Positions 1-64,000 of a stretch of 64,000 nucleotides of DNA are shown one piece after another. The position numbers were made by a program, and so were the translations under genes. Below the pieces are notes generated by a model. That model made no database searches, was not told the DNA's origin, and was given only the letters and a program-made list of their open reading frames with translations. Location of the stretch: contig JACQXK010000009.1 in the NCBI GenBank assembly GCA_016208765.1, positions 20,819 through 84,818 of the forward strand, read 5' to 3'. This stretch comes from Candidatus Omnitrophota bacterium (lineage in GTDB: Bacteria > Omnitrophota > Gorgyraeia > Gygaellales > Profunditerraquicolaceae). Every line of letters starts with the position of its first letter. Position 1 is the first letter of the stretch.

Positions 1-22
1 GTGTCATCTTGGCCATAAAGCT

Positions 23-1525
23 ATGATCCTAAAACCCCGCCTTGAAGATATAAAAATAATTTTCTTCTATTTGGGTAAAATTATGATCGGCCTTGGCCTT
101 GTCATGGTTTTACCGGCACTCTTAGGCCTGGCCTTGGGTGAAGTTAATCCTATGCTTGATTTTGTTTTAGCATTGGAAGTAACGCTGATTTTCGGTTTAA
201 TTTTAACCAAGCTTTGCGCCACCAGTAAAGACCTTAACTGGATGCACGGGATGATTGTGGTCAGCCTTTCATGGGTTGTTGCGATGATCTTGGGGGCAAT
301 ACCATTATATTTAAGCGGCCATTGGAAATCATTTTTAGATGCGTGTTTTGATACAATGTCCGGATTCACCACTACAGGGCTAACCTTGGTTTGTGACTTG
401 GATCACCTTTCTTATGCCCACAATTTCTGGAGGCACTTCGGGCCTTTTATAGGAGGGCAAGGTATCACTGTGGTTGCGCTGTCTTTTTTTGTGAAAGGGA
501 CATCTGGCGCGTTTAAAATGTATGTCGGAGAAGCCCGGGATGAAAAACTGGCGCCCAATGTAGTTGATACTGCGCGTTTTATTTGGTTTATCAGCATTAT
601 TTATTTGATTATTGGAACACTAAGTTTAGGGGTGGCAGGAATTTTTCTTGGGATGAAACCCTTTAGCGCCTTCTTTCATGGCGTATGTATTTTTATGGCT
701 GGGTTTGATACCGCAGGGTTTGCTCCGCAATCGCAAAACATTCTTTATTATCACAGTTTTATTTATGAGGCGATCATAGTTATAATTATGATTGCAGGCG
801 CGTTTAATTTTAATTTACATTATCAGCTGTGGATAGGCAACCGCAAGGAAATTTATAAAAATATTGAAAGCAAGGTTTTTCTTCTTTCGGTGTCGGCTTT
901 AGTTTTTGTAACAGCAGTTGGTTTACAGCAAATGCACATTTATGACAATGCTGTTATTTTATTCCGCAAAGGATTTTTCCAAGTTATCTCAGGCCATACA
1001 ACAACCGGGTACATGACAATTTACGCCCAGCAGTTTATCAGCGAATGGGGAAATTTTGCGTTAGTGGGTTTGATTTGTGCTATGGCGTTTGGAGGCAGCG
1101 CTTGTTCTACTGCCGGCGGCATTAAGATGTTGCGCCTGGGGATAATTTTTAAGGCGCTTAAAGAAGATTTAAAAAGAATTATTCTACCTGAAAAAGCTGT
1201 TGTCGTGCAGAGGTATCATCATATAAAAGAGGTTTTTCTGGAAGATAAAACTGTGCGCGCAGCGCTTTTAATCACGCTTTGTTATATTGTTTTGTTCGGC
1301 GTTGGTTCTCTTGTCGGGATGTTTTACGGGAATTCTTTTTTGACCTCGTTATTTGAATCTACTTCTGCTGCGGCTAATGTTGGTTTGTCCTGCGGGATTA
1401 CAAATGTAGATATGCCGGTAGGTTTAAAGCTAACCTATATTGTGCAGATGTGGGCCGGGCGTCTGGAATTTATGTCCATATTCACGTTGATCGGTTTTAT
1501 GGTCGCTGTGATAAAAGGAAAGTAA
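23..1525 (+). CDS. trkH: TrkH/KtrB-family cation (K+) transporter membrane subunit
   Basis: 500-aa polytopic protein with repeated pore-loop motifs SGFTTTGL / SGHTTTGY and GGIKMLRL, typical of the TrkH/KtrB superfamily. Confidence 0.8.
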   Translation: MILKPRLEDIKIIFFYLGKIMIGLGLVMVLPALLGLALGEVNPMLDFVLALEVTLIFGLILTKLCATSKDLNWMHGMIVVSLSWVVAMILGAIPLYLSGHWKSFLDACFDTMSGFTTTGLTLVCDLDHLSYAHNFWRHFGPFIGGQGITVVALSFFVKGTSGAFKMYVGEARDEKLAPNVVDTARFIWFISIIYLIIGTLSLGVAGIFLGMKPFSAFFHGVCIFMAGFDTAGFAPQSQNILYYHSFIYEAIIVIIMIAGAFNFNLHYQLWIGNRKEIYKNIESKVFLLSVSALVFVTAVGLQQMHIYDNAVILFRKGFFQVISGHTTTGYMTIYAQQFISEWGNFALVGLICAMAFGGSACSTAGGIKMLRLGIIFKALKEDLKRIILPEKAVVVQRYHHIKEVFLEDKTVRAALLITLCYIVLFGVGSLVGMFYGNSFLTSLFESTSAAANVGLSCGITNVDMPVGLKLTYIVQMWAGRLEFMSIFTLIGFMVAVIKGK

Positions 1526-2035
1526 ATGAAAAATAAAGTTCACAGTTTACGGTTTACAGTTTACAGTATTCTTTTCGCGCTGTTAACTGTAAATTGTACA
1601 TTATACACGTTCTGTTATGCTCAAATAATTTCTAGTAGCGAGTTGATCAATAATGCCAAAGAGTATGACGGTAAGGTTGTAACTTTTGAAGGCGAGGTTA
1701 TTGGGGATGTAATGGTGCGCGGGGATTTTGCCTGGGTTAATTTAAGCGATATAAGTAATGCTATTGGTATTTGGATGCCGGCGGATTTAGCGCGCCAAAT
1801 TGCATATACCGGCAGTTATAAATCAAAAGGAGATGCCCTTGAGGTTGCCGGGACTTTTCACCGCGCCTGCCCGGAGCATGGGGGAGATTTAGATATTCAC
1901 GCGTTGTCTTTGCGAAAGACCGACGCAGGGCGGCTTATTAAAGAGAGGGTGAACCAGAGCAAGAAAGTTTATGTTTTTATTTTATTGGGGGTATTGGGGT
2001 TGGCATGGATATTAACACTCTTAAAACACAAATAG
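1526..2035 (+). CDS. hypothetical secreted/membrane-anchored protein with possible OB-fold
   Basis: 169-aa ORF with an N-terminal signal/TM and a C-terminal TM helix. The core resembles small OB-fold periplasmic proteins. Its last 31 nt overlap the pheS start, so the start and extent are uncertain. Confidence 0.4.
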   Translation: MKNKVHSLRFTVYSILFALLTVNCTLYTFCYAQIISSSELINNAKEYDGKVVTFEGEVIGDVMVRGDFAWVNLSDISNAIGIWMPADLARQIAYTGSYKSKGDALEVAGTFHRACPEHGGDLDIHALSLRKTDAGRLIKERVNQSKKVYVFILLGVLGLAWILTLLKHK

Positions 2036-3069
2036 AATCTGAAATCCTTCAGGTTAATTCTACCGAGGAGTTAGAGGCATTTCGCGCCAAATACCTGGGA
2101 AGAAAAGGCGCCTTGGCAGAACTTACCGGCATGATCCCCCAGCTGCCGGTTGAACAACGCTCCGGCCTTGGCCAGCAGGTAAATGCGCTTAAAAATAATT
2201 TACAGGCATTAATAACCGAGAGGCAAAATAAACTTTCTGGAGTTTCAGCTCAACAAAATGTTTTAGTTAATTGTGATATCGGCATGCCTGGAATTGCCCA
2301 AGATTTAGGAAGGCTGCATCCTATTACCCAGATTATTGAAGAGATAAATGCAGTTTTTGTGAATATGGGATTTGTAGTTGCCGACGGGCCGGAGGTGGAA
2401 ACCGAGTTTAATAATTTTACCGGTTTAAACATCCCGCTTGATCATCCCTCGCGTGATGCCTTTGATACTTTTTATATTAAGCCGTTGGTCAGAAATAGCG
2501 AAATACAGGCGACCGGCGACAGGCGACCGGCGACAGGTGGACTATTGTTACGTAGCCATACCTCTCCGGTGCAGGTGCGCGCAATGAAGAGCCGTAAGCC
2601 TCCGTTAGCAGTAATTGTTCCGGGAAGGGTGTATCGGCCAGATGCAGTAGATGCCAGCCATTTATTTATGTTTCATCAGATAGAAGGTTTCATGGTGGAT
2701 ACTAATGTTACTTTTTCGGGGCTTAAGGGCATTTTGGAAACTTTTGCCAAGGAAGTATTTGGGGAAGAAATCAAGATGCGTTTCCGGCCGCATTTTTTTC
2801 CTTTTACCGAGCCTTCTGCAGAAGTGGACATTTCCTGTATTATTTGCAAAGGAAAAGGTTGTTCGGTTTGCGGGAGAAAAGGCTGGTTGGAAATATTAGG
2901 CGCAGGAATGATCCATCCCAATGTATTTAAGCAGGTTGGTTATGACCCAAAAAAATATAGCGGCTTTGCTTTCGGCATGGGGATTGAAAGAATTGCCATG
3001 TTAAAATACGGGATAAATGATATCAGGTTATTTTTTGAGAACGATTTGAGATTTTTAAAACAATTTTAA
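2005..3069 (+). CDS. pheS: phenylalanine--tRNA ligase alpha subunit; carries an in-frame heptamer-repeat insertion at 2506-2540
   Basis: Class II aaRS motifs (FRPHFFPFTEPS, GxGxER-like GMGIERIAML). Position and size match PheS, and pheT follows immediately. Confidence 0.9.
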   Translation: MDINTLKTQIESEILQVNSTEELEAFRAKYLGRKGALAELTGMIPQLPVEQRSGLGQQVNALKNNLQALITERQNKLSGVSAQQNVLVNCDIGMPGIAQDLGRLHPITQIIEEINAVFVNMGFVVADGPEVETEFNNFTGLNIPLDHPSRDAFDTFYIKPLVRNSEIQATGDRRPATGGLLLRSHTSPVQVRAMKSRKPPLAVIVPGRVYRPDAVDASHLFMFHQIEGFMVDTNVTFSGLKGILETFAKEVFGEEIKMRFRPHFFPFTEPSAEVDISCIICKGKGCSVCGRKGWLEILGAGMIHPNVFKQVGYDPKKYSGFAFGMGIERIAMLKYGINDIRLFFENDLRFLKQF

Positions 3070-3070
3070 T

Positions 3071-5107
3071 ATGAAAGTTACCTATAATTGGCTAAAAGAT
3101 TTTGTTGAGATCAAGCTTTCTCCTCAGGCCTTGGCAGATAAATTGACCATGGCCGGATTAGAGGTAAAGGCTATTGAGGAAAAAGAAGGGGACTTTGTAT
3201 TTGAGATAGAAATAACCTCTAACCGCCCGGATTGGTTAAGCGTCGTTGGTATTGCGCGGGAAGTCGCAGCGATTACCGGCAAAAAGTTAAATGTTAAAAG
3301 CCTGGCTCTTAATTTTAAGAATTTTAAACATCGCGCTTTAAACATTAATCAATTCAATATTAATATTGAATCTCCCAAAGACTGCCCTCTATATACCGCT
3401 AAAATTCTGCATAATGTTAAAGTGGGACAATCCCCGGCTTGGCTTAAAAATCGCCTGGAGATGGTCGGCTGCCGCAGTATAAATAACATCGTGGATATTA
3501 CAAATTATGTTCTTTTTGAGCAGGGCCAGCCATTACACGCATTTGATTTGGATAAATTATCTTCTAAGGAAATTATTGTGCGCCGTGCAAAGCAAGGCGA
3601 GAAACTTGTTACCCTTGATGCCGCAGAAAAAAGTTTAACCAAGGATATATTGGTGATTGCCGATAAAAATAATCCTGTGGCTATCGCCGGTGTAATGGGC
3701 GGGAAAGATACAGAGGTTACTCAGGATACAAAAAATATTTTATTAGAAGCTGCGGTCTTTAACCCGGCAGTGGTGCGTTTTGGCCGTCAGTTGCTTGGGT
3801 TAAACAGTGAGTCAAGTTACAGGTTTGAAAGGGGAGTAAATACGCAGGCAGTTGAGTTTGCCTCACTGCGGGCAACAAGATTAATGCAGGATTTATCCCC
3901 AGCAGAATATATTGGAGAAAAATCATCCGGCAGAGCGGGTAAAAACAAAAAAAATATTATTTTTGATGCTCTTTGTGTTCAAGAAAAATTAGGCATCCGC
4001 GTGCCTAACGTGCAGATAAAAACAATACTTACGCATCTTGGTTTTAGCATAAAAACAAAAAGCAAAAACGCCTTGATAATTGGGGTGCCTGGTTTCCGCC
4101 CGGATGTAAATTGCGCAGAGGATCTTATTGAGGAAATAGCGCGCATCTACGGTTATGAAAAGATAAAGACAACAATCCCCGCGGTTAAGCCCCAAGCTAA
4201 ATTTGCAGGCAACAGAGAATTGGTTTTGTTGACAAAAAATATTTTAACAGGCCTTGGATTAAATGAGGCAATAACTTACAGCCTTATTGATCGTGAATTA
4301 CTCAGCTTATATGCAAATACCGATGCTGTTGCTGAGGTCCGTAATCCTTTAAGCAAAGAGCAGGAAATTTTAAGGCCGGTTATCGTGCCCAGCTTGCTGC
4401 GCTGCGTGAGTTATAACTTGAACCAAAATCAGGAATTGGTAAATATTTTTGAAATTGCCAAGGTTTATTTGCCTGCCGGCGGCGTTATAAATGAAGAGCT
4501 GCATCTGGGAATTGTTCTTTGCGGGGAAAGAAACTTATTGCTTGAGCAGGGAAAGCTTAAAGATAAAATGAGCCTGCTGCATGTGAAGGGTATTTTAGAG
4601 GAGCTTGCGTCGCGAATGGGGATTGAAGATGTTGCTTTTTCCTGGGAAACCCCGGATACTGCGGGAGCTTTTGTAAATAAACAAAAAATCGGCATTATAG
4701 GGTGCCTGACACAGCAGGTTTTGGGAAAATTAGACATAAAACATAAAGACGTGTTTATCCTTGAAGTTTCCCTGGATAAACTTTTTAATTGTGTGAGCCT
4801 TAAGAAAAGATTTACTCCGCTTCCTAAGTTCCCGGGGATTATTAGGGACATTAGCTTTGTTGTAAAAAGCAGCATTAGTGTGAAAGAAATTATAGATGTC
4901 ATTAAAATAGCGGGCAAGCCGTTATTAGAGAATGTTGAAGTGACAGATTATTATCAGGGGCGCCAGATCCCTGCCGGAAGCAGGGGATTGACTATTTCCT
5001 GTTTCTATCGCCTTTTAGAGCGCACGCTGACTGAGGAAGAAATAAACCCTGTTCATACCAGCGCAGCCAGGCTCTTGACAGAAAAGTTTGGAGCAACGCT
5101 AAGGTAG
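3071..5107 (+). CDS. pheT: phenylalanine--tRNA ligase beta subunit (short form, 678 aa)
   Basis: B3/B4 and B5 domain-like sequence and a C-terminal FDX-ACB-like region directly after pheS. It appears to lack the N-terminal EMAP-type tRNA-binding OB domain of long PheT. Confidence 0.88.
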   Translation: MKVTYNWLKDFVEIKLSPQALADKLTMAGLEVKAIEEKEGDFVFEIEITSNRPDWLSVVGIAREVAAITGKKLNVKSLALNFKNFKHRALNINQFNINIESPKDCPLYTAKILHNVKVGQSPAWLKNRLEMVGCRSINNIVDITNYVLFEQGQPLHAFDLDKLSSKEIIVRRAKQGEKLVTLDAAEKSLTKDILVIADKNNPVAIAGVMGGKDTEVTQDTKNILLEAAVFNPAVVRFGRQLLGLNSESSYRFERGVNTQAVEFASLRATRLMQDLSPAEYIGEKSSGRAGKNKKNIIFDALCVQEKLGIRVPNVQIKTILTHLGFSIKTKSKNALIIGVPGFRPDVNCAEDLIEEIARIYGYEKIKTTIPAVKPQAKFAGNRELVLLTKNILTGLGLNEAITYSLIDRELLSLYANTDAVAEVRNPLSKEQEILRPVIVPSLLRCVSYNLNQNQELVNIFEIAKVYLPAGGVINEELHLGIVLCGERNLLLEQGKLKDKMSLLHVKGILEELASRMGIEDVAFSWETPDTAGAFVNKQKIGIIGCLTQQVLGKLDIKHKDVFILEVSLDKLFNCVSLKKRFTPLPKFPGIIRDISFVVKSSISVKEIIDVIKIAGKPLLENVEVTDYYQGRQIPAGSRGLTISCFYRLLERTLTEEEINPVHTSAARLLTEKFGATLR

Positions 5108-5456
5108 AAAAAGCGGTTTCTAGCCAGTTTGATTTCATATTAAAAGTATGGTATACTTTTTACAGGAAAGAGGAAAAATTTAATCCCTGCGGTGCGCGTT
5201 GGAGATTTTGATAATTATTGAACCAACATTATTATCAAGGGAGCCCAGAATTCCGCGACGGTTTTCCGTACAGGAGAGGGCACCCACCTGAAACCAACCG
5301 GTTCAGATGTCAACCCAACGGCATTTCCGCGGGGATTTTTTATTGAGGTCACAACTTATGGAGGGAGCAACGCGAACGAACATAAGTTGCAGCGAAGCGT
5401 CCGCGAATTAATACCTCTTCCGCCATATTGGGGGAAGAGGTATATTCATACCCACT

Positions 5457-6782
5457 ATGTCAGATCTTTTCAACGAAGAACAAAACCATAATAATTATAA
5501 AGAGTTGCCGCTTGCAGTGCGTATGCGTCCGCGCACTTTAGAGGAATTTGCCGGCCAGGGGCATATTTTAGGTAAAGGCAAACTTTTGCGCCGTGCAATT
5601 GAAGCTGACCGCCTGAGTTCGCTTGTTTTATTCGGGCCTCCTGGATGCGGGAAAACTTCCCTCGCCTGGTGTATTGCCAATGTTACCAAGGCTCATTATT
5701 TTGCTATTAATGCCGCTACTTCTAATGTTGAGGAGCTGCGTAAAATCATTGCCGCAGTAAAGCTGCGCAGAAAGAATACCGGTAAAAGAAGTATTTTATT
5801 TATTGATGAGATACATCGTTTTAATAAGTCCCAGCAGGATTGTTTGTTGCCGGACGTAGAAGAGGGGAACCCGATTTTAATCGGAGCCACTGTGCACAAC
5901 CCGTATTTTTCTCTAACCTCGGCTCTTTTATCGCGGTCGTTAGTTTGTGAATTAAAGGGTTTAAGCCAAAAAGAGATTGTCCAGGTTTTGAATTCGGCGC
6001 TAAAGGATAAAGAGCGCGGTTTCGGAAACTTAAAAATTAATTTAGATCCTCAGGCGCTGGAATTTTTAGCTAAGACCTGCGAAGGGGATGCCCGTCGGGC
6101 GCTTAGCGCTTTGGAGATCGGGGTCTTAACCACACAAAATAACCAAGACGGGAATATTGAAATCAATTTAGAAGTAGCTGCTGAGTCAATTCAGAAAAAG
6201 CCGGTGGTATATGATAATGCCGGAGATGCGCATTATGACACTGCCTCGGCATTTATTAAATCTATGCGCGGTTCCGACCCGGATGCGGCAATTTATTGGA
6301 TGGCGAAAATGCTCTATGCCGGGGAGGATCCGCGTTTTATCGCGCGCAGGATTTGTATTTTAGCTGCTGAAGATGTAGGCAACGCCGACCCTTTGGCCCT
6401 GGTGCTGGCCAATGCAGCGCTTGAGGTGGCTGAGTTTGTGGGGATGCCGGAGGCAAGGATACCTTTGGCGCAGGCTTGTATTTATGTGTCTTGCGCGCCA
6501 AAATCAAACGCAAGCTATATGGCTATTGACAAAGCCTACAAAGATATAGAAAATGAAAGATTGCAGGAGGTTCCTGAGCATCTTAAGGATGCCTCTTATA
6601 AAGGAGCGGAAAAATTAGGCCATGGCAAAGGATATAGGTACGCGCATGATTATCCTGGCCATTATGTGGACCAGCAATATACGCCTAAGGGCGTGAAATA
6701 TTATGAACCGACGGAAATGGGCTTTGAGGCAAAGATCAAGGAGAGAATGAAAAAACTAAAAAAACAAGGAGAGAAAGAATGA
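5457..6782 (+). CDS. rarA: replication-associated recombination protein A (AAA+ ATPase, MgsA/WRNIP1 family)
   Basis: Walker A LFGPPGCGKTSLA, Walker B ILFIDEIHRFNKSQQD and a C-terminal MgsA-type helical domain. Confidence 0.85.
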   Translation: MSDLFNEEQNHNNYKELPLAVRMRPRTLEEFAGQGHILGKGKLLRRAIEADRLSSLVLFGPPGCGKTSLAWCIANVTKAHYFAINAATSNVEELRKIIAAVKLRRKNTGKRSILFIDEIHRFNKSQQDCLLPDVEEGNPILIGATVHNPYFSLTSALLSRSLVCELKGLSQKEIVQVLNSALKDKERGFGNLKINLDPQALEFLAKTCEGDARRALSALEIGVLTTQNNQDGNIEINLEVAAESIQKKPVVYDNAGDAHYDTASAFIKSMRGSDPDAAIYWMAKMLYAGEDPRFIARRICILAAEDVGNADPLALVLANAALEVAEFVGMPEARIPLAQACIYVSCAPKSNASYMAIDKAYKDIENERLQEVPEHLKDASYKGAEKLGHGKGYRYAHDYPGHYVDQQYTPKGVKYYEPTEMGFEAKIKERMKKLKKQGEKE

Positions 6783-7237
6783 AGAAAATAATTGCAGTGG
6801 TTTGCAGTGCATTTATGATGGTAGCTACTTTAGGTTGCCAAAGCAATAAAACACGGGTAGCAGAAGGTTCGGTAATAGGAGGATTGTTGGGCGGGGCTGC
6901 AGGCGGCATTATCGGGCACCAGAGCGGACACGGCGGAGAAGGCGCTGCAATTGGGATAGCAGCCGGGGCATTGACCGGTGCGCTCATTGGAAGCCAGATC
7001 AACAAACCTGCACAAACAGAAACTGCTGCGCAGGCACAACCGCAGCAGGCAGCTAATCCCAACCAGATGACCCTCCAGCAGGTAGTGGATTTATCCAAGC
7101 AGGGGGTGAGTGAGACGGTGATTATTGATAAACTCAAATCTTCAAATTCAAAATTTAATTTAACCCAGGCTGATATTGATTACCTAAAACAACAAAAAGT
7201 CCCACAGAGTGTTATTGACGTAATGTCAGGAAAATGA
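6779..7237 (+). CDS. glycine-zipper lipoprotein (SlyB/17-kDa-antigen-like N-terminus)
   Basis: Lipobox (ATLGC) followed by a GxxxG-rich glycine-zipper segment and a Q/A-rich linker. Its ATGA start/stop overlap with the next gene suggests translational coupling. Confidence 0.5.
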
Positions 7238-10200
7238 GCACAATGCTTTTAATTGCGATTACCGGCGGAGTGGTGATGATAGGGTATGCGTTATATTCCA
7301 TATTCATCCCCGGCTCCGAAACAAATGAAAAGAAGACGGGGGGGAAGAATTTTTCTGCTCAGGCGGCACTTGTTGTTAATGAGCAAAAAGAGCAAAAGGC
7401 GCAAAAACTTCAGGGGCAAATGAATGTTTTAGAAAAAGAGCTGGTGCGTATTCAGGCAGAAAGCGCTCAGGAAAAGCTGGACATGGAATTGGCGAAAAAG
7501 AAAGAAGCGGAATTAGAATCAGAACTCTTGCGCAGGCAGGAATGGGTGTCTAAATCCGAAGGGATGTTGAAAAAGGTAAAAGATGAAAACCTGGAATTAA
7601 GAAAACATTTTCTGGTTAAGGAGAATCTTTTAGAGGAGGAGTTTGCCAAAAATGTTAATCTGGCTAAAGAAGCTCGTCTGCTTAATGAAAAGATTGCGGC
7701 ATTAGATAAAGAGTTAAAAGAAAAAGCAGAGCAAATTGAGATCCAGAAACATCAAATAGAAAAATACCTAAAAGAGAATAAAGAGCAGTCAGGAATTATT
7801 GCGCAACAAAAAAAGAAGGAAGAATCCAGCGAATGGGTGCCAAAGCAGGATTTTAATAAGCTTAATGAGGAGTATACTGAATTAGAAAAAGACCTGGAAG
7901 CGCGCGATGAGAAACTGCGTATTTTTGCCGAGGAGATCACGCATTTAAAACAGCAGTTAGCTGATAAAAAAATTGCTCAGCCTGTAAAAGAAGAAGTCAT
8001 TATTGAGGAAGCTCCTGTTGAAGAGGTTATCATCAAGGAGCCTGTTGTTCCTGAGGTTCAGGTTGTTGAGCCAGCTCCGGAAAAAGGAGTTTCTCTTGAA
8101 GTTGCAAATGTAGTTGAATCAAATATAGAGGAAGTAACACCGGCTCCTGTTATTGAAGAAAAACCCGCTGAAGAAATACACGAAGAGCCGGAAAAAGAAG
8201 CTAAGAAAAAAGAAGGCGAGTTGCTTCCGGCGGTTAACCTGGAAAAACTGCGTAATATCGGCATCATGGCGCATATTGATGCCGGAAAGACCACCCTTAC
8301 CGAGCGCATCCTTTTTTATACAGGTAAATCTCACAAGATCGGCGAGGTGCACGAGGGCGCTACGCAAATGGATTGGATGAAACAGGAGAGAGAGCGGGGC
8401 ATTACTATTACTGCGGCGGCAACGACTTGTTTCTGGAACAATTACCGCATAAATATTATTGATACTCCGGGGCATGTGGATTTTACAGTGGAAGTGGAAA
8501 GGTCTTTGCGTGTTTTAGACGGGGCAGTGGCAGTGTTTTGCGCTGTAGGAGGCGTGGAACCGCAATCTGAAACTGTGTGGCACCAGTCAAATAAATATAA
8601 TGTTCCCAAGATCGCATTTGTAAATAAAATGGACCGTACAGGAGCTGACTTTTATGCAGTGCTTAAAGGGATAGAACATGATTTGGGAGGAAATGTTATC
8701 CCTCTTGAGGTTCCCATTGGAAGTGAAGATAACTTCCAGGGGGTGGTGGACTTGATTGAAATGAAGGCATATTATTATATTGAAGAAACGCAGGGGAAAG
8801 ATTTTCGTATCGCAGAAATTCCCGCAGAATACCAGGAGAAGGCCAGGGAATACCGCAAGATTTTAGTAGAAAAGGCTGCGAGCTTTGATGAGGCGCTTAC
8901 TCAAAAATTCCTTGAGGCGGAAAGCTCCATAACTACTGAAGAAATTGTAGCAGCAATCCGTAAGGGAACAATTGCCAATAAAGGCGTGCCTGTTTTGTGC
9001 GGTGCGGCGTTTAAGAATAAAGGTATTCAGAAACTGCTTGATGCGGTAAATCTATTTTTGCCCTCTCCGTTAGATCTACCTGCGGTAACCGGGCACGACC
9101 CCGAGGACAAGGAAAAGGAATTTTTGCGCCGGCCGGTGATTGAAGAACCATTCTCCGGGTTGGCTTTTAAAGTTCAGGCAGATCCGCATATGGGAAAATT
9201 AGTTTATGTGCGGGTCTATTCAGGGGTGTTAAATACAGGAACGTATATTTTAAATTCTACAGTTGACAAGAGAGAGCGCGTCGGAAGGATTGTGCGCATG
9301 CATGCTAATCAAAGAGAAAATATTGATTACGCCTGCGCCGGAGATATTGTAGCGGTTGTCGGTTTATCAAATACAATTACAGGGCACACGCTTTGCGACC
9401 CGGGTTACCCGATACTTTTAGAAGCAATCCAGTTTCCTGTGCCGGTTGTGTCATTGAGTATTGCTCCAAAGAGCCGCTCGGATCAGGATAAATTAGGAAG
9501 GGGCCTTGCCAAGCTTGCCGAAGAGGACCCGACGTTCCTGGTGCAAAGCGACGAGGAAACCAAAGAAACAATTTTGACCGGGATGGGAGAGTTGCATTTG
9601 GAGATTATCGTTGACAGGCTTAAGGAGGAGTTTGGGGTAGAGGCAATTGTGGGACAGCCTAAGGTTGCTTATCGCGAGACGATTATGGAGCCTGCCCAAG
9701 GGGAGAGCAAATATATCAAGCAATCCGGAGGCCGCGGGCAGTATGGGCATGTAATGCTGCGTCTTACTCCGCAAACTGCGGGAGAAGGATTTGAATTTGT
9801 AGATAGTATCAGAGGAGGAGCGATCCCGCGGTCATTTATCCCGGCAGTAGAAAAAGGCGTGATTGAAGCAATGCAAAAGGGCGCGTTTGCAGGTTTTCCT
9901 GTTGTGGATGTAAAGGTTGATCTTTATGACGGATCATTTCACGAGGTGGACTCTTCGGAAATCGCCTTTAAGATGGCTGCGATACTCGGGTTTAAGGAAA
10001 TATTTATGCGGGCAAAACCAATTCTTTTAGAGCCCTACATGTCTCTTGAGGTGAGCACTCTTGAGGAGCATGTGAATGGTTGTGTGGGTTTTATTTGTTC
10101 TCGGCGGGGAAAGATTATTAATATTGATGTAAAGGGTAAACAGAAAGTAATTTCTGCTGAGGTGCCCCTTGCGGAAATGTTTGGTTATGTTAGCAGTTTT

Positions 10201-10317
10201 CGTTCTCTAACCAGCGGACGCGCAAACGCGACCATGGAATTCTCCAAATACATGCAGGTGCCGCATGAAATCGCCCAGAAGATCATTGAGGAAAAACAGG
10301 CTAAGGAAAAGAAGTAA
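7234..10317 (+). CDS. elongation factor G paralog with ~330-aa N-terminal TM + coiled-coil + acidic/Pro-rich extension
   Basis: From ~aa 335 there are canonical EF-G motifs ([28 protein letters not shown]) and domains II-V. Upstream, in the same frame with no stop, are a TM helix (aa 5-25), a K/E-rich coiled coil and an [12 protein letters not shown] repeat region. It is not in an rpsL-rpsG-tuf context. Confidence 0.8.
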
Positions 10318-10338
10318 GATTTAGGGCGTCAAGGCATA

Positions 10339-10466
10339 TTTCTCGCAGCACCGCTTGCCCCGCCCCAGCGTGGCGGGGCTGCGCTCGGGCGAAAACTTTT
10401 GCTCTGCCAGACTTCGTTATAGCGGTGCAACCGTGCCCGCAAAAGTTTTCTAACGTGCTGCTCGAA
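10339..10466. repeat. structured intergenic repeat element, copy A (nested inverted repeats; second copy at 51984-52108)
   Basis: ~85% identical to 51984-52108. Terminal arms are ttctcgcagcac / gtgctgctcgaa, with internal stems ccccgcc-ccagcgt-ggcgggg and gaaaacttttgc...gcaaaagttttc. Confidence 0.7.
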
Positions 10467-10494
10467 ATATACCTTGTCACCTCTTAGTTGATAT

Positions 10495-12582
10495 TTGAGT
10501 TTGAGTAATTTTATAGAATTATCGGAGAATAATAAGTTGTCAAAAATAATTGATTACAAAAAAGAATTGAACACGGCGCAATTTGCGGCTGTGCAGTCTA
10601 CTGATGGGCCGCATCTGGTGATCGCCGGGGCCGGAAGCGGCAAGACCAGGGTTCTGACTTATAGGGTGGCGTATTTAGTTGAAAAAGGCATCAGGCCCGA
10701 TGAGATACTGCTGCTTACTTTTACACGCAAGGCATCAGAGGAGATGTTGCGCAGGGCCTCTTTGTTATTGGATGAACGCTGCAATCATGTTTCCGGCGGG
10801 ACATTTCATTCTTTTGCCAACATGGTATTAAGAAAATACGCGCAGGCAGTCGGGATCAGCAATAGTTTTACCATCCTTGACCAGTCAGATGCCGAAGATA
10901 CCGTAAATTTGGTGCGCACTCAGCTCGGGTTCCATAAAACTGATAAACGCTTTCCGCGCAAGGCAGCGCTTCTGGAGCTGATTTCAAAAAGCGTGAATAA
11001 GTCCGAGGATATTGAGAATATCTTGTATGAAGAATACTCTCATTTTATGGAATGGAGCGACGAGGTTAAGAAAATCCGTGATGAATACAAGAAATACAAG
11101 CATCTAAAATCCATGCTGGATTATGACGACCTGCTGGTTTATCTAAAAAATCTTCTTACTACCCACGAAGAGGTGCGATTAACGCTTGCGCGTAAATATA
11201 AATATATTATGGTTGATGAATATCAGGATACCAATAAATTGCAGGCTTATATCGCCTGCCTTTTGGCTTCGGAACATAAGAATATTATGGTCGTAGGCGA
11301 TGATGCTCAGAGCATCTATTCTTTTCGCGGAGCAAATTTTAAAAATATTATAGATTTCCCTAAAATCTTCCCAGGAGCGAAAATAATTGCCCTTGAAGAG
11401 AATTACCGTTCTACCCAGCCGATACTTGATTTGACTAACGCAGTTATCCGCCAGGCGCGCGATAAGTTTGAGAAAAATCTTTTTACGCGTAAGCGAGGAG
11501 ATAAGGCTCCGATTTTTATTGATGCTGAAGATGAGCATGCGCAGTCGCGGTTTATCGCAGATAAGATCTTAGAGCTGCGTGAGGAAGGGGTTGAGTTGGG
11601 AGAGATGGCGGTGTTATTTCGGTCGGGCTGGCACTCTAATGATCTGGAAATTGAGCTTTCAAGCCGGAATATACCTTTTACAAAATACGGCGGGCAAAAA
11701 TTCGTTGAGGCAGCGCACATAAAAGACATTACCGCTTACCTGCGCATAATTTATAATTTATCCGACGAGGTTAGCTGGTACCGTGCGCTTTTATTGATGC
11801 GAGGCATCGGCCCAAAGACAGCCGAGGCAGTTATCCAGCAGATTATTGCCCAGAAAAAAGGCTTAGGCATAGAAGAAAAGTTTTTGCATAAGTCGCAGGA
11901 CTTAAGGCAGCTTTTGGAGCTTTTTTCCAAAGTAAGTTCAGAGAGCCTCAAGCCCGCTGAAATGATAGAAATATTTTTAGGTTACTATCAACCGCTACTT
12001 AAAGACAAATATGATGATTTTCCAAAACGCCTTAACGACCTTGATTCTCTGATGCGCATTGCTGCGCGCTACCGGTCTTTGGAAAGTTTTCTTTCGGACA
12101 TGGCGCTTGATCCGCCGGAGAGAAGCATTGTTGAAGCAGGGTTTAGGGATAAGGATGATTCAAGGCTGACATTATCAACCATACATTCGGCAAAAGGACT
12201 GGAATGGCATACTGTATTTTTAATTTATGTGGCAGAAGGATATATGCCGTCTTATTTGTCATTAGAAAATGAAGATGAGATTGAAGAGGAACGCAGGCTT
12301 TTTTATGTGGCGGCGACACGCGCAAAAGAAAACCTGTTTTTATTAAAACCGCACCTTGACCGCCCGATGCGCGGTATGATGAATGAGGGCCGCCAAATTT
12401 TTACGCAGGTTTCCAGATTTTTGGAGGAAGGAAAGATCTTGGACAGGTTTGTGGATGTGCATGAGCTTGGTCCCCTGGATGCCCTTGATGATCTGGATGT
12501 TGAAGATATCCTTGGCCGCAGGCCTCAGGGAGAAGGAAAGTTTTTTAAAGAAATGCGGGAGTATTTTAATGATGCTCCTTGA
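10495..12582 (+). CDS. UvrD/PcrA/Rep-family ATP-dependent DNA helicase
   Basis: SF1 helicase motifs: GAGSGKTRVLTYR (motif I), MVDEYQDTN (DExx), VGDDAQSIYSFRGA, ENYRST and a C-terminal UvrD_C region. Confidence 0.85.
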   Translation: MSLSNFIELSENNKLSKIIDYKKELNTAQFAAVQSTDGPHLVIAGAGSGKTRVLTYRVAYLVEKGIRPDEILLLTFTRKASEEMLRRASLLLDERCNHVSGGTFHSFANMVLRKYAQAVGISNSFTILDQSDAEDTVNLVRTQLGFHKTDKRFPRKAALLELISKSVNKSEDIENILYEEYSHFMEWSDEVKKIRDEYKKYKHLKSMLDYDDLLVYLKNLLTTHEEVRLTLARKYKYIMVDEYQDTNKLQAYIACLLASEHKNIMVVGDDAQSIYSFRGANFKNIIDFPKIFPGAKIIALEENYRSTQPILDLTNAVIRQARDKFEKNLFTRKRGDKAPIFIDAEDEHAQSRFIADKILELREEGVELGEMAVLFRSGWHSNDLEIELSSRNIPFTKYGGQKFVEAAHIKDITAYLRIIYNLSDEVSWYRALLLMRGIGPKTAEAVIQQIIAQKKGLGIEEKFLHKSQDLRQLLELFSKVSSESLKPAEMIEIFLGYYQPLLKDKYDDFPKRLNDLDSLMRIAARYRSLESFLSDMALDPPERSIVEAGFRDKDDSRLTLSTIHSAKGLEWHTVFLIYVAEGYMPSYLSLENEDEIEEERRLFYVAATRAKENLFLLKPHLDRPMRGMMNEGRQIFTQVSRFLEEGKILDRFVDVHELGPLDALDDLDVEDILGRRPQGEGKFFKEMREYFNDAP

Positions 12583-12696
12583 CAAATGGGGATATAAATG
12601 TTAAGCTTATTCAAGTAAATTAACCCTTTAAGCTGGCCCCGGTGAGGGCGGCAAGGCAAGGAAGAATGAATTGCAAAATTATTATAAACAGGTTAA

Positions 12697-12727
12697 CCTC
12701 CGGCTCAAGAATAGCTGGAGGTTTTTT
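12697..12727 (+). terminator. hairpin + U-tract (terminator of the helicase gene and/or pyrR leader attenuator)
   Basis: cctccggct...agctggagg stem followed by TTTTTT, 15 nt before the pyrR start. Confidence 0.5.
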
Positions 12728-12741
12728 ATTGTAGGAATACC

Positions 12742-13278
12742 ATGAGAGAAAAAGCCAAGATTTTAGATCCAGAAGCAATAAACCGGGCGATGATGCGCAT
12801 TGCCCATGAGATCCTTGAGAAAAATAAAGGCACGGAATCGCTGTGTATTATCGGTATACGCAACCGTGGGGCGTATTTGGCGCAGAGATTAGCAGAGCGT
12901 ATTAAGAAAATTGATGCTGCAGATGTTCCTGTAGGGGTTCTTGATATTACTTTATACCGAGATGATCTTACGCTGATTGCCTCCCAGCCTGTGGTGCATA
13001 AGACAGAGATTAATTTTGACATCAGCGATAAAAACCTGATTTTAGTAGATGATGTTTTATATAGCGGAAGGACGATCCGCGCTGCGCTTGATGCTTTGGT
13101 TGATTTTGGGCGGCCTAAAAGTATTCAACTTGCGGTTTTAATTGACCGCGGGCATCGGGAATTGCCGATTCGCGCGGATTATGTGGGCAAAAACATACCT
13201 ACTGCGCAGACTGAAACAGTTGAGGTCCGCCTTCATGAATGCGACGATAAAGATGAGGTTGTGATTATTGAGAAATAA
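12742..13278 (+). CDS. pyrR: bifunctional pyrimidine operon regulator / uracil phosphoribosyltransferase
   Basis: 178 aa with a PRTase-type motif ([17 protein letters not shown]). It sits directly upstream of pyrB-pyrC. Confidence 0.85.
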
Positions 13279-13301
13279 AATGGTTACTTGGGCTAATAAT
13301 T

Positions 13302-14243
13302 ATGAATTGGAATAAAAAAGATTTATTGGGCCTTGAAGAATTAAGCAAAGAAGAATTAGAACATATTTTGGCCACCGCTGAATCTTTTAAAGAAGTCTCC
13401 ACGCGCGAAATTAAAAAAGTCCCTGCTTTACGCGGAAAAACCGTGGTGAATTTATTTTATGAGCCTTCCACGCGAACACGCGTTTCCTTTGAAGTGGCGG
13501 CAAAAAGATTATCTGCCGACGTGATCAATATCGCTACCGAAACATCAAGCGTAAAAAAAGGCGAAACGTTAATTGATACCGGAAGAAATATTCAGGCGCT
13601 TAAAGCTGATATTATTGTTATGCGGCATAATTATTCAGGGGCAGCGGTAATGCTGGCGCGCCATGTTGATATAAGCGTGGTTAATGCAGGAGATGGCTGG
13701 CATGAACATCCGACACAGGCACTTTTAGATATTTTTACCCTTAAAGAAAAGCTCGGGAGGATTGAGGGTTTGCAAGTGGCGATTGTAGGCGACATTGCGC
13801 ATTCCCGTGTAGCACGCTCAAATATCTGGGGGCTGACAAAACTTGGGGCCGAGGTAACTGTCTGTGCCCCAAAGATTTTAATTCCTCCGGGAATTGAGGA
13901 GATGGGCGCGAAAGTTAGCTTAAATATCAATGAGGCATTAAAAAACGCTGATGCGGTAAATGTGCTACGAATGCAGTTTGAGCGCGATGAATTAAATGCG
14001 TTTCCGAAGCAATTGGAATATTTTAAGGAATTTGGGATCACGAAAGAAAGATTGAAAGAGGCAAAAAAAGGTATAGTTGTAATGCATCCCGGGCCGATAA
14101 ACCGCGGGGTGGAAATGTCCAGTGAAGTTGCTGATGGTGCTAATTCAGTAATTTTGGAGCAGGTGACTAATGGTATTGCTGTGAGGATGGCGGTGTTGTT
14201 TTTAGTTGCACAAGCAAGGGATATTAATGCAAATACTCATTAA
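13302..14243 (+). CDS. pyrB: aspartate carbamoyltransferase catalytic subunit
   Basis: STRTR carbamoyl-phosphate binding motif (EPSTRTRVSFE), HPTQ and HPGP motifs; 313 aa. Confidence 0.9.
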   Translation: MNWNKKDLLGLEELSKEELEHILATAESFKEVSTREIKKVPALRGKTVVNLFYEPSTRTRVSFEVAAKRLSADVINIATETSSVKKGETLIDTGRNIQALKADIIVMRHNYSGAAVMLARHVDISVVNAGDGWHEHPTQALLDIFTLKEKLGRIEGLQVAIVGDIAHSRVARSNIWGLTKLGAEVTVCAPKILIPPGIEEMGAKVSLNINEALKNADAVNVLRMQFERDELNAFPKQLEYFKEFGITKERLKEAKKGIVVMHPGPINRGVEMSSEVADGANSVILEQVTNGIAVRMAVLFLVAQARDINANTH

Positions 14244-15507
14244 AGGCGGCAGGGTGGTTGATCCGGCAAACAATATAGACGGCATTTTTGATATTCTCGT
14301 TGAAAATTCTAAAATTGCTAAAGTGGCAAAGAATATTAAAGATGAAGCTAAATTGGTAATTGATGCTGCTGATAAAATTGTCCTTCCGGGTTTGGTGGAC
14401 ATGCATGTGCATTTAAGAGAGCCGGGTAGAGAAGACAAAGAAACTGTTGAAAGCGGCACAATGGCTGCTGCCCGGGGCGGAGTAACTACGCTTCTGGCTA
14501 TGCCGAATACTTTTCCTGCAATTGATTCAGCTGAAAACGTTTCTCTGTTAAAAGAAATTATTAAAAACAGCGCCAAGGTGAATGTGTTGATTTGCGGGGC
14601 AATTTCCAGGCAAAGGCTGGGAAAGGAACTTACGGATATTGCCGGGCTGCGCTCTGCAGGCGTTGTGGTAATCTCCGACGACGGCTCTTCTGTTGATGAT
14701 CAAGCCTTGCTGCTTGAGGCTTTAAAAAAAGCTAATCAGGAGGATGTTTTAGTATCAAGCCATTGCGAGGATAAGTCGTTATCAGGAAATGGAGTGGTCA
14801 ATCGCGGATTTAATGCTACTCGCCTGGGCCTAAGAGGAATTTCAAAGGAATCTGAATATTTACGGGTAGAAAGAGATATAGAGTTAGCAGAGAAATCCGG
14901 CACAAGAATGCATATCGCGCATGTCAGTTGCAGCGAATCTGTAGAGATCATTGCAAAAGCCAAGAAAAAAGGAGTAAAGGTAACCAGCGAAGCTGCGCCG
15001 CATCACTTTGCCTTAAACGAAGAGGCGGTATTAGGATATGATACGAACATGAAAATGAACCCTCCGCTACGCAGCAAGCAGGATGTAGAGGCGATCAAGA
15101 AAGGTTTAAAGAGCGGAGTAATTGATGCGATTGCCTCGGATCACGCCCCGCATACTGAGAATGAAAAAGATATTGAGTTTGACCGCGCAGAGTTTGGAGT
15201 GATTGGCCTTGAAACCGAATTGTCAGTAGCGATTACAGAGTTGGTAGAGAAAGACGTTCTTGATTGGAAAAAGCTCGTTGAGAAAATGTCATATAACCCG
15301 GCTAAAATTTTAGGTATTGCTAAGGGTGCTCTGGGTGTTGGCAGTGATGCGGACATTGTAATTATTGACCCAAGCAAAGAATGGCTGGTAAAAAAAGAAG
15401 ATTTTTTGTCCAAGTCAAAGAATTCAGCTTTTATCGGCAAAAAGCTTAAAGGAGTAGTTGAATATACGTTCTGCAGTGGTAAGATAATTTATAAAGCTAA
15501 GGAATAA
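14227..15507 (+). CDS. pyrC: dihydroorotase (amidohydrolase family)
   Basis: DxHVHLREPG metal-binding motif plus HIAHVS and DHAPH motifs. The likely start is the ATG at 14227 (MQILIKGGRVVD), overlapping the pyrB end. Confidence 0.85.
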   Translation: MQILIKGGRVVDPANNIDGIFDILVENSKIAKVAKNIKDEAKLVIDAADKIVLPGLVDMHVHLREPGREDKETVESGTMAAARGGVTTLLAMPNTFPAIDSAENVSLLKEIIKNSAKVNVLICGAISRQRLGKELTDIAGLRSAGVVVISDDGSSVDDQALLLEALKKANQEDVLVSSHCEDKSLSGNGVVNRGFNATRLGLRGISKESEYLRVERDIELAEKSGTRMHIAHVSCSESVEIIAKAKKKGVKVTSEAAPHHFALNEEAVLGYDTNMKMNPPLRSKQDVEAIKKGLKSGVIDAIASDHAPHTENEKDIEFDRAEFGVIGLETELSVAITELVEKDVLDWKKLVEKMSYNPAKILGIAKGALGVGSDADIVIIDPSKEWLVKKEDFLSKSKNSAFIGKKLKGVVEYTFCSGKIIYKAKE

Positions 15508-15527
15508 TAAGGGGTTCAGTATTAAAA

Positions 15528-16763
15528 ATGGAATTCATTGCTGATTTTCATATTCATTCAAAATATTCAAGGGCAACCAGTAAGGATATGGATGTTGCCC
15601 ACATTTCTGAATTTGCCAAGCTTAAGGGCATTACCCTGATGGGTACAGGTGATTTTACGCACCACTTATGGCTGGAGGAATTAAAGCATAATTTAGAAGA
15701 TTCCGGGAACGGCCTTTTTAAACATAAAGGGGTTAATTTTATCCTGAGTGCTGAGATAAGCAGCATTTATTCCAAGAATTCAAAAGGTTACAGGATACAT
15801 AATTTAATTTTTGCGCCTTCATTTAAAACAGTAGATAAAATTAATGATGTTTTAGGCAGGTGCGGCAATCTTGCTAGCGACGGAAGGCCGATATTGGGCT
15901 TAGACGCCCAGGAGCTTGCCAGGATAGTTTTTGATATTGATGAAAATTGCATGGTGGTTCCTGCTCATATTTGGACGCCGTGGTTTAGCCTGTTCGGCTC
16001 TATGTCCGGATTTGACAAAATTGAAGATTGTTTTGGAAAAGAAACCGATAAAATTTTTGCCTTAGAAACCGGTTTGTCCAGCGACCCGGGTATGAATTGG
16101 CGCTTAAGCGCTTTAGATAGATTTAGCCTGATCTCTAACAGTGATTCGCATTCTCCGCAGAAGATCGGGCGTGAGGCAAATGTATTTAACTGTGATCTGG
16201 ATTATAAAACGATACGCGAAGTTTTAAAGGCAAAAGACATGAGCAGATTTTTGTACACAATTGAATTTTTTCCTGAAGAGGGGAAGTATCATTATGATGG
16301 CCACAGGCTTTGTGAAACCAGGATGTCTCCAAAAGAAACCAGGAATAATAATGGCAAGTGCCCGAAATGCGGTAAACCTGTAACTGTGGGTGTGATGAAC
16401 CGTGTTGAAAAATTAGCAGACCGCGCAGAAGGCTTTGTTCCTACTGTCAGCATTCCATATAGAAATTTAATTTCTCTTGATGAAATAATTGCTGACGCAA
16501 AAAGTGTTGGGAAGAATTCTATTAGTGTAGAAAGAGACTACCGGAGTTATGTAGCAAAATTCGGGACTGAGTTTGAAATTCTTCTGCGGGCTTCAAAAGA
16601 GGAGTTGCTTAAAGCTCTGCCTGCGCGTGTGGTTGAGGGGGTATTGCGCGTGCGTGAAGGCAAGGTTAATATTAAAGCCGGTTATGATGGCGAGTATGGT
16701 ATTATCTCAATCTTTGGAAACGAAGAAAAAGAAAAAAGCGAGAAACAATTAAGTTTATTTTAA
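15528..16763 (+). CDS. PHP-domain protein with C-terminal zinc ribbon, endonuclease Q-like
   Basis: N-terminal HIHSKYSRATS PHP metal site, further PAHIWTP and SDSHSP His motifs, and a CPKCGKPVTVGV zinc ribbon. This architecture resembles archaeal/Bacillus EndoQ. Confidence 0.5.
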   Translation: MEFIADFHIHSKYSRATSKDMDVAHISEFAKLKGITLMGTGDFTHHLWLEELKHNLEDSGNGLFKHKGVNFILSAEISSIYSKNSKGYRIHNLIFAPSFKTVDKINDVLGRCGNLASDGRPILGLDAQELARIVFDIDENCMVVPAHIWTPWFSLFGSMSGFDKIEDCFGKETDKIFALETGLSSDPGMNWRLSALDRFSLISNSDSHSPQKIGREANVFNCDLDYKTIREVLKAKDMSRFLYTIEFFPEEGKYHYDGHRLCETRMSPKETRNNNGKCPKCGKPVTVGVMNRVEKLADRAEGFVPTVSIPYRNLISLDEIIADAKSVGKNSISVERDYRSYVAKFGTEFEILLRASKEELLKALPARVVEGVLRVREGKVNIKAGYDGEYGIISIFGNEEKEKSEKQLSLF

Positions 16764-16795
16764 AATATTCTTAATCCCGCTTTCCCCTTCAAATT

Positions 16796-16831
16796 GGAAA
16801 CAGTTTCCGCTTTAATCCAGAAACTGTTTCC
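16796..16831 (+). terminator. 12-bp-stem hairpin downstream of the PHP gene
   Basis: ggaaacagtttc-cgctttaatcca-gaaactgtttcc perfect inverted repeat; no clear U-tract. Confidence 0.4.
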
Positions 16832-16883
16832 AGGGTAATCGGGACAGTGGGTCTGGGTCAGTTGTCAGTTGTAATTGAAATAC

Positions 16884-16955
16884 GCCCCTGTCGCCCAATG
16901 GATAGGGCACTGGCCTCCGAAGCCAGTTGTACAGGTTCGACTCCTGTCAGGGGCA
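16884..16955 (+). tRNA. tRNA-Arg (anticodon CCG)
   Basis: Acceptor GCCCCTG/CAGGGGC, anticodon stem CTGGC/GCCAG with loop CTCCGAA, T-arm GGTTCGACTCC; 72 nt, no encoded CCA. Confidence 0.75.
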
Positions 16956-17038
16956 TGAATAAGCCGTGGAACAGGTCAATTGTAACTGCTTGTAAGTCAA
17001 TGAGATAATGAGAAACAACCCTGAATTTGAGGAGAAAT

Positions 17039-17497
17039 ATGCAGAAAAAAGTAGTTGGGGTGGTTGGTGGGAGGGAATGCACGGTTGAGGTGGAGCAACT
17101 TGCCCATAAGTTAGGCAAAGAACTGGTAAGAGTGGCAGATGTGTTAGTTTCCGGCGGTTTAGGTGGAGCAATGGAGGCAGCAACATCAGGTTTTAAAAGT
17201 GCTGGAGGCTTAACCATAGGTATTTTACCCGGTTACAACAAAATTGATGCAAATAAACATGTAGACATAGCAATTCCTACAGGTTTAGGTTTAGCGCGTA
17301 ATGTTTTAGTAGTTAAATCAGCTGATGTGGTTGTGGCTTTGCCGGGCAATGCAGGGACTCTTTCTGAGATTGCTTATTGTTTGCAGTTTGATATTCCGGT
17401 AATTAGCTTAAATTCCTGGGATATTCCCGGGGTTATAAAGGTAAATACAATAGAAGAAGCAATTGCGCAAGTGGCATTGCGATTGGAGAAGAAATGA
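17039..17497 (+). CDS. TIGR00725/LOG-like Rossmann-fold nucleotide-binding protein
   Basis: GGxGxMEA and PGGxGTLxE motifs of the lysine-decarboxylase-like (LOG/SLOG) family. ATG at 17039 has a GGAG RBS; the ORF track starts at TTG 17027. Confidence 0.6.
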   Translation: MQKKVVGVVGGRECTVEVEQLAHKLGKELVRVADVLVSGGLGGAMEAATSGFKSAGGLTIGILPGYNKIDANKHVDIAIPTGLGLARNVLVVKSADVVVALPGNAGTLSEIAYCLQFDIPVISLNSWDIPGVIKVNTIEEAIAQVALRLEKK

Positions 17498-19062
17498 AGC
17501 AGAGTGTTGTAATTTTAGGCGGTGGCCCAAACAGGATTGGCCAGGGTATTGAATTTGATTATTGTTGTTGTCATGCTGCCTTTGCCTTAAAAGAAGAGGG
17601 TGTTGAAAGTATTATGATTAATTGTAACCCCGAAACAGTCTCCACAGACTATGATACTTCAGACCGCCTGTACTTTGAGCCGCTGACATTTGAAGATATT
17701 ATGAGCATCATTGAATTAGAAAAACCAATGGGTGTTATTGTGCAATTTGGAGGGCAGACGCCTTTAAATCTTGCGGTTTCTCTGCGTAAGGCAGGGGTTA
17801 ATCTGTTGGGGACCAGCGCCGATTCAATTGATATTGCAGAGGACAGGAAGCGTTTTAAGCAAATGCTTGACAAACTTGGTTTGTTACAGCCTGCCAATGG
17901 CACGGTATTTACTTTTGAAGAAGCAAAAGAAGTTGCACGGGAAATCGGCTATCCTGTGTTGGTGAGGCCTTCTTATGTTTTAGGCGGCAGGGCTATGGAA
18001 ATTGTTTATGACGAGTCAACTCTTGCCAGGTTTATTAAGGAGGCAGCTGCAGTTTCCGGAGAGCATCCGGTTTTAATTGATAAATTCCTTGAAGATGCGA
18101 TTGAGGTGGATGCCGACCTGATTGGAGACGGAGAAAACTTTGTCATCGGCGGGATTATGGAGCATATTGAGGAAGCGGGGATTCATTCCGGCGATTCAGC
18201 AATGGCCCTGCCTACCTTTACGCTTTCAAAAGAAATCCTGGAAAAGATCCGTGAGGCCACAATTAAAATGGCAAAAGAATTAAATATCCTGGGCCTAATG
18301 AATGTGCAATACGCGGTTAAGGATGGCAAGGCCTTTGTTTTAGAAGTTAATCCGCGCGCCTCCCGCACCGTGCCTTTTGTTTCAAAGGTCATCGGAGTGC
18401 CGCTTGCGAAATTGGCCACTAAAATCATGCTCGGTAAAAAGCTGAAAGACCTGGGTTTTAGTAAGGAAATAATCCCAAATCATGTGGCGGTAAAAGAATC
18501 TGTATTTCCATTTAACCGTTTTCCGGGAGTGGATATAATCCTTGGCCCGGAGATGAAATCAGCCGGAGAGGTCATGGGGATGGATGTTGATTTCGGCAGG
18601 GCGTTTTTAAAAAGCCAGATTGCCGCCGGGCAGCATTTACCCAAAAAAGGCAATGTGTTTATTTCAGTGCGCGACCGCGACAAGAACGCGATTGTGCCGA
18701 TTGCAAAAAAACTGGCAGGCCTTGGTTTTTCTTTGTATGCCAGTTCTGGCACAGCAGCCTCGCTTGTGGAAAATGGGGTTGAGGTTAAGATTCTGCCTAA
18801 GCTCGCTGAAGGAAGGCCGAATGTAATTGACTTGATGAAAGACGGTAAGATCCAGTTGGTAATTAATACGCCTTCAGGCAGGGTGCCGCGCGAGGATGAA
18901 GTAAAAATACGTTCTCATGTTGTTTGGTATAATATTGCTTATACTACGACTATTTCCGGAGCGCAGGCAACAGTAAATGGAATTGAAGCCCTGTTGAAGG
19001 AAGAATTGGGAGTAAAACCTTTGCAGGAATATTATAGTAAGGGAAAAAAGAAACAAAAATAA
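17494..19062 (+). CDS. carB: carbamoyl-phosphate synthase large subunit, C-terminal half (second ATP-grasp + MGS-like domain) as a separate gene
   Basis: Colinear with E. coli CarB residues ~555-1070 (LGGGPNRIGQGIEFDYCCCHA, NCNPETVSTDYDTSDRLYFEP, SYVLGGRAMEIVYDE, MEHIEEAGIHSGDS). A methionine start sits exactly at the domain boundary. Confidence 0.85.
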   Translation: MKQSVVILGGGPNRIGQGIEFDYCCCHAAFALKEEGVESIMINCNPETVSTDYDTSDRLYFEPLTFEDIMSIIELEKPMGVIVQFGGQTPLNLAVSLRKAGVNLLGTSADSIDIAEDRKRFKQMLDKLGLLQPANGTVFTFEEAKEVAREIGYPVLVRPSYVLGGRAMEIVYDESTLARFIKEAAAVSGEHPVLIDKFLEDAIEVDADLIGDGENFVIGGIMEHIEEAGIHSGDSAMALPTFTLSKEILEKIREATIKMAKELNILGLMNVQYAVKDGKAFVLEVNPRASRTVPFVSKVIGVPLAKLATKIMLGKKLKDLGFSKEIIPNHVAVKESVFPFNRFPGVDIILGPEMKSAGEVMGMDVDFGRAFLKSQIAAGQHLPKKGNVFISVRDRDKNAIVPIAKKLAGLGFSLYASSGTAASLVENGVEVKILPKLAEGRPNVIDLMKDGKIQLVINTPSGRVPREDEVKIRSHVVWYNIAYTTTISGAQATVNGIEALLKEELGVKPLQEYYSKGKKKQK

Positions 19063-19067
19063 ATAAA

Positions 19068-19868
19068 ATGCCTGAATTGCCAGAAGTTGAAACTGTAAAA
19101 AGAGAATTGGCCCAAGCGATTGTTGGTAAGAAGATAGTTGAGGTAATTATTAATAATCCTAAGGTTATCCGCCAGCCCAAGCCAAAAGAATTTTCCGAAG
19201 GCTTGAAAAACCTGAGCGTTAAAGAAATACTTCGTAAGGGGAAGTTATTAATTATTCAGCTTTCAAACGGCAAATCTTTGGCAATTCATTTAAAGATGAC
19301 CGGCCAGCTTATTTTTCCCGGAGACGGTTCAAACAGCAGGGTAAGTTTTAAGTTTTCAGACGGTAAATTTATGGACTTTCGCGACCGGCGCCTGTTTGCA
19401 GAGCTTTCTCTGGTAAACGACTGGAGAGAGCTGAAATTTATAAAATCATTAGGGCCGGAGCCGTTTGATTTAACCCAAAGCGAATTCAGGCAGATGCTTA
19501 TTAAAAAGAATTCTAAAATAAAGCCGCTCTTGATGGATCAGAATTTTGTTTCCGGGATAGGAAACCTTTATGCTGCCGAGGCGTTGTTCCGGGCGAGGAT
19601 CCATCCTGAGAGAAAGGCCTCTAGTTTAACTGAAAAAGAAACAAACTTGCTTTTTAAAGAGATCAACGGCACACTCCATGAAGCAATTAAGTCTAAGGGT
19701 TCATCAATAGACCAGTATGTGCAATTAGACGGCCAGCGCGGAGGGTATGTTAAATATCACAAGGTTTATGGCAGGCAAAATAAGCCTTGCCTGGTTTGTA
19801 AGATGCCGATTAAAAGGATTAGCATGGGGGGCAGGGGTACATATTTTTGCCCAAGGTGTCAAAAATGA
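19068..19868 (+). CDS. mutM: formamidopyrimidine-DNA glycosylase
   Basis: N-terminal MPELPEVE catalytic Pro2/Glu, an H2TH region and a C-terminal CxxC...CxxC zinc finger. Confidence 0.9.
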   Translation: MPELPEVETVKRELAQAIVGKKIVEVIINNPKVIRQPKPKEFSEGLKNLSVKEILRKGKLLIIQLSNGKSLAIHLKMTGQLIFPGDGSNSRVSFKFSDGKFMDFRDRRLFAELSLVNDWRELKFIKSLGPEPFDLTQSEFRQMLIKKNSKIKPLLMDQNFVSGIGNLYAAEALFRARIHPERKASSLTEKETNLLFKEINGTLHEAIKSKGSSIDQYVQLDGQRGGYVKYHKVYGRQNKPCLVCKMPIKRISMGGRGTYFCPRCQK

Positions 19869-20566
19869 AAAAACGCATTAAAATTAACGGGGTTATAATA
19901 TTTCTTGCTGTGGTGGTAATGGCGTTATTCCCAAAAGTTTTCTTCCGTCAGGCAGGAGGGCTGTTTGGAGATGTTGCAGAAATATTTGGCATCATTTTTG
20001 TTTTGTTAGGGCAGGTCTTACGCATTTCTGCTCGTGGATACAAAGCAGAAAATTCCCAGAACAGCCACAGGCTTATACAAGAAGGCCCTTATTCTTTGGT
20101 GCGAAACCCCATGTATTTAGGGATATTTCTTATAGGTTTTGGTGTGGTGCTTTGGTTATTTCAGATATGGGTAATTGTGGTTTTTCTGTTATTTTTCATC
20201 GTGCGTTACAATTTACTGATCATGGAAGAAGAAGAAAAGCTGGTAAAGTTCTTCCCCCAGGAATATCCTGTTTACCAGAGAAATGTTCCGCGCATCCTGC
20301 CTAATTTCTTGAAACTGAATAAGCAGGATATCGCAGAGTATCTGCCGGTAAAATTAAATTGGATCAAGAAAGAAATCAACTCCATTATACCGGTTTTGGC
20401 AGTGTCTTTTTTTATCGGGGCCTGGAAACAATTAAGGTTCTCCGGAATAAGCGGGCTTGTTAAAGAAGCAGTTATTTTTGACAGCGTGGTTATCATATTT
20501 ATCGGTTTGATACTATATTTGGCAAGAAATACAAGAGCAAATCTTAGCGGAAAAGAAAAAGGATAA
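19847..20566 (+). CDS. membrane methyltransferase, isoprenylcysteine carboxyl methyltransferase (ICMT/PEMT) family
   Basis: Multi-TM protein with the RNPMYLG motif and a downstream EE...L motif characteristic of ICMT-family enzymes. Confidence 0.6.
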   Translation: MPKVSKMKKRIKINGVIIFLAVVVMALFPKVFFRQAGGLFGDVAEIFGIIFVLLGQVLRISARGYKAENSQNSHRLIQEGPYSLVRNPMYLGIFLIGFGVVLWLFQIWVIVVFLLFFIVRYNLLIMEEEEKLVKFFPQEYPVYQRNVPRILPNFLKLNKQDIAEYLPVKLNWIKKEINSIIPVLAVSFFIGAWKQLRFSGISGLVKEAVIFDSVVIIFIGLILYLARNTRANLSGKEKG

Positions 20567-20571
20567 AAAGC

Positions 20572-21369
20572 GTGTTTCAGGTAAAGGCAAAAATAATTCA
20601 AAACAAACAGGTTAAAAAGAATTTCTTTCATTTGTTGGTGGATGCCCCGGAGATTGCCGGTAAAGCATTGCCCGGGCAATTTTTAAATATCAAGGTTAGC
20701 GATAATTTAGAGCCTTTGCTGCGCAGGCCGCTCGGAGTGCATCGTGTCAGTAAAAATAACATAGCAATGCTTTATGAAGTTGTCGGAAATGGAACGCAGA
20801 TTTTATCGCAAAGAAAAGCCGGGGAATATTTGGATATTATCGGCCCCTTGGGGAATGGTTTTGATTATCAGTCACCTGTCACCTGTCACCTGTCACCTGT
20901 GTTAGTTGCTGGTGGTATGGGGGTGGCTCCGTTATTATTTCTTGCGGATTTTTTAGCCCACAGTAAAAGTTTTAAAAGCTTAGTTTTTATCGGAGCCAAA
21001 ACAAAAAGCCAGTTGACTTGCGTGCAGGAATTTAGAGAATTAGGTTGCAAAGTAAAGATTGCCACCGACGACGGTTCAATGGGGTTTAAGGGCAGAGTTT
21101 CAGATCTTTTAACACATTTTCTACAGGCGACAGGAGACAGAAGACAGGCGACAATATTTAGCTGCGGCCCGCGGCCTATGCTTAAGGCAGTATCAGAAAT
21201 TTCCAGGAAGTTTAAGATTCCTGCGCAGATCTCTCTTGAAGAGCATATGAGTTGCGGCATAGGGGCTTGTATGGGGTGCGTGGTTCAAACCACAAGCGGC
21301 TACAAGAGAATTTGTAAAGAGGGCCCGGTTTTTCACGCAGATGAAATTGTCTGGGAGAGGGAGAAATGA
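20572..21369 (+). CDS. pyrK: dihydroorotate dehydrogenase (class 1B) electron-transfer subunit; contains two heptamer-repeat insertions
   Basis: FAD/NAD(P)-binding ferredoxin-reductase fold (RRPLGV, GGMGVAPL) and a C-terminal 2Fe-2S motif CGIGACMGC. It is adjacent to pyrD. Confidence 0.85.
   Translation: MFQVKAKIIQNKQVKKNFFHLLVDAPEIAGKALPGQFLNIKVSDNLEPLLRRPLGVHRVSKNNIAMLYEVVGNGTQILSQRKAGEYLDIIGPLGNGFDYQSPVTCHLSPVLVAGGMGVAPLLFLADFLAHSKSFKSLVFIGAKTKSQLTCVQEFRELGCKVKIATDDGSMGFKGRVSDLLTHFLQATGDRRQATIFSCGPRPMLKAVSEISRKFKIPAQISLEEHMSCGIGACMGCVVQTTSGYKRICKEGPVFHADEIVWEREK
20871..20901. repeat. in-frame heptamer tandem array (GTCACCT x4) inside pyrK
   Basis: gtcacctgtcacctgtcacctgtcacctgtg encodes SPVTCHLSPV; member of the CAGGCGA/TCGCCTG heptamer family. 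Confidence 0.8.
21124..21151. repeat. in-frame heptamer tandem array (CAGGCGA-CAGGAGA-CAGAAGA-CAGGCGA) inside pyrK, opposite orientation to the first
   Basis: caggcgacaggagacagaagacaggcga encodes QATGDRRQAT. Confidence 0.8.
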
Positions 21370-21725
21370 ACCAGTTGTTGTATATTGTTTTAGGAGTAGT
21401 TGCAGGGATATTTGGGGGGATGTTTGGTGTTGGAGGTGCAACAATTTTAGTGCCAGCTCTAATATATTTGTTCGGCCTTACGCAACATCAGGCTCAGGGG
21501 ACGACCCTTGCGATTATGATCCCGCCGATTGGTTTATTGGCTGCAATGAGATATTATTATAGCGGAAACGTTAAGTTGGGCATGGCAGGATTTATCTGCA
21601 TAGGTTTTCTTATTGGAGGATTATTTGGAGCGCACCTTGCCCATTTTATCCCTGATCAAGCGTTAAAGAAAATATTTGGGATATTTTTATTGGTTGTAGC
21701 AATAAGAATGATTTTTTGGAAATAA
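21366..21725 (+). CDS. small TSUP/DUF81-family membrane protein (half-size TauE/SafE-like)
   Basis: 119 aa, 4 predicted TM helices, glycine-rich GGxFGVGG signature. Confidence 0.5.
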   Translation: MNQLLYIVLGVVAGIFGGMFGVGGATILVPALIYLFGLTQHQAQGTTLAIMIPPIGLLAAMRYYYSGNVKLGMAGFICIGFLIGGLFGAHLAHFIPDQALKKIFGIFLLVVAIRMIFWK

Positions 21726-21726
21726 A

Positions 21727-22719
21727 ATGATAACTAATTTAACTGTAAATATTGGGAAGTTAAAATTAGAAAACCCTGTTATGGTTTGCTCCGGTACCTT
21801 TGGGTATGCCGGGGAGTTTAAGGATTTCTTGCCGCTTAAGAAGTTAGGGGCGATAGTAACCAAGACAATTACTTTAAATCCGCGGCAGGGGAATTTTCCT
21901 CCACGCACCTGTGAAACTCCGGCAGGAATGTTGAATTCTATTGGTTTGGAGAACCCGGGGTTGGCAGGATTTCTTAATGAAAAGCTTCCAATTTTAAAGA
22001 AAATCGGGGTTCCTGTAATTGTAAGTGTTGCTTCAGAAGGCGGCATAGCTGAATTTGTTAAGGCCGTTTCTGAATTAAACGATTTTAAAGAAGTCGCAGC
22101 TATTGAATTAAATATATCCTGTCCGAATATAGAGTCGCCAGTCACCAGTCACCTGTCGCCAGTCACCGGTCGCCAGTCACCTGTCGCCTGTCGCCGGTTA
22201 CCTGTGTTTAAGAACCGGCGGTTGATCTCCCAAGATCCACAGGCAACCTATCAACTGGTAAAACAAGTGCGCAAGGCAACGAAGAAAACTTTGATCACCA
22301 AATTATCACCTAACGTAACTGATATTTCTGAAATTGCCCTTGCCGCCGAAAATGCAGGAAGTGATGCAGTCAGCTTGATCAATACGCTAATGGGCATGAG
22401 CATTGATACAAAAACCATGAAGCCAAAAGTTGCGGCTGTTATTGCAGGATTAAGCGGGCCGGCAATCAGGCCGGTTGCTGTAAGAATGGTCTGGGAAGTC
22501 TACCAGAAAATTAAACTTCCCATAATAGGCATGGGTGGTATAATTGATACTTCCAGCGCCTTGGAATTTTTTCTGGCAGGCTCTACTGCTATTGGTGTCG
22601 GGACAGCAAATTTTATTGATCCTGCAGCTACAATCAGCATATTGCAGGGCATTAAATCTTATTTACGCAAAAACAGAATAAATAATATCGCTAAATTAAT
22701 CGGGGGATTGAAGGTATGA
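21727..22719 (+). CDS. pyrD: dihydroorotate dehydrogenase catalytic subunit (class 1B); contains a 9-unit heptamer array
   Basis: TIM-barrel DHOD motifs (NPVMVCSGTFGY, NxxSCPN, GGIxxxxxAxEFxLAGSTAIGVGT); partner of pyrK. Confidence 0.9.
   Translation: MITNLTVNIGKLKLENPVMVCSGTFGYAGEFKDFLPLKKLGAIVTKTITLNPRQGNFPPRTCETPAGMLNSIGLENPGLAGFLNEKLPILKKIGVPVIVSVASEGGIAEFVKAVSELNDFKEVAAIELNISCPNIESPVTSHLSPVTGRQSPVACRRLPVFKNRRLISQDPQATYQLVKQVRKATKKTLITKLSPNVTDISEIALAAENAGSDAVSLINTLMGMSIDTKTMKPKVAAVIAGLSGPAIRPVAVRMVWEVYQKIKLPIIGMGGIIDTSSALEFFLAGSTAIGVGTANFIDPAATISILQGIKSYLRKNRINNIAKLIGGLKV
22137..22206. repeat. in-frame heptamer tandem array (9-10 units GTCRCCN) inside pyrD
   Basis: gtcaccagtcacctgtcgccagtcaccggtcgccagtcacctgtcgcctgtcgccggttacctgtg encodes SPVTSHLSPVTGRQSPVACRRLPV between conserved PyrD blocks. 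Confidence 0.85.
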
Positions 22720-23381
22720 GCAGTGCCTCGCAAATCATCCTTGCTTTGGATGTGGATAACTTACAGGCAGCAAAGAATTTTGTGGATAAGCTGTATCCGC
22801 AAATAAAGATTTTTAAAATCGGTATCCAGCTTTTTACTTCCTGTGGCAGGGAGATTGTTGACTACATTAATAATAAAGGCGCAGAAGTTTTCCTGGACCT
22901 GAAATTTTTTGATATTCCTAATACCGTTGCCGGAGCTGTGCGAGAGGCAGTGCGCCTTAAGGTAAAAATGCTTACTATGCATATCTTGGGCGACGAGGAA
23001 ATGCTTAAGGCGGCAGTTAGCGCCAGAAACGATGAAGCTGGAACTTTAAAAATAAATAAACCGCTTTTAATAGGGGTTACTGTTTTAACCAGTAAAGACA
23101 CGGCTTCAAGTGACGTATTGACATTGGCTAAAATCGGCATTGAGTGCGGGCTTGATGGAGTGGTTTGTTCTGCCCGGGAGGCAGGATTGCTGCGCAAGGA
23201 AATCAAAAAAAGCTTTGTAATTGTTACTCCGGGGATAAGGCAGGCGAATACCGCTTCAGACGACCAGAAAAGAACCACGACAGTCCAGGAAGCGATTGCT
23301 TCCGGAAGCGACTTTCTTGTTGTGGGCCGCCCAATATTAAAAGCAGACGACCCGTTAAGAGCTGCAAAAGAGTTGGTGTAA
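22716..23381 (+). CDS. pyrF: orotidine 5'-phosphate decarboxylase
   Basis: LALDV...KIGIQLF, DLKFFDIPNTV and a C-terminal LVVGRPI phosphate-binding motif. Confidence 0.85.
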   Translation: MSSASQIILALDVDNLQAAKNFVDKLYPQIKIFKIGIQLFTSCGREIVDYINNKGAEVFLDLKFFDIPNTVAGAVREAVRLKVKMLTMHILGDEEMLKAAVSARNDEAGTLKINKPLLIGVTVLTSKDTASSDVLTLAKIGIECGLDGVVCSAREAGLLRKEIKKSFVIVTPGIRQANTASDDQKRTTTVQEAIASGSDFLVVGRPILKADDPLRAAKELV

Positions 23382-23392
23382 GGAGAAAACTT

Positions 23393-23992
23393 ATGTCAGA
23401 AGACTTAGAAAGTTTGATTGAAAAAATAAATCAGGAAGGCGTTAAGGCGGCAGAAGCAAAAGCAAGGTTGATTGAGCAGGAAGCGAATAAACGCGCAGAA
23501 GAAATTATCCATCAGGCACAAAATTTGAGCCGCGATAAGTTGTCTGAAGCAAAAGAGCAAATTGCCAAAATGGAGGAAAAGACAAAAACACTCCTTGTCC
23601 AAGCGGGAAGGGATTTGCTGCTTGTTTTAAGGAAAGAAATAAATTCCCTGCTTCTGAAGATTGTTTCACAGGATCTGCGCCAAGCGTTGAGCCCGCAGGA
23701 ATTAATTAAAATCCTCGCTTCTATAATTGAACAAACCATAGTAAATAAGGAAGGCCTGGTTACTATTTCTTTAAACAAGGATCAGTTTAAGGACATTGAG
23801 GCTGGTTTATTTGCCGTGCTTAAAGAAGAAGTAAAGAAGCAAGTGATTTTACGCTCACAGGACGACCTTCATTCCGGGTTTGTGATCAGTTTTGATTCCG
23901 GAAAGTCGCAATTTGATTTTAGCGACAAGGCTTTGGCAAGTTATATCGGAGAATTTTTAAAGCCAAAACTAAAAGATATCCTTGATGCCTGA
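23393..23992 (+). CDS. atpE: V-type ATPase subunit E
   Basis: 200-aa K/E/A-rich coiled-coil N-terminus (EAKARLIEQEANKRAEEIIHQAQ) typical of V/A-ATPase E. GGAG RBS before the ATG at 23393; first gene of the V-ATPase operon. Confidence 0.7.
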   Translation: MSEDLESLIEKINQEGVKAAEAKARLIEQEANKRAEEIIHQAQNLSRDKLSEAKEQIAKMEEKTKTLLVQAGRDLLLVLRKEINSLLLKIVSQDLRQALSPQELIKILASIIEQTIVNKEGLVTISLNKDQFKDIEAGLFAVLKEEVKKQVILRSQDDLHSGFVISFDSGKSQFDFSDKALASYIGEFLKPKLKDILDA

Positions 23993-24510
23993 TGGAATAC
24001 GTTTATTTTATTTCCAGCCTGCCAATGCTGCAGTTTGATGCAAAGCCGCCATTTTCTTTTGAAAATTTCTTGATAAAAGCAGCAGGGTTTGTTTCCGCTA
24101 AAGAGCTTGAAATTTTACGCGGGCTTTGTGATGAAAATATTTCTTCTGTGAAGCTTTCGTTAATTGAGCGCTGGCAGAGTTTTGATACATCGTTAAGGAA
24201 TGAACTGGTAAAATTAAGGGCGGCAAGAAAAAAAGTTGACCCGCATAAATATCTGCGACCCGACGGTGTTATTAGCAGTGTTTTGGCGCATGTAGTCTCC
24301 AGCGCCCAAAGAAGCCATTCCCCTTTAGAAGGAGAGAAAATTTTAGACAGGGAAAAGTGGAATTTTTTGGATGAATTAAGTTTTGGGCATTATTTTGATT
24401 TTGAGGTTTTGGTTATTTACGGGTACAGGCTTTTGATTTTGGAACGCTGGGAAAAGATCAGGCAACAGGATGCAGGAAAAAATATAGAAGGCTTATTAAT
24501 AAGTAATTAA
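23992..24510 (+). CDS. hypothetical protein conserved in chlamydia/spirochaete-type V-ATPase operons
   Basis: 172-aa ORF between atpE and atpA, start overlapping the atpE stop. Chlamydial V-ATPase operons carry a hypothetical gene at this position. Confidence 0.45.
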   Translation: MEYVYFISSLPMLQFDAKPPFSFENFLIKAAGFVSAKELEILRGLCDENISSVKLSLIERWQSFDTSLRNELVKLRAARKKVDPHKYLRPDGVISSVLAHVVSSAQRSHSPLEGEKILDREKWNFLDELSFGHYFDFEVLVIYGYRLLILERWEKIRQQDAGKNIEGLLISN

Positions 24511-24521
24511 GCGGGGTTGTT

Positions 24522-26276
24522 ATGAGCGAAAAAAGATTTGGTTTTGTTACAAGAATTAACAGCAATATAGTAGCCGTTAGTTTTGACAGTTTTGTTGTTC
24601 AAAATGAAGTAGCGTATATTTCAACCGGAAGCCAGCGTTTGAAAGCAGAAGTGATCCGCGTGCGCGGTAAGAGCGCTGAGATGCAAGTGTATGAAAACAC
24701 ATCAGGCTTAAAAGTTGGTGACAAGGTTGAATTTACAGAAGAATTACTGTCTGTAGAACTTGGGCCGGGCCTTTTGGGCCAGATTTTTGACGGCCTGCAG
24801 AATCCCTTGCCTCAGTTAGCCAAGGAGTGCGGATTTTTTCTTAAAAGAGGAGTTTATCTTAAGGCCTTGCCGGACGAATCTGTCTGGGAATTTTTTCCGC
24901 TTGTTAAACCCGGGGATAAAATCAGGGCAGGTGAAAGGCTTGGTTTTGTCCACGAGAAGATCTTTAAACATTATATTTTTGCGCCTTTTAATTTAAGCGG
25001 ATCCTGGGAAGTCGTAAATATTTCTCCAAAAGGTAATTATAATTTGAAACAACCCGTCGCACGTCTTAAAAATAGCGACGCAGAAGAGATAGACGCTTTC
25101 TTGTGCCAGAATTGGCCGGTAAAGATACCCATACAGGCATATTCGGAAAAAATAAAACCAAAAGAACCATTGGTTACAAAAATGCGCCTGATAGATTCTT
25201 TGTTTCCGGTTGCCCGAGGAGGGACTTATTGCATACCCGGGCCGTTTGGCGCAGGAAAAACAGTTTTACAGCAGTTAACCAGCCGGCATGCCGAAGTGGA
25301 TGTGGTGATCATTGCTGCCTGCGGGGAACGCGCCGGAGAAGTTGTTGAAACTTTAAGGACTTTTCCTGAATTAATGGATCCGCGTTCAAATAAACCTTTG
25401 ATTGACCGTACAATTATTATTTGTAATACAAGTTCAATGCCGGTTGCAGCAAGAGAGTCCAGCGTTTATACGGCAGTGACCCTGGCAGAATATTATCGCC
25501 AGATGGGTTTGCACGTTTTATTATTGGCAGATTCCACCTCCCGTTGGGCGCAGGCAATGCGCGAGATGTCCGGAAGATTAGAGGAGATCCCCGGAGAAGA
25601 AGCGTTTCCTGCATATCTTGAGTCGCGCATAGCTGCATTTTACGAGCGCGCCGGGTTAGTGAGGCTTTATGATAATAGCATAGGGTCGGTAACTATCGGC
25701 GGCGCAGTGAGCCCTGCCGGAGGAAATTTTGAAGAGCCTGTAACACAGGCAACGCTTAAAGTTGTGGGGGCGTTCCATGGCCTCTCGCGCGAGCGTTCTG
25801 ATGCGCGCAGGTATCCGGCCATTGACCCGTTAATCAGCTGGAGCAAATATAAAAGTTTTGTTGAAGAAAAGATCATGCGTAAAGGCCATGAGATTTTACA
25901 TAAGAGTAACGGGATCCTGCAGATGATGAAAGTTATCGGTGAAGAAGGCATTTCTTTGCTTGATTATGTTGAATATTTAAAGGGAGAGTTTTTTGATTTT
26001 GTGTATCTGCAGCAGAATGCATTTGATTTAGTTGATGAATCTACTCCTGCCGAGCGCCAGCAGTATGTGTTTGGTTTTATCCATGCAATCCTTGATTCGG
26101 ATTTTTCTTTTAAGGATAAGCCGGATGCCCTGCATTTCTTTCAGCAGTTACGCCAGTTGTTCCGCGGCTGGAATTCAACTGCCTGGCAGTCAGAAGAATT
26201 TTATAAAACCGAGGCAGAAATCAATACCGCCTTAAAAGAAAAACAAATTAAGCAAAAGGAAAAAACGCATGCATAA
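24522..26276 (+). CDS. atpA: V-type ATP synthase catalytic subunit A
   Basis: P-loop GPFGAGKTV and an A-subunit non-homologous insert region; 584 aa. Confidence 0.9.
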
Positions 26277-27570
26277 AGTCTACACGAGCATTATTCAAAT
26301 TGCCGGAGATGTGATTACCGTAGAAGCAGATGGAATAGGCTATTTGGAGATTGCCGAGATTTCTTCCCGCAGGGGTAAATCATTGGCGCAGGTAATCCGT
26401 ATTGACGAGAAAAAGGTTTCCCTGCAGGTATTTGCCGGCAGTAAAGGTGTTTCAACCGGGGACAAGGTAAGGTTTCTTGGGCATGCCATGCGTGTTTCAA
26501 GCGGAGAAAACTTGCTTGGCCGCATTTTTAATGGAAGCGGAGTTCCTTTGGATCGCGGCCCTGAATTAACCCAAGACATGATTGAGATTGCAGGCCCGCC
26601 GGTGAATCCTGCAAAAAGAATTATCCCGCATAAAATGATCCGTACCGGTATCCCGATGATTGATGTTTTTAATTCTCTGGTGGAGTCGCAGAAGCTGCCT
26701 ATTTTTTCTATTGCCGGCGAGCCGTATAATGAGCTGATGGCCAGGATCGCTATTCAGGCAGAAGTGGATATTATTATTTTAGGAGGCATGGGGCTAAAAT
26801 ATGACGACTACCTGTTTTTTAGGGATACGCTTGAGGAGCAGGGGGCGCTTTCGCGTTCAATCCTGTTTATTCATACTGCAAGCGATCCGGTAGTGGAATG
26901 TTTGTTGGTGCCGGATATCAGCTTGGCAGTGGCCGAGCAATTCGCCTTACAAGGAAAAAGAGTCTTGGTCTTGTTGACTGATATGACCAATTTTTGCGAC
27001 GCGTTAAAAGAAATTTCTATTACGATGGAGCAAGTGCCTTCAAACCGCGGTTATCCCGGTGATCTTTACAGTCAACTTGCTGCTCGGTATGAAAAAGCTG
27101 TTGATTTTGAGGGTGCAGGTTCAATTACTATTTTAGCCGCCACCACCATGCCCGGGGATGATGTTACCCATCCTGTGCCGGACAATACCGGTTATATTAC
27201 CGAGGGGCAGTTTTATTTAAAAAATGGAGTAATTGAACCGTTTGGTTCCCTGAGCCGTTTAAAACAGCAGGTGAACGGAAAAACACGCGATGACCACCGC
27301 ACGATTATGGATACTATGATCCAGCTTTTTGCCAGTTATCGGCAGTCAGTAGAAAAACAGGCAATGGGTTTTCAGATGAGCGAATGGGATAAAAAGCTTT
27401 TGCGTTACGGTGTGTTGTTTGAAGAAAAAATCATGTCTTTAAAAGTAAATATTGCGCTTGAAAAGGCCCTGGATTTAGGCTGGCAGATCTTGGCAGAGTG
27501 TTTTAGCCCTGAAGAAACCGGCATAAAAAAATCTATGATAGAAAAATACTGGCCGCAAAACCGGCAGTAA
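26269..27570 (+). CDS. atpB: V-type ATP synthase subunit B
   Basis: 433 aa with a degenerate P-loop region and conserved B-subunit blocks ([20 protein letters not shown]). Confidence 0.9.
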
Positions 27571-27576
27571 TTTTGT

Positions 27577-28191
27577 ATGGCAAAAATCAAATTAACTAAG
27601 GGAGAATTAAAGCGCCAGCGTGATGCCTTGGCGCAATACCAGAGGTATCTTCCCACATTGCAATTAAAAAAACAGCAGCTGCAGTTGGAGATTCTACAGC
27701 AGGATAATTTGCTTATTGACAGAGAAAGCTCGTTAGCCAAGAAAAAAGAACAAGCCAAAGTTTGGGCAGGGCTTTTATCAGGCCCTGTGGATGTGAGGCC
27801 ATGGATTAAGCCGGCGCGCATTATATCCGGAACAAAAAATGTAGCCGGAGTTGATATGGCTATTTTTGAAAGAGTTGAGTTTGCCGCAGCAGAATGTGAT
27901 TTGTTTATTACTCCTTTGTGGGTTGATTTTGCGATTGAAGCTCTGCATAGTTTAGTGAGTTTAAAAAACGAGATCATGCTTATAAAAGAAGGGATAGCTG
28001 TTTTAAAACACGAGTTGCGCATTACAACCCAAAGGGTCAATCTTTTTGAAAAAGTAAAAATCCCTGAAACCGAAGAAGCAATTCGTTTAATCAAGGTTTA
28101 TATCGGTGACCAGATGGCAAATGCCGTCGGAAGAAGTAAGATTGCCAAAAGAAAAATAGAAGAAGCTGTTTTTGCAGGAGCCCTAGCATGA
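27577..28191 (+). CDS. atpD: V-type ATPase subunit D
   Basis: 204-aa coiled-coil protein (KLTKGELKRQRDALAQYQRYLPTL) in operon position after B. Confidence 0.8.
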   Translation: MAKIKLTKGELKRQRDALAQYQRYLPTLQLKKQQLQLEILQQDNLLIDRESSLAKKKEQAKVWAGLLSGPVDVRPWIKPARIISGTKNVAGVDMAIFERVEFAAAECDLFITPLWVDFAIEALHSLVSLKNEIMLIKEGIAVLKHELRITTQRVNLFEKVKIPETEEAIRLIKVYIGDQMANAVGRSKIAKRKIEEAVFAGALA

Positions 28192-29963
28192 TTATAGCAA
28201 TGAAAAAAGTTGCAGTGATTATGCAGGCAAAAGATTCTGCGCAGGCGCTAAAGGCGCTGCGGTCTTTTGGAGCGGTGCATGTAGAAAATCAGCAACCGCC
28301 AAAAAGTGCTAATCTAAACAACCTGCTGGATGATTATGCGTTAGTCCAACAGGGGCTTGAAGTTTTTTCTGAGGAAGAATTTATTGAGCACTGTCATGGG
28401 GATTTAAGGCACAAAGAAACTCCTGATTGGAAATTAACCTGTCGCCATGCACTGGATCTCTGGAAGCGCATTGATCATCTGGAAGGCTACTCTTTTATTT
28501 TAAACCGAGATATCAAGGAATGGGAAAAGTGGGGAGATTTTGACCCGCAGATAGCAGGCCAGCTATTAAAAAAGAATATCTTCTGCAGTTTATATAAGAT
28601 CCCGTTGAAAGATTTGGCAGGTTTGTCAGGCGGCTATGTAATAAAAAAAATTTATCTTGAGGAAAATATTGCATACTGCGCAGTTATTTCGCGCACAAAA
28701 CCGGAGCTTAATTTTAAAGAGATTGAATTGCCGAAGATAAGCCTGTCTACAATGAAAGACAAGCTTGCTGAGAATAAATTGACAATAGACAGGCTAAGGC
28801 AGGAATTGCATCAGCAGCTTTGTTTTCGCGGCTCATTTGTGAGGGCCGAGGTTCAAATAGAAAAAGAAATTGAATTTGAAAATGCCTTAAGCGGTATGGC
28901 GCAGGAAACTGAACTGTCTTATTTGGTGGGCTTTGCTCCCCGGGAGTGCGAGACACAATTATTGGATTTGGCCAAAAAAGAAAAGTGGGGGATTTTGATC
29001 ACTGATCCGTCTGATGAAGATAATGTGCCGGTTGCAATTCGTAACCCGAAGTGGATTGCCTTAATTAGCCCGGTATTTAAGCTTTTAGAGATCCTTCCCG
29101 GATACCGTGAACTGGATATCAGTTTGTGGTTTTTGTTGTTTTTTGGGATTTTCTTCGGGATGCTGATCGGGGATGCTGGTTATGGTTTAACTTACTTTTT
29201 GCTTACTCTTTTTGTTCATGCTAAATTCGGGAAGAAAGTAAAAGATAAGTCGCCCTTTTTTCTCTTTTACCTTTTAAGTTTCTGCGCTATTATATGGGGG
29301 CTATTAACCGGTGTGTTTTTCGGGCAGGAGTGGCTGCAGAAGATTGGATGGAAGCCGCTTGTACCCGCCTTAAATGATGCAAGGATAATCCAGAGTTTTT
29401 GTTTCTTGCTCGGGGCGGTGCATCTTTCTATTGCTCATATCTGGAAAATAATTTTAAAGATCCCCTCTTTGTCGGCCTTGGCTGAATTGGGGTGGGTAGG
29501 TATTTTGTGGGGCGCTTTTTTTCTTGCACGTTTTCTAATACTTGGGTACGAATTTCCTTTCTTTGGAAAATGGCTAATTTTCGGCGGGATAAGCCTTGTC
29601 ATTCTTTTTACGCAGCCGCAGAAAAATATCCTTAAAGCAATCGGTTCCGGGTGCGGTACGCTTGCCTTGAATCTGATGAATAATTTTACCGACGTGGTTT
29701 CGTATGTGCGCCTTTTTGCCGTTGGTTTGGCCGGGGTTGCAATCGCGAATACTTTTAACAGTATGGCAGCAGGCATACGCGGCGAGAGCATCCTGGGGTT
29801 AATATTGGCAATAGTTGTTGTTTTGTCTGGGCATTTGTTAAACATTGTTTTGGGATTAATGTCGGTGCTGGTGCACGGTGTAAGGCTTAATGTCCTGGAA
29901 TTTTGTTCTCATGTGGGAATTAGCTGGAGCGGCACAGCCTACAAACCATTTAAGGAAAATTAA
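28188..29963 (+). CDS. atpI: V-type ATPase subunit I (a-subunit)
   Basis: 591 aa with a soluble N-terminal half and a polytopic C-terminal half containing the conserved Arg region (VSYVRLFAVGLAG). Confidence 0.8.
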   Translation: MIIAMKKVAVIMQAKDSAQALKALRSFGAVHVENQQPPKSANLNNLLDDYALVQQGLEVFSEEEFIEHCHGDLRHKETPDWKLTCRHALDLWKRIDHLEGYSFILNRDIKEWEKWGDFDPQIAGQLLKKNIFCSLYKIPLKDLAGLSGGYVIKKIYLEENIAYCAVISRTKPELNFKEIELPKISLSTMKDKLAENKLTIDRLRQELHQQLCFRGSFVRAEVQIEKEIEFENALSGMAQETELSYLVGFAPRECETQLLDLAKKEKWGILITDPSDEDNVPVAIRNPKWIALISPVFKLLEILPGYRELDISLWFLLFFGIFFGMLIGDAGYGLTYFLLTLFVHAKFGKKVKDKSPFFLFYLLSFCAIIWGLLTGVFFGQEWLQKIGWKPLVPALNDARIIQSFCFLLGAVHLSIAHIWKIILKIPSLSALAELGWVGILWGAFFLARFLILGYEFPFFGKWLIFGGISLVILFTQPQKNILKAIGSGCGTLALNLMNNFTDVVSYVRLFAVGLAGVAIANTFNSMAAGIRGESILGLILAIVVVLSGHLLNIVLGLMSVLVHGVRLNVLEFCSHVGISWSGTAYKPFKEN

Positions 29964-29979
29964 TAACATAGGAGAGAAT

Positions 29980-30429
29980 ATGGAAACAGGAGTAATTACG
30001 CAGTTTAAAGATTTGGGCTTGATTATGGTGCTTGCGCTATCTGCTGTTGGTTCTGCGGCTGGGGCTGGTGTGGCAGGAATGGCTGCAATAGGCGCATGGA
30101 AGAAGAACTTTTCGCAAAACAAGGCTGCTTCTTTTATGTTAGTGGCTTTTGTAGGCGCTCCGCTAACTCAGACAGTTTATGGCATGATCATTATGAATAA
30201 AATGATTGAGCTTGCTAACAAAGGGCAGTACCTTTGGGGTATGGGCATCTTCGCAGGTCTTGCCATAGGCATGTCTGCGTATTGGCAGGGAAAATGCGCT
30301 GCCAGCGCTTGTGATGCCATGGGAGAAACAAATAAAGGTTTTGGTAATTATATTGTGGTTTTAGGGATCATAGAGACTGTTGCTTTGTTCGTGATGGCAT
30401 TTACATTAGGGCTATTGGGAAAGCTATAA
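29980..30429 (+). CDS. atpK: V-type ATPase proteolipid subunit K
   Basis: Hydrophobic glycine/alanine-rich c-ring protein. ATG at 29980 is preceded by an AGGAGAG RBS; the longer 29890 ORF would overlap atpI. Confidence 0.75.
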   Translation: METGVITQFKDLGLIMVLALSAVGSAAGAGVAGMAAIGAWKKNFSQNKAASFMLVAFVGAPLTQTVYGMIIMNKMIELANKGQYLWGMGIFAGLAIGMSAYWQGKCAASACDAMGETNKGFGNYIVVLGIIETVALFVMAFTLGLLGKL

Positions 30430-30436
30430 ATTATTC

Positions 30437-30513
30437 GGGCGATTAGCTCAGCTGGTTAGAGCATCTGCTTTACACGCAGAGGGTCAGGGGTTCAAGTCCT
30501 CTATCGCCCACCA
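30437..30513 (+). tRNA. tRNA-Val (anticodon TAC), CCA encoded
   Basis: Acceptor GGGCGAT/ATCGCCC, D-arm GCTCAGCTGGTTAGAGC, anticodon loop TTTACAC, T-arm GGTTCAAGTCC, 3' CCA. Confidence 0.85.
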
Positions 30514-30607
30514 GTTTTAGAAAAAGGGTTGATTTGTTTGATGTTCTCTGTATAATATGTAATCTCTGTTAATAAGCAGAGTTTATTTCCAGAGTTCTTT
30601 TAAATTT

Positions 30608-30683
30608 GGGGTCGTGGTGTAGCCTGGTCTAACACATCTCCCTGTCACGGAGAAGACCGCGGGTCCAAATCCCGTCGACCCCG
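30608..30683 (+). tRNA. tRNA-Asp (anticodon GTC)
   Basis: Acceptor GGGGTCG/CGACCCC, anticodon stem TCTCC/GGAGA with loop CTGTCAC, T-arm GGGTCCAAATCCC. Confidence 0.85.
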
Positions 30684-30713
30684 TTAAAATTTTTGTTAAA
30701 AAAATTTTAACGG
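30681..30713 (+). terminator. 14-bp perfect hairpin directly after tRNA-Asp
   Basis: ccgttaaaatttttgttaaaaaaattttaacgg. AT-rich stem, so also possibly a processing or structural element. Confidence 0.4.
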
Positions 30714-30821
30714 GCACTAAAGCGAACGTTAAACAGCCCGGCAAGGGCTGTAGTGAGCGTAGTGCCTGAATAAAAGTTTTGCCTTATAGGCAGAGCACAG
30801 CGCCAATTTTATCATTAAGCT

Positions 30822-31445
30822 ATGGTTTGTTACTTAAAGAACTCTATAGCATTTTTTATATTAATTATTTTAACTCTTTGTTCTTCGCCTGCATCTCCCC
30901 AAGATTCCAATCCTTCCGCGGATAATAAGACCCCTTTAACAGAATCCATCTCTTCCGAAACAATTACAAAGGCAGTGGAAAAAGCAATTAAAGAAACCGA
31001 AGCTGAAAAAGAAAAGAAGAGTATTCAATTAAACGCACACCTAAGATCAAGGCTTGATCAGGCAATTAGCGAGTGGATCAGGCAAGCCAGGCAGATAAAA
31101 AGCAAGGACCTAAACAAATTATTGCACGAGAATTGGAAGAATATCGTTACGGTTACCCTGCCAATTCCCAATGATTATTATTTGCGCAGTTATGAATATT
31201 TTGTTATTAAAGAAGAATGCGTTAAAAGCGACTCCATTATTTCCCCTTATACGGCAGCCGTAGTAATCACAGAGAAACTTTATGTTGAAGGGTATCATTC
31301 ACCAGGCATAAGCAATGTTTCTCCCTACCTTTATACTATAGTCCGTCCAATTACAATAAATCTTAAATACAGCCAGGATGACTTTATTGTTACAAGTACT
31401 GAGTTTGGTCCCCTTGATATTTCCTCCGGCTGGGACAAGCAGTAA
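30822..31445 (+). CDS. hypothetical lipoprotein
   Basis: Signal peptide with LTLC lipobox; no recognised domain. Confidence 0.4.
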   Translation: MVCYLKNSIAFFILIILTLCSSPASPQDSNPSADNKTPLTESISSETITKAVEKAIKETEAEKEKKSIQLNAHLRSRLDQAISEWIRQARQIKSKDLNKLLHENWKNIVTVTLPIPNDYYLRSYEYFVIKEECVKSDSIISPYTAAVVITEKLYVEGYHSPGISNVSPYLYTIVRPITINLKYSQDDFIVTSTEFGPLDISSGWDKQ

Positions 31446-31525
31446 TCCCGTGGCAATTGTCGCATCTCTTGTGGCAGGCTTAAGAAGATTGACAAGCAGG
31501 AATTAGATAGTAAAATGAAGTCGCT

Positions 31526-31762
31526 ATGAATAAAGCGGAAGTAATAAACAAAATTGAAGGATTTATTGCTTTGGAGAAGAAAGCGGAAAATGATTTTCTG
31601 CCGTTTCATTTACGCCTGCTTAATGATTCTTCTGTCTCTCAAGATAAAAAAACCCACTGTAAGCAGATCATTGATAAGCTTACCCAGGATTCTATTACAC
31701 ATGCAAAAATTTTAGAAGAACTGAGAGATTTGTTGATAAGGAGCGAAGAAGATGATTTCTAA
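31526..31762 (+). CDS. small acidic helical protein (paralog of the next ORF)
   Basis: 78 aa. Shares the pattern IEGFIALEKKAENDFLPFHLRLLN with IERFKSILKFEEDFKNEYEEFLGRLHN of the following ORF; ATGA-type overlap with it. Confidence 0.35.
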   Translation: MNKAEVINKIEGFIALEKKAENDFLPFHLRLLNDSSVSQDKKTHCKQIIDKLTQDSITHAKILEELRDLLIRSEEDDF

Positions 31763-31952
31763 TGAGCAATTGATAGAGCGCTTCAAATCAATACTTAAGT
31801 TTGAAGAAGATTTTAAAAATGAATATGAAGAATTCTTGGGGCGGTTGCATAACCAGGTAGCAATGGTTAAAATTAAACTTATCAGGGATTGGGAAATAGA
31901 GCATATTAATCTTGCCCAGGAGCTGTTGAGCATCGTTCAATATACAGATTAG
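31752..31952 (+). CDS. small acidic helical protein (paralog of the previous ORF)
   Basis: 66 aa, translationally coupled to the preceding ORF, similar N-terminal motif. Confidence 0.35.
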   Translation: MISNEQLIERFKSILKFEEDFKNEYEEFLGRLHNQVAMVKIKLIRDWEIEHINLAQELLSIVQYTD

Positions 31953-32059
31953 CTTTAGTAAATTTGATGAGCAAATTACCCATAAATGAGAAAAATCATC
32001 TGCTTGCCTTCCCTGTTTTCCCTTGAGCTGGGGTGGGATTATTATAACTTAGAGAATAA

Positions 32060-32710
32060 ATGATTATCAGCAAACAAAAACCATTTGAAGAGATTACCGC
32101 AATGCTGAAAGAATACCAAAAGGTATTTTTAGTAGGCTGCGGCGAATGCGCAACTACCTGTAAATCAGGGGGAGAGCCGGAATTGCAGGAGATAAAAAAA
32201 CAGCTTGAACGCGCAGGAAAGATTATTGTCGGAACGTGTATCCCTGAGGCTCCTTGTTTGGCAGGTAAGCTAAAGCAGGAGTTGGCAAAGAACGTAAAGG
32301 TTTTGCGCGAGGCTGAGGCAATCTTAGTTTTTGCCTGCGGATTAGGAGTGCAATCTGTAAAAAACAACGACCGGCTTGGGTTAAAGGTTTTGCCGGGCGT
32401 AAACACGGTTTTTGGGGCGGTAATGGATAGTAAGGGAAACTTCTTTGAAAGGTGTTCAATGTGCGGCGAGTGTGTTTTAGATGTCACAGAGGGGATTTGC
32501 CCGGTTACCTTGTGCGCCAAGGGTTTAATGAATGGCCCTTGCGGAGGCATGGATAAGGGTAAGTGTGAAGTAGATAAAGATAAAGATTGCGCATGGATTT
32601 TGATTTATAAAGAATTAGAAAAGAAGAAGAAAACAACTAAATTCAGGCAAGTTCTTCCACCCAGGGACCACAGAAAATCCGGGAAACCGCGTCAGTTGAT
32701 TATTAAGTAG
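32060..32710 (+). CDS. methylenetetrahydrofolate reductase C-terminal-domain-like Cys-rich protein (MetV-like)
   Basis: Several CxxC pairs and the NGPCGG motif characteristic of the MTHFR_C family. The minus-strand ORF 31996-32550 opposite it is low-complexity and likely spurious. Confidence 0.55.
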   Translation: MIISKQKPFEEITAMLKEYQKVFLVGCGECATTCKSGGEPELQEIKKQLERAGKIIVGTCIPEAPCLAGKLKQELAKNVKVLREAEAILVFACGLGVQSVKNNDRLGLKVLPGVNTVFGAVMDSKGNFFERCSMCGECVLDVTEGICPVTLCAKGLMNGPCGGMDKGKCEVDKDKDCAWILIYKELEKKKKTTKFRQVLPPRDHRKSGKPRQLIIK

Positions 32711-32717
32711 TATATTT

Positions 32718-33308
32718 ATGTTAAAAAAGTTGAATTTAAGATTAAATCTAATAGCAAGCCCAAGATTGACAAAGGAGGAAATTCGTAGTAAAATCTTTGT
32801 TGAGTTAAAGAAACAAAGGGAGGACGAACGAAACCGAAAAAGCCGGCTTATTTACAAGAGGCTTTTTAGGACAAAAGCTTTTAGAGAAGCTAAAAATGTG
32901 ATGTTTTACATTGCTTTTGGTGGCGAGGTTAATACAGAAGAAATGATTAAAGAAGCCCGAAGATTAGGAAAAATAGTGACAGTGCCAGTATGTAGAGAAA
33001 ATAGAGTAACAATGATGCCATGTATATTAGACGAACACGCGACACTCAAAAAAGGGCCTTACGGGGTCCGCGAACCGGCCTTAAAAAAACATACTTCTTT
33101 GCGCGATTTAGACTTGGTGATTGTGCCGGGGTTGGCCTTTGATAAAAAAGGCAACCGTTTAGGCCGCGGTAAGGGTTGTTATGACCGTTTTTTGAGCAAG
33201 CTTTCCGAACATACGCATTCCATTGGCCTGGCTTTCGGTTTTCAAATCTTACCTTCTGTCCCCACCACCGAACATGATGTAACCGTCAAGAGAGTTATTT
33301 TCGCTTAA
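32718..33308 (+). CDS. 5-formyltetrahydrofolate cyclo-ligase
   Basis: 196 aa with the 5-FCL motifs GGEVNT and VPGLAFDKKGNRLGRGKGCYDRFL. Confidence 0.8.
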   Translation: MLKKLNLRLNLIASPRLTKEEIRSKIFVELKKQREDERNRKSRLIYKRLFRTKAFREAKNVMFYIAFGGEVNTEEMIKEARRLGKIVTVPVCRENRVTMMPCILDEHATLKKGPYGVREPALKKHTSLRDLDLVIVPGLAFDKKGNRLGRGKGCYDRFLSKLSEHTHSIGLAFGFQILPSVPTTEHDVTVKRVIFA

Positions 33309-33435
33309 TCACTGAAATAACAAAACGAGTTATCTTAATTTCGCTTTTTGCGCAATTGGGACTCTGCCCTGTAAGATAAAATCCCGGGGATAGGGTTTAT
33401 TCAGTGTTTTAAGTGCATCAGAGGAGGAAAGCCAG

Positions 33436-34992
33436 ATGTTAGTCAATATAATTATTTTCTTAGTTGGAATTTTGGTTGCATTAGGAGCAGGGTATTTTTT
33501 AAGAAAGATCATTGCAGAAAAGAAGATTCAGGCAGCTGAGTCGCAGGCGCATCATATAATTGAGCAGGCGAAAAAAGAAGCCCAGGATCGCCGTAGAGAA
33601 ATAGAGCTTGAGGCAAAGGATTTGCTTTACCGCATGCGGCAGGATTTTGAGCGGGAAACCAAGGACAGAAGGCTTGAGATATCAAATCTTGAAAAACGCC
33701 TGACACAAAAAGAAGAAAACATTGATAGGAGGTTAAATCTTTTAGAAGGAAAGGAAAAGGAAATTGAGCAAAAGCAGGAGAATGCCAGGAAGCAGGAAGA
33801 GGCATTAAAATTAAAAGATGCTCAGTTGCATCAGCTGATTGCCGAGGAAAAAGAAAGGCTGCAAAAAATCGCTTCTCTTTCGGCGGAAGAAGCAAAACAG
33901 ATCTTATTGAGCCGTTTAAGCGAAGAACTAAATGCCGAGAAGGCAGTGTTAATTAAGCGCCAGGAAGAGGAATTGCGCGCTGCCGCAGACAAAAAATCAA
34001 GAGAAATAATAAGCCTTGCTATTGAAAAATGTGCCGCAGAGCATGCGGTGGAGTCTACTGTAAGCGTTGTTACATTGCCGAGCGATGAAATGAAAGGCAG
34101 GGTGATCGGCCGCGAAGGAAGGAATATCCGCGCCCTTGAGATGGCCACTGGAGTAGATGTAATTATTGACGATACCCCTGAGGCAGTAACCCTGTCTGCT
34201 TTTGATACGGTGCGCAGGGAAATAGCGCGGCTGAGCCTTGAAAAGCTGCTTGCCGACGGCAGAATTCATCCGGGAAGAATTGAAGAAATTGTGGAAAAAA
34301 CAAAAAAAGAAATGGATGAAAAGATCCGCGAAGAAGGCGAACGCGCTGCCTTTGAAGCAGGTGTAAATAATCTGCACCCTGAATTAATTAAGTTGCTCGG
34401 CCGTTTAAAATACCGCACCAGTTTCGGCCAGAATGCCCTGCAGCATTCTAAAGAGGTTTCTTTTATTTTAGGGACGATTGCCTCGGAGATAGGGCTTGAT
34501 TTTAAACTGGGCAGGCGTATTGGGTTGTTGCATGATATTGGAAAGGCAGTAGACCATCAGATAGAAGGGACCCACGCTAAAATCGGCGCTGATCTTGCCA
34601 GGAAATACAACGAGTCTCCGGAGGTGGTAGGAGCAATTGAGGCGCATCATGAAGAGACCCAGCCGCAAAGTTTGTATGCGGTTTTGGCCATTGCCGCTGA
34701 TGCAATTAGCGCTGCCCGACCGGGTGCCAGGCGCGAGACCCTTGAAACATATGTCAAGCGTCTAGAGAAGCTTGAGTCAATCGCCAATGTTTTTAAAGGA
34801 GTTGAGAAATCTTTTGCAATACAGGCAGGTAGAGAAATACGCGTAATTGTCCAGCCGGAAAAAATCAGCGATGCAGACTCTATAGCAATGGCGCGGGATA
34901 TCCGCAAGAAAATAGAAGAAGGCATGGAGTATCCGGGGCAGATCAAGGTGACGGTAATCAGGGAAACAAGAGCGATAGAATACGCGAAATAG
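33436..34992 (+). CDS. rny: ribonuclease Y
   Basis: N-terminal TM, coiled coil, KH domain ([20 protein letters not shown]) and HD domain (LLHDIGKA...H). Confidence 0.9.
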
Positions 34993-35050
34993 CATAGGGC
35001 TTATCGTAAATCGCATATCGTTTTTAGATAAGCGATACGCGCAAACAAAT

Positions 35051-35842
35051 ATGAAAATATTATTTATTGGGGACATAGTTGGCAGCCCGGGGAGGAATGC
35101 GGTTAAGGTTTTACTCCCGCAGTTAAAAAAAGAGCATGGGCTTGATTTTGTAGTGGCTAATGCTGAAAACGCATCCGGAGGATCAGGCATTACTGTGTCA
35201 GTGGCGCAGGATTTATTTGAGTCAGGAGTGGATGTTTTAACTTCAGGTGATCATATCTGGAAGAAACGCGAGATATTTGAATTGATTACTCAGGAGGAAA
35301 GAATATTACGGCCGCTCAACTATCCCAAGGGCGCTCCCGGAAGAGGGCATAATGTTTATAAAACCAAAAATGATTTAAAGGTGGGTGTTGTTAATGTGAA
35401 CGGCCGGGTTTTTATGGATGCTTTGGATTGCCCGTTTAAGGGGACTCTTGAGGCAGTCAGTGAAATCGCGAAAGAAACAAAAATAATCCTTGTAGATATT
35501 CATGCGGAAGCAACTTCAGAAAAGGTGGCTATGGGCTGGTATTTAGATGGCAAGGTTTCAGCTGTCTTAGGAACGCATACGCATATTCAGACCGCCGACG
35601 ATAAAATCCTGCCGCAAGGCTCGGCATACCTGACTGATTTGGGAATGACCGGCCCGTATGATTCTGTGATAGGCAGAAGAGTTGAGGATGTTTTAGAAAG
35701 GTTTCTTACCGCAATACCTGTGCGTTTTGAGGTGGCCGAGGAAAATGTGCAACTCTGCGGAGCTGTTTTGGATATTGATGAAATAACCGGCAAAGCGAAT
35801 TCAATTATCAGGATACAGAGAAAACTTCAGAGCGATGTTTAA
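35051..35842 (+). CDS. ymdB: YmdB-like metallophosphoesterase (TIGR00282 family)
   Basis: MKILFIGDIVGSPGR N-terminus and a GDH...GTHTH calcineurin-like motif set. It follows rny, as in Firmicutes. Confidence 0.8.
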   Translation: MKILFIGDIVGSPGRNAVKVLLPQLKKEHGLDFVVANAENASGGSGITVSVAQDLFESGVDVLTSGDHIWKKREIFELITQEERILRPLNYPKGAPGRGHNVYKTKNDLKVGVVNVNGRVFMDALDCPFKGTLEAVSEIAKETKIILVDIHAEATSEKVAMGWYLDGKVSAVLGTHTHIQTADDKILPQGSAYLTDLGMTGPYDSVIGRRVEDVLERFLTAIPVRFEVAEENVQLCGAVLDIDEITGKANSIIRIQRKLQSDV

Positions 35843-37565
35843 AATAAGCAGAAAATTATATATTGTTTGTTTTATTTTGGTTGTGGCTTGCAGCCTGCTG
35901 CCTGTTTTAGGCAGGGTCACTGCCCAGGATTCTGAATTAGAGTTTACTCTTGATGCCAATTCTCCAACCGTTGTGTTGCCAAAGGTTTTTAGCCCGAACA
36001 TGGATCTGAGCGGCAGGGGTTTTAGCCGCGATGGAGTCTGGCCGCAATCCCTGGCTGCGAAAGAAGTGATTGAGCGCTGGCAGAAGGAAATCGGTTTTTC
36101 AGGTTTTTACCGTCTGCAATACAGCCTTTGGGAGATCAGCCAGCTGGATAAAAACAAAGATGAGCAGAAGAAGCTGCTTGCTAATTATGACGATTTGATT
36201 AAGAAAATCAGCGATGCCGGAGGCGTAGTAATTGTTAATATTTTCGGGACCCCTGTTGGTTCAGGAGCAGTTCTTGATAAGCGGAGCCCGCCACAGGATT
36301 TATCGGTATTTAAACAGGCGTTAAAGAATACCATCCGTGAATTAAGCTGCAACAAAAAATATAATGTTTGGTATGAAATCTGGAATGCCCCGGATTTGGA
36401 TGATTTTTTCCTGGGCAAGGCCCAGGAGTATCTTAATCTTTACCGTGCAGCAGCACAGGTCATTAAAGAGCTTGAGCAGGAGAGCAAGATACAAATCCCC
36501 ATCGGCGGACCCAGCACAAGCTGGTGGTTCCAGAATATGGACGGTAATACTATTGTTAACCCTGAAAGAAGCCTGGTTTATGAGTTGATCAAATATTGTT
36601 ATCGTTACCGGTTGCCGCTTGATTTTATTTCCTGGCACGCTTATTCTACTGACCCAAGAGCGGATAAGGCCCTTACCATTTATAAAAAGGATGCGGTTAC
36701 ATTAATCCGCGACTGGTTGTCATATTTCAAGTTTGAACGCAATACTCCATTGATCATTGATGAATGGAATTTTGACCGAAATGTAAATGTCTCTGAAGAG
36801 AGAAAAGACAAGGCTAATATTTGCGCAAGTTTTATACCGGCAAGGCTTAAAGGCATGTTTGAACAGGGCATTGATAACCAGGTTTATTTCTGTCTTGAGG
36901 ATTTCCAGGCAAATAAGGATAATGTTACAAGGAATACCGGCGTTTTTTCTTTTGACCAGGAGTATAAAGAATACCGCGGTAGCGCTAAATCAATTTATAA
37001 TGCTTTTAGGATGCTTTCTTGTCTTGGCAAAGAATTGTATACCGCTAAGCTCAACGATGATTTTATCGGGATAATCGCGACTAAAGGGACAGACAGTTTT
37101 GTTATTTTGGCGTATAATTATATTGACCCGGATATTGCGATAAACTTTCTTTCTCGTAACATTGGCATATTGACGGCTGGCGAGAAAAAGTTTATCATAA
37201 AGTCTGTTCATTCCGATATGTTAATGAATATTCTCTCCGGCAAACAGGTAATAGCTGGTTTGCGTACCACTAAGCGCGTGAAAGAACTTATGTCCAAGGC
37301 AAAGGAAAAATATCTTGATGCGCGTAAGTTTGATTCAGGGTTTCGTAATTTAAAATTAGGTATAAAGAATCTTAAAGACAACTATCTTTATGAGAGGTAC
37401 GTGATTGATTCTTCTTGCCATGCCGATTGTGATTTTTCTGTGATGGAAACAAAGGAGATCCAGGGGAATCTTTTATATGAAGAAGCCTTAAGCCTGAGCC
37501 CTTATTCAGTGCAAATGATAATCTTGAAGAAAAAAATACCATTACCAGAAGATGCAAAACAATAA
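35835..37565 (+). CDS. secreted glycoside-hydrolase family 39-like protein
   Basis: Signal peptide; TIM-barrel GH39-like blocks YNVWYEIWNAPDL (acid/base region, but WNAP rather than WNEP) and PLIIDEWNFD (nucleophile region). Confidence 0.4.
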   Translation: MFKISRKLYIVCFILVVACSLLPVLGRVTAQDSELEFTLDANSPTVVLPKVFSPNMDLSGRGFSRDGVWPQSLAAKEVIERWQKEIGFSGFYRLQYSLWEISQLDKNKDEQKKLLANYDDLIKKISDAGGVVIVNIFGTPVGSGAVLDKRSPPQDLSVFKQALKNTIRELSCNKKYNVWYEIWNAPDLDDFFLGKAQEYLNLYRAAAQVIKELEQESKIQIPIGGPSTSWWFQNMDGNTIVNPERSLVYELIKYCYRYRLPLDFISWHAYSTDPRADKALTIYKKDAVTLIRDWLSYFKFERNTPLIIDEWNFDRNVNVSEERKDKANICASFIPARLKGMFEQGIDNQVYFCLEDFQANKDNVTRNTGVFSFDQEYKEYRGSAKSIYNAFRMLSCLGKELYTAKLNDDFIGIIATKGTDSFVILAYNYIDPDIAINFLSRNIGILTAGEKKFIIKSVHSDMLMNILSGKQVIAGLRTTKRVKELMSKAKEKYLDARKFDSGFRNLKLGIKNLKDNYLYERYVIDSSCHADCDFSVMETKEIQGNLLYEEALSLSPYSVQMIILKKKIPLPEDAKQ

Positions 37566-38772
37566 CCAATCCCTGTCAAAAAATATTTATACTGTTTCTG
37601 AGATCACCCGGGATATAAAATTAATTTTGGAGAATACTTTTGGCCAAGTCTGGGTAGAAGGAGAAATTTCTAATTTCCGTCCGGCAAGTTCAGGGCATTT
37701 TTATCTGACACTTAAAGATGAGCAGGCAATTATTTCTGCGGCAATGTTCCGGGGGGCAAACAGGGATTTAAAGTTTGGCCTTGAAGACGGGCTGAAAGTA
37801 ATCTGTTTTGGAAAGATTGACGTCTATGCGCCGCGAGGGCAATATCAGCTGATCATTGAACGTATTGAGCCAAAGGGGATAGGCGCCCAACAGTTGGCCT
37901 TTGAACAGCTAAAAAACAAATTAGCCAAAGAAGGGATGTTTGATCCCAACCATAAAAAAGAGCTTCCCCTGATGCCTTTCTGCGCGGGGATTGTTACCTC
38001 GTCGGCAGGAGCAGCGGTCAGGGATATTTTGCAGATTTTAAAAAAAGGCGCTCCGGGAGTGGATGTATTGATCCGGTCTGTGCGCGTGCAGGGAGAAACG
38101 AGCGCTAAAGAAATTGCCCTGGGGATCCAGGAGCTGAATGAATTTGGGAAAGCCGATGTCATTATTGTAAGCCGCGGTGGGGGCAGCACCGAGGACCTTT
38201 GGTCATTTAATGAAGAAGTTGTAGTGAGAGCGATTTATAATTCAAAGATCCCGGTAATTTCTGCAGTAGGGCATCAGATCAACCAGACGCTTTCTGATTT
38301 AGTGGCGGATTATTTTGTAGAGACTCCTTCTGCCGCCGCAAAAATCATTGTGGATAAGAAAAACTCTTTGCTTTCTGAAATTGACAGTTTAAGGCACGAA
38401 TTAGGATTTGCGGTTTCAGAGATCCTGAACCGTTTGAGCCATAATTTTGTGGCCCTGCGCCACATGCTAAAAAGCCCCATGGACAGGCTTCTTGAAAAGG
38501 GGCAATTCTTAGACGAACTAAATAGCAGTTTGACCAATAATATGCGGCATTGTTTAAATATGACGCAGTTAACGGTAGGGTCTTTAATTAAAAGGCTTGA
38601 TACGTTAAGCCCTTTATCGGTTTTGTCCCGCGGGTATAGTTTGTCCACTTTCGTTTCTACGGGAGAGATTGTTGATAGCTCAGAGAAATTAAAACCCGGG
38701 GACATTGTAAAAACAGTATTAAATAAAGGCGCGTTTATAAGCTCTGTGCAGGAGGTAATTAAAAATGGCTAA
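37552..38772 (+). CDS. xseA: exodeoxyribonuclease VII large subunit
   Basis: N-terminal OB fold (VWVEGEISNF), catalytic core (RGGGSTEDLWSFNEE) and a C-terminal coiled region. Confidence 0.85.
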   Translation: MQNNNQSLSKNIYTVSEITRDIKLILENTFGQVWVEGEISNFRPASSGHFYLTLKDEQAIISAAMFRGANRDLKFGLEDGLKVICFGKIDVYAPRGQYQLIIERIEPKGIGAQQLAFEQLKNKLAKEGMFDPNHKKELPLMPFCAGIVTSSAGAAVRDILQILKKGAPGVDVLIRSVRVQGETSAKEIALGIQELNEFGKADVIIVSRGGGSTEDLWSFNEEVVVRAIYNSKIPVISAVGHQINQTLSDLVADYFVETPSAAAKIIVDKKNSLLSEIDSLRHELGFAVSEILNRLSHNFVALRHMLKSPMDRLLEKGQFLDELNSSLTNNMRHCLNMTQLTVGSLIKRLDTLSPLSVLSRGYSLSTFVSTGEIVDSSEKLKPGDIVKTVLNKGAFISSVQEVIKNG

Positions 38773-39007
38773 AGAAAAACAATCTTTTGAAGAAGATCTA
38801 AAGAGGCTGCAGAAAATAGTTGAAGAATTGTCCGGCGGAAAGCTTGCCTTGGGGGAATCTTTGAAAAAATACGAAGAGGGAGTGAAGCTTGCGCAAAGCT
38901 GCAGCGTCACTTTAAACGACGCCCAGCGAAAAGTGGAATTGTTAATGAAAAATAACGGGAAATATAGCCTGGATAAATTTGAAGATACGGATTCTAAGGA
39001 AGAATAA
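38765..39007 (+). CDS. xseB: exodeoxyribonuclease VII small subunit
   Basis: 80-aa helical protein (FEEDLKRLQKIVEELSGGKLALGESLKKYEEG) overlapping the xseA stop. Confidence 0.8.
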   Translation: MAKEKQSFEEDLKRLQKIVEELSGGKLALGESLKKYEEGVKLAQSCSVTLNDAQRKVELLMKNNGKYSLDKFEDTDSKEE

Positions 39008-40848
39008 TGCTGCTTGAGAAAATTAATTCACCCGCTGATTTAAAGAAATTACCGCTTTCGCAGTTGCCTCTTTTGGCCCAGGAAATACGCCAGAGGATAA
39101 TAGAGGTTGTTTCTTCATCCGGCGGGCATATTGCATCAAGCTTAGGGGCGGTGGAATTGATCATTGCCCTTCACTATTGTTTAAATGCGCCTCAGGATAA
39201 AATTATTTTTGATGTCGGGCACCAGGCTTATGCGCATAAAATTTTGACAGGAAGAAATAAAAATTTTTCAACCCTGCGCCAGTTCGGCGGGATCAGCGGG
39301 TTTCCTTCCAGGGATGAGTCGGAATACGATTGTTTTACTACCGGCCATAGTTCAAATGCAGTCTCTTTGGCTATGGGGCTGGTTTGCGCGCGTGATTATA
39401 ATCTGGAGCAATACAGGGTTGCTGCGGTAATTGGAGACGGTTCTTTGAGCGGCGGGCCCTGTTTTGAGGGTTTGAATAATGCGGGTCATCTAAAAAAAGA
39501 TGTATTGATTGTTCTAAACACAAATGAATTAAGCATTGCTCCGAATGTGGGGGCTATTAGCACATATCTGAATAAATTAATTTCTCTTCCTGTATATAAC
39601 CGTTTTAAGGCATCCCTTGAGAGCTTTGCCACTCAGCGCCTTCCGCGCGGGAGCCGCTTGGTAAAACTGGCGAATAAATTTGAAGAAGGCTTAAAGGGTT
39701 TGTTTGTCCCGGGGATGCTGTTTGAAGAATTAGGCTTTCGTTACTTCGGGCCTTTTGACGGCAATGATGTGGAGTTGTTAATTAACAGGCTGAAGAATAT
39801 TTTAACTATTCGCGCTCCGTTATTGGTGCATGTTATAACTAAAAAAGGAAAAGGTTATCTGCCTTCAGAGAACGAGCCGGTCAAGTTTCACGGGATAAGC
39901 CCGTTTGAGATTGAGACAGGGGATGCTTTAGCGGCAAAGAAAATAGAGACATATACCGATGTTTTTGGCAAAGAGATGGTTAGCCTTGGTGCAAAAAGAA
40001 AAGAGCTTGTTGCGATTACCGCAGCCATGCCTGAAGGAACGGGGTTGGATAAATTCCGAGATGCTTACCCAAAAAGATTCTTTGATGTCGGGATTGCCGA
40101 GGCGCATGCCGTGTCTTTTGCAGCAGGCCTGGCAAGGTCCGGGCTTGTGCCGGTAGTTGCGGTATATTCCACTTTTTTGCAGCGCGCCTATGATCAAATT
40201 GTTGAGGATGTTTGTTTGCAGAATTTAGCCGTGGTTTTGGCCGTTGACCGTGCAGGGATCGTCGGAGAGGACGGGATAACGCATCAGGGTATATTTGACA
40301 TTGCTTTTTTAAGGCATATTCCTAACTTGGTACTGATGGCCCCTAAAGATGCTGATGAATTCAGGGCAATGCTTGAATTTGCGCTAAACTTGAAAAAGCC
40401 GGTTGCAATCAGGTATCCAAGGTCAGCTTGTCCTGCAGCAAGCAGCCCAATTCCCGGGATTGAGCTTGGTAAGCCGGAAATTATCAAAAAAGGAAAAGAT
40501 TTTGCTATAATTGCCTTAGGGAGCATGGTTGAACAGGCGGCTCAGGCAATTATGATTTTGGAGAAGTCTGACTTAAAAGGGGCTCTAATAAACGCGCGTT
40601 TTGTCAAACCGTTAGATAAAACAATCCTTCAGGGTATTGCAAGAGAATATAAATATGTTTTTACAATTGAAGAGGGAGTTTTAGACGCAGGGTTTGGTTC
40701 TGCTGTTGAAGAGGTTTTAGAAAAAACAGTTACAAGGATTGGTCTGCCGTCAGAATTTGTTGTGCATGGAAAAAGAAATTTGCTTTTAGAGAAATACGGG
40801 TTAACTGCAAACGGAATTGTAAATAAAATAAAAGAGGTTGTTCATTAA
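39007..40848 (+). CDS. dxs: 1-deoxy-D-xylulose-5-phosphate synthase
   Basis: TPP-binding GDG motif (IGDGSLSGG), transketolase-like pyrimidine-binding and C-terminal domains; 613 aa. Confidence 0.9.
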   Translation: MLLEKINSPADLKKLPLSQLPLLAQEIRQRIIEVVSSSGGHIASSLGAVELIIALHYCLNAPQDKIIFDVGHQAYAHKILTGRNKNFSTLRQFGGISGFPSRDESEYDCFTTGHSSNAVSLAMGLVCARDYNLEQYRVAAVIGDGSLSGGPCFEGLNNAGHLKKDVLIVLNTNELSIAPNVGAISTYLNKLISLPVYNRFKASLESFATQRLPRGSRLVKLANKFEEGLKGLFVPGMLFEELGFRYFGPFDGNDVELLINRLKNILTIRAPLLVHVITKKGKGYLPSENEPVKFHGISPFEIETGDALAAKKIETYTDVFGKEMVSLGAKRKELVAITAAMPEGTGLDKFRDAYPKRFFDVGIAEAHAVSFAAGLARSGLVPVVAVYSTFLQRAYDQIVEDVCLQNLAVVLAVDRAGIVGEDGITHQGIFDIAFLRHIPNLVLMAPKDADEFRAMLEFALNLKKPVAIRYPRSACPAASSPIPGIELGKPEIIKKGKDFAIIALGSMVEQAAQAIMILEKSDLKGALINARFVKPLDKTILQGIAREYKYVFTIEEGVLDAGFGSAVEEVLEKTVTRIGLPSEFVVHGKRNLLLEKYGLTANGIVNKIKEVVH

Positions 40849-40862
40849 AAATTATTGAAAAA

Positions 40863-41066
40863 ATGGCCAAAGTTGTTATAAATAAAGAAAAGTGCAAGGG
40901 TTGTTTGTTATGTGTTAGTTTCTGTCCGAAAGGCTTATTGATTGTTGATACGGAGTTGAATACTAAAGGCATCAGGCCGGTAAAATTAAAAGAAGCAGCT
41001 GGATTTATTGGTTGTGCCCAGTGTGCGGTGATTTGCCCGGACTGCTGTATTGAAATTCATGAATAA
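40863..41066 (+). CDS. 4Fe-4S ferredoxin, delta subunit of 2-oxoacid:ferredoxin oxidoreductase
   Basis: Two CxxCxxCxxxCP motifs in 67 aa, immediately upstream of the alpha/beta/gamma subunits. Confidence 0.7.
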   Translation: MAKVVINKEKCKGCLLCVSFCPKGLLIVDTELNTKGIRPVKLKEAAGFIGCAQCAVICPDCCIEIHE

Positions 41067-42135
41067 GAAAATTTTGATGACAGGGAATGAAGCTTTTGCT
41101 AAAGGCGCTTTAGATGCAGGGTGCCGTTTTTATGCCGGCTATCCGATTACCCCGCAAAATGAGCTGCCTGCATATATGGCGTTAAATATGCCGCAGGTTG
41201 GGGGAGTGTTTATTCAGGCTGAGTCGGAGATCGCTGCAATTAATATGGTTTTTGGCGCTTCAGCCGCAGGAGCAAGGTCAATGACTTCTTCTTCAAGCCC
41301 GGGGATAAGCCTTAAGCAGGAAGGGATTTCTTATTTAGCAGGGGCAGAATTACCGTCGGTAATTATTAATGTCATGCGCGCAGGCCCTGGCTTAGGGAAT
41401 ATCTGGCCGTCGCAGTCTGATTATTTTCAGGCCACACGCAGCGCAGGGCACGGGGATAGCCACTGTATTGTCCTAGCGCCTTCTGCGGTGCAGGAGTCAT
41501 ATGATATTATGACGCTGGCGTTTGACCTGGCGGATAAATATCGTAATCCTGTAATGATTATGGGTGATGGTTTGTTGGGGCAGATGATGGAACCTGTTTT
41601 GGCAACTAACCAACGACAGGCGACAGGAGACAGGCGACAGGCGACTAAACCATGGGCAGTAACAGGATGTAAAGGAAGGAAACGCAACATTACCAAATCT
41701 TTTTACTTGCGGGAAGGCGATCTTGAGCAATTTAATATTTTATTACAGAAAAAATACCAAGAAATCCAGGAAAAAGAAGAGCGTTATGAAGGTTTATTTT
41801 TAGAAGATGCGGAATTAGTTTTGGTTGGGTACGGGACAATGTCTAGAATTGCCAAGTCGGCAATGTATAGATTGCGCGAAGAAAATTATAAGATAGGATT
41901 GATCCGGCCAATTACGCTTTGGCCTTTTCCAAAAAAGGTTTTTGAGAGTATGGGGAAAGCTATTTTCCTAGCCGTAGAAATGTCTTATGGGCAGATGGTT
42001 GAAGATGTTAAATTGGCGCTTAATTGCCGTTTTCCTGTGGAATTTCTTGGCCGTTCCGGCGGAGGGGTTGTATCTGAAGAAGATATAATTAATAAAGTGA
42101 AAGGCCTCATAAATAAAACAAACCGAGATGAATAA
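41050..42135 (+). CDS. 2-oxoacid:ferredoxin oxidoreductase alpha subunit; contains an in-frame heptamer array
   Basis: POR/KOR alpha-subunit N-terminal domain (GNEAFAKGALDAGCRFYAGYPITP) and transketolase-C-like region. Confidence 0.8.
   Translation: MKFMNKKILMTGNEAFAKGALDAGCRFYAGYPITPQNELPAYMALNMPQVGGVFIQAESEIAAINMVFGASAAGARSMTSSSSPGISLKQEGISYLAGAELPSVIINVMRAGPGLGNIWPSQSDYFQATRSAGHGDSHCIVLAPSAVQESYDIMTLAFDLADKYRNPVMIMGDGLLGQMMEPVLATNQRQATGDRRQATKPWAVTGCKGRKRNITKSFYLREGDLEQFNILLQKKYQEIQEKEERYEGLFLEDAELVLVGYGTMSRIAKSAMYRLREENYKIGLIRPITLWPFPKKVFESMGKAIFLAVEMSYGQMVEDVKLALNCRFPVEFLGRSGGGVVSEEDIINKVKGLINKTNRDE
41611..41644. repeat. in-frame heptamer tandem array inside the OFOR alpha gene
   Basis: caacgacaggcgacaggagacaggcgacaggcga encodes QRQATGDRRQAT. 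Confidence 0.8.
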
Positions 42136-42856
42136 AACTTTTATTCGCCCAAAATCATTGGTTGATGTGCCAACGCATTATTGCCCGGGTTGCGGGCATG
42201 GCATTGCGCACAGATTAGTTGCTGAGGTGGTGGATGAACTTGGGATTCGCGAGAGAGTAATTGGCGTAACTCCTATTGGCTGCGCCGTGGTTGCTTATGA
42301 TTACTGGGATTTTGATTGTTCTGAGGCAGCGCACGGCAGGGCTTTGGCAGTAGCAACTGCAATCAAAAGGGTCAGGCCGGAAAACATTGTTTTTACCTAC
42401 CAAGGCGACGGAGATTTGGCTGCAATCGGGACAAGCGAAACAATCCATGCCGCAAACAGAGGAGAAAACCTGACGGTAGTATTTATTAATAATGCTATTT
42501 ACGGCATGACCGGCGGCCAGATGGCTCCGACTACATTGTTAAAGCAAAAGACGGCTACCACTCCTTTAGGCAGAGAAGTAAAATATCACGGGTATCCCTT
42601 AAAGATTTCAGAAATGCTGGCTGTGCTTCCCGGGGTTAAATATATTGAACGCGTGTCTTTGCAATCTCCGCAGGCGGTATTAAACGCCAAGAAGGCATTG
42701 AAGCATGCATTTGAAAATCAGATAAATGATGTAGGTTTTTCTTTAGTAGAGTTCCTTTCTCCCTGCCCGACGTATTGGGGGATGTCTCCTCGTCAGGCAA
42801 TGGATTGGGTTAGAGATGTAATGAGCAAAGAGTTTCCGATAGGAAGAATTAAATGA
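42128..42856 (+). CDS. 2-oxoacid:ferredoxin oxidoreductase beta subunit (TPP-binding)
   Basis: TPP motif GDGD...N (YQGDGDLAAIG...NN) and the CPGCGHG N-terminal motif. Confidence 0.85.
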   Translation: MNKTFIRPKSLVDVPTHYCPGCGHGIAHRLVAEVVDELGIRERVIGVTPIGCAVVAYDYWDFDCSEAAHGRALAVATAIKRVRPENIVFTYQGDGDLAAIGTSETIHAANRGENLTVVFINNAIYGMTGGQMAPTTLLKQKTATTPLGREVKYHGYPLKISEMLAVLPGVKYIERVSLQSPQAVLNAKKALKHAFENQINDVGFSLVEFLSPCPTYWGMSPRQAMDWVRDVMSKEFPIGRIK

Positions 42857-43380
42857 TAGAACGCATAATTATAGCTGGCGCAGGCGGGCAAGGCGTAATG
42901 CTTTTAGGCAAGGTGTTAGCCGAGGCTGCGATGCGCGAAGATAAATTTGTTACCTGGCTTCCTTCTTATGGCGCAGAAGTGCGCGGCGGGACAGCGCATT
43001 GCATGGTGGTTATCTCTGATAAAGAGATCGGCTCTCCTTATATTGACAAAGCCGACACATTAATTATAATGAACAAGCCGTCTTTGGCAAAATTTGAGAA
43101 AAGGGTCAGGCCCGGCGGGCTCAGGATAGTTAATAGTTCTTTGTCCGGGGAAGATTTAAAGAAAACTGATAATCTGATAAATCAGCCTTTTACAGGCGTA
43201 GCAGAGCAATTGGGAAATATTAAAATTGCTAATATGGTAGCTTTGGGCTGCTACATCGGGCACAGGAAGATTATTGAGCCGGGGATAATTAAACAGGTGA
43301 TGGCAGAAATTGCCCCTAAGGATAAACAAAGCCTGGTTGAAATCAATCAGCAGGCATTTTTTGCAGGAATGAAACTATGA
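42853..43380 (+). CDS. 2-oxoacid:ferredoxin oxidoreductase gamma subunit
   Basis: 175 aa with the GxGGQG motif (IAGAGGQGVMLLGK). Confidence 0.8.
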   Translation: MIERIIIAGAGGQGVMLLGKVLAEAAMREDKFVTWLPSYGAEVRGGTAHCMVVISDKEIGSPYIDKADTLIIMNKPSLAKFEKRVRPGGLRIVNSSLSGEDLKKTDNLINQPFTGVAEQLGNIKIANMVALGCYIGHRKIIEPGIIKQVMAEIAPKDKQSLVEINQQAFFAGMKL

Positions 43381-44678
43381 TTAGAGTAAGATTTGCTCCC
43401 AGCCCGACGGGATATTTGCATATTGGAGGAGGACGTACAGCCTTGTTTAACTGGCTTTATGCCCGCGCAAAAAACGGTAAATTTGTTTTGCGCATTGAAG
43501 ATACTGATGTCACCCGCTCAAAACAGGAGTATGTTGATGAAATTTTACAGAGCCTTGGCTGGCTGGGGTTTAACTGGGATGAAATTTATTATCAGAGCCA
43601 GCGCGTGCATTTGTATCGCGAATATGCCGACAAACTATTAAAGGCGGGCCTTGCTTACACCGAGAAACTTCCAGACAAACCCGGAGAAGCAATTATTTTT
43701 AAAGTCACTCCTCAGAAAATAAAGGTCAAAGATTTGATTCGCGGAGAAATAGAATTTGATTCTGAAACAATCAAAGACCAGGTTTTGATTAAGTCTGACG
43801 GTTCTGCTACTTATAATTTCGCCTGCGTGGTGGATGACGCAACCATGAACATTACACATGTTATCCGCGGTGATGATCACATCTCTAATACTCCCAAACA
43901 AATTCTTTTTTACCATGCGTTAGGTTTTGAGGTGCCGAATTTTGCGCATCTTCCTTTAATTTTAGGAATGGAAGGCGGAAGGCTTTCAAAAAGAACAGGA
44001 GCAACTGCGATCAGCGATTACCGTCGCATGGGGTATCTGGCTGAGGCGTTGGTAAATTATTTATTGCTTCTGAGCTGGTCTCCGGGTGAGAACCGGGAGA
44101 TTATTGATATAAATGATGCAATCAAGCTGTTTGACATAACTAATGTTAATAAAACCGCAGCAACATTTAATCTGGATAAATTAAATTGGATCAATAACCA
44201 ATATTTAAAAAAAGAAGACCCTGAAAAACTAACCGATATAGTTATCCCGCAGCTTATTGAAAAAGGGTATATTGATAAGGATAATTTTGACAGGGCTTAC
44301 GTAGTTTCTCTGGTTAATTTATTCAAAGAGCGCATGCAGACGCTAAATGATTTTTGCGGCTGGGCGGATTTTTTCTTTGTTAAAGAAGTTTCTATTGATC
44401 CCAAGGCTCAGGAAAAGCATCTCTCTAAAGACTATTCAAAGGAATTCGGCCTTTTTATCAAACGCCTTGATGCGCTTAGCCAGTTTGATGTTGTTAGCAT
44501 TGAAGATTGCTTCAGAAAATTAGTGGCTGAGCTTGGAATTGAAGCAAAGGTTTTGATCCATCCTGTGCGCGTGGCTCTTACTGGAAAAACTGTGGGCCCC
44601 GGGCTGTTTGATGTGGTATACTATTTAGGTAGGGAGCGCGTTAAACAAAGGCTGGAGAGGTTATCAAAAAAGGAGTAG
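43377..44678 (+). CDS. gltX: glutamate--tRNA ligase
   Basis: Class I HIGH (SPTGYLHIGG) and KMSKS-like (RLSKR) motifs; 433 aa. Confidence 0.9.
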   Translation: MIRVRFAPSPTGYLHIGGGRTALFNWLYARAKNGKFVLRIEDTDVTRSKQEYVDEILQSLGWLGFNWDEIYYQSQRVHLYREYADKLLKAGLAYTEKLPDKPGEAIIFKVTPQKIKVKDLIRGEIEFDSETIKDQVLIKSDGSATYNFACVVDDATMNITHVIRGDDHISNTPKQILFYHALGFEVPNFAHLPLILGMEGGRLSKRTGATAISDYRRMGYLAEALVNYLLLLSWSPGENREIIDINDAIKLFDITNVNKTAATFNLDKLNWINNQYLKKEDPEKLTDIVIPQLIEKGYIDKDNFDRAYVVSLVNLFKERMQTLNDFCGWADFFFVKEVSIDPKAQEKHLSKDYSKEFGLFIKRLDALSQFDVVSIEDCFRKLVAELGIEAKVLIHPVRVALTGKTVGPGLFDVVYYLGRERVKQRLERLSKKE

Positions 44679-44683
44679 AGATC

Positions 44684-44887
44684 ATGAAAAAAAATAAATT
44701 AATTCTGGTTTCTTTAATTTTCTGCATTTCTCTTATTAGTATTATCGGCTGTAACACAATTGAAAAGTCAACTGATGGCCTGGCCTGCGGAGCGAAATTA
44801 ACCGGTCAAGGCATTGCTCAGGATTCCAAAGGATTAGTTGCGGCAATTGGCAGGGCTGATAATTGGATCAAGGAAAACCTTTGGTAA
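44684..44887 (+). CDS. small hypothetical lipoprotein
   Basis: 67 aa, signal peptide with IIGC lipobox. Confidence 0.3.
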   Translation: MKKNKLILVSLIFCISLISIIGCNTIEKSTDGLACGAKLTGQGIAQDSKGLVAAIGRADNWIKENLW

Positions 44888-44889
44888 AA

Positions 44890-45795
44890 TTAAACAGGCA
44901 ATACCAGTAATAATACCGCAGTTTCAAAAAATACCACTCCTAAAATAAACCACTTTAAATTTACGATTGATTTTTGCTGCGCAGGGGATGTTATAAAAAT
45001 AATTGCCTGATAAAAGAGTGTTATTCCTGAGCTAATCAGTAGCATTAAGGCAGGCGGGTTGATTTTAGCAATAGCGTTAACCTGCGAAAAATACAAGAAA
45101 GAAGAAAAAGGAGCGCTTAAGAGCAGCAAGCCGACCACGCTTGCTTTTTTGGCACCAAGAGCAACTACAAATGTTCTTATCCCTGCCAATTTATCTCCCG
45201 CGTAATCTTTAAAATCTGAGTAGAAACAAAGCAGGAAATTAATCTGCCAGATTAAAATTGCCATTGCCGCAAGCCTTGGGTCAAGAAAGATTGCAAATGT
45301 ATTTTTTGGGTTGGCGCAAAGCCCGGCATAATACACGCATGGGGCAAGAAGCAGCCCAAAAATAATATTTCCTAAAAGGGGCAAATGCTTTTTTTGTTGG
45401 TAGGCGATATTCAAAAGGAAAATGAAGATATAAATTAAGCATGCCCGCGGGTTAAGAAAAAATGTAATTATTAATCCGAATATAAATAGCCACATGCTAA
45501 GCCAAATAGCAAACTTTAAATTAAGCATGCCGGTAATTAGGGGCCTTCTGGGCGCATTGTGTGTATCTTCTTTTTGCCCCAAACAGTCATTGACTACCTG
45601 ATTTACACCCCAGCCAAAGAATAAAATAACCAAGATAATTATTGTCCTGGCGGTATTTACCGGCCAGAAATTTACCACCCCAATTAAGCCTACTATTACT
45701 GAAATAGGCGCTGCATAAAGGCGCATAGAGCTTAAATATGCCAGAATATTCTTTATAATTTCTCTTTTCATCTTAAGAACCCATTTTGCCTCCAC
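44890..45795 (-). CDS. UbiA-family prenyltransferase (membrane)
   Basis: Polytopic protein with the Asp-rich motifs NDxxDxxxD (NQVVNDCLGQKEDT) and YSDFKDYAGD. Last gene of the minus-strand lipid operon. Confidence 0.65.
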   Translation of the reverse strand: MEAKWVLKMKREIIKNILAYLSSMRLYAAPISVIVGLIGVVNFWPVNTARTIIILVILFFGWGVNQVVNDCLGQKEDTHNAPRRPLITGMLNLKFAIWLSMWLFIFGLIITFFLNPRACLIYIFIFLLNIAYQQKKHLPLLGNIIFGLLLAPCVYYAGLCANPKNTFAIFLDPRLAAMAILIWQINFLLCFYSDFKDYAGDKLAGIRTFVVALGAKKASVVGLLLLSAPFSSFLYFSQVNAIAKINPPALMLLISSGITLFYQAIIFITSPAQQKSIVNLKWFILGVVFFETAVLLLVLPV

Positions 45796-46799
45796 CAGCG
45801 AACAGTTTTTTGCACGGCGTGATAAACTGGTGTTTGGGGAGCAAGGTTTAATAATTGTTGCGCTTTGGTGTTGTTATAGACATTATTGCAATAATATATT
45901 TTAACCCTGGCGCGGTTTAAAAAAGGAGATTTATTAATTTTGAGCGCTTTGTATAAAAATTCCAGAAAAATACCAACAGGCATAAAGAAAATCTCTGGTA
46001 ACGAATAAGGCAGCTTTAGCTTTAAGGCAGAACAAAAGCTGCCAAGGAATTCTTTCAGAATTAAAGGTTTATTATCTGCTATGATAAAAATATTTGTTCC
46101 TTTGGGCATTTTCTCTGCAAGACTTGCCATATTTTTGGCCAAATCTTCCACATATACTAAATGGAATAATTTATTGCCGTTAAAGGGCATAATAGCATAT
46201 CCTTCCTGCACTGCTTTTGAGAAGATGTATGGCCCTGCGTGAAATTCTCTTGGCCCATATACCCAGGGGGCACGGATAATAGTCAGGTTGACTGCTTTAT
46301 CGCGGCAGAAATTTGTTGCTTCAGTTTCAGCCAGCGTTTTGCTTATTCTATAATAATTCATATTAGATTCAAGCAGAAAAGAGAGTGGATAGCTTTGTCT
46401 GGGGTTATAAGGGCTGAGCTCATCTTTAGGGGACAGTTGGTCTTCCTCGCCTAATACGGCGCAGCTGCTTAAAAGGATGAAATTATTTATGCCGTTATTA
46501 AAACCAGCCTTTAGAATATTTTCTGTTCCCTCAACATTGGTTTTAAAGAAATCTGATTTCCTGCCCCAGTCAGAGGCAAGCGCAGCTGTGTGATAAATAA
46601 TATCAAATCCTGAAGTTATTTTTTTAACCTGCGCATAGTCGCGGATGTCAGCATGGCAAATTTTTATTTTCTTTAAAGGTAAAAATTTAAGCGGACTTGT
46701 TTTTCGGCAGCAAACAGTAACATCGTGTTTTAGTTTGACTAATTGCTTTACAATATGGCTTCCAATAAAACCTGTCCCGCCGGTAACAAGGATTTTCAT
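45768..46799 (-). CDS. NAD-dependent epimerase/dehydratase (extended SDR)
   Basis: N-terminal TGGTGFIGSH Rossmann motif and a YxxxK catalytic region (YRISK). Confidence 0.8.
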   Translation of the reverse strand: MKILVTGGTGFIGSHIVKQLVKLKHDVTVCCRKTSPLKFLPLKKIKICHADIRDYAQVKKITSGFDIIYHTAALASDWGRKSDFFKTNVEGTENILKAGFNNGINNFILLSSCAVLGEEDQLSPKDELSPYNPRQSYPLSFLLESNMNYYRISKTLAETEATNFCRDKAVNLTIIRAPWVYGPREFHAGPYIFSKAVQEGYAIMPFNGNKLFHLVYVEDLAKNMASLAEKMPKGTNIFIIADNKPLILKEFLGSFCSALKLKLPYSLPEIFFMPVGIFLEFLYKALKINKSPFLNRARVKIYYCNNVYNNTKAQQLLNLAPQTPVYHAVQKTVRWWRQNGFLR

Positions 46800-47785
46800 T
46801 TTGTAATTACTTCCAATGCTTTATGCATAACTGAAATTTCCGCTGGCAGTATCCCCATTGCATCCCCATCAAATTCCACTTGTGGATGTTCAGGGCAATA
46901 GCTGATGTTGACATTATTTGCGTAAGTAATGCGCGCGCCGTTATATTTAAGAAAATTTCCAAAATAAAGCTTGGGTATATTTATGAAAAGCTCAATCCAG
47001 GACGCAGGGGCTATTTGTAAACAATATAATTTTCCGTCATCAGGAGAGATTTTGTTAAATACCCGCATTCCTGAGGCAAGATAAGGGTCTTTGCCAACAG
47101 TAAAATTAATCAGGTTTTTTAATTCGGTTTTTGTCCCGTCAATATCAACTTGTAAGTTAAACTTTTTAAATCCGCAAAGTGAGGTTAAAAGCGCAAGAAA
47201 TGTGCCGCAGGCATCTCCAAGATATTTGCGGTAACGCGAATTAGCTTTGAAAGCTATTCTTGGCCCTAAGCCAATATTGACATTACTTGCAAAATAGGAA
47301 GTTACTTGTTTAACTGCATTTGGCTCAAAGCTCTGATAAGTAATCTTACCGATGTCAATTAACCTCGTTTTTCCTTGTGTAAGCGTATGAATTGCCGCAG
47401 GGATTTGTATCGGGATATTATGGTATTTATTAAAATCTGGGCTGGTCCCGATATGAATAACTCCCAATTTTGGCATGTTGGATGTGGTGTTAGCTAAAAA
47501 TAATCCCGTGATAACCTCGGCAATTGTCCCGTCTCCGCCAACTGCGACTACAATAGGGTAGTTTTCTTTTTTGGCAGTTTGCGAAAACACGATTGCCTCT
47601 TTTGGTTTTTGAGTAAGGGCATAATCAAATTTAATTTTTAATTCCTGTAATTTATTGATAATAATTTTATATTCTTTTTTTGCCCTGCCCGAGCAGGCTG
47701 TGGGGTTAATAATCAGGAAATACTCTTTATCGCGGATATTCATTTCTGATTTTCTTAAAGATTGTAACGCTTTTTTTGATGTCAT
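46796..47785 (-). CDS. DAGK_cat-family lipid kinase (diacylglycerol/sphingoid-base kinase-like)
   Basis: LIINPTACSG and VVAVGGDGTIAEV motifs of the DAGK catalytic domain. The start may be at the internal Met (MNIRDKEYFLIINP), which would remove the overlap with the upstream gene. Confidence 0.7.
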   Translation of the reverse strand: MTSKKALQSLRKSEMNIRDKEYFLIINPTACSGRAKKEYKIIINKLQELKIKFDYALTQKPKEAIVFSQTAKKENYPIVVAVGGDGTIAEVITGLFLANTTSNMPKLGVIHIGTSPDFNKYHNIPIQIPAAIHTLTQGKTRLIDIGKITYQSFEPNAVKQVTSYFASNVNIGLGPRIAFKANSRYRKYLGDACGTFLALLTSLCGFKKFNLQVDIDGTKTELKNLINFTVGKDPYLASGMRVFNKISPDDGKLYCLQIAPASWIELFINIPKLYFGNFLKYNGARITYANNVNISYCPEHPQVEFDGDAMGILPAEISVMHKALEVITK

Positions 47786-49178
47786 TATTGTTTAAATAAG
47801 TAGATACTGATAATCTGATCCGTGGAGAATCATGCGGGACGCTTGGCGGGACAAACGGGATAGCATAAATTTTGTTTGAAAAAAGCAGTTTTGAAAACCT
47901 TAGAGTAGAATAAGTGTCAGGAAACAAAATAGAGAAAAGCGGAGCCTGCGATGGCGTGAGTTTATAATTCATATTTTGTAAGGCAGCGTACAATGTATTT
48001 TTCAAATTAAATATTCTCCTGCGTGCTTTTGCGGATTTTCTTATTAAATCCAGCGAAGCTGTTGTTGCTGCGGCAATATGCGCAGGAAGCGCAGTAGAGT
48101 ATAAATACTGGCTGGAATTATAACGCAAATATTCAATAATTTTATTCTTGCCGGCGATAAATCCTCCGAAAGTCCCGCAGGCCTTGCCAAGCGAACCGGT
48201 GATAAGCATGATATCATTAAACCCGCGGTAATATTCAAGGATTCCTCTTCCGGATTTTCCTAAAACTCCGATCCCGTGGGAGTCATCAACAATAATTCCT
48301 GCCTTATAGGTTTTACCGAGCGCAATAATTTTATCAAGATCAGCAATTGTCCCGTCTGTGCTGTAAAGCCCTTCAATGACAATAAAACGCATACGCAAAT
48401 TTTGAGAATCTTTCAGTATTTTCTCCAAATTTGCCATGTCGTTATGGGCAAAAAAAATCAGTTTCGCTTTAGAAAGCAGGCAACTGTTAATTAAGGAGGA
48501 GTGAATATCTTTATCTGCAATAATAATGTCGGTTTCTTTTGCAAACGCCTGAAATATACCAAGATTTGCCTGATATCCTGACGGATAAACTATCGCGGCA
48601 TCTTGTCTGAGAAAAGATGCAAGTTTTTTCTCAAGACTAAGGTTTAAATCAGTTGAACCCAGGACAATCGGGGTCGCGCACATACTTAATCCATATTTCT
48701 TGATTGCTTTAATGGCTGCGGATTTGAGTGTTTTATTTTGTGACAGGCCTAAGTAATCATTGCTGCCGAAATTAAACATCTCTTTGTTGTTAATCTTTAT
48801 TTTTTTGGATAATCCGCTATTTATTGGTTGGTAGTAAGGATTAAATTTTAATTTCTCAAACACAACTTTATCAACAAAAAGGCTGTCAGAGAATTCTGCT
48901 CGCTGGTTTTTAGCAGAGGGCTCATTGTTCAAGGCTGGTTTCTGCGCATCTAAGTAGTTTATTAAATCAACTACACTAACGGCAGGATGAAACATTTTTT
49001 CATCTATGTTGATGCCAAATGCCTGCTCAATGTTGTAGATTAATTCTATGCCGCTAAAGGAGTCAATGCCTAAATCAGCGAGCAGCTTGGAATCAGGGTG
49101 AATTTTGCTGGTATTTTTTTCTTTTCCTGCCCCGGCAAGTAATTCTTTAAGTTGTGTTATCAGGTTTTTTGTCATCAA
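47727..49178 (-). CDS. acyl-carrier-protein domain fused to an alpha-oxoamine synthase (AONS/KBL/serine-palmitoyltransferase family, PLP-dependent)
   Basis: N-terminal PP-binding motif LGIDSFSGIEL, then a class-II aminotransferase fold with the PLP-lysine motif GSLGKACG and the DDSHGIGVLG / IIADKDIHSS blocks typical of Bio-F/SPT-type enzymes. Confidence 0.75.
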   Translation of the reverse strand: MMTKNLITQLKELLAGAGKEKNTSKIHPDSKLLADLGIDSFSGIELIYNIEQAFGINIDEKMFHPAVSVVDLINYLDAQKPALNNEPSAKNQRAEFSDSLFVDKVVFEKLKFNPYYQPINSGLSKKIKINNKEMFNFGSNDYLGLSQNKTLKSAAIKAIKKYGLSMCATPIVLGSTDLNLSLEKKLASFLRQDAAIVYPSGYQANLGIFQAFAKETDIIIADKDIHSSLINSCLLSKAKLIFFAHNDMANLEKILKDSQNLRMRFIVIEGLYSTDGTIADLDKIIALGKTYKAGIIVDDSHGIGVLGKSGRGILEYYRGFNDIMLITGSLGKACGTFGGFIAGKNKIIEYLRYNSSQYLYSTALPAHIAAATTASLDLIRKSAKARRRIFNLKNTLYAALQNMNYKLTPSQAPLFSILFPDTYSTLRFSKLLFSNKIYAIPFVPPSVPHDSPRIRLSVSTYLNNNDIKKSVTIFKKIRNEYPR

Positions 49179-50441
49179 CTAATTATCACACATTTTACCA
49201 AGCACTACAACAGCGTTATTGCCGCCGAAGCCAAAAGCGTTTACCATGCCAAAACTGATATTTTTTTCTTGCGCTTTGTTAGGCGTGTAGTTTAGATCGC
49301 AGGCCGGATCAGCCTGCAAAAGATTAATTGTAGGAGGGATGATGCTGTGTTTTATGGAAAGGCAGGTAGAAATCAGGCCGATAGCTCCTGAAGCTGCGAT
49401 AGTATGCCCGATCATAGATTTGGTAGAACTGATAGAGAGCTGTTTAGAATGTTTTCCGAATACATTTTTTATTGCCATGGTTTCTACACGGTCATTTGCT
49501 TTTGTTGAGGTGCCGTGTGCATTAATATAGTCAATTTTTTGAGCAGATAACTTGGCTTGATCAAGCGCTAGCTGCATTGCTTTGGCAATATCTCTTCCGC
49601 GAGGTTGGGGCATAACCATATGATAAGCGCTGCTGTTGGAGCCAAAGCCAAGGATCTCCGCGTAAATAACAGCGTTTCTTTTGCGCGCAGACTTTAATGT
49701 TTCCATAACAACAATGCCGGCGCCCTCTCCTAAAACAAAACCGTCTCTGTTTAGAGCAAACGGGCAGGAGGCTTCCTGCGGCAGGCAGTTTCTTTGTGAC
49801 ATTACTCTAAGTGAGTCAAAGGCGCTGAAGGTTGCATAACTAAATGGCGCCTCAACTCCTCCGGCAAGCACAGCCTCTGCTCTTTTTGATTTAATTAGAT
49901 CAAACGCCAATCCGATTGCCTGCAGGCCGGAAGAGCAGGCAGTGGAAATAGTTAAATTTGGGCCGGTTGTTTTTAGCAGGATAGAGATTTGCGCGCTGAC
50001 GCTATTAGGCATTACTTTAGGCACAGTAATTGGAAGCGGCCTTTTGTTTCTTTCTTTTAAGATCTGCTCAATGATATCTTCATGAAAGATGATTCCTCCC
50101 AATCCTGAACCGATGCAAATTCCCGTTTTTTCAGGGTTTTCCCATTTACCGTAAATTCCGGCTTCGGCCTTTGCCATTTTTGCCGCAGTTACTCCAAATT
50201 GCGCAAAACGATCTAGCTGATTTAGAATAGAACTATTAATGTATTTTTGTGGAAGAAAACCTTTTACCTCTGCGCCGATTTTTGTTTTAAAGTTAGATGT
50301 GTCAAAACAGGTTATGTTTTCTACGCCGGAGATTCCTCTAAGATTTGCCTTCCAGAAAGAATCTTTACCAATCCCGTTTGGCGCAATTATTCCCAAACCG
50401 GTAATTACCACTCTTGTTTCTTGATTAGTTTTTTGTTTCAT
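49179..50441 (-). CDS. beta-ketoacyl-ACP synthase (KAS I/II, FabF/FabB-like)
   Basis: Active-site Cys (ISTACSSGL), His-His (NAHGTST, GHTIAASG) and a C-terminal GFGGNNAVV. Confidence 0.85.
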   Translation of the reverse strand: MKQKTNQETRVVITGLGIIAPNGIGKDSFWKANLRGISGVENITCFDTSNFKTKIGAEVKGFLPQKYINSSILNQLDRFAQFGVTAAKMAKAEAGIYGKWENPEKTGICIGSGLGGIIFHEDIIEQILKERNKRPLPITVPKVMPNSVSAQISILLKTTGPNLTISTACSSGLQAIGLAFDLIKSKRAEAVLAGGVEAPFSYATFSAFDSLRVMSQRNCLPQEASCPFALNRDGFVLGEGAGIVVMETLKSARKRNAVIYAEILGFGSNSSAYHMVMPQPRGRDIAKAMQLALDQAKLSAQKIDYINAHGTSTKANDRVETMAIKNVFGKHSKQLSISSTKSMIGHTIAASGAIGLISTCLSIKHSIIPPTINLLQADPACDLNYTPNKAQEKNISFGMVNAFGFGGNNAVVVLGKMCDN

Positions 50442-50448
50442 GGTTTGT

Positions 50449-51951
50449 TTAAGAATAAACGCGCAGAAAATTCAGCCAGATAAACAGGCAGATGAGTGTT
50501 AAAAGATATACAGAAAAAACATTTTCGTATTTCGGCGGTTTTTGATTGATGAGAAAGAATTGAATTATTCCTAGTATTGCGCAGGGGATAATAAGTAGCG
50601 GCTCTAAGAAAAGAAATGCCAGCAGGCAGTAGCTAATAAGATAAAATAAGCTGACAAAGATTTTAAGCCACGGCTTAGATTCTATTTCTGTAATATTTAA
50701 ACATCCGGTGAAAAAGACCAGAATATAAAATGAAAAAATATGAGGAAAGCTTAGAATTTCTCCTCCGGAAAAAAGCCAGCCTAACATTACTAATAAGATA
50801 ATATTAAAACAAAGCACTGTTTTGGATAAAATTGGTACGCGGCAAAGTTTTAGCGGCGGGAGAAAATAAATAAAGATGCTTGTTATTGATAGGGCAAAGA
50901 AGAAAAAGGTGGTGAAATTTACTGTAATTGATGAAGCTAGGGCCATGCCAAAGAATAAGGCAATTGCTGTTTTTTTGCCTGCCTGAGGAGGATTAATAAA
51001 AAGTGAGTAAATTGCAAACCCAAGCCAAATCGTGGCTAAAATTAACAGAAATCCTACAAGATTAGAAAATATTATTTTTGCTGCTCCCGCTTGATAAATA
51101 GACATTCCAATAAGAAATAAAAATATAAGCTGGGCTATGGTTTTAATTTTGATTTGCTTAGTGAGCATTTTGAAATATCCGCTTTTTCCAAGGGCAAGAA
51201 GGGTCAATATTTCAATAAAAATAAAGAGCGCCAGAAAACGGATTATTGTAATGATAGAGATCCCGTCCTGGCAGCTTGAGCAGGTGAATTTGGCTAATAA
51301 CGGAATAATGGAGGCTGCTAAAAGCGCAAAATATATTGCTATTGCTCCAAAGAGAGTCTTTACAAGGCTTTTTGTCTTAGTTAGAAAATATAAAACCGAT
51401 AAAATCACTGATAGTAGCGCAGTAATTGTTTCTCCGGGTGTGATGTTTGCCGAGAAGAAAAAGAGATTATACAACTTTGTAGGATGAACGTAGCGGATGT
51501 CAATGCCTTTACCTTTTGAAATTATCAGGTCAATGATCGGGGCAAAAATCCCTATTGCACAAACGAGGCTTAGCGCAGAGCGCAGCGATTTTTGAATTAT
51601 ATCTCCGGTAATTAAGGTAAAAATAATAGAAAATAATAATACAGAAGCTATCCAGAAAAGTGTATAGTGGAAAAATGATATCCCGATACTGACACTGCTC
51701 ATTAACAGGTTTGGATCAGAAGCAGAAAATATAGAGAACGGGACCATTGCTGTATCTGAAAATATTTCCAAGAAATTGCGCAGATTGATTATGCCAAGAA
51801 AACTTAAGATATAATAAGTAAGCGGGATATTTTCATCTTGGCTGAAAGAGGTGATTTTCTCTAAGAAGTGTGGAATTTTCATGGGATTAACAAAATTATC
51901 GCGGCAAAACAGATGATTGTCAAGCCATCTTTTGTAATAAGTCCGTGACAA
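50449..51951 (-). CDS. large polytopic membrane protein of unknown function (first gene of the lipid operon)
   Basis: 500 aa with >12 predicted TM helices and no recognisable motif; 8-nt gap to the KAS gene. Confidence 0.5.
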   Translation of the reverse strand: MSRTYYKRWLDNHLFCRDNFVNPMKIPHFLEKITSFSQDENIPLTYYILSFLGIINLRNFLEIFSDTAMVPFSIFSASDPNLLMSSVSIGISFFHYTLFWIASVLLFSIIFTLITGDIIQKSLRSALSLVCAIGIFAPIIDLIISKGKGIDIRYVHPTKLYNLFFFSANITPGETITALLSVILSVLYFLTKTKSLVKTLFGAIAIYFALLAASIIPLLAKFTCSSCQDGISIITIIRFLALFIFIEILTLLALGKSGYFKMLTKQIKIKTIAQLIFLFLIGMSIYQAGAAKIIFSNLVGFLLILATIWLGFAIYSLFINPPQAGKKTAIALFFGMALASSITVNFTTFFFFALSITSIFIYFLPPLKLCRVPILSKTVLCFNIILLVMLGWLFSGGEILSFPHIFSFYILVFFTGCLNITEIESKPWLKIFVSLFYLISYCLLAFLFLEPLLIIPCAILGIIQFFLINQKPPKYENVFSVYLLTLICLFIWLNFLRVYS

Positions 51952-51983
51952 TTTTTAGCAGTAACGGGGTTTGTCTTGTCTTG

Positions 51984-52108
51984 TTCTCGCAGCACCGCTC
52001 GCCTCGACCCAGCGTGTCGGGGCTTCGCTCGGGCGAAAACTCTTGCTCTTCACCGACTTTTAGTCGGGGAAACCGTGCCCGCAAGAGTTTTCTAACGTGC
52101 TGCTCGAA
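51984..52108. repeat. structured intergenic repeat element, copy B
   Basis: Aligns end to end with 10339-10466. Both substitutions in stem 2 (cctcgac/gtcgggg vs ccccgcc/ggcgggg) and in stem 4 (gaaaactcttgc/gcaagagttttc vs gaaaacttttgc/gcaaaagttttc) are compensatory. Confidence 0.7.
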
Positions 52109-52282
52109 TCAAGCCAAGCCATCCGTTATTGTATTATGTAAAGCATGTTATAATCCGATTTTTTCTATTGAAAGCTATACTGTTACGCGATATAATTGGA
52201 CACCTCAAGATTTTGTGAGGGATTATCAATGAATTTAATCCTCTCGAGCGAAGCGAAAGAGGATCTGAGAACCAAATATTTT

Positions 52283-52357
52283 TGCCCTGTCGTCTAATCG
52301 GTAGGACTTCAGATTCTGGATCTGACTATCATGGTTCGATTCCATGCGGGGCAGCCA
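52283..52357 (+). tRNA. tRNA-Gln (anticodon CTG), CCA encoded
   Basis: U1:A72 acceptor TGCCCTG/CGGGGCA, anticodon stem TCAGA/TCTGA with loop TTCTGGA, T-arm GGTTCGATTCC, 3' GCCA. Confidence 0.8.
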
Positions 52358-52585
52358 ATTTCGAGCCTGGACTCGAACCAGAGCTTGAAACTGGCAGAGT
52401 CCCGCCGCATTCTTGCAGAATGCAAGAGGCGGGACGGTCTAATGTTCTATTTTCTATTGTTCAAAAGGTGATTTATGCCTTTTATGTTTGAGAATCTTAA
52501 TAAGAAAATGGTCGCTGTCCCTATTATATAAAAAAATAGAAAAATTGATAGCAACCAAAAAACATAGACAAAAAGGAGGTGTTGT

Positions 52586-52984
52586 ATGTTTTTTAAGACA
52601 GTGGTAGTAGCCATAGCATTATTTTTTGCTGCGACTGGGGCATTTGCTCAGTTTGCGGGTCCGGGTGCAACAGACAGTGGAAATAAAACGGTAAAACAAA
52701 TTCTTGAAAGGCCCATGGATGATATGTGGGTAAGCCTTAAGGGGAATATTTTAAACAAAGTTGCGCATGAAAAGTATATGTTTAGCGACGGCACAGGCCA
52801 GATTGTCGTAGAGATTGATGATGAATATTTCCCTTACAATAGGCCAATTACTCCGCAAACTACCGTAGAGATATCAGGGGAAGTGGATCATGAATTTACA
52901 CGTCTTGAGATTGATGTTAAGCAAGTTACCATTATTAGCGATACCAGCACAGCGCCGCAACAGGGTGGGTTTAAAAGCAACTAG
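52586..52984 (+). CDS. YgiW/YdeI-family BOF (bacterial OB-fold, DUF388) periplasmic protein
   Basis: Signal peptide plus a TVKQILERPMDD...VSLKGNI...FSDGTGQIVVEIDDE pattern typical of BOF proteins. Confidence 0.7.
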   Translation: MFFKTVVVAIALFFAATGAFAQFAGPGATDSGNKTVKQILERPMDDMWVSLKGNILNKVAHEKYMFSDGTGQIVVEIDDEYFPYNRPITPQTTVEISGEVDHEFTRLEIDVKQVTIISDTSTAPQQGGFKSN

Positions 52985-53025
52985 TGTCCTAAAGAGAGAT
53001 TATTTAGTTATATAAGCAAGGAAGC

Positions 53026-53415
53026 TTAGATTTTTGGCAGCAAGCGTTCAATCTCGGCTCGGCGTTCTTTCTCGGTTCTGAGGCGGGAGATCTGCAGGAG
53101 CCTTCGGCCAGTGAAGATTTTTAGCTTCTCTTCATCGTTGCATGATTTCATATCTTGGATGAAGTCCAGGGGCAGATTATTGACTATTTTTAGCAAGTGT
53201 GCTAATTTGGACTCCGAGATATTTAGTTCTTTATGGGCTTTTGCCCAGGTTATTCTTCCGGGACCGTTATTGATAAAGACCTGGATTTTTAGGCCTTCGT
53301 AGATAGTATTTTTGATAATTCGCTTTGCCCGCTGAGGTTTCTCAGGTAAAGGATCGCCAAAACGGATCAATTGTTTCCTACTCCTACGGGTGTAGATTTT
53401 CACAATCATATGCAC
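53026..53415 (-). CDS. hypothetical basic protein with possible HTH
   Basis: 129 aa, Lys/Arg-rich with a helix-turn-helix-like segment (ISESKLAHLLKIV). No confident family assignment; it sits in the tRNA-Gln islet. Confidence 0.3.
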   Translation of the reverse strand: MHMIVKIYTRRSRKQLIRFGDPLPEKPQRAKRIIKNTIYEGLKIQVFINNGPGRITWAKAHKELNISESKLAHLLKIVNNLPLDFIQDMKSCNDEEKLKIFTGRRLLQISRLRTEKERRAEIERLLPKI

Positions 53416-53570
53416 TATATGGAGTTGTGAAGTTCGTCTGACGACAAGTTCGGGCAGTTAAATAATGTTCCTACTTGTAATATCTGTATAACAATGTTAT
53501 ACTTATATTGCAAAAGCACCCGGCCTAATTGGATTGGCCGGGTGCACTTTCTGTGCAAGGAGATGAAGAT

Positions 53571-53789
53571 ATGACTCTATTGAAAGCATTTCGTTTACCG
53601 GCTGGGTTGGTTAATAGGTTAGCTTCATTGGCAAAAGCTACACATCGCAGTGAAACTTTTTATGTTACCGATGCCTTAGTCCACTATTTGGAAGACTACG
53701 CCGATGCTCAAATCGCCAAAGACCGCTTTAACGATCCAAAATCTAAGATTATTTCCGGCAAAGAGCTAAGGAAGCAGCTCGGTGTATAA
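53571..53789 (+). CDS. type II antitoxin (ribbon-helix-helix, RelB/ParD-like)
   Basis: 72 aa from the ATG at 53571 (AAGGAG RBS). It overlaps the downstream RelE-like gene by 8 nt, and an imperfect palindrome lies upstream. Confidence 0.6.
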   Translation: MTLLKAFRLPAGLVNRLASLAKATHRSETFYVTDALVHYLEDYADAQIAKDRFNDPKSKIISGKELRKQLGV

Positions 53790-54039
53790 GGTTGCCTATC
53801 TTGATTCGGTTGAGCAAGACCTTAAAAAGCTCGATAAATCTACGGTTAAGAAAATTCTTATCCGCATCGAGACTTATCTTGCTCAAGAGCCTAAAGAATT
53901 AGGAAAGCCTTTAAAAGGAGAATTCCAAGGGCATTGGCGATACTGTTGGGGCGATTACCGTGTTATCTATAAAATATCAGAACAAGAGATCTTGATTGTT
54001 ATTTTGTGTATTAGCAATAGAAAAGATGTTTATGGGTAA
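53782..54039 (+). CDS. type II toxin, RelE/ParE (StbE) family
   Basis: 85 aa with the RelE-family C-terminal pattern (GEFQGHWRYCWGDYRVIYKISEQEILIVIL). Confidence 0.7.
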   Translation: MYKVAYLDSVEQDLKKLDKSTVKKILIRIETYLAQEPKELGKPLKGEFQGHWRYCWGDYRVIYKISEQEILIVILCISNRKDVYG

Positions 54040-54167
54040 TCTATAAAAACGTGCAGTCAGGCGTCAATCAGGTCAGCATATGAATTATTCAAAAAAGCAG
54101 TTGCTTTTTTCCCGAAGATAAATAAAATAGTACTAAGAAGATAAACAAACTTTAATTACTAATAAAA

Positions 54168-54560
54168 ATGGAAAGCGTTTTAACTAAAACTGAAACAAAG
54201 GCAAAAATAAAAGAAGGCCCTTTTTGCTCTATACATTTAACTGCGGATTTTATTTCGCCTAAGATTTTTATTGAAGATGCCGAGGAATTGGAGAACATTC
54301 TTTATCAGGCAGCGTTTGCTGCCAATAATACTCCGCTTAAGGCAGTAGTGCATAAATTCCCAGTGCAGGGTATTACCGGAGTCATTTTATTGGCAGAGTC
54401 GCATATTTCTATTCACACTTGGCCGGAGCACGATTATGTGGCAGTGGATATTTTTACCTGCGGAGAGAAAACCCAACCTTTAAAAGCCCTGGAGTATTTA
54501 AAAAAGAAGTTCCTTCCTGAGAAGGTCAAATTTGAAGAGGTCAGAAGAGGAAAAATATGA
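54168..54560 (+). CDS. speH: S-adenosylmethionine decarboxylase proenzyme (small bacterial/archaeal type)
   Basis: 130 aa with the self-processing site context LAESHISIHTWPE (Ser to pyruvoyl). Confidence 0.8.
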   Translation: MESVLTKTETKAKIKEGPFCSIHLTADFISPKIFIEDAEELENILYQAAFAANNTPLKAVVHKFPVQGITGVILLAESHISIHTWPEHDYVAVDIFTCGEKTQPLKALEYLKKKFLPEKVKFEEVRRGKI

Positions 54561-55444
54561 GCAAATCGTTTTCATTCCCCGCTAAGCAATGGTTTCTGGA
54601 GAATTCGTTTCCGGGAGTAAGAAGGTGTAAAACTGATTTATTCCGTATAGATAAGGAAATATTCAAAGGGAAAAGCAAATTTCAGGACATCCATATATTT
54701 AAGAGCCCTGGTTTTGGCAGGATGCTTTCGTTAGACAGCATAATTCAGCTTTCTGAAAGCGACGAATTTATTTATCATGAAATTATTGCGCATGTCCCGC
54801 TTCTTTCTCATCCAGCCCCAAAGAGATTCCTGGTTGTAGGAGGAGGAGACGGAGGTGTCCTGCGTGAGGCCCAGAAACATCCCTTAAAAGAATTGTATCA
54901 GGTTGAAATTGACCGCCAGATTGTTGAGCTTTCCCAAAAATACCTCCCTTTTATTTCTAAAGGAGCGTTTAAGGATAAGCGGCTGCAAATATTTTTTGAA
55001 GACGGATTTAAATTCTTAAGAAGATATAAAAAATTCTTTGATGTTATTGTAGTTGATTCAACTGATCCTGTTGGCCCGGGCAAGATCTTATTTAGCAATG
55101 CATTTTATAAAATACTGGATAATTCATTGACAGATGACGGTATTGCAATATTTCAATTGGGCCCGTTTTTGGATTTTAACCTGATTGTAAAGCCCACAGC
55201 GAAGAAACTAAAAACACTCTTTAAATACGTGCATCCGGTGCGGCTGTCTATGCCTTCATACAGCTGCGGATGCGAGTATTGTTTCCTTATCGCCTCAAAG
55301 AAAATAAACCCCGCTTCACTCACTCCCAAAGAAGTTGCAAAAAGACTAAGGCAATCGCTTGGCAGTAAAGAAAAGGCTCTCAAGTATTATACTCCCGAGG
55401 TTCACTGCGCAAGCATGGTCATGCCAAAGCTGTGGCAAATTTAA
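54557..55444 (+). CDS. speE: spermidine synthase (aminopropyltransferase)
   Basis: VVGGGDGGVLRE SAM/dcSAM-binding motif, a DSTDPVGP block, and operon context with speH. Confidence 0.85.
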   Translation: MSKSFSFPAKQWFLENSFPGVRRCKTDLFRIDKEIFKGKSKFQDIHIFKSPGFGRMLSLDSIIQLSESDEFIYHEIIAHVPLLSHPAPKRFLVVGGGDGGVLREAQKHPLKELYQVEIDRQIVELSQKYLPFISKGAFKDKRLQIFFEDGFKFLRRYKKFFDVIVVDSTDPVGPGKILFSNAFYKILDNSLTDDGIAIFQLGPFLDFNLIVKPTAKKLKTLFKYVHPVRLSMPSYSCGCEYCFLIASKKINPASLTPKEVAKRLRQSLGSKEKALKYYTPEVHCASMVMPKLWQI

Positions 55445-56409
55445 AATTTAAGGTTGCGATTATGGGCAAGGGCCGCATTGCCAATGCCCTTGGTTTTTAT
55501 TTAAATAAGAATAATATTTCTGTTTGCGAGGATATTAGCCGCAGCGATCTTATAATTGGAGCCTTAGGAGGAGATTTTGGCGAAGATTGCCTTAAGGCCG
55601 CGCTGCATTACAAAAAGAATTTATTGGATATTTCTGATGTTGACCCGCCGTTTTACCTGAAACATAAATCTCAGATAGAGAGATCCGGCATTACAGTTAT
55701 CCCGGGATGCGGTTTTTCACCGGGGTTGGTTAATTTGATTATCGGCAGGGAACTTGCGATAAATCCAGGAATCAGGAAAATTGAGATTAAAGCAGGGTCT
55801 CTTTCCGGAAAGAATAATTATTTTCCTTTTCTCTGGTGTTTTGAAGATTTGATACTTGGGCATAAACTTTTCTCATGGCAGCTGGTTAGAGGAAAGAAAA
55901 AGAGGTTTGCGCCTTTAGCCGGCCTGCAAAAAGAAAATTTCTTTGGTATTCAGGCTGAAAGCTATCTTTCTGCAAGCGGCATTGAGAATTTATTTACCGG
56001 GCGCGGTTTAACTGATTTTCAATACCGCGTGATCAGGCCGCTTGGATTTATTAATTTCCTGAAGTTTTTAATTAATCAGGGATTTCTAGATAAAGCTAAT
56101 TTTGCACTAACTAAAAAAATCCTTGAAGAGAAAAAAGAAGATAATTTCAGTTTTGCAAACGTTAGCCTATCCGGGCCAGGAAAAAAGATTGAATGGTTAC
56201 TCAAAAGCTCCTCTAAGAAAAATGAACAGTTAAATTCCATGCAGAAAATTACCTCAGCTGCTCCGGTAATTATTGCCAATTTTCTAAAAGAGAATAAAAT
56301 TGGCAAAGGGTTGCTTTTTATGGAGCAGCTTGGCAGTGATGAAGTTTTATTTTCTGATTTAATTAATAGAGCCAGAGAAGAGGGAATTGTTTTGCAAAGG
56401 AAGCCTTAA
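55432..56409 (+). CDS. saccharopine dehydrogenase NAD(P)-binding-domain-like protein (possible polyamine-modifying dehydrogenase)
   Basis: N-terminal Rossmann GxGxxG (AIMGKGRIANALG) and a PGCGFSPGLVN block. Only the operon context with speH/speE suggests a polyamine role. Confidence 0.35.
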   Translation: MANLKFKVAIMGKGRIANALGFYLNKNNISVCEDISRSDLIIGALGGDFGEDCLKAALHYKKNLLDISDVDPPFYLKHKSQIERSGITVIPGCGFSPGLVNLIIGRELAINPGIRKIEIKAGSLSGKNNYFPFLWCFEDLILGHKLFSWQLVRGKKKRFAPLAGLQKENFFGIQAESYLSASGIENLFTGRGLTDFQYRVIRPLGFINFLKFLINQGFLDKANFALTKKILEEKKEDNFSFANVSLSGPGKKIEWLLKSSSKKNEQLNSMQKITSAAPVIIANFLKENKIGKGLLFMEQLGSDEVLFSDLINRAREEGIVLQRKP

Positions 56410-56414
56410 TAAAA

Positions 56415-56942
56415 ATGATAAAACATTCTTATTTAAGTAAAAAAGTAAAAGTTCGCTCCTCCGGGATCAACCGTCGGGGAGTATTTGCTGTGGCTGGGCT
56501 TAAGAAAGGCGAAGCAATCGCGGTTTGGGGCGGATACATTATTACTCAAAAAGAATTTAAAGTTTTGTCCAAGAAGCGATTTAAGAATATAGATGACTAT
56601 GCCACAAAAGTCTGCGACGGGTTCTACATGGTTTCCTGCAAAAACGGTACTTTGGAAGATGACGATTTCTTTAACCATAGCTGTAATCCAAATGCAGGGA
56701 TAAACGGGCAGATTGTAATGGTTGCTATGCGCAATATTCTCCGGGGAGAAGAAATCACCTACGATTACGCAATGACTGACGCAGAGTTTGATTATAGCTT
56801 TAAGTGCTCCTGCGGGCAAAAGAATTGCCGTAAAATTGTTACTACCAAAGATTGGAAAATTCCTTCTTTGCAGAAAAGATATAAAGGACACTTTTCCTGG
56901 TATATCCAGGAAAAGATCAACAAATTAAGCCTCAGGCATTAA
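56415..56942 (+). CDS. SET-domain protein (putative protein-lysine methyltransferase)
   Basis: Classic SET motifs FFNHSCNPN and GEEITYDY plus a Cys-rich post-SET (CSCGQKNCR). Confidence 0.7.
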   Translation: MIKHSYLSKKVKVRSSGINRRGVFAVAGLKKGEAIAVWGGYIITQKEFKVLSKKRFKNIDDYATKVCDGFYMVSCKNGTLEDDDFFNHSCNPNAGINGQIVMVAMRNILRGEEITYDYAMTDAEFDYSFKCSCGQKNCRKIVTTKDWKIPSLQKRYKGHFSWYIQEKINKLSLRH

Positions 56943-56990
56943 CAAAATATTTGTTCTTTTGGTTTAGCGTTGTATAATAAGGCAATTAAC

Positions 56991-57073
56991 GCGAGGGTGG
57001 CGGAATGGCAGACGCGACAGTTTGAGGGGCTGTTGACCGCAAGGTTGTGAGGGTTCAACTCCCTCCCCTCGCA
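56991..57073 (+). tRNA. tRNA-Leu (anticodon GAG), long variable arm
   Basis: Acceptor GCGAGGG/CCCTCGC, anticodon stem ACAGT/GCTGT with loop TTGAGGG, long variable arm, T-arm GGGTTCAACTCCC; 83 nt. Confidence 0.75.
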
Positions 57074-57415
57074 TAAAATTAATTCTTAGTACCTTCTTTG
57101 GGCTGAAGCTAAAAAGAAATATTCTTTATTCTTAGCGTGATTTTGATTTTTAGACTTTTCGCTCTGCCCGCCTTCAACCCTCTAAAAACAAAACCTCTGG
57201 GCAAAATCCGATGTATTTGTTGAGGTCAAGGCAGAAAAAATGCTTCCCTTTCTTGATTTTTCCTATAAATATGTTACACTTACATTAATAAAATAATCCG
57301 GTAGTCCTGTTTATGGAGGTAAACAGGGTTGCCACGGTTTTAGAAGCCGGATTGACTCAAAAGGGGTCGATTTCCGGTTTCTTTATTTTTTGCCTACTTT
57401 CTAAAAAGTTAAAAA

Positions 57416-60337
57416 ATGCATAGAAGAACCTCAAAAATCTTAGCTATAATTTTGTCGTTTATCTTAATCTTCCAACAGTCTGGCTTTGCCCAGATTGCTG
57501 CTCAACTGGATATTGCTGGGTATTTTATCTCTCTTCAGAACGGTGTAGCCCAAGATAGATTCCGTCCTTTGCATTTACGGTATCTTCACTACAGCCCCGA
57601 AGAGAATAACTTCAGGCTCCTTTTAGACAAGGGCAATATTAAGGACCTAAAAGACCCCAACGTAGAGCAGGCCACCAAAGAGCTGTTGAATTACTTCTTT
57701 ATAGGCGTTACTCTCCCTAATGATTCCTTCTGGGTAAACCTAAGACCAGACTCCCCAGATAACATCATTGATCCGTGGCTTGCCCAGACCGACGTAGGTC
57801 GTATCCTTCTTGAAGCAGACCTGCAACTAAAGAAAGACACCGCCCTTTATACCTCGCCCCAAACCCCCGAAGGTAGGGAATACTGGGATAAACTCTATAG
57901 GAAAGCAGGAGAACTCTTCGGGTTGGATAATGTAACTATTCCTACACTTACTCGCCCTTGGATAGTGCCAGATGAAATCATCGTCCGAGAAACCCAAGAC
58001 AACGCCTATATCTATAAAGCCACCCTTAAAGTAATGCTGGAGCAGGACTACCTCAAGGACCCAAGCACCCATAACTTCAATGACCAACGCTCCAAACAAC
58101 TCAATGAATATTCCTCACAACTTATCCGAGACCGTATCATCCCCAAACTCGCCAAGGAAGTAAATACCTCTAAGCGTTATGCTCCTTTAAGGCAGGTTTA
58201 CTATTCTTTAATCCTCGCTCAATGGTTTAAGCAACAGTTTGCTGGCAAGAATACCACTTACTCTTCGCTCATTGACCGTAGAAACCTTGCTGGTCTTACC
58301 TCCCAACAAACCTGGTCTAAGACTACTTACTTTCAAGAATACCAAAAATCCTTTAAGGATGGCGAATATAATATCAAAGAGCAAATCTATACGCCCTCTG
58401 GTCAGACAATAAGAAGTTACTTTTCAGGGGGGATTGCCGTAACTACAAAAACGATTACTGCTGCTAAAGTATCCTCACCCGCAGGTGAGCCACTGGTAGT
58501 CCCAAATTATACGAAGGAAGTTTTAGCGTCTGGCACACCAGAGAGGCTTGACATAAGATTAGAAAGTAAGCAGCCACCTGATGGTAGAGCCAGCGAACTT
58601 TTTGCCAAAGATGAAAAACCATATTTCGTTATAGTAAACAAAAAAGATTACTTTGGCAAATTTACTGAAACTGCTGTTAATGTTTTGATGGCATTAAAGG
58701 AGGCAATTGAAATACCTAGTGATAAGCGAGCAAGTAGAATATCATTAATAGTTAAGAAATACGGGTTTAATGAACAATTGAGTAGCCATTTTAGTGAGGG
58801 TGTGAAGGGAACATCTATGAGAGGGGGCGATTCTTCACAGGAGGGATTTTCTTTTGAAGCAGTAAGGTCTGTATGTTCTATTCTTACTTATTATTATCCA
58901 GAGTTTGCCGATATAAGAGCTGAATATGATGTTATTAGTGAAATTGCTTTAGCTAGTGGAATGCCGATAAACAAGGAATTAAAAAATAGACTACAGAAAG
59001 TTATGGAATACTTGGAAATAGTATTGTCTGGAAAGGAAGACCCAGGCACCGTATATGACAAGCTTCAGAATGAACTGACAGAAGATAATACTTATACGGT
59101 TATTTTGCTCCTAAAATGGTGTGGCAATGTTGCAGAACTAGACAACTATCCAAATGAACAGCAAAAAGCAAGAGTATTTCTGAAATATTTTACCGGAAGG
59201 TATCTCAATGAGTATAAAGATGTATTAGATGCTTTTGCAGATTTTGTTTTTGGTAAAGTCGCGACTGCTCAAAGCAGGGTTTCTCATTTTGGGGGAGATG
59301 AGAGCGTTAAGGTAGCTATAATGCTGACAGGAGCACAGCAATTGGGGAATTGGTTAAAGGCAAAAGCACAAGCTTCAGGAAAGAAAATTGTTTTTAAGGA
59401 ATTACTATTGACAATGGCAATGGTAAATTCTCTTGAGTATTTTGTAGATACGGATACAGTATTTTTAACGCAACAATCAGAAGAGTTTATGCGTAGATAT
59501 TTGTCAGAAAGCGGTATATTAACAAGCGAAACCAAACACGTAGTTTTTGTTGACACTGGCTTTAAGGGGTCACTAAACCAATTCATGCATAGAGACCTTA
59601 GAGATAGAAACATTGGAGAAGACTTTCTATTGTTAGGTCAGTTTGCTTCATCTTTCCAAGAATATCTTGCCTCTGGATTAAATAAACAAAGCGGTTGGCA
59701 GGGTGATGAAAAAAGACTACGTAGATTCATCTTTGTTATGGATGATGGCTTTGAGGCATCTACGACTTCCGCAGTGCGATTCCACGATGGAATACAAGTT
59801 ACTGTTGCTTCTACGCCTCGTCCTTGGTTTTGCGCGTTAGTAAAAAACGAGATAGAAAAATTAGCAGGAGTAATGCCAGAGAGACCTGCTACTGATTTGC
59901 CACAAACCAATTCTGATTCTCAAGCATCTTCTGTTGTTGGTGGTATTGATTTCCGTAACCTACCTATCGTTACGCAGGCAATAACTAACTTAAAATTAAG
60001 CTCCTCTTCGGCTATGTCTATGGTTAAGCTACAAGATATTAACCTTAATCAGGAGTTAGGGGATATCCAAAAGACGGTAGAAGCCGGAATTGTCCCCTCT
60101 ACAGATAGAATCAAGGAGTATGTTGCCAGATCTTGCCTTAAAGGAAATTTAGACGCCCAGAAAGTCGTCTCTTGCATTGCCAATATGCTAAGGCTAGAAG
60201 AAGAACATTGCGTTTCAACCGACCCAATGTTACGAGATATCTTAGTTGTGCTTGAGTCAAACAGGTCTCTGGAAAGTCTTAGGGCTATTTTTGTGGATGC
60301 TAAGCCAGAAAAACAACAAACATTTCTTCTACCTTAA
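57416..60337 (+). CDS. large secreted protein of unknown function (973 aa)
   Basis: N-terminal signal peptide, no recognised motifs. The first ~400 codons favour C-ending codons (AAG, GAC, CCC, ACC); the remainder is AT-rich like the host genes. Confidence 0.5.
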   Translation: MHRRTSKILAIILSFILIFQQSGFAQIAAQLDIAGYFISLQNGVAQDRFRPLHLRYLHYSPEENNFRLLLDKGNIKDLKDPNVEQATKELLNYFFIGVTLPNDSFWVNLRPDSPDNIIDPWLAQTDVGRILLEADLQLKKDTALYTSPQTPEGREYWDKLYRKAGELFGLDNVTIPTLTRPWIVPDEIIVRETQDNAYIYKATLKVMLEQDYLKDPSTHNFNDQRSKQLNEYSSQLIRDRIIPKLAKEVNTSKRYAPLRQVYYSLILAQWFKQQFAGKNTTYSSLIDRRNLAGLTSQQTWSKTTYFQEYQKSFKDGEYNIKEQIYTPSGQTIRSYFSGGIAVTTKTITAAKVSSPAGEPLVVPNYTKEVLASGTPERLDIRLESKQPPDGRASELFAKDEKPYFVIVNKKDYFGKFTETAVNVLMALKEAIEIPSDKRASRISLIVKKYGFNEQLSSHFSEGVKGTSMRGGDSSQEGFSFEAVRSVCSILTYYYPEFADIRAEYDVISEIALASGMPINKELKNRLQKVMEYLEIVLSGKEDPGTVYDKLQNELTEDNTYTVILLLKWCGNVAELDNYPNEQQKARVFLKYFTGRYLNEYKDVLDAFADFVFGKVATAQSRVSHFGGDESVKVAIMLTGAQQLGNWLKAKAQASGKKIVFKELLLTMAMVNSLEYFVDTDTVFLTQQSEEFMRRYLSESGILTSETKHVVFVDTGFKGSLNQFMHRDLRDRNIGEDFLLLGQFASSFQEYLASGLNKQSGWQGDEKRLRRFIFVMDDGFEASTTSAVRFHDGIQVTVASTPRPWFCALVKNEIEKLAGVMPERPATDLPQTNSDSQASSVVGGIDFRNLPIVTQAITNLKLSSSSAMSMVKLQDINLNQELGDIQKTVEAGIVPSTDRIKEYVARSCLKGNLDAQKVVSCIANMLRLEEEHCVSTDPMLRDILVVLESNRSLESLRAIFVDAKPEKQQTFLLP

Positions 60338-60515
60338 CCTCCAAACACATTGAATTAAATCCTTTGTAAGGGGAAAAATTTAGAGGGAGGGGGGTACAAA
60401 AAGAATATATCGGGGATTATGATTTCGTTGACGAGCCGTTGTTCTCGTAGTAATCTTTAATCGGATAGGATATTTGAAAAACAGCCTTTCGGGTAGTCCT
60501 CATGCTAGGGGCATA

Positions 60516-61451
60516 TTATTTCTCAACCTTACGTTTATCCTTAACGTAGTTACTTTTTCCGACATTTTTGGCGTAAGATTTTAAATCTGCGCCGATCTCA
60601 CCGATCTGAGCAACGTGCTCAATCTTTCGCGCCTGGTTAGTTACAACTCCTATAGAAATTGAAAGAAGCGGTATATTTTCTTCTTTTCCCTGCCGGTCAT
60701 GAGAAGTAATGAAGCCTTGTTTTCTGTCGGGCTCAGTATAAAAAGAAGGAACCTCTTTGTCAAAATCAGAAATGATCTTGTTACAAAGATTATCCGCATT
60801 TTCAAGAGAAGTGATAATTACGAAATCATCTCCTCCGATATGCCCGATAAAAACTTCCGGCCCGCCATATTCTTGGGCAGCGCGGATTAGTATTCTGGCA
60901 GTTTCCTTAATAACGTCATCTCCGTGGCGGAATCCGTATTTGTCGTTATAGGCCTTAAATTTATCCAGATCAATATAGCAAACTGCGAATTGTGTGCGGT
61001 TGTCAAGGCGCTGCTGCAGTTGGCTTAAAATAGAAACATTTCCCGGAAGCCGGGTTAATGGGTTTGCTTCAAGGTCGCGTTCAGTGCGCCTTAGCACCAT
61101 GCGGATGCGCGCCAGGAGCTCTTTTGGTTCAAAAGGCTTTACCACATAATCGTCTGCTCCGGCGTCAATTCCTCCTACCTTGTCGTTAATATCGCCTTTT
61201 CCTGTAACCATGATTACCGGGAGATGGCTTAATAAAAGGTCTTTTTTTATCAGGCGGCACACCTGCCTGCCGTCTATTTTTGGGATTTTATAATCCAGTA
61301 AAACCAGGTCCAGGGTTTTTGAATTGATGATCTTTAAGGCTTCCTCGCCGTCTTTTGCCTCCAGGATCTCGTAATTTTCCTCGGAGAGCGTAAGTTTTAG
61401 GACATCCCTGATATCCGCGTCATCGTCAACAATAAGTATGCGCACTGCCAT
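60516..61451 (-). CDS. response regulator with REC domain and GGDEF-type output (non-canonical GGDDF motif)
   Basis: REC motifs (ILIVDDD, phospho-acceptor Asp in LVLLDYKIP, KP), then a diguanylate-cyclase-like domain with GHIGGDDFVII. Confidence 0.8.
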   Translation of the reverse strand: MAVRILIVDDDADIRDVLKLTLSEENYEILEAKDGEEALKIINSKTLDLVLLDYKIPKIDGRQVCRLIKKDLLLSHLPVIMVTGKGDINDKVGGIDAGADDYVVKPFEPKELLARIRMVLRRTERDLEANPLTRLPGNVSILSQLQQRLDNRTQFAVCYIDLDKFKAYNDKYGFRHGDDVIKETARILIRAAQEYGGPEVFIGHIGGDDFVIITSLENADNLCNKIISDFDKEVPSFYTEPDRKQGFITSHDRQGKEENIPLLSISIGVVTNQARKIEHVAQIGEIGADLKSYAKNVGKSNYVKDKRKVEK

Positions 61452-61465
61452 TCGGTTTCCTTTAT

Positions 61466-62953
61466 TTATGCTGGTAATGGTAAGGTGAAGCTAAAAGTTG
61501 ATCCGCTGCCAACCGTGCTTTTTACCCAGATCTTCCCCTGATGTGCCTCAATAATATGTTTTACTAATGATAGCCCAAGCCCAGTCCCTTTTGCCTCCTG
61601 ATTAATTGTATTATCCACTCGGTAAAATTCTTCAAAGATTTGTTGCTGCGCTTCGTGGGGCATTCCGCAACCGGTGTCACTGATATCTATTTGCACAGCG
61701 TTGCCTGATATTTTGGCATAAATATTAATTTTCCCGCCCTGAGGAGTAAATTTTAACGCGTTTCCTATAAGATTGATAAAGACGCGGTTAAGCTGCCCGC
61801 GGTCGGCAAATACCGCGTTTGCTTCTTTTGGGATTGTGTAGGAGAGCGCAATATTTTTTTCTTTCAGCTGCCCGGCTAAAAGGTCAAGGACCCTTCTTAA
61901 CAATTCCTCTAAATCAAAAGTTTCCTTTTTCATGTTCATTCTTCCGGCTTCAATCCGGGCGATATCCAAAAGGTCATTTACAAAATGCGTGAGTTCATCG
62001 CTGTGGCTGTTTATTTTCTCAAGCCTTTCTTGCACCTCAGGCGGGATTCCTCCTAATTTACCGGCGAGCAATATTGAGGCATATCCTTTAATTGAGGTAA
62101 GAGGGGTGCGTAATTCATGGGATACAGCTGAAACAAAATCTGTTTTTCGCTTGCTGATCATTTGGACTTCTTCAAGGGCCTTGGTTAGATCGTGCGTCCT
62201 TTCTTCAACCTTTCTTTCAAGCTGCTGCTGGGTGTGCCAGGTTTTTTCAAAAAGGCGGGCGTTATCAATTGCCTGTCCGATTTGATGCGCAAGCACTGTG
62301 ACCATTTCTTCGTCTCCCTCGCTGATTGCCATGTTGATATCGGTAGTGCCCATAAATAAAAATCCCCGGCTGCCACCGATAGGGGAAACAGAAGATATAA
62401 CAAAGGATATTACGTTAAAAACTTTATTAATTTTACTTTTTTCCTCTTGGCTAAGCGAAAGCGAAGAGACTGTTTTTTTGCTACTGAGTAACTCTAAATA
62501 TGCTTCTTGGTTTTCTTTAAGGTAAGACTGGATTGTTTCTAATTCTGCTTGCGAATAGCCGATGTTTGCCTGCTGCAGGAATGCTTTTTTTACAGGGTCC
62601 CATAAGAATGCGCAGGATTTCTCAAATCCAAAGTCCTCTATGCCGGTTGATTCAATGATCTTGAAAATCTTATTTTCTTCTAAGGTAGAAGAGATGGCGC
62701 GCGACATCCGCTGCAAGGCGTATAGGCTGGTGATCTTTTTGTCCAGTTCTTCCTGGGCCTTATTCAGTTCTATATCGGTGCGCAGGATCAATTTTGCCTG
62801 TTCGTCCATTTCATTAAGTGATTTTTTCAGGCCTTGGTTAGTTGCCTGAAGTTGTTTTAATTTTTCAAGCTTTAAGATGAGCAGGATCGCCAAAGCAGCT
62901 ATGCCGATTACCAGTAAAATATTTAGTATGCTGAATAAATTATCAAGTCCCAT
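61466..62953 (-). CDS. sensor histidine kinase with N-terminal TM, coiled coil and GAF-like domain
   Basis: H-box SHELRTPLTSI, N-box NLIGNALKF, G-boxes DTGCGMP and GTGLGLS. Confidence 0.85.
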   Translation of the reverse strand: MGLDNLFSILNILLVIGIAALAILLILKLEKLKQLQATNQGLKKSLNEMDEQAKLILRTDIELNKAQEELDKKITSLYALQRMSRAISSTLEENKIFKIIESTGIEDFGFEKSCAFLWDPVKKAFLQQANIGYSQAELETIQSYLKENQEAYLELLSSKKTVSSLSLSQEEKSKINKVFNVISFVISSVSPIGGSRGFLFMGTTDINMAISEGDEEMVTVLAHQIGQAIDNARLFEKTWHTQQQLERKVEERTHDLTKALEEVQMISKRKTDFVSAVSHELRTPLTSIKGYASILLAGKLGGIPPEVQERLEKINSHSDELTHFVNDLLDIARIEAGRMNMKKETFDLEELLRRVLDLLAGQLKEKNIALSYTIPKEANAVFADRGQLNRVFINLIGNALKFTPQGGKINIYAKISGNAVQIDISDTGCGMPHEAQQQIFEEFYRVDNTINQEAKGTGLGLSLVKHIIEAHQGKIWVKSTVGSGSTFSFTLPLPA

Positions 62954-62956
62954 AGA

Positions 62957-63898
62957 TTAATTTTTTGTGCCGATACCTAAAATTGTAAAAGTCTGGCTGT
63001 GAAAATAACTGATCCCGTGATATCCTGCTGCAGTTAAAGGAGCCTGTTCTCCGAAAGTATACAAGCCGATTACAGGGGTATTTTCTCCTAAACTCTCCTT
63101 TACGATTTCTAATTCTCTATTAGCATCTCTTCCTAAGAGCATCAGTCTGGAGGCGGAATTAAATAATAGCGCAAAATGCGTCTGGCAATTTTTTAATTGT
63201 TCTTTTGCCTGATCTAAGGCCTGTTTAGTGGCCGAAAGCGCCGATTCTTTTGTGCCGATCATCAGCCGGACCTGGCTGTTTACAGGGACATCTCCCTGGC
63301 AAACACAGGACCCGTCGTCTCCTATTGCGATAATATTTCTAAGCAGGCATTCTTTTTCCCCTGCCAGTGTTATTCCAAGAGGGTAAAATATGGAGATGCG
63401 TTTTAATTCTGTTTTTAGCCTTGGAAGATCAAATCCAAGGTATTGCTGGTATGTGTCTGCAGCAGGCTTGCCGTCAATTTCGTAGACGGTGTTATCAACG
63501 GCCTTTGTGATATAACGGGGTTTGCCCAGTGTCTTCCAGCCGTGTTTTATGCCCAGCCCGAAATTTACCCTGCCCCCAAAAAGCAAGCCGCAGGCTCCAT
63601 TGTTAAAGACTTCCTGGTTGGCATAAACAAAAGTTTTTGAGAAATGAAAGTTATCGCTTGCAGATGCCCCAACTACGGGAAAACTTCTTCCGAGTTTTTC
63701 CTGCAGGCCGGTAATAAGCCCTTTTTTTTCTTTTATTATCCCGTCGGAGAAGATGACGCTTAAGTCTCTTTGTTTTCCTGCAAATCCAGAAAGCAATTTT
63801 TCGGCAAGTTCAAGGCCTCCGGCAACTCCGCCTTTCTGATCCATGTCCTTAACAAAGGCGTGATTAACAAATATTTCTTCAGGAAAATTAACCAGCAT
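62957..63898 (-). CDS. FIST-domain sensor protein
   Basis: FIST_N/FIST_C-like architecture, co-operonic with the HK and RR. The N-terminus may extend upstream of the called Met. Confidence 0.6.
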   Translation of the reverse strand: MLVNFPEEIFVNHAFVKDMDQKGGVAGGLELAEKLLSGFAGKQRDLSVIFSDGIIKEKKGLITGLQEKLGRSFPVVGASASDNFHFSKTFVYANQEVFNNGACGLLFGGRVNFGLGIKHGWKTLGKPRYITKAVDNTVYEIDGKPAADTYQQYLGFDLPRLKTELKRISIFYPLGITLAGEKECLLRNIIAIGDDGSCVCQGDVPVNSQVRLMIGTKESALSATKQALDQAKEQLKNCQTHFALLFNSASRLMLLGRDANRELEIVKESLGENTPVIGLYTFGEQAPLTAAGYHGISYFHSQTFTILGIGTKN

Positions 63899-64000
63899 TA
63901 TTACGATGCCGTTTTTCCAGATACCTTGGTTAGAAATAACAGCAGCGCTGCTAGCCCCGATAACCGGAGTCGGGCCAAGAAGATTTGCTATAATTTTAGC

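Follow-up and report, generated by a model that had tools for sequence, protein, structure and literature searches.

Background

Rickettsia palindromic elements (RPE), reportedly described by Ogata et al. in 2000, are selfish palindromic repeats that lie in frame within housekeeping protein genes, where they are translated and tolerated in surface-exposed segments of the proteins. They are about 100-150 bp in length, have a conserved consensus sequence with no internal tandem periodicity, and form dispersed families within a genome. The REP/BIME and MITE sequences are also short, dispersed repeats that form hairpins, and they have probably been moved in trans.

Repeats with a heptanucleotide unit have been described from bacteria of several groups. 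In Xanthomonas and Nostoc, heptamers occur in excess, with a preference for about four units and with occasional inverted pairs that are able to form stem-loops; the arrays lie between genes, and coding regions are depleted of them (PMC4692102). For marine Beggiatoaceae, abundant, dispersed direct repeats of TAACTGA in two to several copies have been described (PMC4679880). A translated heptanucleotide tract has been characterized in the neuO gene of the E. coli K1 phage CUS-3, from which the full-length protein is made only if the number of AAGACTC units is divisible by three (PMC13001214). Our literature search found no description of heptamer repeats in Omnitrophota or of in-frame heptamer arrays in housekeeping genes, and Lin and Kussell (2012; PMC3315296) make no mention of heptamers.

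In the present study, we analyzed a stretch of 64,000 nucleotides from a Candidatus Omnitrophota bacterium (hereafter, the window), in which an earlier note had pointed out a heptamer array inside the gene for the alpha subunit of a 2-oxoacid:ferredoxin oxidoreductase (OFOR).

Results

The array and the features around it are given below, with positions counted from the first nucleotide of the window.

41050..42135, plus strand: host gene, 2-oxoacid:ferredoxin oxidoreductase alpha subunit (VorB-like), assigned from Pfam and homologs
41611..41645, plus strand: OFOR alpha heptamer array, sense, about 5 units, translated as QRQATGDRRQAT
41596..41646, plus strand: cassette of variable length in the linker, bounded by the conserved anchors GQMMEP and TKPW(A), 51 nt in the window
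41427..41730, minus strand: two mechanical ORFs (41427-41696 and 41497-41730), by-products of the repeat and not genes

The array consists of about five tandem heptamers of the unit GGYGACN (CAACGAC AGGCGAC AGGAGAC AGGCGAC AGGCGAC). The earlier note had placed it at 41611-41644; the array itself is confirmed and its end lies one base further. Tandem Repeats Finder reported positions 41614-41645, with 4.6 copies at a period of 7 and with 92% matches. The first base of the array is in codon position 1 of the host ORF, and the encoded peptide occupies residues 188-199. In Pfam, residues 19-189 of the host protein matched POR_N and residues 254-346 matched PFOR_II, and the genes of the beta (TPP_enzyme_C) and gamma (POR) subunits follow downstream; the operon has the order delta-alpha-beta-gamma. 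The nearest database relative is an identical protein named 'VorB' from a Candidatus Omnitrophica MAG, and an identical protein is also encoded by an independent Logan assembly (L204). The organism is carried by the runs SRR12113402 and SRR12113406. Of the proteins at the two ends of the sequence, the upstream one was recovered only on short Logan contigs, and a search for the downstream one gave no record. The two minus-strand ORFs had been regarded as artefacts of the repeat; this agrees with our finding that they overlap a strongly conserved gene on the plus strand (E = 2e-236 to homologs) and have no match in Pfam. They are open only because the heptamer array is free of stop codons on either strand.

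The array is located at the end of domain I and the start of the inter-domain linker. The solved structures of OFOR alpha homologs (1yd7 and 8ys5) aligned only with residues 6-188 and 231-352, the alignment being lost between them, and in the AlphaFold model (34 homologs) residues 190-223 had a pLDDT below 50 and no secondary structure. An alignment with OFOR alpha homologs, which the earlier note had proposed, revealed a variable linker between invariant anchors: among 34 homologs (67-87% identity), the stretch from GQMMEP to (T)KPWALTGC ranged from about 13 to 30 residues, and the flanks were invariant. In most of these homologs the linker resembles a translated short repeat, often with two inverted halves. 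The OFOR alpha array is an in-frame, translated insertion in a disordered and permissive inter-domain linker.

Six heptamer arrays were detected in the window by Tandem Repeats Finder, every one of them within an ORF and five in genes with Pfam matches. Those outside the OFOR alpha gene are as follows.

1537..1567, plus strand: heptamer array of a different unit, AGTTTAC x4.4, just after the start codon of ORF 1526-2035
2505..2541, plus strand: pheS array, sense (ACAGGCG ACCGGCG ...), QATGDRRPATG; QATGDRRPATGG
20871..20900, minus strand: pyrK site A array, in the GPLGNGFD-LVAGGMG loop, (GTCACCT)x4 on the plus strand, SPVTCHLSPV
21123..21153, plus strand: pyrK site C array, before the xxCGP motif, sense, QATGDRRQAT
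22133..22205, minus strand: pyrD site E array, right after NISCPN, antisense, about 10 units

When we searched for (GGYGACN)x3 with three mismatches or fewer, 19 matches were found in the window, compared with 0.03 expected from shuffles, and they fall in five arrays in four genes (pheS, pyrK twice, pyrD and OFOR alpha), in both orientations. The earlier note had held that the same peptide and DNA unit recur in unrelated enzymes, and that this reflects dispersal and not a local duplication. The translations and the Pfam domains support the former, and the latter is supported by the spread of the copies over 39 kb and in both orientations. The gene assignment of the copies given there has to be corrected, since the copy at 22 kb is in pyrD and not in pyrK, and pyrK holds two copies.

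As in the OFOR alpha gene, the arrays correspond to additional residues in the encoded proteins. The pheS array sits within an insertion of 18 residues relative to the solved PheS structure 4p71, and site E of pyrD comprises 30 residues in the window versus 5 in 1ep1_A. The xxCGP motif of PyrK reads IFSCGP in the window and IYACGP in most relatives. Rfam matches in the window were limited to tRNAs and 6S RNA, with no match at any array. Long-range pairing between the two pyrK arrays was considered and rejected, as it would involve C·A mismatches on the mRNA strand.

Comparison with related loci showed that the OFOR site can hold two arms separated by a loop. In one locus (L205) it reads (GTCACCA)4-GTCAGGGGC-(AGGAGAC)4, and in another (L206) an (AGTTCAT)-type arm is joined by the loop AGTAAAAAACT to an (ACGAACT)4 arm. 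A JGI contig from a relative with 85% identity (L001) has the right arm of the window and 21 further nucleotides of a decayed left arm. The anchor-to-anchor length is 72 nt in these three loci versus 51 nt in the window, from which 21 nt (three units) of the left arm are missing. Two-arm copies were predicted to fold into hairpins (L185, -47.3 kcal/mol, z = -9.5; L140, -26.3 kcal/mol, z = -7.1), whereas the OFOR copy of the window, which has one arm, has no fold beyond that of shuffles (z = +0.84). The best-supported reading of these sequence comparisons is that the window array would be the surviving right arm of a two-armed palindromic element.

The distribution of unit variants depends on the strand that is translated. 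GGTGAC was found in none of the 12 sense units and in 8 of the 13 antisense units of the window (Fisher p = 0.0016). A (GGTGACA)n sequence has TGA in every frame; GGCGACA, GGAGACA and both antisense variants are open. This avoidance of TGA in the sense arrays indicates that the arrays are under selection as translated sequence, and selection would have purged the in-frame TGA created by a sense GGTGAC variant. The sequence difference between the two pyrK arrays is due to stop avoidance. We rejected the possibility that the arrays are spliced out and not translated, because their lengths are multiples of three, they are stop-free, and the TGA-forming variant is avoided only in the sense orientation. 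A period of 7 is not divisible by 3, so that the units of an arm pass through all three reading frames, and a unit without stops is tolerated at any insertion phase.

To place these arrays in a wider sample, we used 80 related loci (61-69% identity) from a metagenome scan with the pyrD protein, the taxonomy of which is based on similarity only. Together with the window and L001 they amount to 0.92 Mb, and this sequence was surveyed with a strict detector. The numbers of arrays by period are given below; most arrays come from the pyrK-pyrD-pyrF neighbourhood, the loci having been fetched with pyrD.

Period 6: 1 array (about 0.3 in codon-block shuffles)
Period 7: 101 arrays (0 in codon-block shuffles)
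Period 8: 22 arrays (0 in codon-block shuffles)
Periods 9-15: 0 arrays (0 in codon-block shuffles)

The arrays were 25-35 nt long, with a mode of 31, and their units were highly diverse, even within one locus. They recur at orthologous sites with conserved flanks, namely four PyrK loops, the PyrD loop after NISCPN, and the N-terminus of the next gene. The surveyed genomes are about 94% open reading frame. With embedding in a long open segment taken as a stand-in for gene calls, 85% of the surveyed arrays lie within such segments, versus 13% of cyanobacterial heptamer arrays at the same G+C. GC-rich hairpins were nested inside some arrays, and in one locus (L135) some adjacent arrays were not complementary. 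Many of the metagenome contigs start or stop within arrays.

The lengths of the cassettes are quantised. The distance between anchors is 30 or 51 nt at site B, and 15/18 or 36/39 nt at site E, where the two-arm forms reach about 75 nt; arrays of period 8 add 24 nt. Likewise, L143 (KSHIAK) and L148 (KSHIAYRISHIAK) are exactly 21 nt, or three units, apart. The length classes are 21 nt apart and never 7, and every copy is in frame; only steps of 21 nt persist because only those preserve the reading frame. The phenomenon behind the window arrays is a phylum-wide population of period-7 and period-8 cassettes in Omnitrophota, with many different units and at fixed protein loops.

The units show a family structure. 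A unit is shared (distance of 1 or less) by 17.6% of the array pairs within a locus, compared with 3.5% of the pairs between loci (p = 3e-7), and 82% of the array pairs within one genome have unrelated units. Two sites of L165 carry the identical 30-mer (ACGAACG)4AC, which L158 has at a third site; at that third site, L165 itself has an inverted variant of the ACGAACG unit. In addition, an irregular two-arm element of about 70 nt, together with its loop, aligned without gaps between the OFOR linker (L206 and L211) and the PyrD loop (L150, L139, L144, L140 and L125).

Cassettes are also polymorphic among close relatives. In L210 and L211, the 240-nt flanks are 100% and 98.3% identical, and the cassettes, of 81 and 72 nt, are unrelated. 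In L208 and L209, the flanks are 74% identical and the 45-nt cassette is identical but for 1 nt. Among the 33 protein pairs whose flanks are at least 95% identical, 15 differ in cassette type, and one and the same type can recur in flanks that are as little as 80% identical. Swaps of cassettes with near-identical flanks were also found in pyrK and pyrD (L175/L183 and L122/L126). Cassette type is decoupled from the history of the host gene. One vertically drifting array per site was rejected as the sole explanation, since unrelated cassettes occur despite flanks that are 98-100% identical. Identical arrays were recovered on redundant contigs from other samples (for example L134/L135 and L164/L167/L168). 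Two further differences separate L210 from L211: 84 nt are inserted in frame in DXS, and a GC-rich hairpin of 48 nt is inserted in the ferredoxin subunit.

The earlier note had proposed peptide signatures as a quick proxy for all in-frame copies. This search performed poorly, as it mainly returned spurious short ORFs over long intergenic arrays: the top matches were domainless 'hypothetical proteins' of 41-121 aa over long arrays in Yersinia, Cronobacter, Anabaena and others, and the short in-frame copies scored below those listed. When 185,579 species genomes were scanned for (GGYGACN)x4, at least 120 loci were obtained, in Streptomyces, Nostocales, Planctomycetota, Verrucomicrobiota and others; among the matches listed there was one Omnitrophota contig, and the source genome was not one of them. 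Tandem GGYGACN is present in many phyla, and the unit is therefore not diagnostic. In other phyla, a locus with one heptamer array has more such arrays in its vicinity, built on other units; in our own scan, there were 25 further heptamer arrays per 100 kb around the seeded cyanobacterial loci.

Discussion

We lean towards the view that the OFOR array derives from a small dispersed element whose arms have a heptamer periodicity, and that it is a degraded, translated copy at a site of recurrent landing or replacement. The full element would be palindromic, each arm consisting of about four heptamers of the GGTGACN/NGTCACC family, and the window copy may have lost one arm through palindrome instability. 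Copies could have spread by transposition, or by template switching or ectopic repair between arrays. Two processes would then act on the cassettes, one being the copying or replacement of whole cassettes within and between genomes, and the other an expansion and contraction in place by steps of three units. The cassettes themselves are most likely selfish or neutral passenger DNA, and the 7-nt period, with one peptide in all frames, may be the rationale for their survival in genomes that are about 94% ORF. The interpretation in the earlier note was incomplete and not wrong; a two-arm origin and the wider cassette population were absent from it.

Some points count against a dispersed element. 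No transposase candidate could be tied to the elements. When the flanks at orthologous sites were inspected by eye, they showed neither target-site duplications nor a conserved motif, and no terminal inverted repeats other than the arms themselves. All five window copies are single-armed, which calls for independent losses of arms unless single arms spread. Where close strains have exchanged cassettes, old alleles could have been reassorted by ordinary homologous recombination, with no mobility of the cassettes.

A purely local origin, by heptamer-biased replication slippage from local seeds, with frame selection passing gains or losses of three units and no movement involved, accommodates several of our observations. 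A filled site is longer than an empty one by exactly 21 nt, or by 24 nt for period 8, which means that about 1.4 units pre-exist. Such steps of +21 nt from about 1.4 units look like local expansion, and they fit slippage in situ better than transposition, as does the large majority of array pairs within a genome that have unrelated units. The three-unit difference between L143 and L148, the diversity of units even inside one locus, the greater length (about 6-9 copies) of arrays that are apparently intergenic, and the further arrays of other units near heptamer arrays in other phyla point in the same direction, as do the heptamer excess, the preference for about four units and the polymerase-slippage hypothesis put forward for other bacteria (PMC4692102). 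However, slippage in place would hardly yield one unit in five arrays of four unrelated window genes, the 30-mers identical between L165 and L158, an irregular element of about 70 nt whose loop is common to OFOR and pyrD, or a cassette that is the same in flanks with 74% identity. In coding DNA, periods 6 and 9 are those that generic slippage would be expected to favour, and both are nearly absent; a jump of three units in one step from 1.4 copies is unexpected for ordinary slippage. We therefore regard a purely local origin as unlikely. A selected function, in which the arrays act as translation-pausing mRNA hairpins, as protein-binding arrays or as flexible linkers of a set length, appears still less probable. 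Position and length are conserved across the phylum where sequence is not, the sites are at domain junctions or loops, the two-arm copies form very stable hairpins, the arms co-vary so that complementarity is preserved in different families, and the L208/L209 cassette is better conserved than its flanks, all of which would suit a function. Covariation of the arms is, however, equally expected from copying one arm off the other. Moreover, the window copy is one-armed and has no significant fold, many lineages have 'empty' sites, unrelated cassettes swap among strains that are about 99% identical, both orientations are present, adjacent arrays in L135 are non-complementary, and no Rfam family was matched at the window arrays. 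A G-quadruplex, which has been proposed for GGGNATC arrays, is a poor fit, as most of the units here have no G-runs.

Slippage by single units could in principle switch a gene on and off, and the neuO tract offers a precedent for a coding heptanucleotide tract that is read through only at a frame-keeping copy number (PMC13001214). It is very improbable that the OFOR array is such a phase-variable contingency locus, since the hosts are single-copy housekeeping genes (pheS, pyrD, pyrK and OFOR) that could be switched off only with harmful or lethal effect, the imperfect tracts reach just 4-5 units compared with 3-53 units in neuO, all copies are in frame with length classes that are never 7 nt apart, and redundant contigs from other samples have identical arrays. 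The repeats do disturb assembly, as seen from the many metagenome contigs that begin or end inside arrays, but an artefact of assembly or sequencing can be practically dismissed. The same protein was obtained from an independent assembly, the orthologous array is present on the JGI contig of the 85%-identical relative, and arrays are always in frame and in conserved loops across NCBI, JGI, ENA and Logan data.

Beyond the dispersed-element reading that we favour for the OFOR array, a more far-reaching proposal can be made for the cassettes of Omnitrophota as a whole. They may be 'frame-agnostic' selfish micro-elements of 30-75 nt with arms of 7- or 8-nt repeats. They would target a small number of permissive loops in essential enzymes, where they would also nest in and displace one another, and their movement, inside a genome as well as from one genome to another, would depend on neither classical transposition nor simple slippage. 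We put this forward tentatively, and consider it rather doubtful at present. If it is true, arms that give the same stop-free peptide in every frame would let cassettes colonise the coding DNA of gene-dense genomes, and housekeeping genes that are identical in other respects would come to differ in their cassettes from strain to strain.

Bacterial genes normally exclude tandem repeats whose unit is not a multiple of three; here such repeats are tolerated, translated and exchanged in the essential enzymes of a whole uncultivated phylum. Should this behaviour of the cassettes be borne out, it would point to a mutational or mobile-DNA mechanism with a built-in step of 7 nt, would offer indifference to the reading frame as a possible rationale for the 7-nt period, and may be relevant to how the heptamer repeats of cyanobacteria, Xanthomonas and Beggiatoaceae arose. 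In practical terms, the arrays break metagenome assemblies, yield spurious antisense ORFs and 'hypothetical proteins', and inflate the apparent divergence of marker proteins; they could also serve as fine-scale strain markers.

Among the known systems, the TAACTGA repeats of Beggiatoaceae differ from the present arrays in having a single unit and an intergenic location, and post-transcriptional regulation is proposed for them (PMC4679880). The STRR (short tandemly repeated repetitive) sequences of the cyanobacteria Calothrix and Nostoc and the GGGNATC repeats of Xanthomonas and Nostoc are similar in their 7-nt unit, in their many dispersed arrays and in the presence of several unit families. 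The window array resembles them in having at least three head-to-tail 7-nt copies and in its dispersal with an excess of period 7, and it departs from them in not being intergenic. Those arrays are intergenic, with 13% of the cyanobacterial ones in long open segments compared with 85% here; they have no described 21-nt quantisation, fixed protein-loop sites or cassette swapping, and their hosts belong to other phyla. The neuO tract is also a translated heptanucleotide tandem repeat within a coding region. It is, however, confined to a single accessory gene, with 3-53 units at the 5' end and a phase switch by single units, whereas the arrays described here are short, stable and internal to essential genes; no variation in length by single units was seen among the copies compared, and the host genes are not accessory, surface or virulence genes.

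REP sequences are extragenic and non-periodic. MITEs are marked by two features that were not seen by eye in the flanks here, namely terminal inverted repeats and target-site duplications. RPE are the closest functional analogue, being dispersed palindromes that are translated in frame. The window array is likewise in frame and translated; a consensus of about 100-150 bp is not found, and consensus exists only at the level of unit families. As regards the palindrome, the window copy has one arm and z = +0.84, and related two-arm copies have z = -7 to -9.5. The elements described here differ from RPE in their length of 30-75 nt, in arms built of 7- or 8-nt repeats, and in their many unrelated unit families.

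Arrays in PyrD and at the start of a reading frame

The largest heptamer array of the window, with about ten units, lies in pyrD directly after the NISCPN motif, which holds the catalytic cysteine in class 1B enzymes. The loop following this motif is 25 residues longer in the window than in the solved homolog 1ep1_A, where it comprises 5 residues, and its length in relatives ranges from 5 to 34 residues. Another array, with the unit AGTTTAC, stands immediately 3' of the start codon of an ORF (1526-2035) without a Pfam match, a placement analogous to the one in relatives, where arrays occupy the N-terminus of the gene following pyrD.

1537-1567, AGTTTAC array, 4.4 units
22129-22221, PyrD loop with the array, residues 135-165

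The + strand holds almost every gene as far as 44.7 kb. Over about the first 44 kb the GC skew stays strongly positive, at 0.1-0.24; it is weaker between there and 60 kb, beyond which it becomes slightly negative. The following RNA genes were located.

5181-5339, +, 6S RNA
16884-16955, 30437-30510, 30608-30683, 52283-52354 and 56991-57073, all +, five tRNA genes

Other in-frame insertions

GC-rich hairpins form a second type of in-frame insertion beside the heptamer arrays. In the loci compared (L-numbers), they were found at the pyrD site directly after NISCPN (also in L128, L170 and L190) and in L211, and they encode the peptides LPAGRQAG, SPRLRG..SFSEGG or LSEVEG.

L122 5946-6035, hairpin in pyrD
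L126 10403-10459, hairpin in pyrD
L211 ~560-610, hairpin

These hairpins are either nested within heptamer arrays or present/absent among strains of ~99% identity, and the arrays seem to be favoured landing sites. In the strain pair L210/L211 (~99% identical), L210 carries 84 extra nt near the C-terminus of DXS relative to L211, an insertion (~166-249) that equals 4 x 21 nt and keeps the reading frame.

The 2-oxoacid:ferredoxin oxidoreductase alpha subunit has a second hypervariable site (alignment columns 360-390, window residues ~299-303). Many aligned homologs have RLAISDKRLAF here, P0079, P0061 and P0030 have bigger inserts, and the form in the window is the shortest.

Arrays at contig ends and in other phyla

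Many metagenome and MAG contigs start or end inside heptamer arrays, suggesting that assemblies break there through population heterogeneity or repeat confusion.

Arrays near contig termini: L170 8-42; L134 22-46; L197 27-54; L011 1-31; L039 7-33; L049 3-29; L007 6-32

Loci from other phyla, each retrieved for a single GGYGACN array, contained several additional heptamer arrays whose units are unrelated, at 12-29 per 100 kb, namely in Chloroflexota (L052, Candidatus Aquidulcis), Verrucomicrobiota (L035, L011) and Acidobacteriota (L059, L038). Therefore, multi-family heptamer arrays occur widely outside cyanobacteria and Omnitrophota.

Follow-up and report, generated by a model that had tools for sequence, protein, structure and literature searches.

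A minus-strand operon around an ACP::AONS fusion

The window, a 64,000-nucleotide stretch of DNA from an Omnitrophota bacterium, contains a single block of minus-strand genes within a plus-strand region. The initial annotation had described six tightly packed minus-strand genes there, and an ORF check confirmed all six, at exactly the same coordinates:

51895-51923, minus strand: candidate promoter-like site TTGACA-17-GATAAT, 11 of 12 consensus positions matched
50449-51951, minus strand: MEM500, ORF of 500 aa; likely start at 51882, giving 477 aa (= P0139)
49179-50441, minus strand: FabF-like beta-ketoacyl-ACP synthase II (KAS), 420 aa, ketoacyl-synt N and C domains
47727-49178, minus strand: ACP::AONS fusion, 483 aa, PP-binding and Aminotran_1_2
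roughly 48924-49178, minus strand: ACP domain of the fusion, about residues 1-85
47727 to roughly 48881, minus strand: PLP-dependent AONS domain of the fusion, about residues 100-483
46796-47785, minus strand: DgkB/YegS-family soluble lipid kinase, 329 aa; likely start Met15 at 47743
45768-46799, minus strand: extended SDR of the NAD-dependent epimerase / 3-beta-HSD type, 343 aa, putative 3-keto reductase
44890-45795, minus strand: UbiA_S, DGGGP-synthase-like prenyltransferase, 301 aa; likely start at 45771, giving 293 aa (= P0121)

Packing was deduced from these coordinates, taken together with where the corresponding database proteins (P0001, P0121 and P0139) start. It is operon-like, with ATGA overlaps at the SDR/UbiA and kinase/SDR junctions, an AONS/kinase overlap of 17-59 nt, and gaps of 3 nt (KAS/AONS) and 7 nt (MEM500/KAS). 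The promoter-like site precedes the likely MEM500 start by 13 nt; since such matches are no more numerous in the region than in shuffled sequence, it is a candidate only. Housekeeping genes surround the cassette, and a Dxs gene is found 4 kb from the operon, so that isoprenoid precursors are at hand. The earlier domain assignments were borne out by Pfam and NCBIfam, save that of the "polytopic membrane protein" MEM500, which is better described as a decayed UbiA-family protein.

A core cassette shared by bacteria and archaea

A core gene order, (ACP-)AONS, DgkB-like kinase, extended SDR, usually a radical-SAM/SPASM (rSAM) enzyme, then a UbiA of roughly 300 aa, recurs at 24 independent loci in Omnitrophota, unclassified bacteria, Woesearchaeota, Nanoarchaeota and Thermoplasmatota, with DPANN archaea among the carriers. 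On contig L008 the cassette shares the same DNA with eRF1 and a thermosome gene. Carriers of the core cassette are all uncultured, and the distribution across phyla is patchy. The AONS/kinase and SDR/rSAM pairings are strict, the kinase lying immediately 3′ of the AONS in 23 of the 24 loci, and UbiA is present in every complete locus. Fusions were found for ACP::AONS (window), SDR::rSAM (L089) and UbiA::rSAM (P0194 and P0198). This recurrence exceeds chance by far, and kinase, SDR and UbiA are firmly tied to the AONS in evolution.

The six genes had been read as one unit. As a conserved unit they did not hold: KAS and MEM500 are optional, and most other versions possess an rSAM enzyme, absent here, so that the window operon is a reduced form of the wider cassette. 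KAS accompanies 6 cassettes, directly upstream of ACP::AONS (L003-L005 and L009-L011), and is absent from most, including L001, L002, L012 and the archaeal loci. Extended versions, which add OYE, PurM-like and carbamoyltransferase genes, are present in named Mangrovibacterium and Desulfosporosinus genomes; these have a separate ACP, and one additionally has an AMP-binding ligase. No ACP gene was seen near the unfused archaeal and bacterial versions. Our literature search found no paper describing this cassette, an undescribed one common to several bacterial phyla and archaea.

The AONS domain forms a clade of its own

In the fusion protein, Pfam placed PP-binding at residues 11-76 and Aminotran_1_2 at residues 133-466. 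The phosphopantetheine serine (D39-S40) and the PLP residues H226, D298/D299, H301 and K332 are invariant across 22 homologues, in support of the earlier view of an operon centred on this fusion. The assignment of the AONS to the SPT family, on the other hand, had to be abandoned. Scores against three SPT models were 292, 269 and 194, for cut-offs of 640, 500 and 670. In a tree whose references included SPT, BioF of E. coli, the KBL enzymes of E. coli and Coxiella and the Thermus BioF/KBL enzyme, the AONS formed a separate clade (100% bootstrap), apart from the BioF, KBL and SPT references. The signatures of this clade are G-x-S-M-C-x-T-P, HSS and YST. For this reason "sphingoid base" is used below as an analogy and does not reflect placement. 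Judged by its sequence, which falls short of all the curated cut-offs, the AONS is neither BioF, KBL nor SPT.

Clustering of the AONS with BioF had been put forward as a test of the initial annotation; no such clustering was seen and the claim survives. A role in primary metabolism, either as an ACP-fused BioF supplied with pimeloyl-ACP via KAS or as a KBL/threonine-dehydrogenase pair, was already disfavoured, and we consider it extremely unlikely. The best NCBIfam matches were indeed bioF (333) and KBL (323), pimeloyl-ACP is the substrate of BioF, and SDR-type threonine dehydrogenases exist. Both scores nevertheless fall below their cut-offs (426 and 460), the clade is separate, with 26-32% identity to the BioF/KBL references, and the obligate lipid kinase and UbiA have no role in either pathway. 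Among the roughly 56 window ORFs scanned there were no biotin genes (bioA, bioB, bioD) and no tdh.

The capnine/sulfonolipid alternative of the initial annotation found no support either. The first step of that pathway, by cysteate acyl-ACP transferase, does resemble the one considered here, an AONS-family enzyme converting acyl-ACP to a sphingoid-like base, but the pathway has neither kinase nor UbiA, and the PDB match to cysteate acyltransferase is more remote (141 bits, vs 208 for the best, KBL/SPT).

Kinase and SDR

The kinase (DAGK_cat and YegS_C domains) scored 122.3 with TIGR00147, over the cut-off of 118.65, and its best PDB match was S. aureus DgkB (2qv7, E 4e-20). The SDR, with GxxGxxG and YxxxK motifs in its translation, scored 134 bits with Epimerase and 94 bits with 3Beta_HSD in Pfam; its top NCBIfam matches were HpnA and the lipid beta-keto reductases OleD/oxyalk_red, none reaching cut-off. 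As the kinase passes a curated lipid-kinase cut-off and the SDR has its closest matches among lipid keto-reductases, a lipid character of both is supported.

These activities recall the sphingolipid pathway of Caulobacter and Rhodobacteria (AasR, AcpR, Spt, bCerS, CerR, CpgB), where CerR is the reductase. In both cases a dedicated ACP would serve an AONS-family enzyme, the 3-keto group would be the target of an epimerase-type SDR and a lipid kinase would make a 1-phosphate, and some cassette versions have an acyl-ACP ligase, as in the AasR/AcpR/Spt arrangement (PMC9386255, PMC11324152). The precedents invoked earlier are thus real, a dedicated ACP being known for Spt (PMC9386255), and Caulobacter having a lipid kinase for ceramide, CpgB (PMC11324152). 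Given this fit, the cassette might be an ordinary ceramide or ceramide-phosphate pathway in which ACP::AONS is Spt, the SDR is CerR, the kinase is a ceramide kinase and the UbiA proteins are unrelated; ceramide synthase would then be encoded elsewhere, and our search covered 64 kb, on a contig that spans at least 220 kb. We find this distinctly unlikely, as the AONS falls outside the SPT clade and scores far under all SPT cut-offs, and because a UbiA found in every complete locus, and even fused to the cassette rSAM, does not behave as an unrelated neighbour. A GNAT-type N-acyltransferase was absent from all gene neighbourhoods with a Pfam listing, and the window ORFs scanned included no N-acyltransferase gene, in agreement with the initial annotation, which had noted the lack of a ceramide synthase. 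The cassette further departs from the bacterial pathway by the fusion of ACP to AONS, by having a DGGGPS-like UbiA and usually rSAM as fixed members, and by its occurrence in archaea.

A UbiA related to archaeal DGGGP synthase

UbiA_S matched PF01040 (81 bits), and its top NCBIfam models were archaeal prenyltransferase/DGGGPS models, with scores far below the curated cut-offs (90 vs 269, and 74 vs 296). M. jannaschii DGGGPS (6m31) was its sole PDB sequence match (E 6e-13), as well as the top Foldseek match of the AF2 model (pLDDT 88, E 1.6e-8). By sequence and predicted fold, the small UbiA is therefore closest to archaeal DGGGP synthase. The initial annotation had given UbiA a place in the pathway with a "perhaps"; it does belong there, not as an option but as a core member, and specifically as a DGGGP-synthase-like one.

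Asn62, Asp70 and the motif-3 aspartates of DGGGPS are kept in UbiA_S, motif 3 (DFKDYAGDK) being intact. The departure from DGGGPS is precisely in motif 1, NDCLGQKED, with Gly at the Asp66 equivalent (Asn in more distant relatives). DGGGPS has two lipid tunnels and its acceptor is a one-tailed lipid phosphate; Asp66 is essential in the M. jannaschii enzyme, and motif-1 mutations impair binding of the acceptor, GGGP, while GGPP binding is unaffected (PMC9385802). The change of Asp66 to Gly may reflect a different chemistry or a different donor.

With this last point in mind, UbiA_S could resemble decaprenyl-phosphate phosphoribosyltransferase. With PRPP or some other diphosphate as donor, it would attach a sugar phosphate to a lipid monophosphate made by the kinase, giving a lipid-linked carrier or glycolipid; the SDR would then be a sugar epimerase or reductase. 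DPPR synthase, itself of the UbiA family, has an SDR, DprE2, as its partner, and UbiA_S did weakly match the DPPR-synthase model (33 bits) and the membrane PRTase structure 8j8j (Foldseek rank 15, E 8e-4). We judge this very unlikely all the same: the DGGGPS-type matches are far better on both counts, the SDR is closest to lipid enzymes, and the cassette has no conserved glycosyltransferase or phosphatase.

MEM500, a decayed UbiA paralogue

Pfam and NCBIfam profile searches with MEM500 gave no match. It is, however, 34-40% identical to proteins of roughly 500 aa that other Omnitrophota encode upstream of their cassettes, and the C-terminal half of these proteins matches Pfam UbiA. In a 15-sequence alignment, distant relatives retained both Asp-rich motifs, whereas MEM500 and its 72%-identical relative had deletions at both. 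In the AF2 model (pLDDT 80), the last roughly 280 residues matched UbiA folds only, weakly (E >= 0.2), and the N-terminal roughly 190 residues matched nothing. From alignment and model, the former "polytopic membrane protein" is an N-terminally extended UbiA paralogue without either catalytic Asp motif, and is probably a non-catalytic membrane partner.

A possible route to a prenylated amino-alcohol phospholipid

KAS scored 472.7 with NF005589 (cut-off 387) and 488.1 with TIGR03150, slightly under the cut-off of 493.75, and its translation shows the Cys and His-His active-site motifs. It also weakly matches the NCBIfam PigJ model. A ketosynthase beside ACP-AONS resembles PigJ/PigH of the prodigiosin MBC branch (KS + ACP-ACP-AONS) and also SxtA at its ACP-AONS end, and the product could accordingly be a prenylated small molecule (signal, specialised metabolite or membrane-anchored cofactor) instead of a membrane lipid. 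KAS and ACP::AONS would make a short or beta-keto acyl unit and condense it with an amino acid, possibly with cyclisation as in the prodigiosin step of PigJ/PigH; SDR, kinase and, elsewhere, rSAM would tailor the product, and UbiA would add a prenyl anchor. The typical tailoring enzymes of extended cassettes (OYE, PurM-like, carbamoyltransferase, rSAM), the patchy spread and the small size of the UbiA subfamily (67 representatives at E <= 1e-30) go in this direction. We consider it unlikely, however. KAS is missing from most cassettes, so that beta-keto extension is not core chemistry, and the cassette has a single ACP. The kinase is of a lipid-kinase family, and the closest match of UbiA is an enzyme with a lipid acceptor and not an aromatic prenyltransferase; such partners are absent from the PigJ/PigH and SxtA pathways. 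Lastly, the window cassette sits among housekeeping genes, and DPANN archaea, whose genomes are very small, have kept theirs.

Our preferred reading, which we put forward tentatively, is that the cassette builds a phosphorylated sphingosine-like base and adds an isoprenoid tail to it by means of the DGGGPS-like UbiA. The product would be a two-tailed, phosphate-headed lipid with an amino-alcohol backbone in place of glycerol. The fused ACP would bear a fatty acyl chain on its phosphopantetheine arm, and the FabF-like KAS would extend this chain with the help of the cell's own fatty-acid enzymes; a long-chain acyl input is suggested by KAS in 6 cassettes, and by the separate ACP and ligase of the named-genome versions. 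The AONS domain would next condense acyl-ACP with an amino acid into a long-chain 2-amino-3-ketone. Serine, taken by analogy since the AONS lies outside the SPT clade, is our best guess. Reduction of the ketone by the SDR would give an alcohol, the sphinganine-like base, and the DgkB-like kinase would phosphorylate its free hydroxyl. The resulting base-1-phosphate would be laid out like GGGP or lysophosphatidic acid, with one tail, a nucleophile at C2/C3 and a phosphate at C1. Finally, UbiA would move a polyprenyl group from polyprenyl diphosphate onto the amine or the 3-hydroxyl, as a second tail, where ceramide synthase would add an acyl group. The kinase and UbiA steps may take place in the reverse order. 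We know of no precedent for N-prenylation in the UbiA family.

Overall, this retains from the initial annotation the association of ACP::AONS, kinase, SDR and UbiA, and leaves aside its SPT placement, six-gene unit and capnine alternative. Some observations go against the prenylated phospholipid. Unfused versions, including those of archaea, have no ACP nearby, and fatty-acid synthase is mostly absent from archaea. Given the strict AONS/kinase and SDR/rSAM pairings, the SDR could work with rSAM and not on the AONS product, and the OYE, PurM-like and carbamoyltransferase genes of extended cassettes are left unexplained.

The proposed UbiA_S acceptor, one-tailed with a terminal phosphate, would be similar to the GGGP used by archaeal DGGGP synthase. 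Unlike archaeal diether lipid synthesis, the cassette has no GGGP synthase or G1P dehydrogenase, and the proposed backbone would derive from an amino acid and an acyl chain, with its phosphate added by a kinase, instead of coming from glycerol phosphate.

The operon and its surroundings

Six ORFs, at 44890-51951, make up the sole minus-strand block of the window, which was taken from a Candidatus Omnitrophota MAG; from 1 to 44678, nearly all genes lie on the plus strand. Pfam and NCBIfam searches agreed with the domains listed in the initial annotation: a small UbiA protein (UbiA_S), an extended SDR, a lipid kinase, a fusion of ACP and alpha-oxoamine synthase (ACP::AONS), a KAS, and a 500-aa membrane protein without a hit (MEM500). 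P0001, a database protein, matches the fusion protein with 100% identity. With starts taken from the matching database proteins, the junctions consist of two ATGA overlaps, one overlap of 17-59 nt, and gaps of 3 and 7 nt. Given this packing, the six genes constitute an operon by ordinary criteria. The GC content of the region is somewhat lower than elsewhere (0.36-0.41, against about 0.43), and its flanks are made of housekeeping genes:

Upstream flank: Dxs, 2-oxoacid:ferredoxin oxidoreductase and GltX
Downstream flank: tRNA-Gln, SpeD and SpeE

A search for riboswitches or other RNAs upstream of the operon found tRNA-Gln alone, and promoter and terminator scans gave results no better than shuffled sequence. 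Annotation of the rest of the window revealed no biotin gene, GNAT-type acyltransferase or PPTase.

The ACP domain matched the PP-binding family with 30 bits (cut-off 20.8), and its predicted phosphopantetheine site, D39-S40, is invariant in 22 fusion homologues. The KAS is FabF-like (KAS II) by model NF005589 (472.7 bits, above the cut-off of 387), and was found 5.65 bits under the cut-off of the equivalog TIGR03150 (488.1 versus 493.75); it has KS N and C domains, and the motifs of the Cys-His-His triad are readable in its translation. The predicted lipid kinase belongs to the YegS/Rv2252/BmrU family, of DgkB type (TIGR00147, 122.3 bits, above the cut-off of 118.65), with a DAGK_cat plus YegS_C architecture, a readable GGDGT motif, and DgkB (2qv7) as its closest PDB structure. 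Among curated models, the SDR comes nearest to HpnA and to lipid keto-reductases of the OleD type.

The AONS domain belongs to a separate clade

Membership of the AONS superfamily was clear: Aminotran_1_2 scored 168 bits, PDB searches returned KBL, SPT and BioF down to an E value of 1e-60, and the residues expected of a PLP fold-type I enzyme, namely the Schiff-base Lys, the PLP-stacking His and the Asp and His of the DDxH motif (H226, D298/D299, H301 and K332), do not vary among 22 homologues. KBL, SPT and BioF/KBL structures matched the domain almost equally well (roughly 204-208 bits), and no curated model of a specific enzyme reached its cut-off. Scores and cut-offs were 292/640, 269/500 and 194/670 bits for the SPT models NF047600, NF047599 and NF047603, 333/426 for BioF (TIGR00858), and 323/460 and 268/493 for KBL (NF005394 and TIGR01822); ALAS and CqsA models were also missed.

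A neighbour-joining tree was built on 383 columns with 100 bootstraps and six labelled references (E. coli BioF and Kbl, Coxiella KBL, the Thermus BioF/KBL enzyme, and the SPTs of S. multivorum and S. paucimobilis). It leaves out ALAS, CqsA, cysteate acyltransferase, PigH and SxtA, the first three of which are more distant by PDB bit scores. The window enzyme and its relatives formed a clade of their own with 100% support, whose deepest branches are archaeal sequences. Around the active site, the clade has distinctive signatures (SMCxTP, HSS and YST); there is no reliable code for reading substrate specificity from such residues. This clade was split from the two SPTs, also at 100% support and with 26-28% identity, and lay outside both the E. 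coli BioF clade and the E. coli/Coxiella KBL clade.

Clustering with BioF, named in the initial annotation as an outcome that would speak against a lipid role, was therefore not observed in this tree. A role in biotin or KBL metabolism is a rival explanation of very low probability. The BioF reading was rejected on its sub-threshold HMM score, the tree position and the lack of bioA, bioD or bioB in the window, and the KBL reading on sub-threshold HMM scores, tree position and gene context. Assignment to SPT did not hold either, since all three cut-offs were missed and the enzyme lies outside the SPT clade. A classical ceramide pathway, with its synthase encoded elsewhere, is a further, improbable alternative; the curated models and the tree place the enzyme apart from SPT.

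A cassette shared by bacteria and archaea

Loci were gathered from contigs encoding fusion homologues and from a one-genome-per-species scan with an alignment of 22 fusions; in this genome collection, a single fusion sequence used as query gave no match and the alignment did. Cassette proteins were mapped onto 24 loci. The six genes, proposed initially as the unit, are not what is conserved. The kinase gene directly follows that of AONS in 23 of the 24 loci; then come the SDR, in most loci a radical-SAM/SPASM enzyme (rSAM) of about 430 aa, and a UbiA protein of ~300 aa. KAS is present in some loci only. In the window, the four core genes lie at 47727-49178 (ACP::AONS), 46796-47785 (kinase), 45768-46799 (SDR) and 44890-45795 (UbiA_S). 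Neither an rSAM homologue nor a second KAS was found in the window. In the genome scan, AONS identity falls from at least 42% within the group to 34% or less in the next homologues outside it. The parts of the cassette are further tied together by gene fusions: ACP::AONS in the window, SDR::rSAM in L089 (a 3.36-Mb bacterial contig) and UbiA::rSAM in the database proteins P0194 and P0198.

Carriers are Omnitrophota, unclassified bacteria (among them the 3.36-Mb contig), Woesearchaeota, Nanoarchaeota and Thermoplasmatota. In locus L008, the contig that bears the cassette also has eRF1, a thermosome gene and ribosomal genes of archaeal type, so that more than binning supports the archaeal assignment. 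Carrier proteins of the ACP kind are unusual in archaea. ACP::AONS fusions with the conserved Asp-Ser were observed in three DPANN loci, with no KAS or PPTase found near them:

L008, 9001-9270
L014, 198-440
L006, 9001-9255

No ACP was found adjoining the unfused AONS genes.

The cassettes devoid of rSAM in other Omnitrophota (L001, at 1-5686 and 13420-19479, L003 and L004) always stand between a giant ORF (2000-2700 aa) and a Tad/T2SSF pilus row. The neighbourhood of the window copy differs from these, indicating that the cassette has moved. Individual loci showed other particularities:

L089, 15977-16834: an additional lipid kinase (DAGK_cat/YegS_C), immediately downstream of the cassette
L015, 2367-4376: a split OYE gene and AONS, then unrelated genes; apparent cassette decay
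L018 (Thermoplasmatales), 11122-13305: rSAM and UbiA genes as two separate matches each; apparent cassette decay, the doubled matches suggesting a frameshift or an assembly error

An extended form of the cassette

A sister group of AONS proteins (P0043-P0120), 39-44% identical, was tried as a set of labelled references and rejected: none reached a curated cut-off, and they proved to belong to an extended form of the same cassette. To the core genes it adds a KAS and a separate ACP, together with an OYE flavoprotein, a PurM-like (AIRS) ATP enzyme, a carbamoyltransferase and an AMP-binding ligase. For the PurM-like enzyme, ring closure or a ThiL-type addition of a second phosphate are conceivable roles. 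Extended and intermediate forms are located as follows:

L093 (Mangrovibacterium lignilyticum, GCA_010882175.1), 1-11159: extended cassette
L094 (a Desulfosporosinus, GCA_020595055.1), 6295-15989: extended cassette
L013, 6763-15721: intermediate form

As Mangrovibacterium and Desulfosporosinus are named organisms, the extended cassette may be directly testable in culture.

Two UbiA-related proteins

By curated models, UbiA_S is nearest to archaeal digeranylgeranylglyceryl phosphate synthase (DGGGPS), with scores below the cut-offs (90.5/269, 74.4/296 and 67.9/353 bits). Its sole PDB sequence match is 6m31, which is also the top Foldseek match of its AF2 model (pLDDT 88), whose nine-helix UbiA fold comes closest to that of DGGGPS. 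Motif 3 is kept, DFKDYAGDK being aligned to DFEDMEGDK of 6m31 (D180, D183 and D187). Motif 1 reads N-D-C-L-G-Q-K-E-D: Asn62 and Asp70 have their counterparts, and Gly stands in the place of Asp66, so that the DGGGPS motif (Asn62, Asp66-x3-Asp70) is incomplete. Throughout the subfamily, Gly or Asn occupies this position. In the M. jannaschii DGGGPS, Asp66 is essential, and mutations in motif 1 hurt the binding of GGGP, not that of GGPP (PMC9385802). A profile search covering 1.84 billion representative proteins retrieved 67 at E <= 1e-30, a small and distinct subfamily. Two rival explanations, both improbable, are that the product is a prenylated small metabolite, or that a DPPR-synthase-like transfer takes place; the fold and the nearest models of UbiA_S point to a DGGGPS relative.

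Homology shown via relatives places MEM500 in a family of UbiA proteins that have an N-terminal extension. Its fold search gave weak matches, exclusively to UbiA structures, and its N-terminal part matched nothing. Both Asp-rich motifs that, with the fold, define the UbiA superfamily are kept in distant relatives, and both are affected by deletions in the window copy. From its sequence and fold, MEM500 is best regarded as a decayed UbiA paralogue. Among the 24 loci it is restricted to one Omnitrophota sub-group, the same that has no rSAM gene. P0148, an intact relative, is not beside a cassette. Another relative, P0153 (783 aa, outside the window), is fused to TPR repeats and annotated at its source as a UbiA/TadD fusion, which echoes the Tad-pilus neighbourhood of Omnitrophota cassettes.

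Proposed pathway

The following pathway is put forward tentatively, and we hold it to be somewhat less probable than its failure. The acyl chain would be carried by the fused ACP and extended by the KAS, and the AONS domain would condense acyl-ACP with an amino acid. The SDR would then reduce the 3-keto group, and the DgkB-like kinase would phosphorylate the hydroxyl, giving a product that resembles GGGP or lysophosphatidic acid. To this, the DGGGPS-like UbiA would add an isoprenoid tail, in place of the absent ceramide synthase. An ACP-fed Spt and a ceramide kinase have precedents in Caulobacter and related bacteria (PMC9386255, PMC11324152). The acyl, amino acid and isoprenoid scheme has weak points: among them, motif 1 of the UbiA protein is altered, the rSAM, OYE and PurM-like partners are not explained, and unfused versions of AONS occur without an ACP nearby.

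A wider claim, which we consider rather unlikely, is that the cassette gives rise to membrane lipids of a new class, in which a sphingoid-type amino-alcohol phosphate derived from a fatty acid bears an isoprenoid chain of archaeal style, put on by a DGGGPS relative. Two-tailed phospholipids would then have a third backbone besides glycerol and ceramide. A 'bacterial' and an 'archaeal' tail would meet in a single molecule, which would be made by DPANN and Thermoplasmatota archaea, Omnitrophota and other anaerobic bacteria.

Lipid pathways initiated by an AONS are already known. What is new is that such a pathway is coupled to an archaeal-type prenyltransferase and an rSAM, that its AONS clade stands apart, and that it extends over both domains. 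Full-text literature searches turned up no account of the cassette, and in Black Sea archaeal MAGs, a survey of 2024 reported neither Spt-like proteins nor Spt-like genes (PMC11334938). If the proposal is true, AONS-initiated (sphingolipid-like) lipid synthesis reaches into archaea, and a hybrid lipid with an acyl-derived and an isoprenoid chain bears on the 'lipid divide' between bacteria and archaea. It would also bear on how symbionts with tiny genomes (DPANN, Omnitrophota) build their membranes, give a function to an AONS clade, a UbiA subfamily and an rSAM family that are now generically annotated, and possibly provide a new biomarker lipid for anoxic environments.

Other genes of the window

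Five plus-strand genes outside the operon were also recorded:

57416-60337, plus strand: 973-aa ORF, no Pfam family at E <= 1e-5
28188-29963, plus strand: 591-aa ORF, no Pfam family at E <= 1e-5, inside a row of A/V-type ATPase genes (23992-30429)
7234-10317, plus strand: EF-G-like protein of 1027 aa, with a GTPase domain from residue 338 and an N-terminal extension of ~330 aa without Pfam match
56415-56942, plus strand: SET-domain protein of 175 aa, adjoining tRNA-Leu in what is a bacterial genome
19847-20566, plus strand: PEMT/ICMT-family membrane methyltransferase (phospholipid or isoprenylcysteine type), among pyrimidine-synthesis genes
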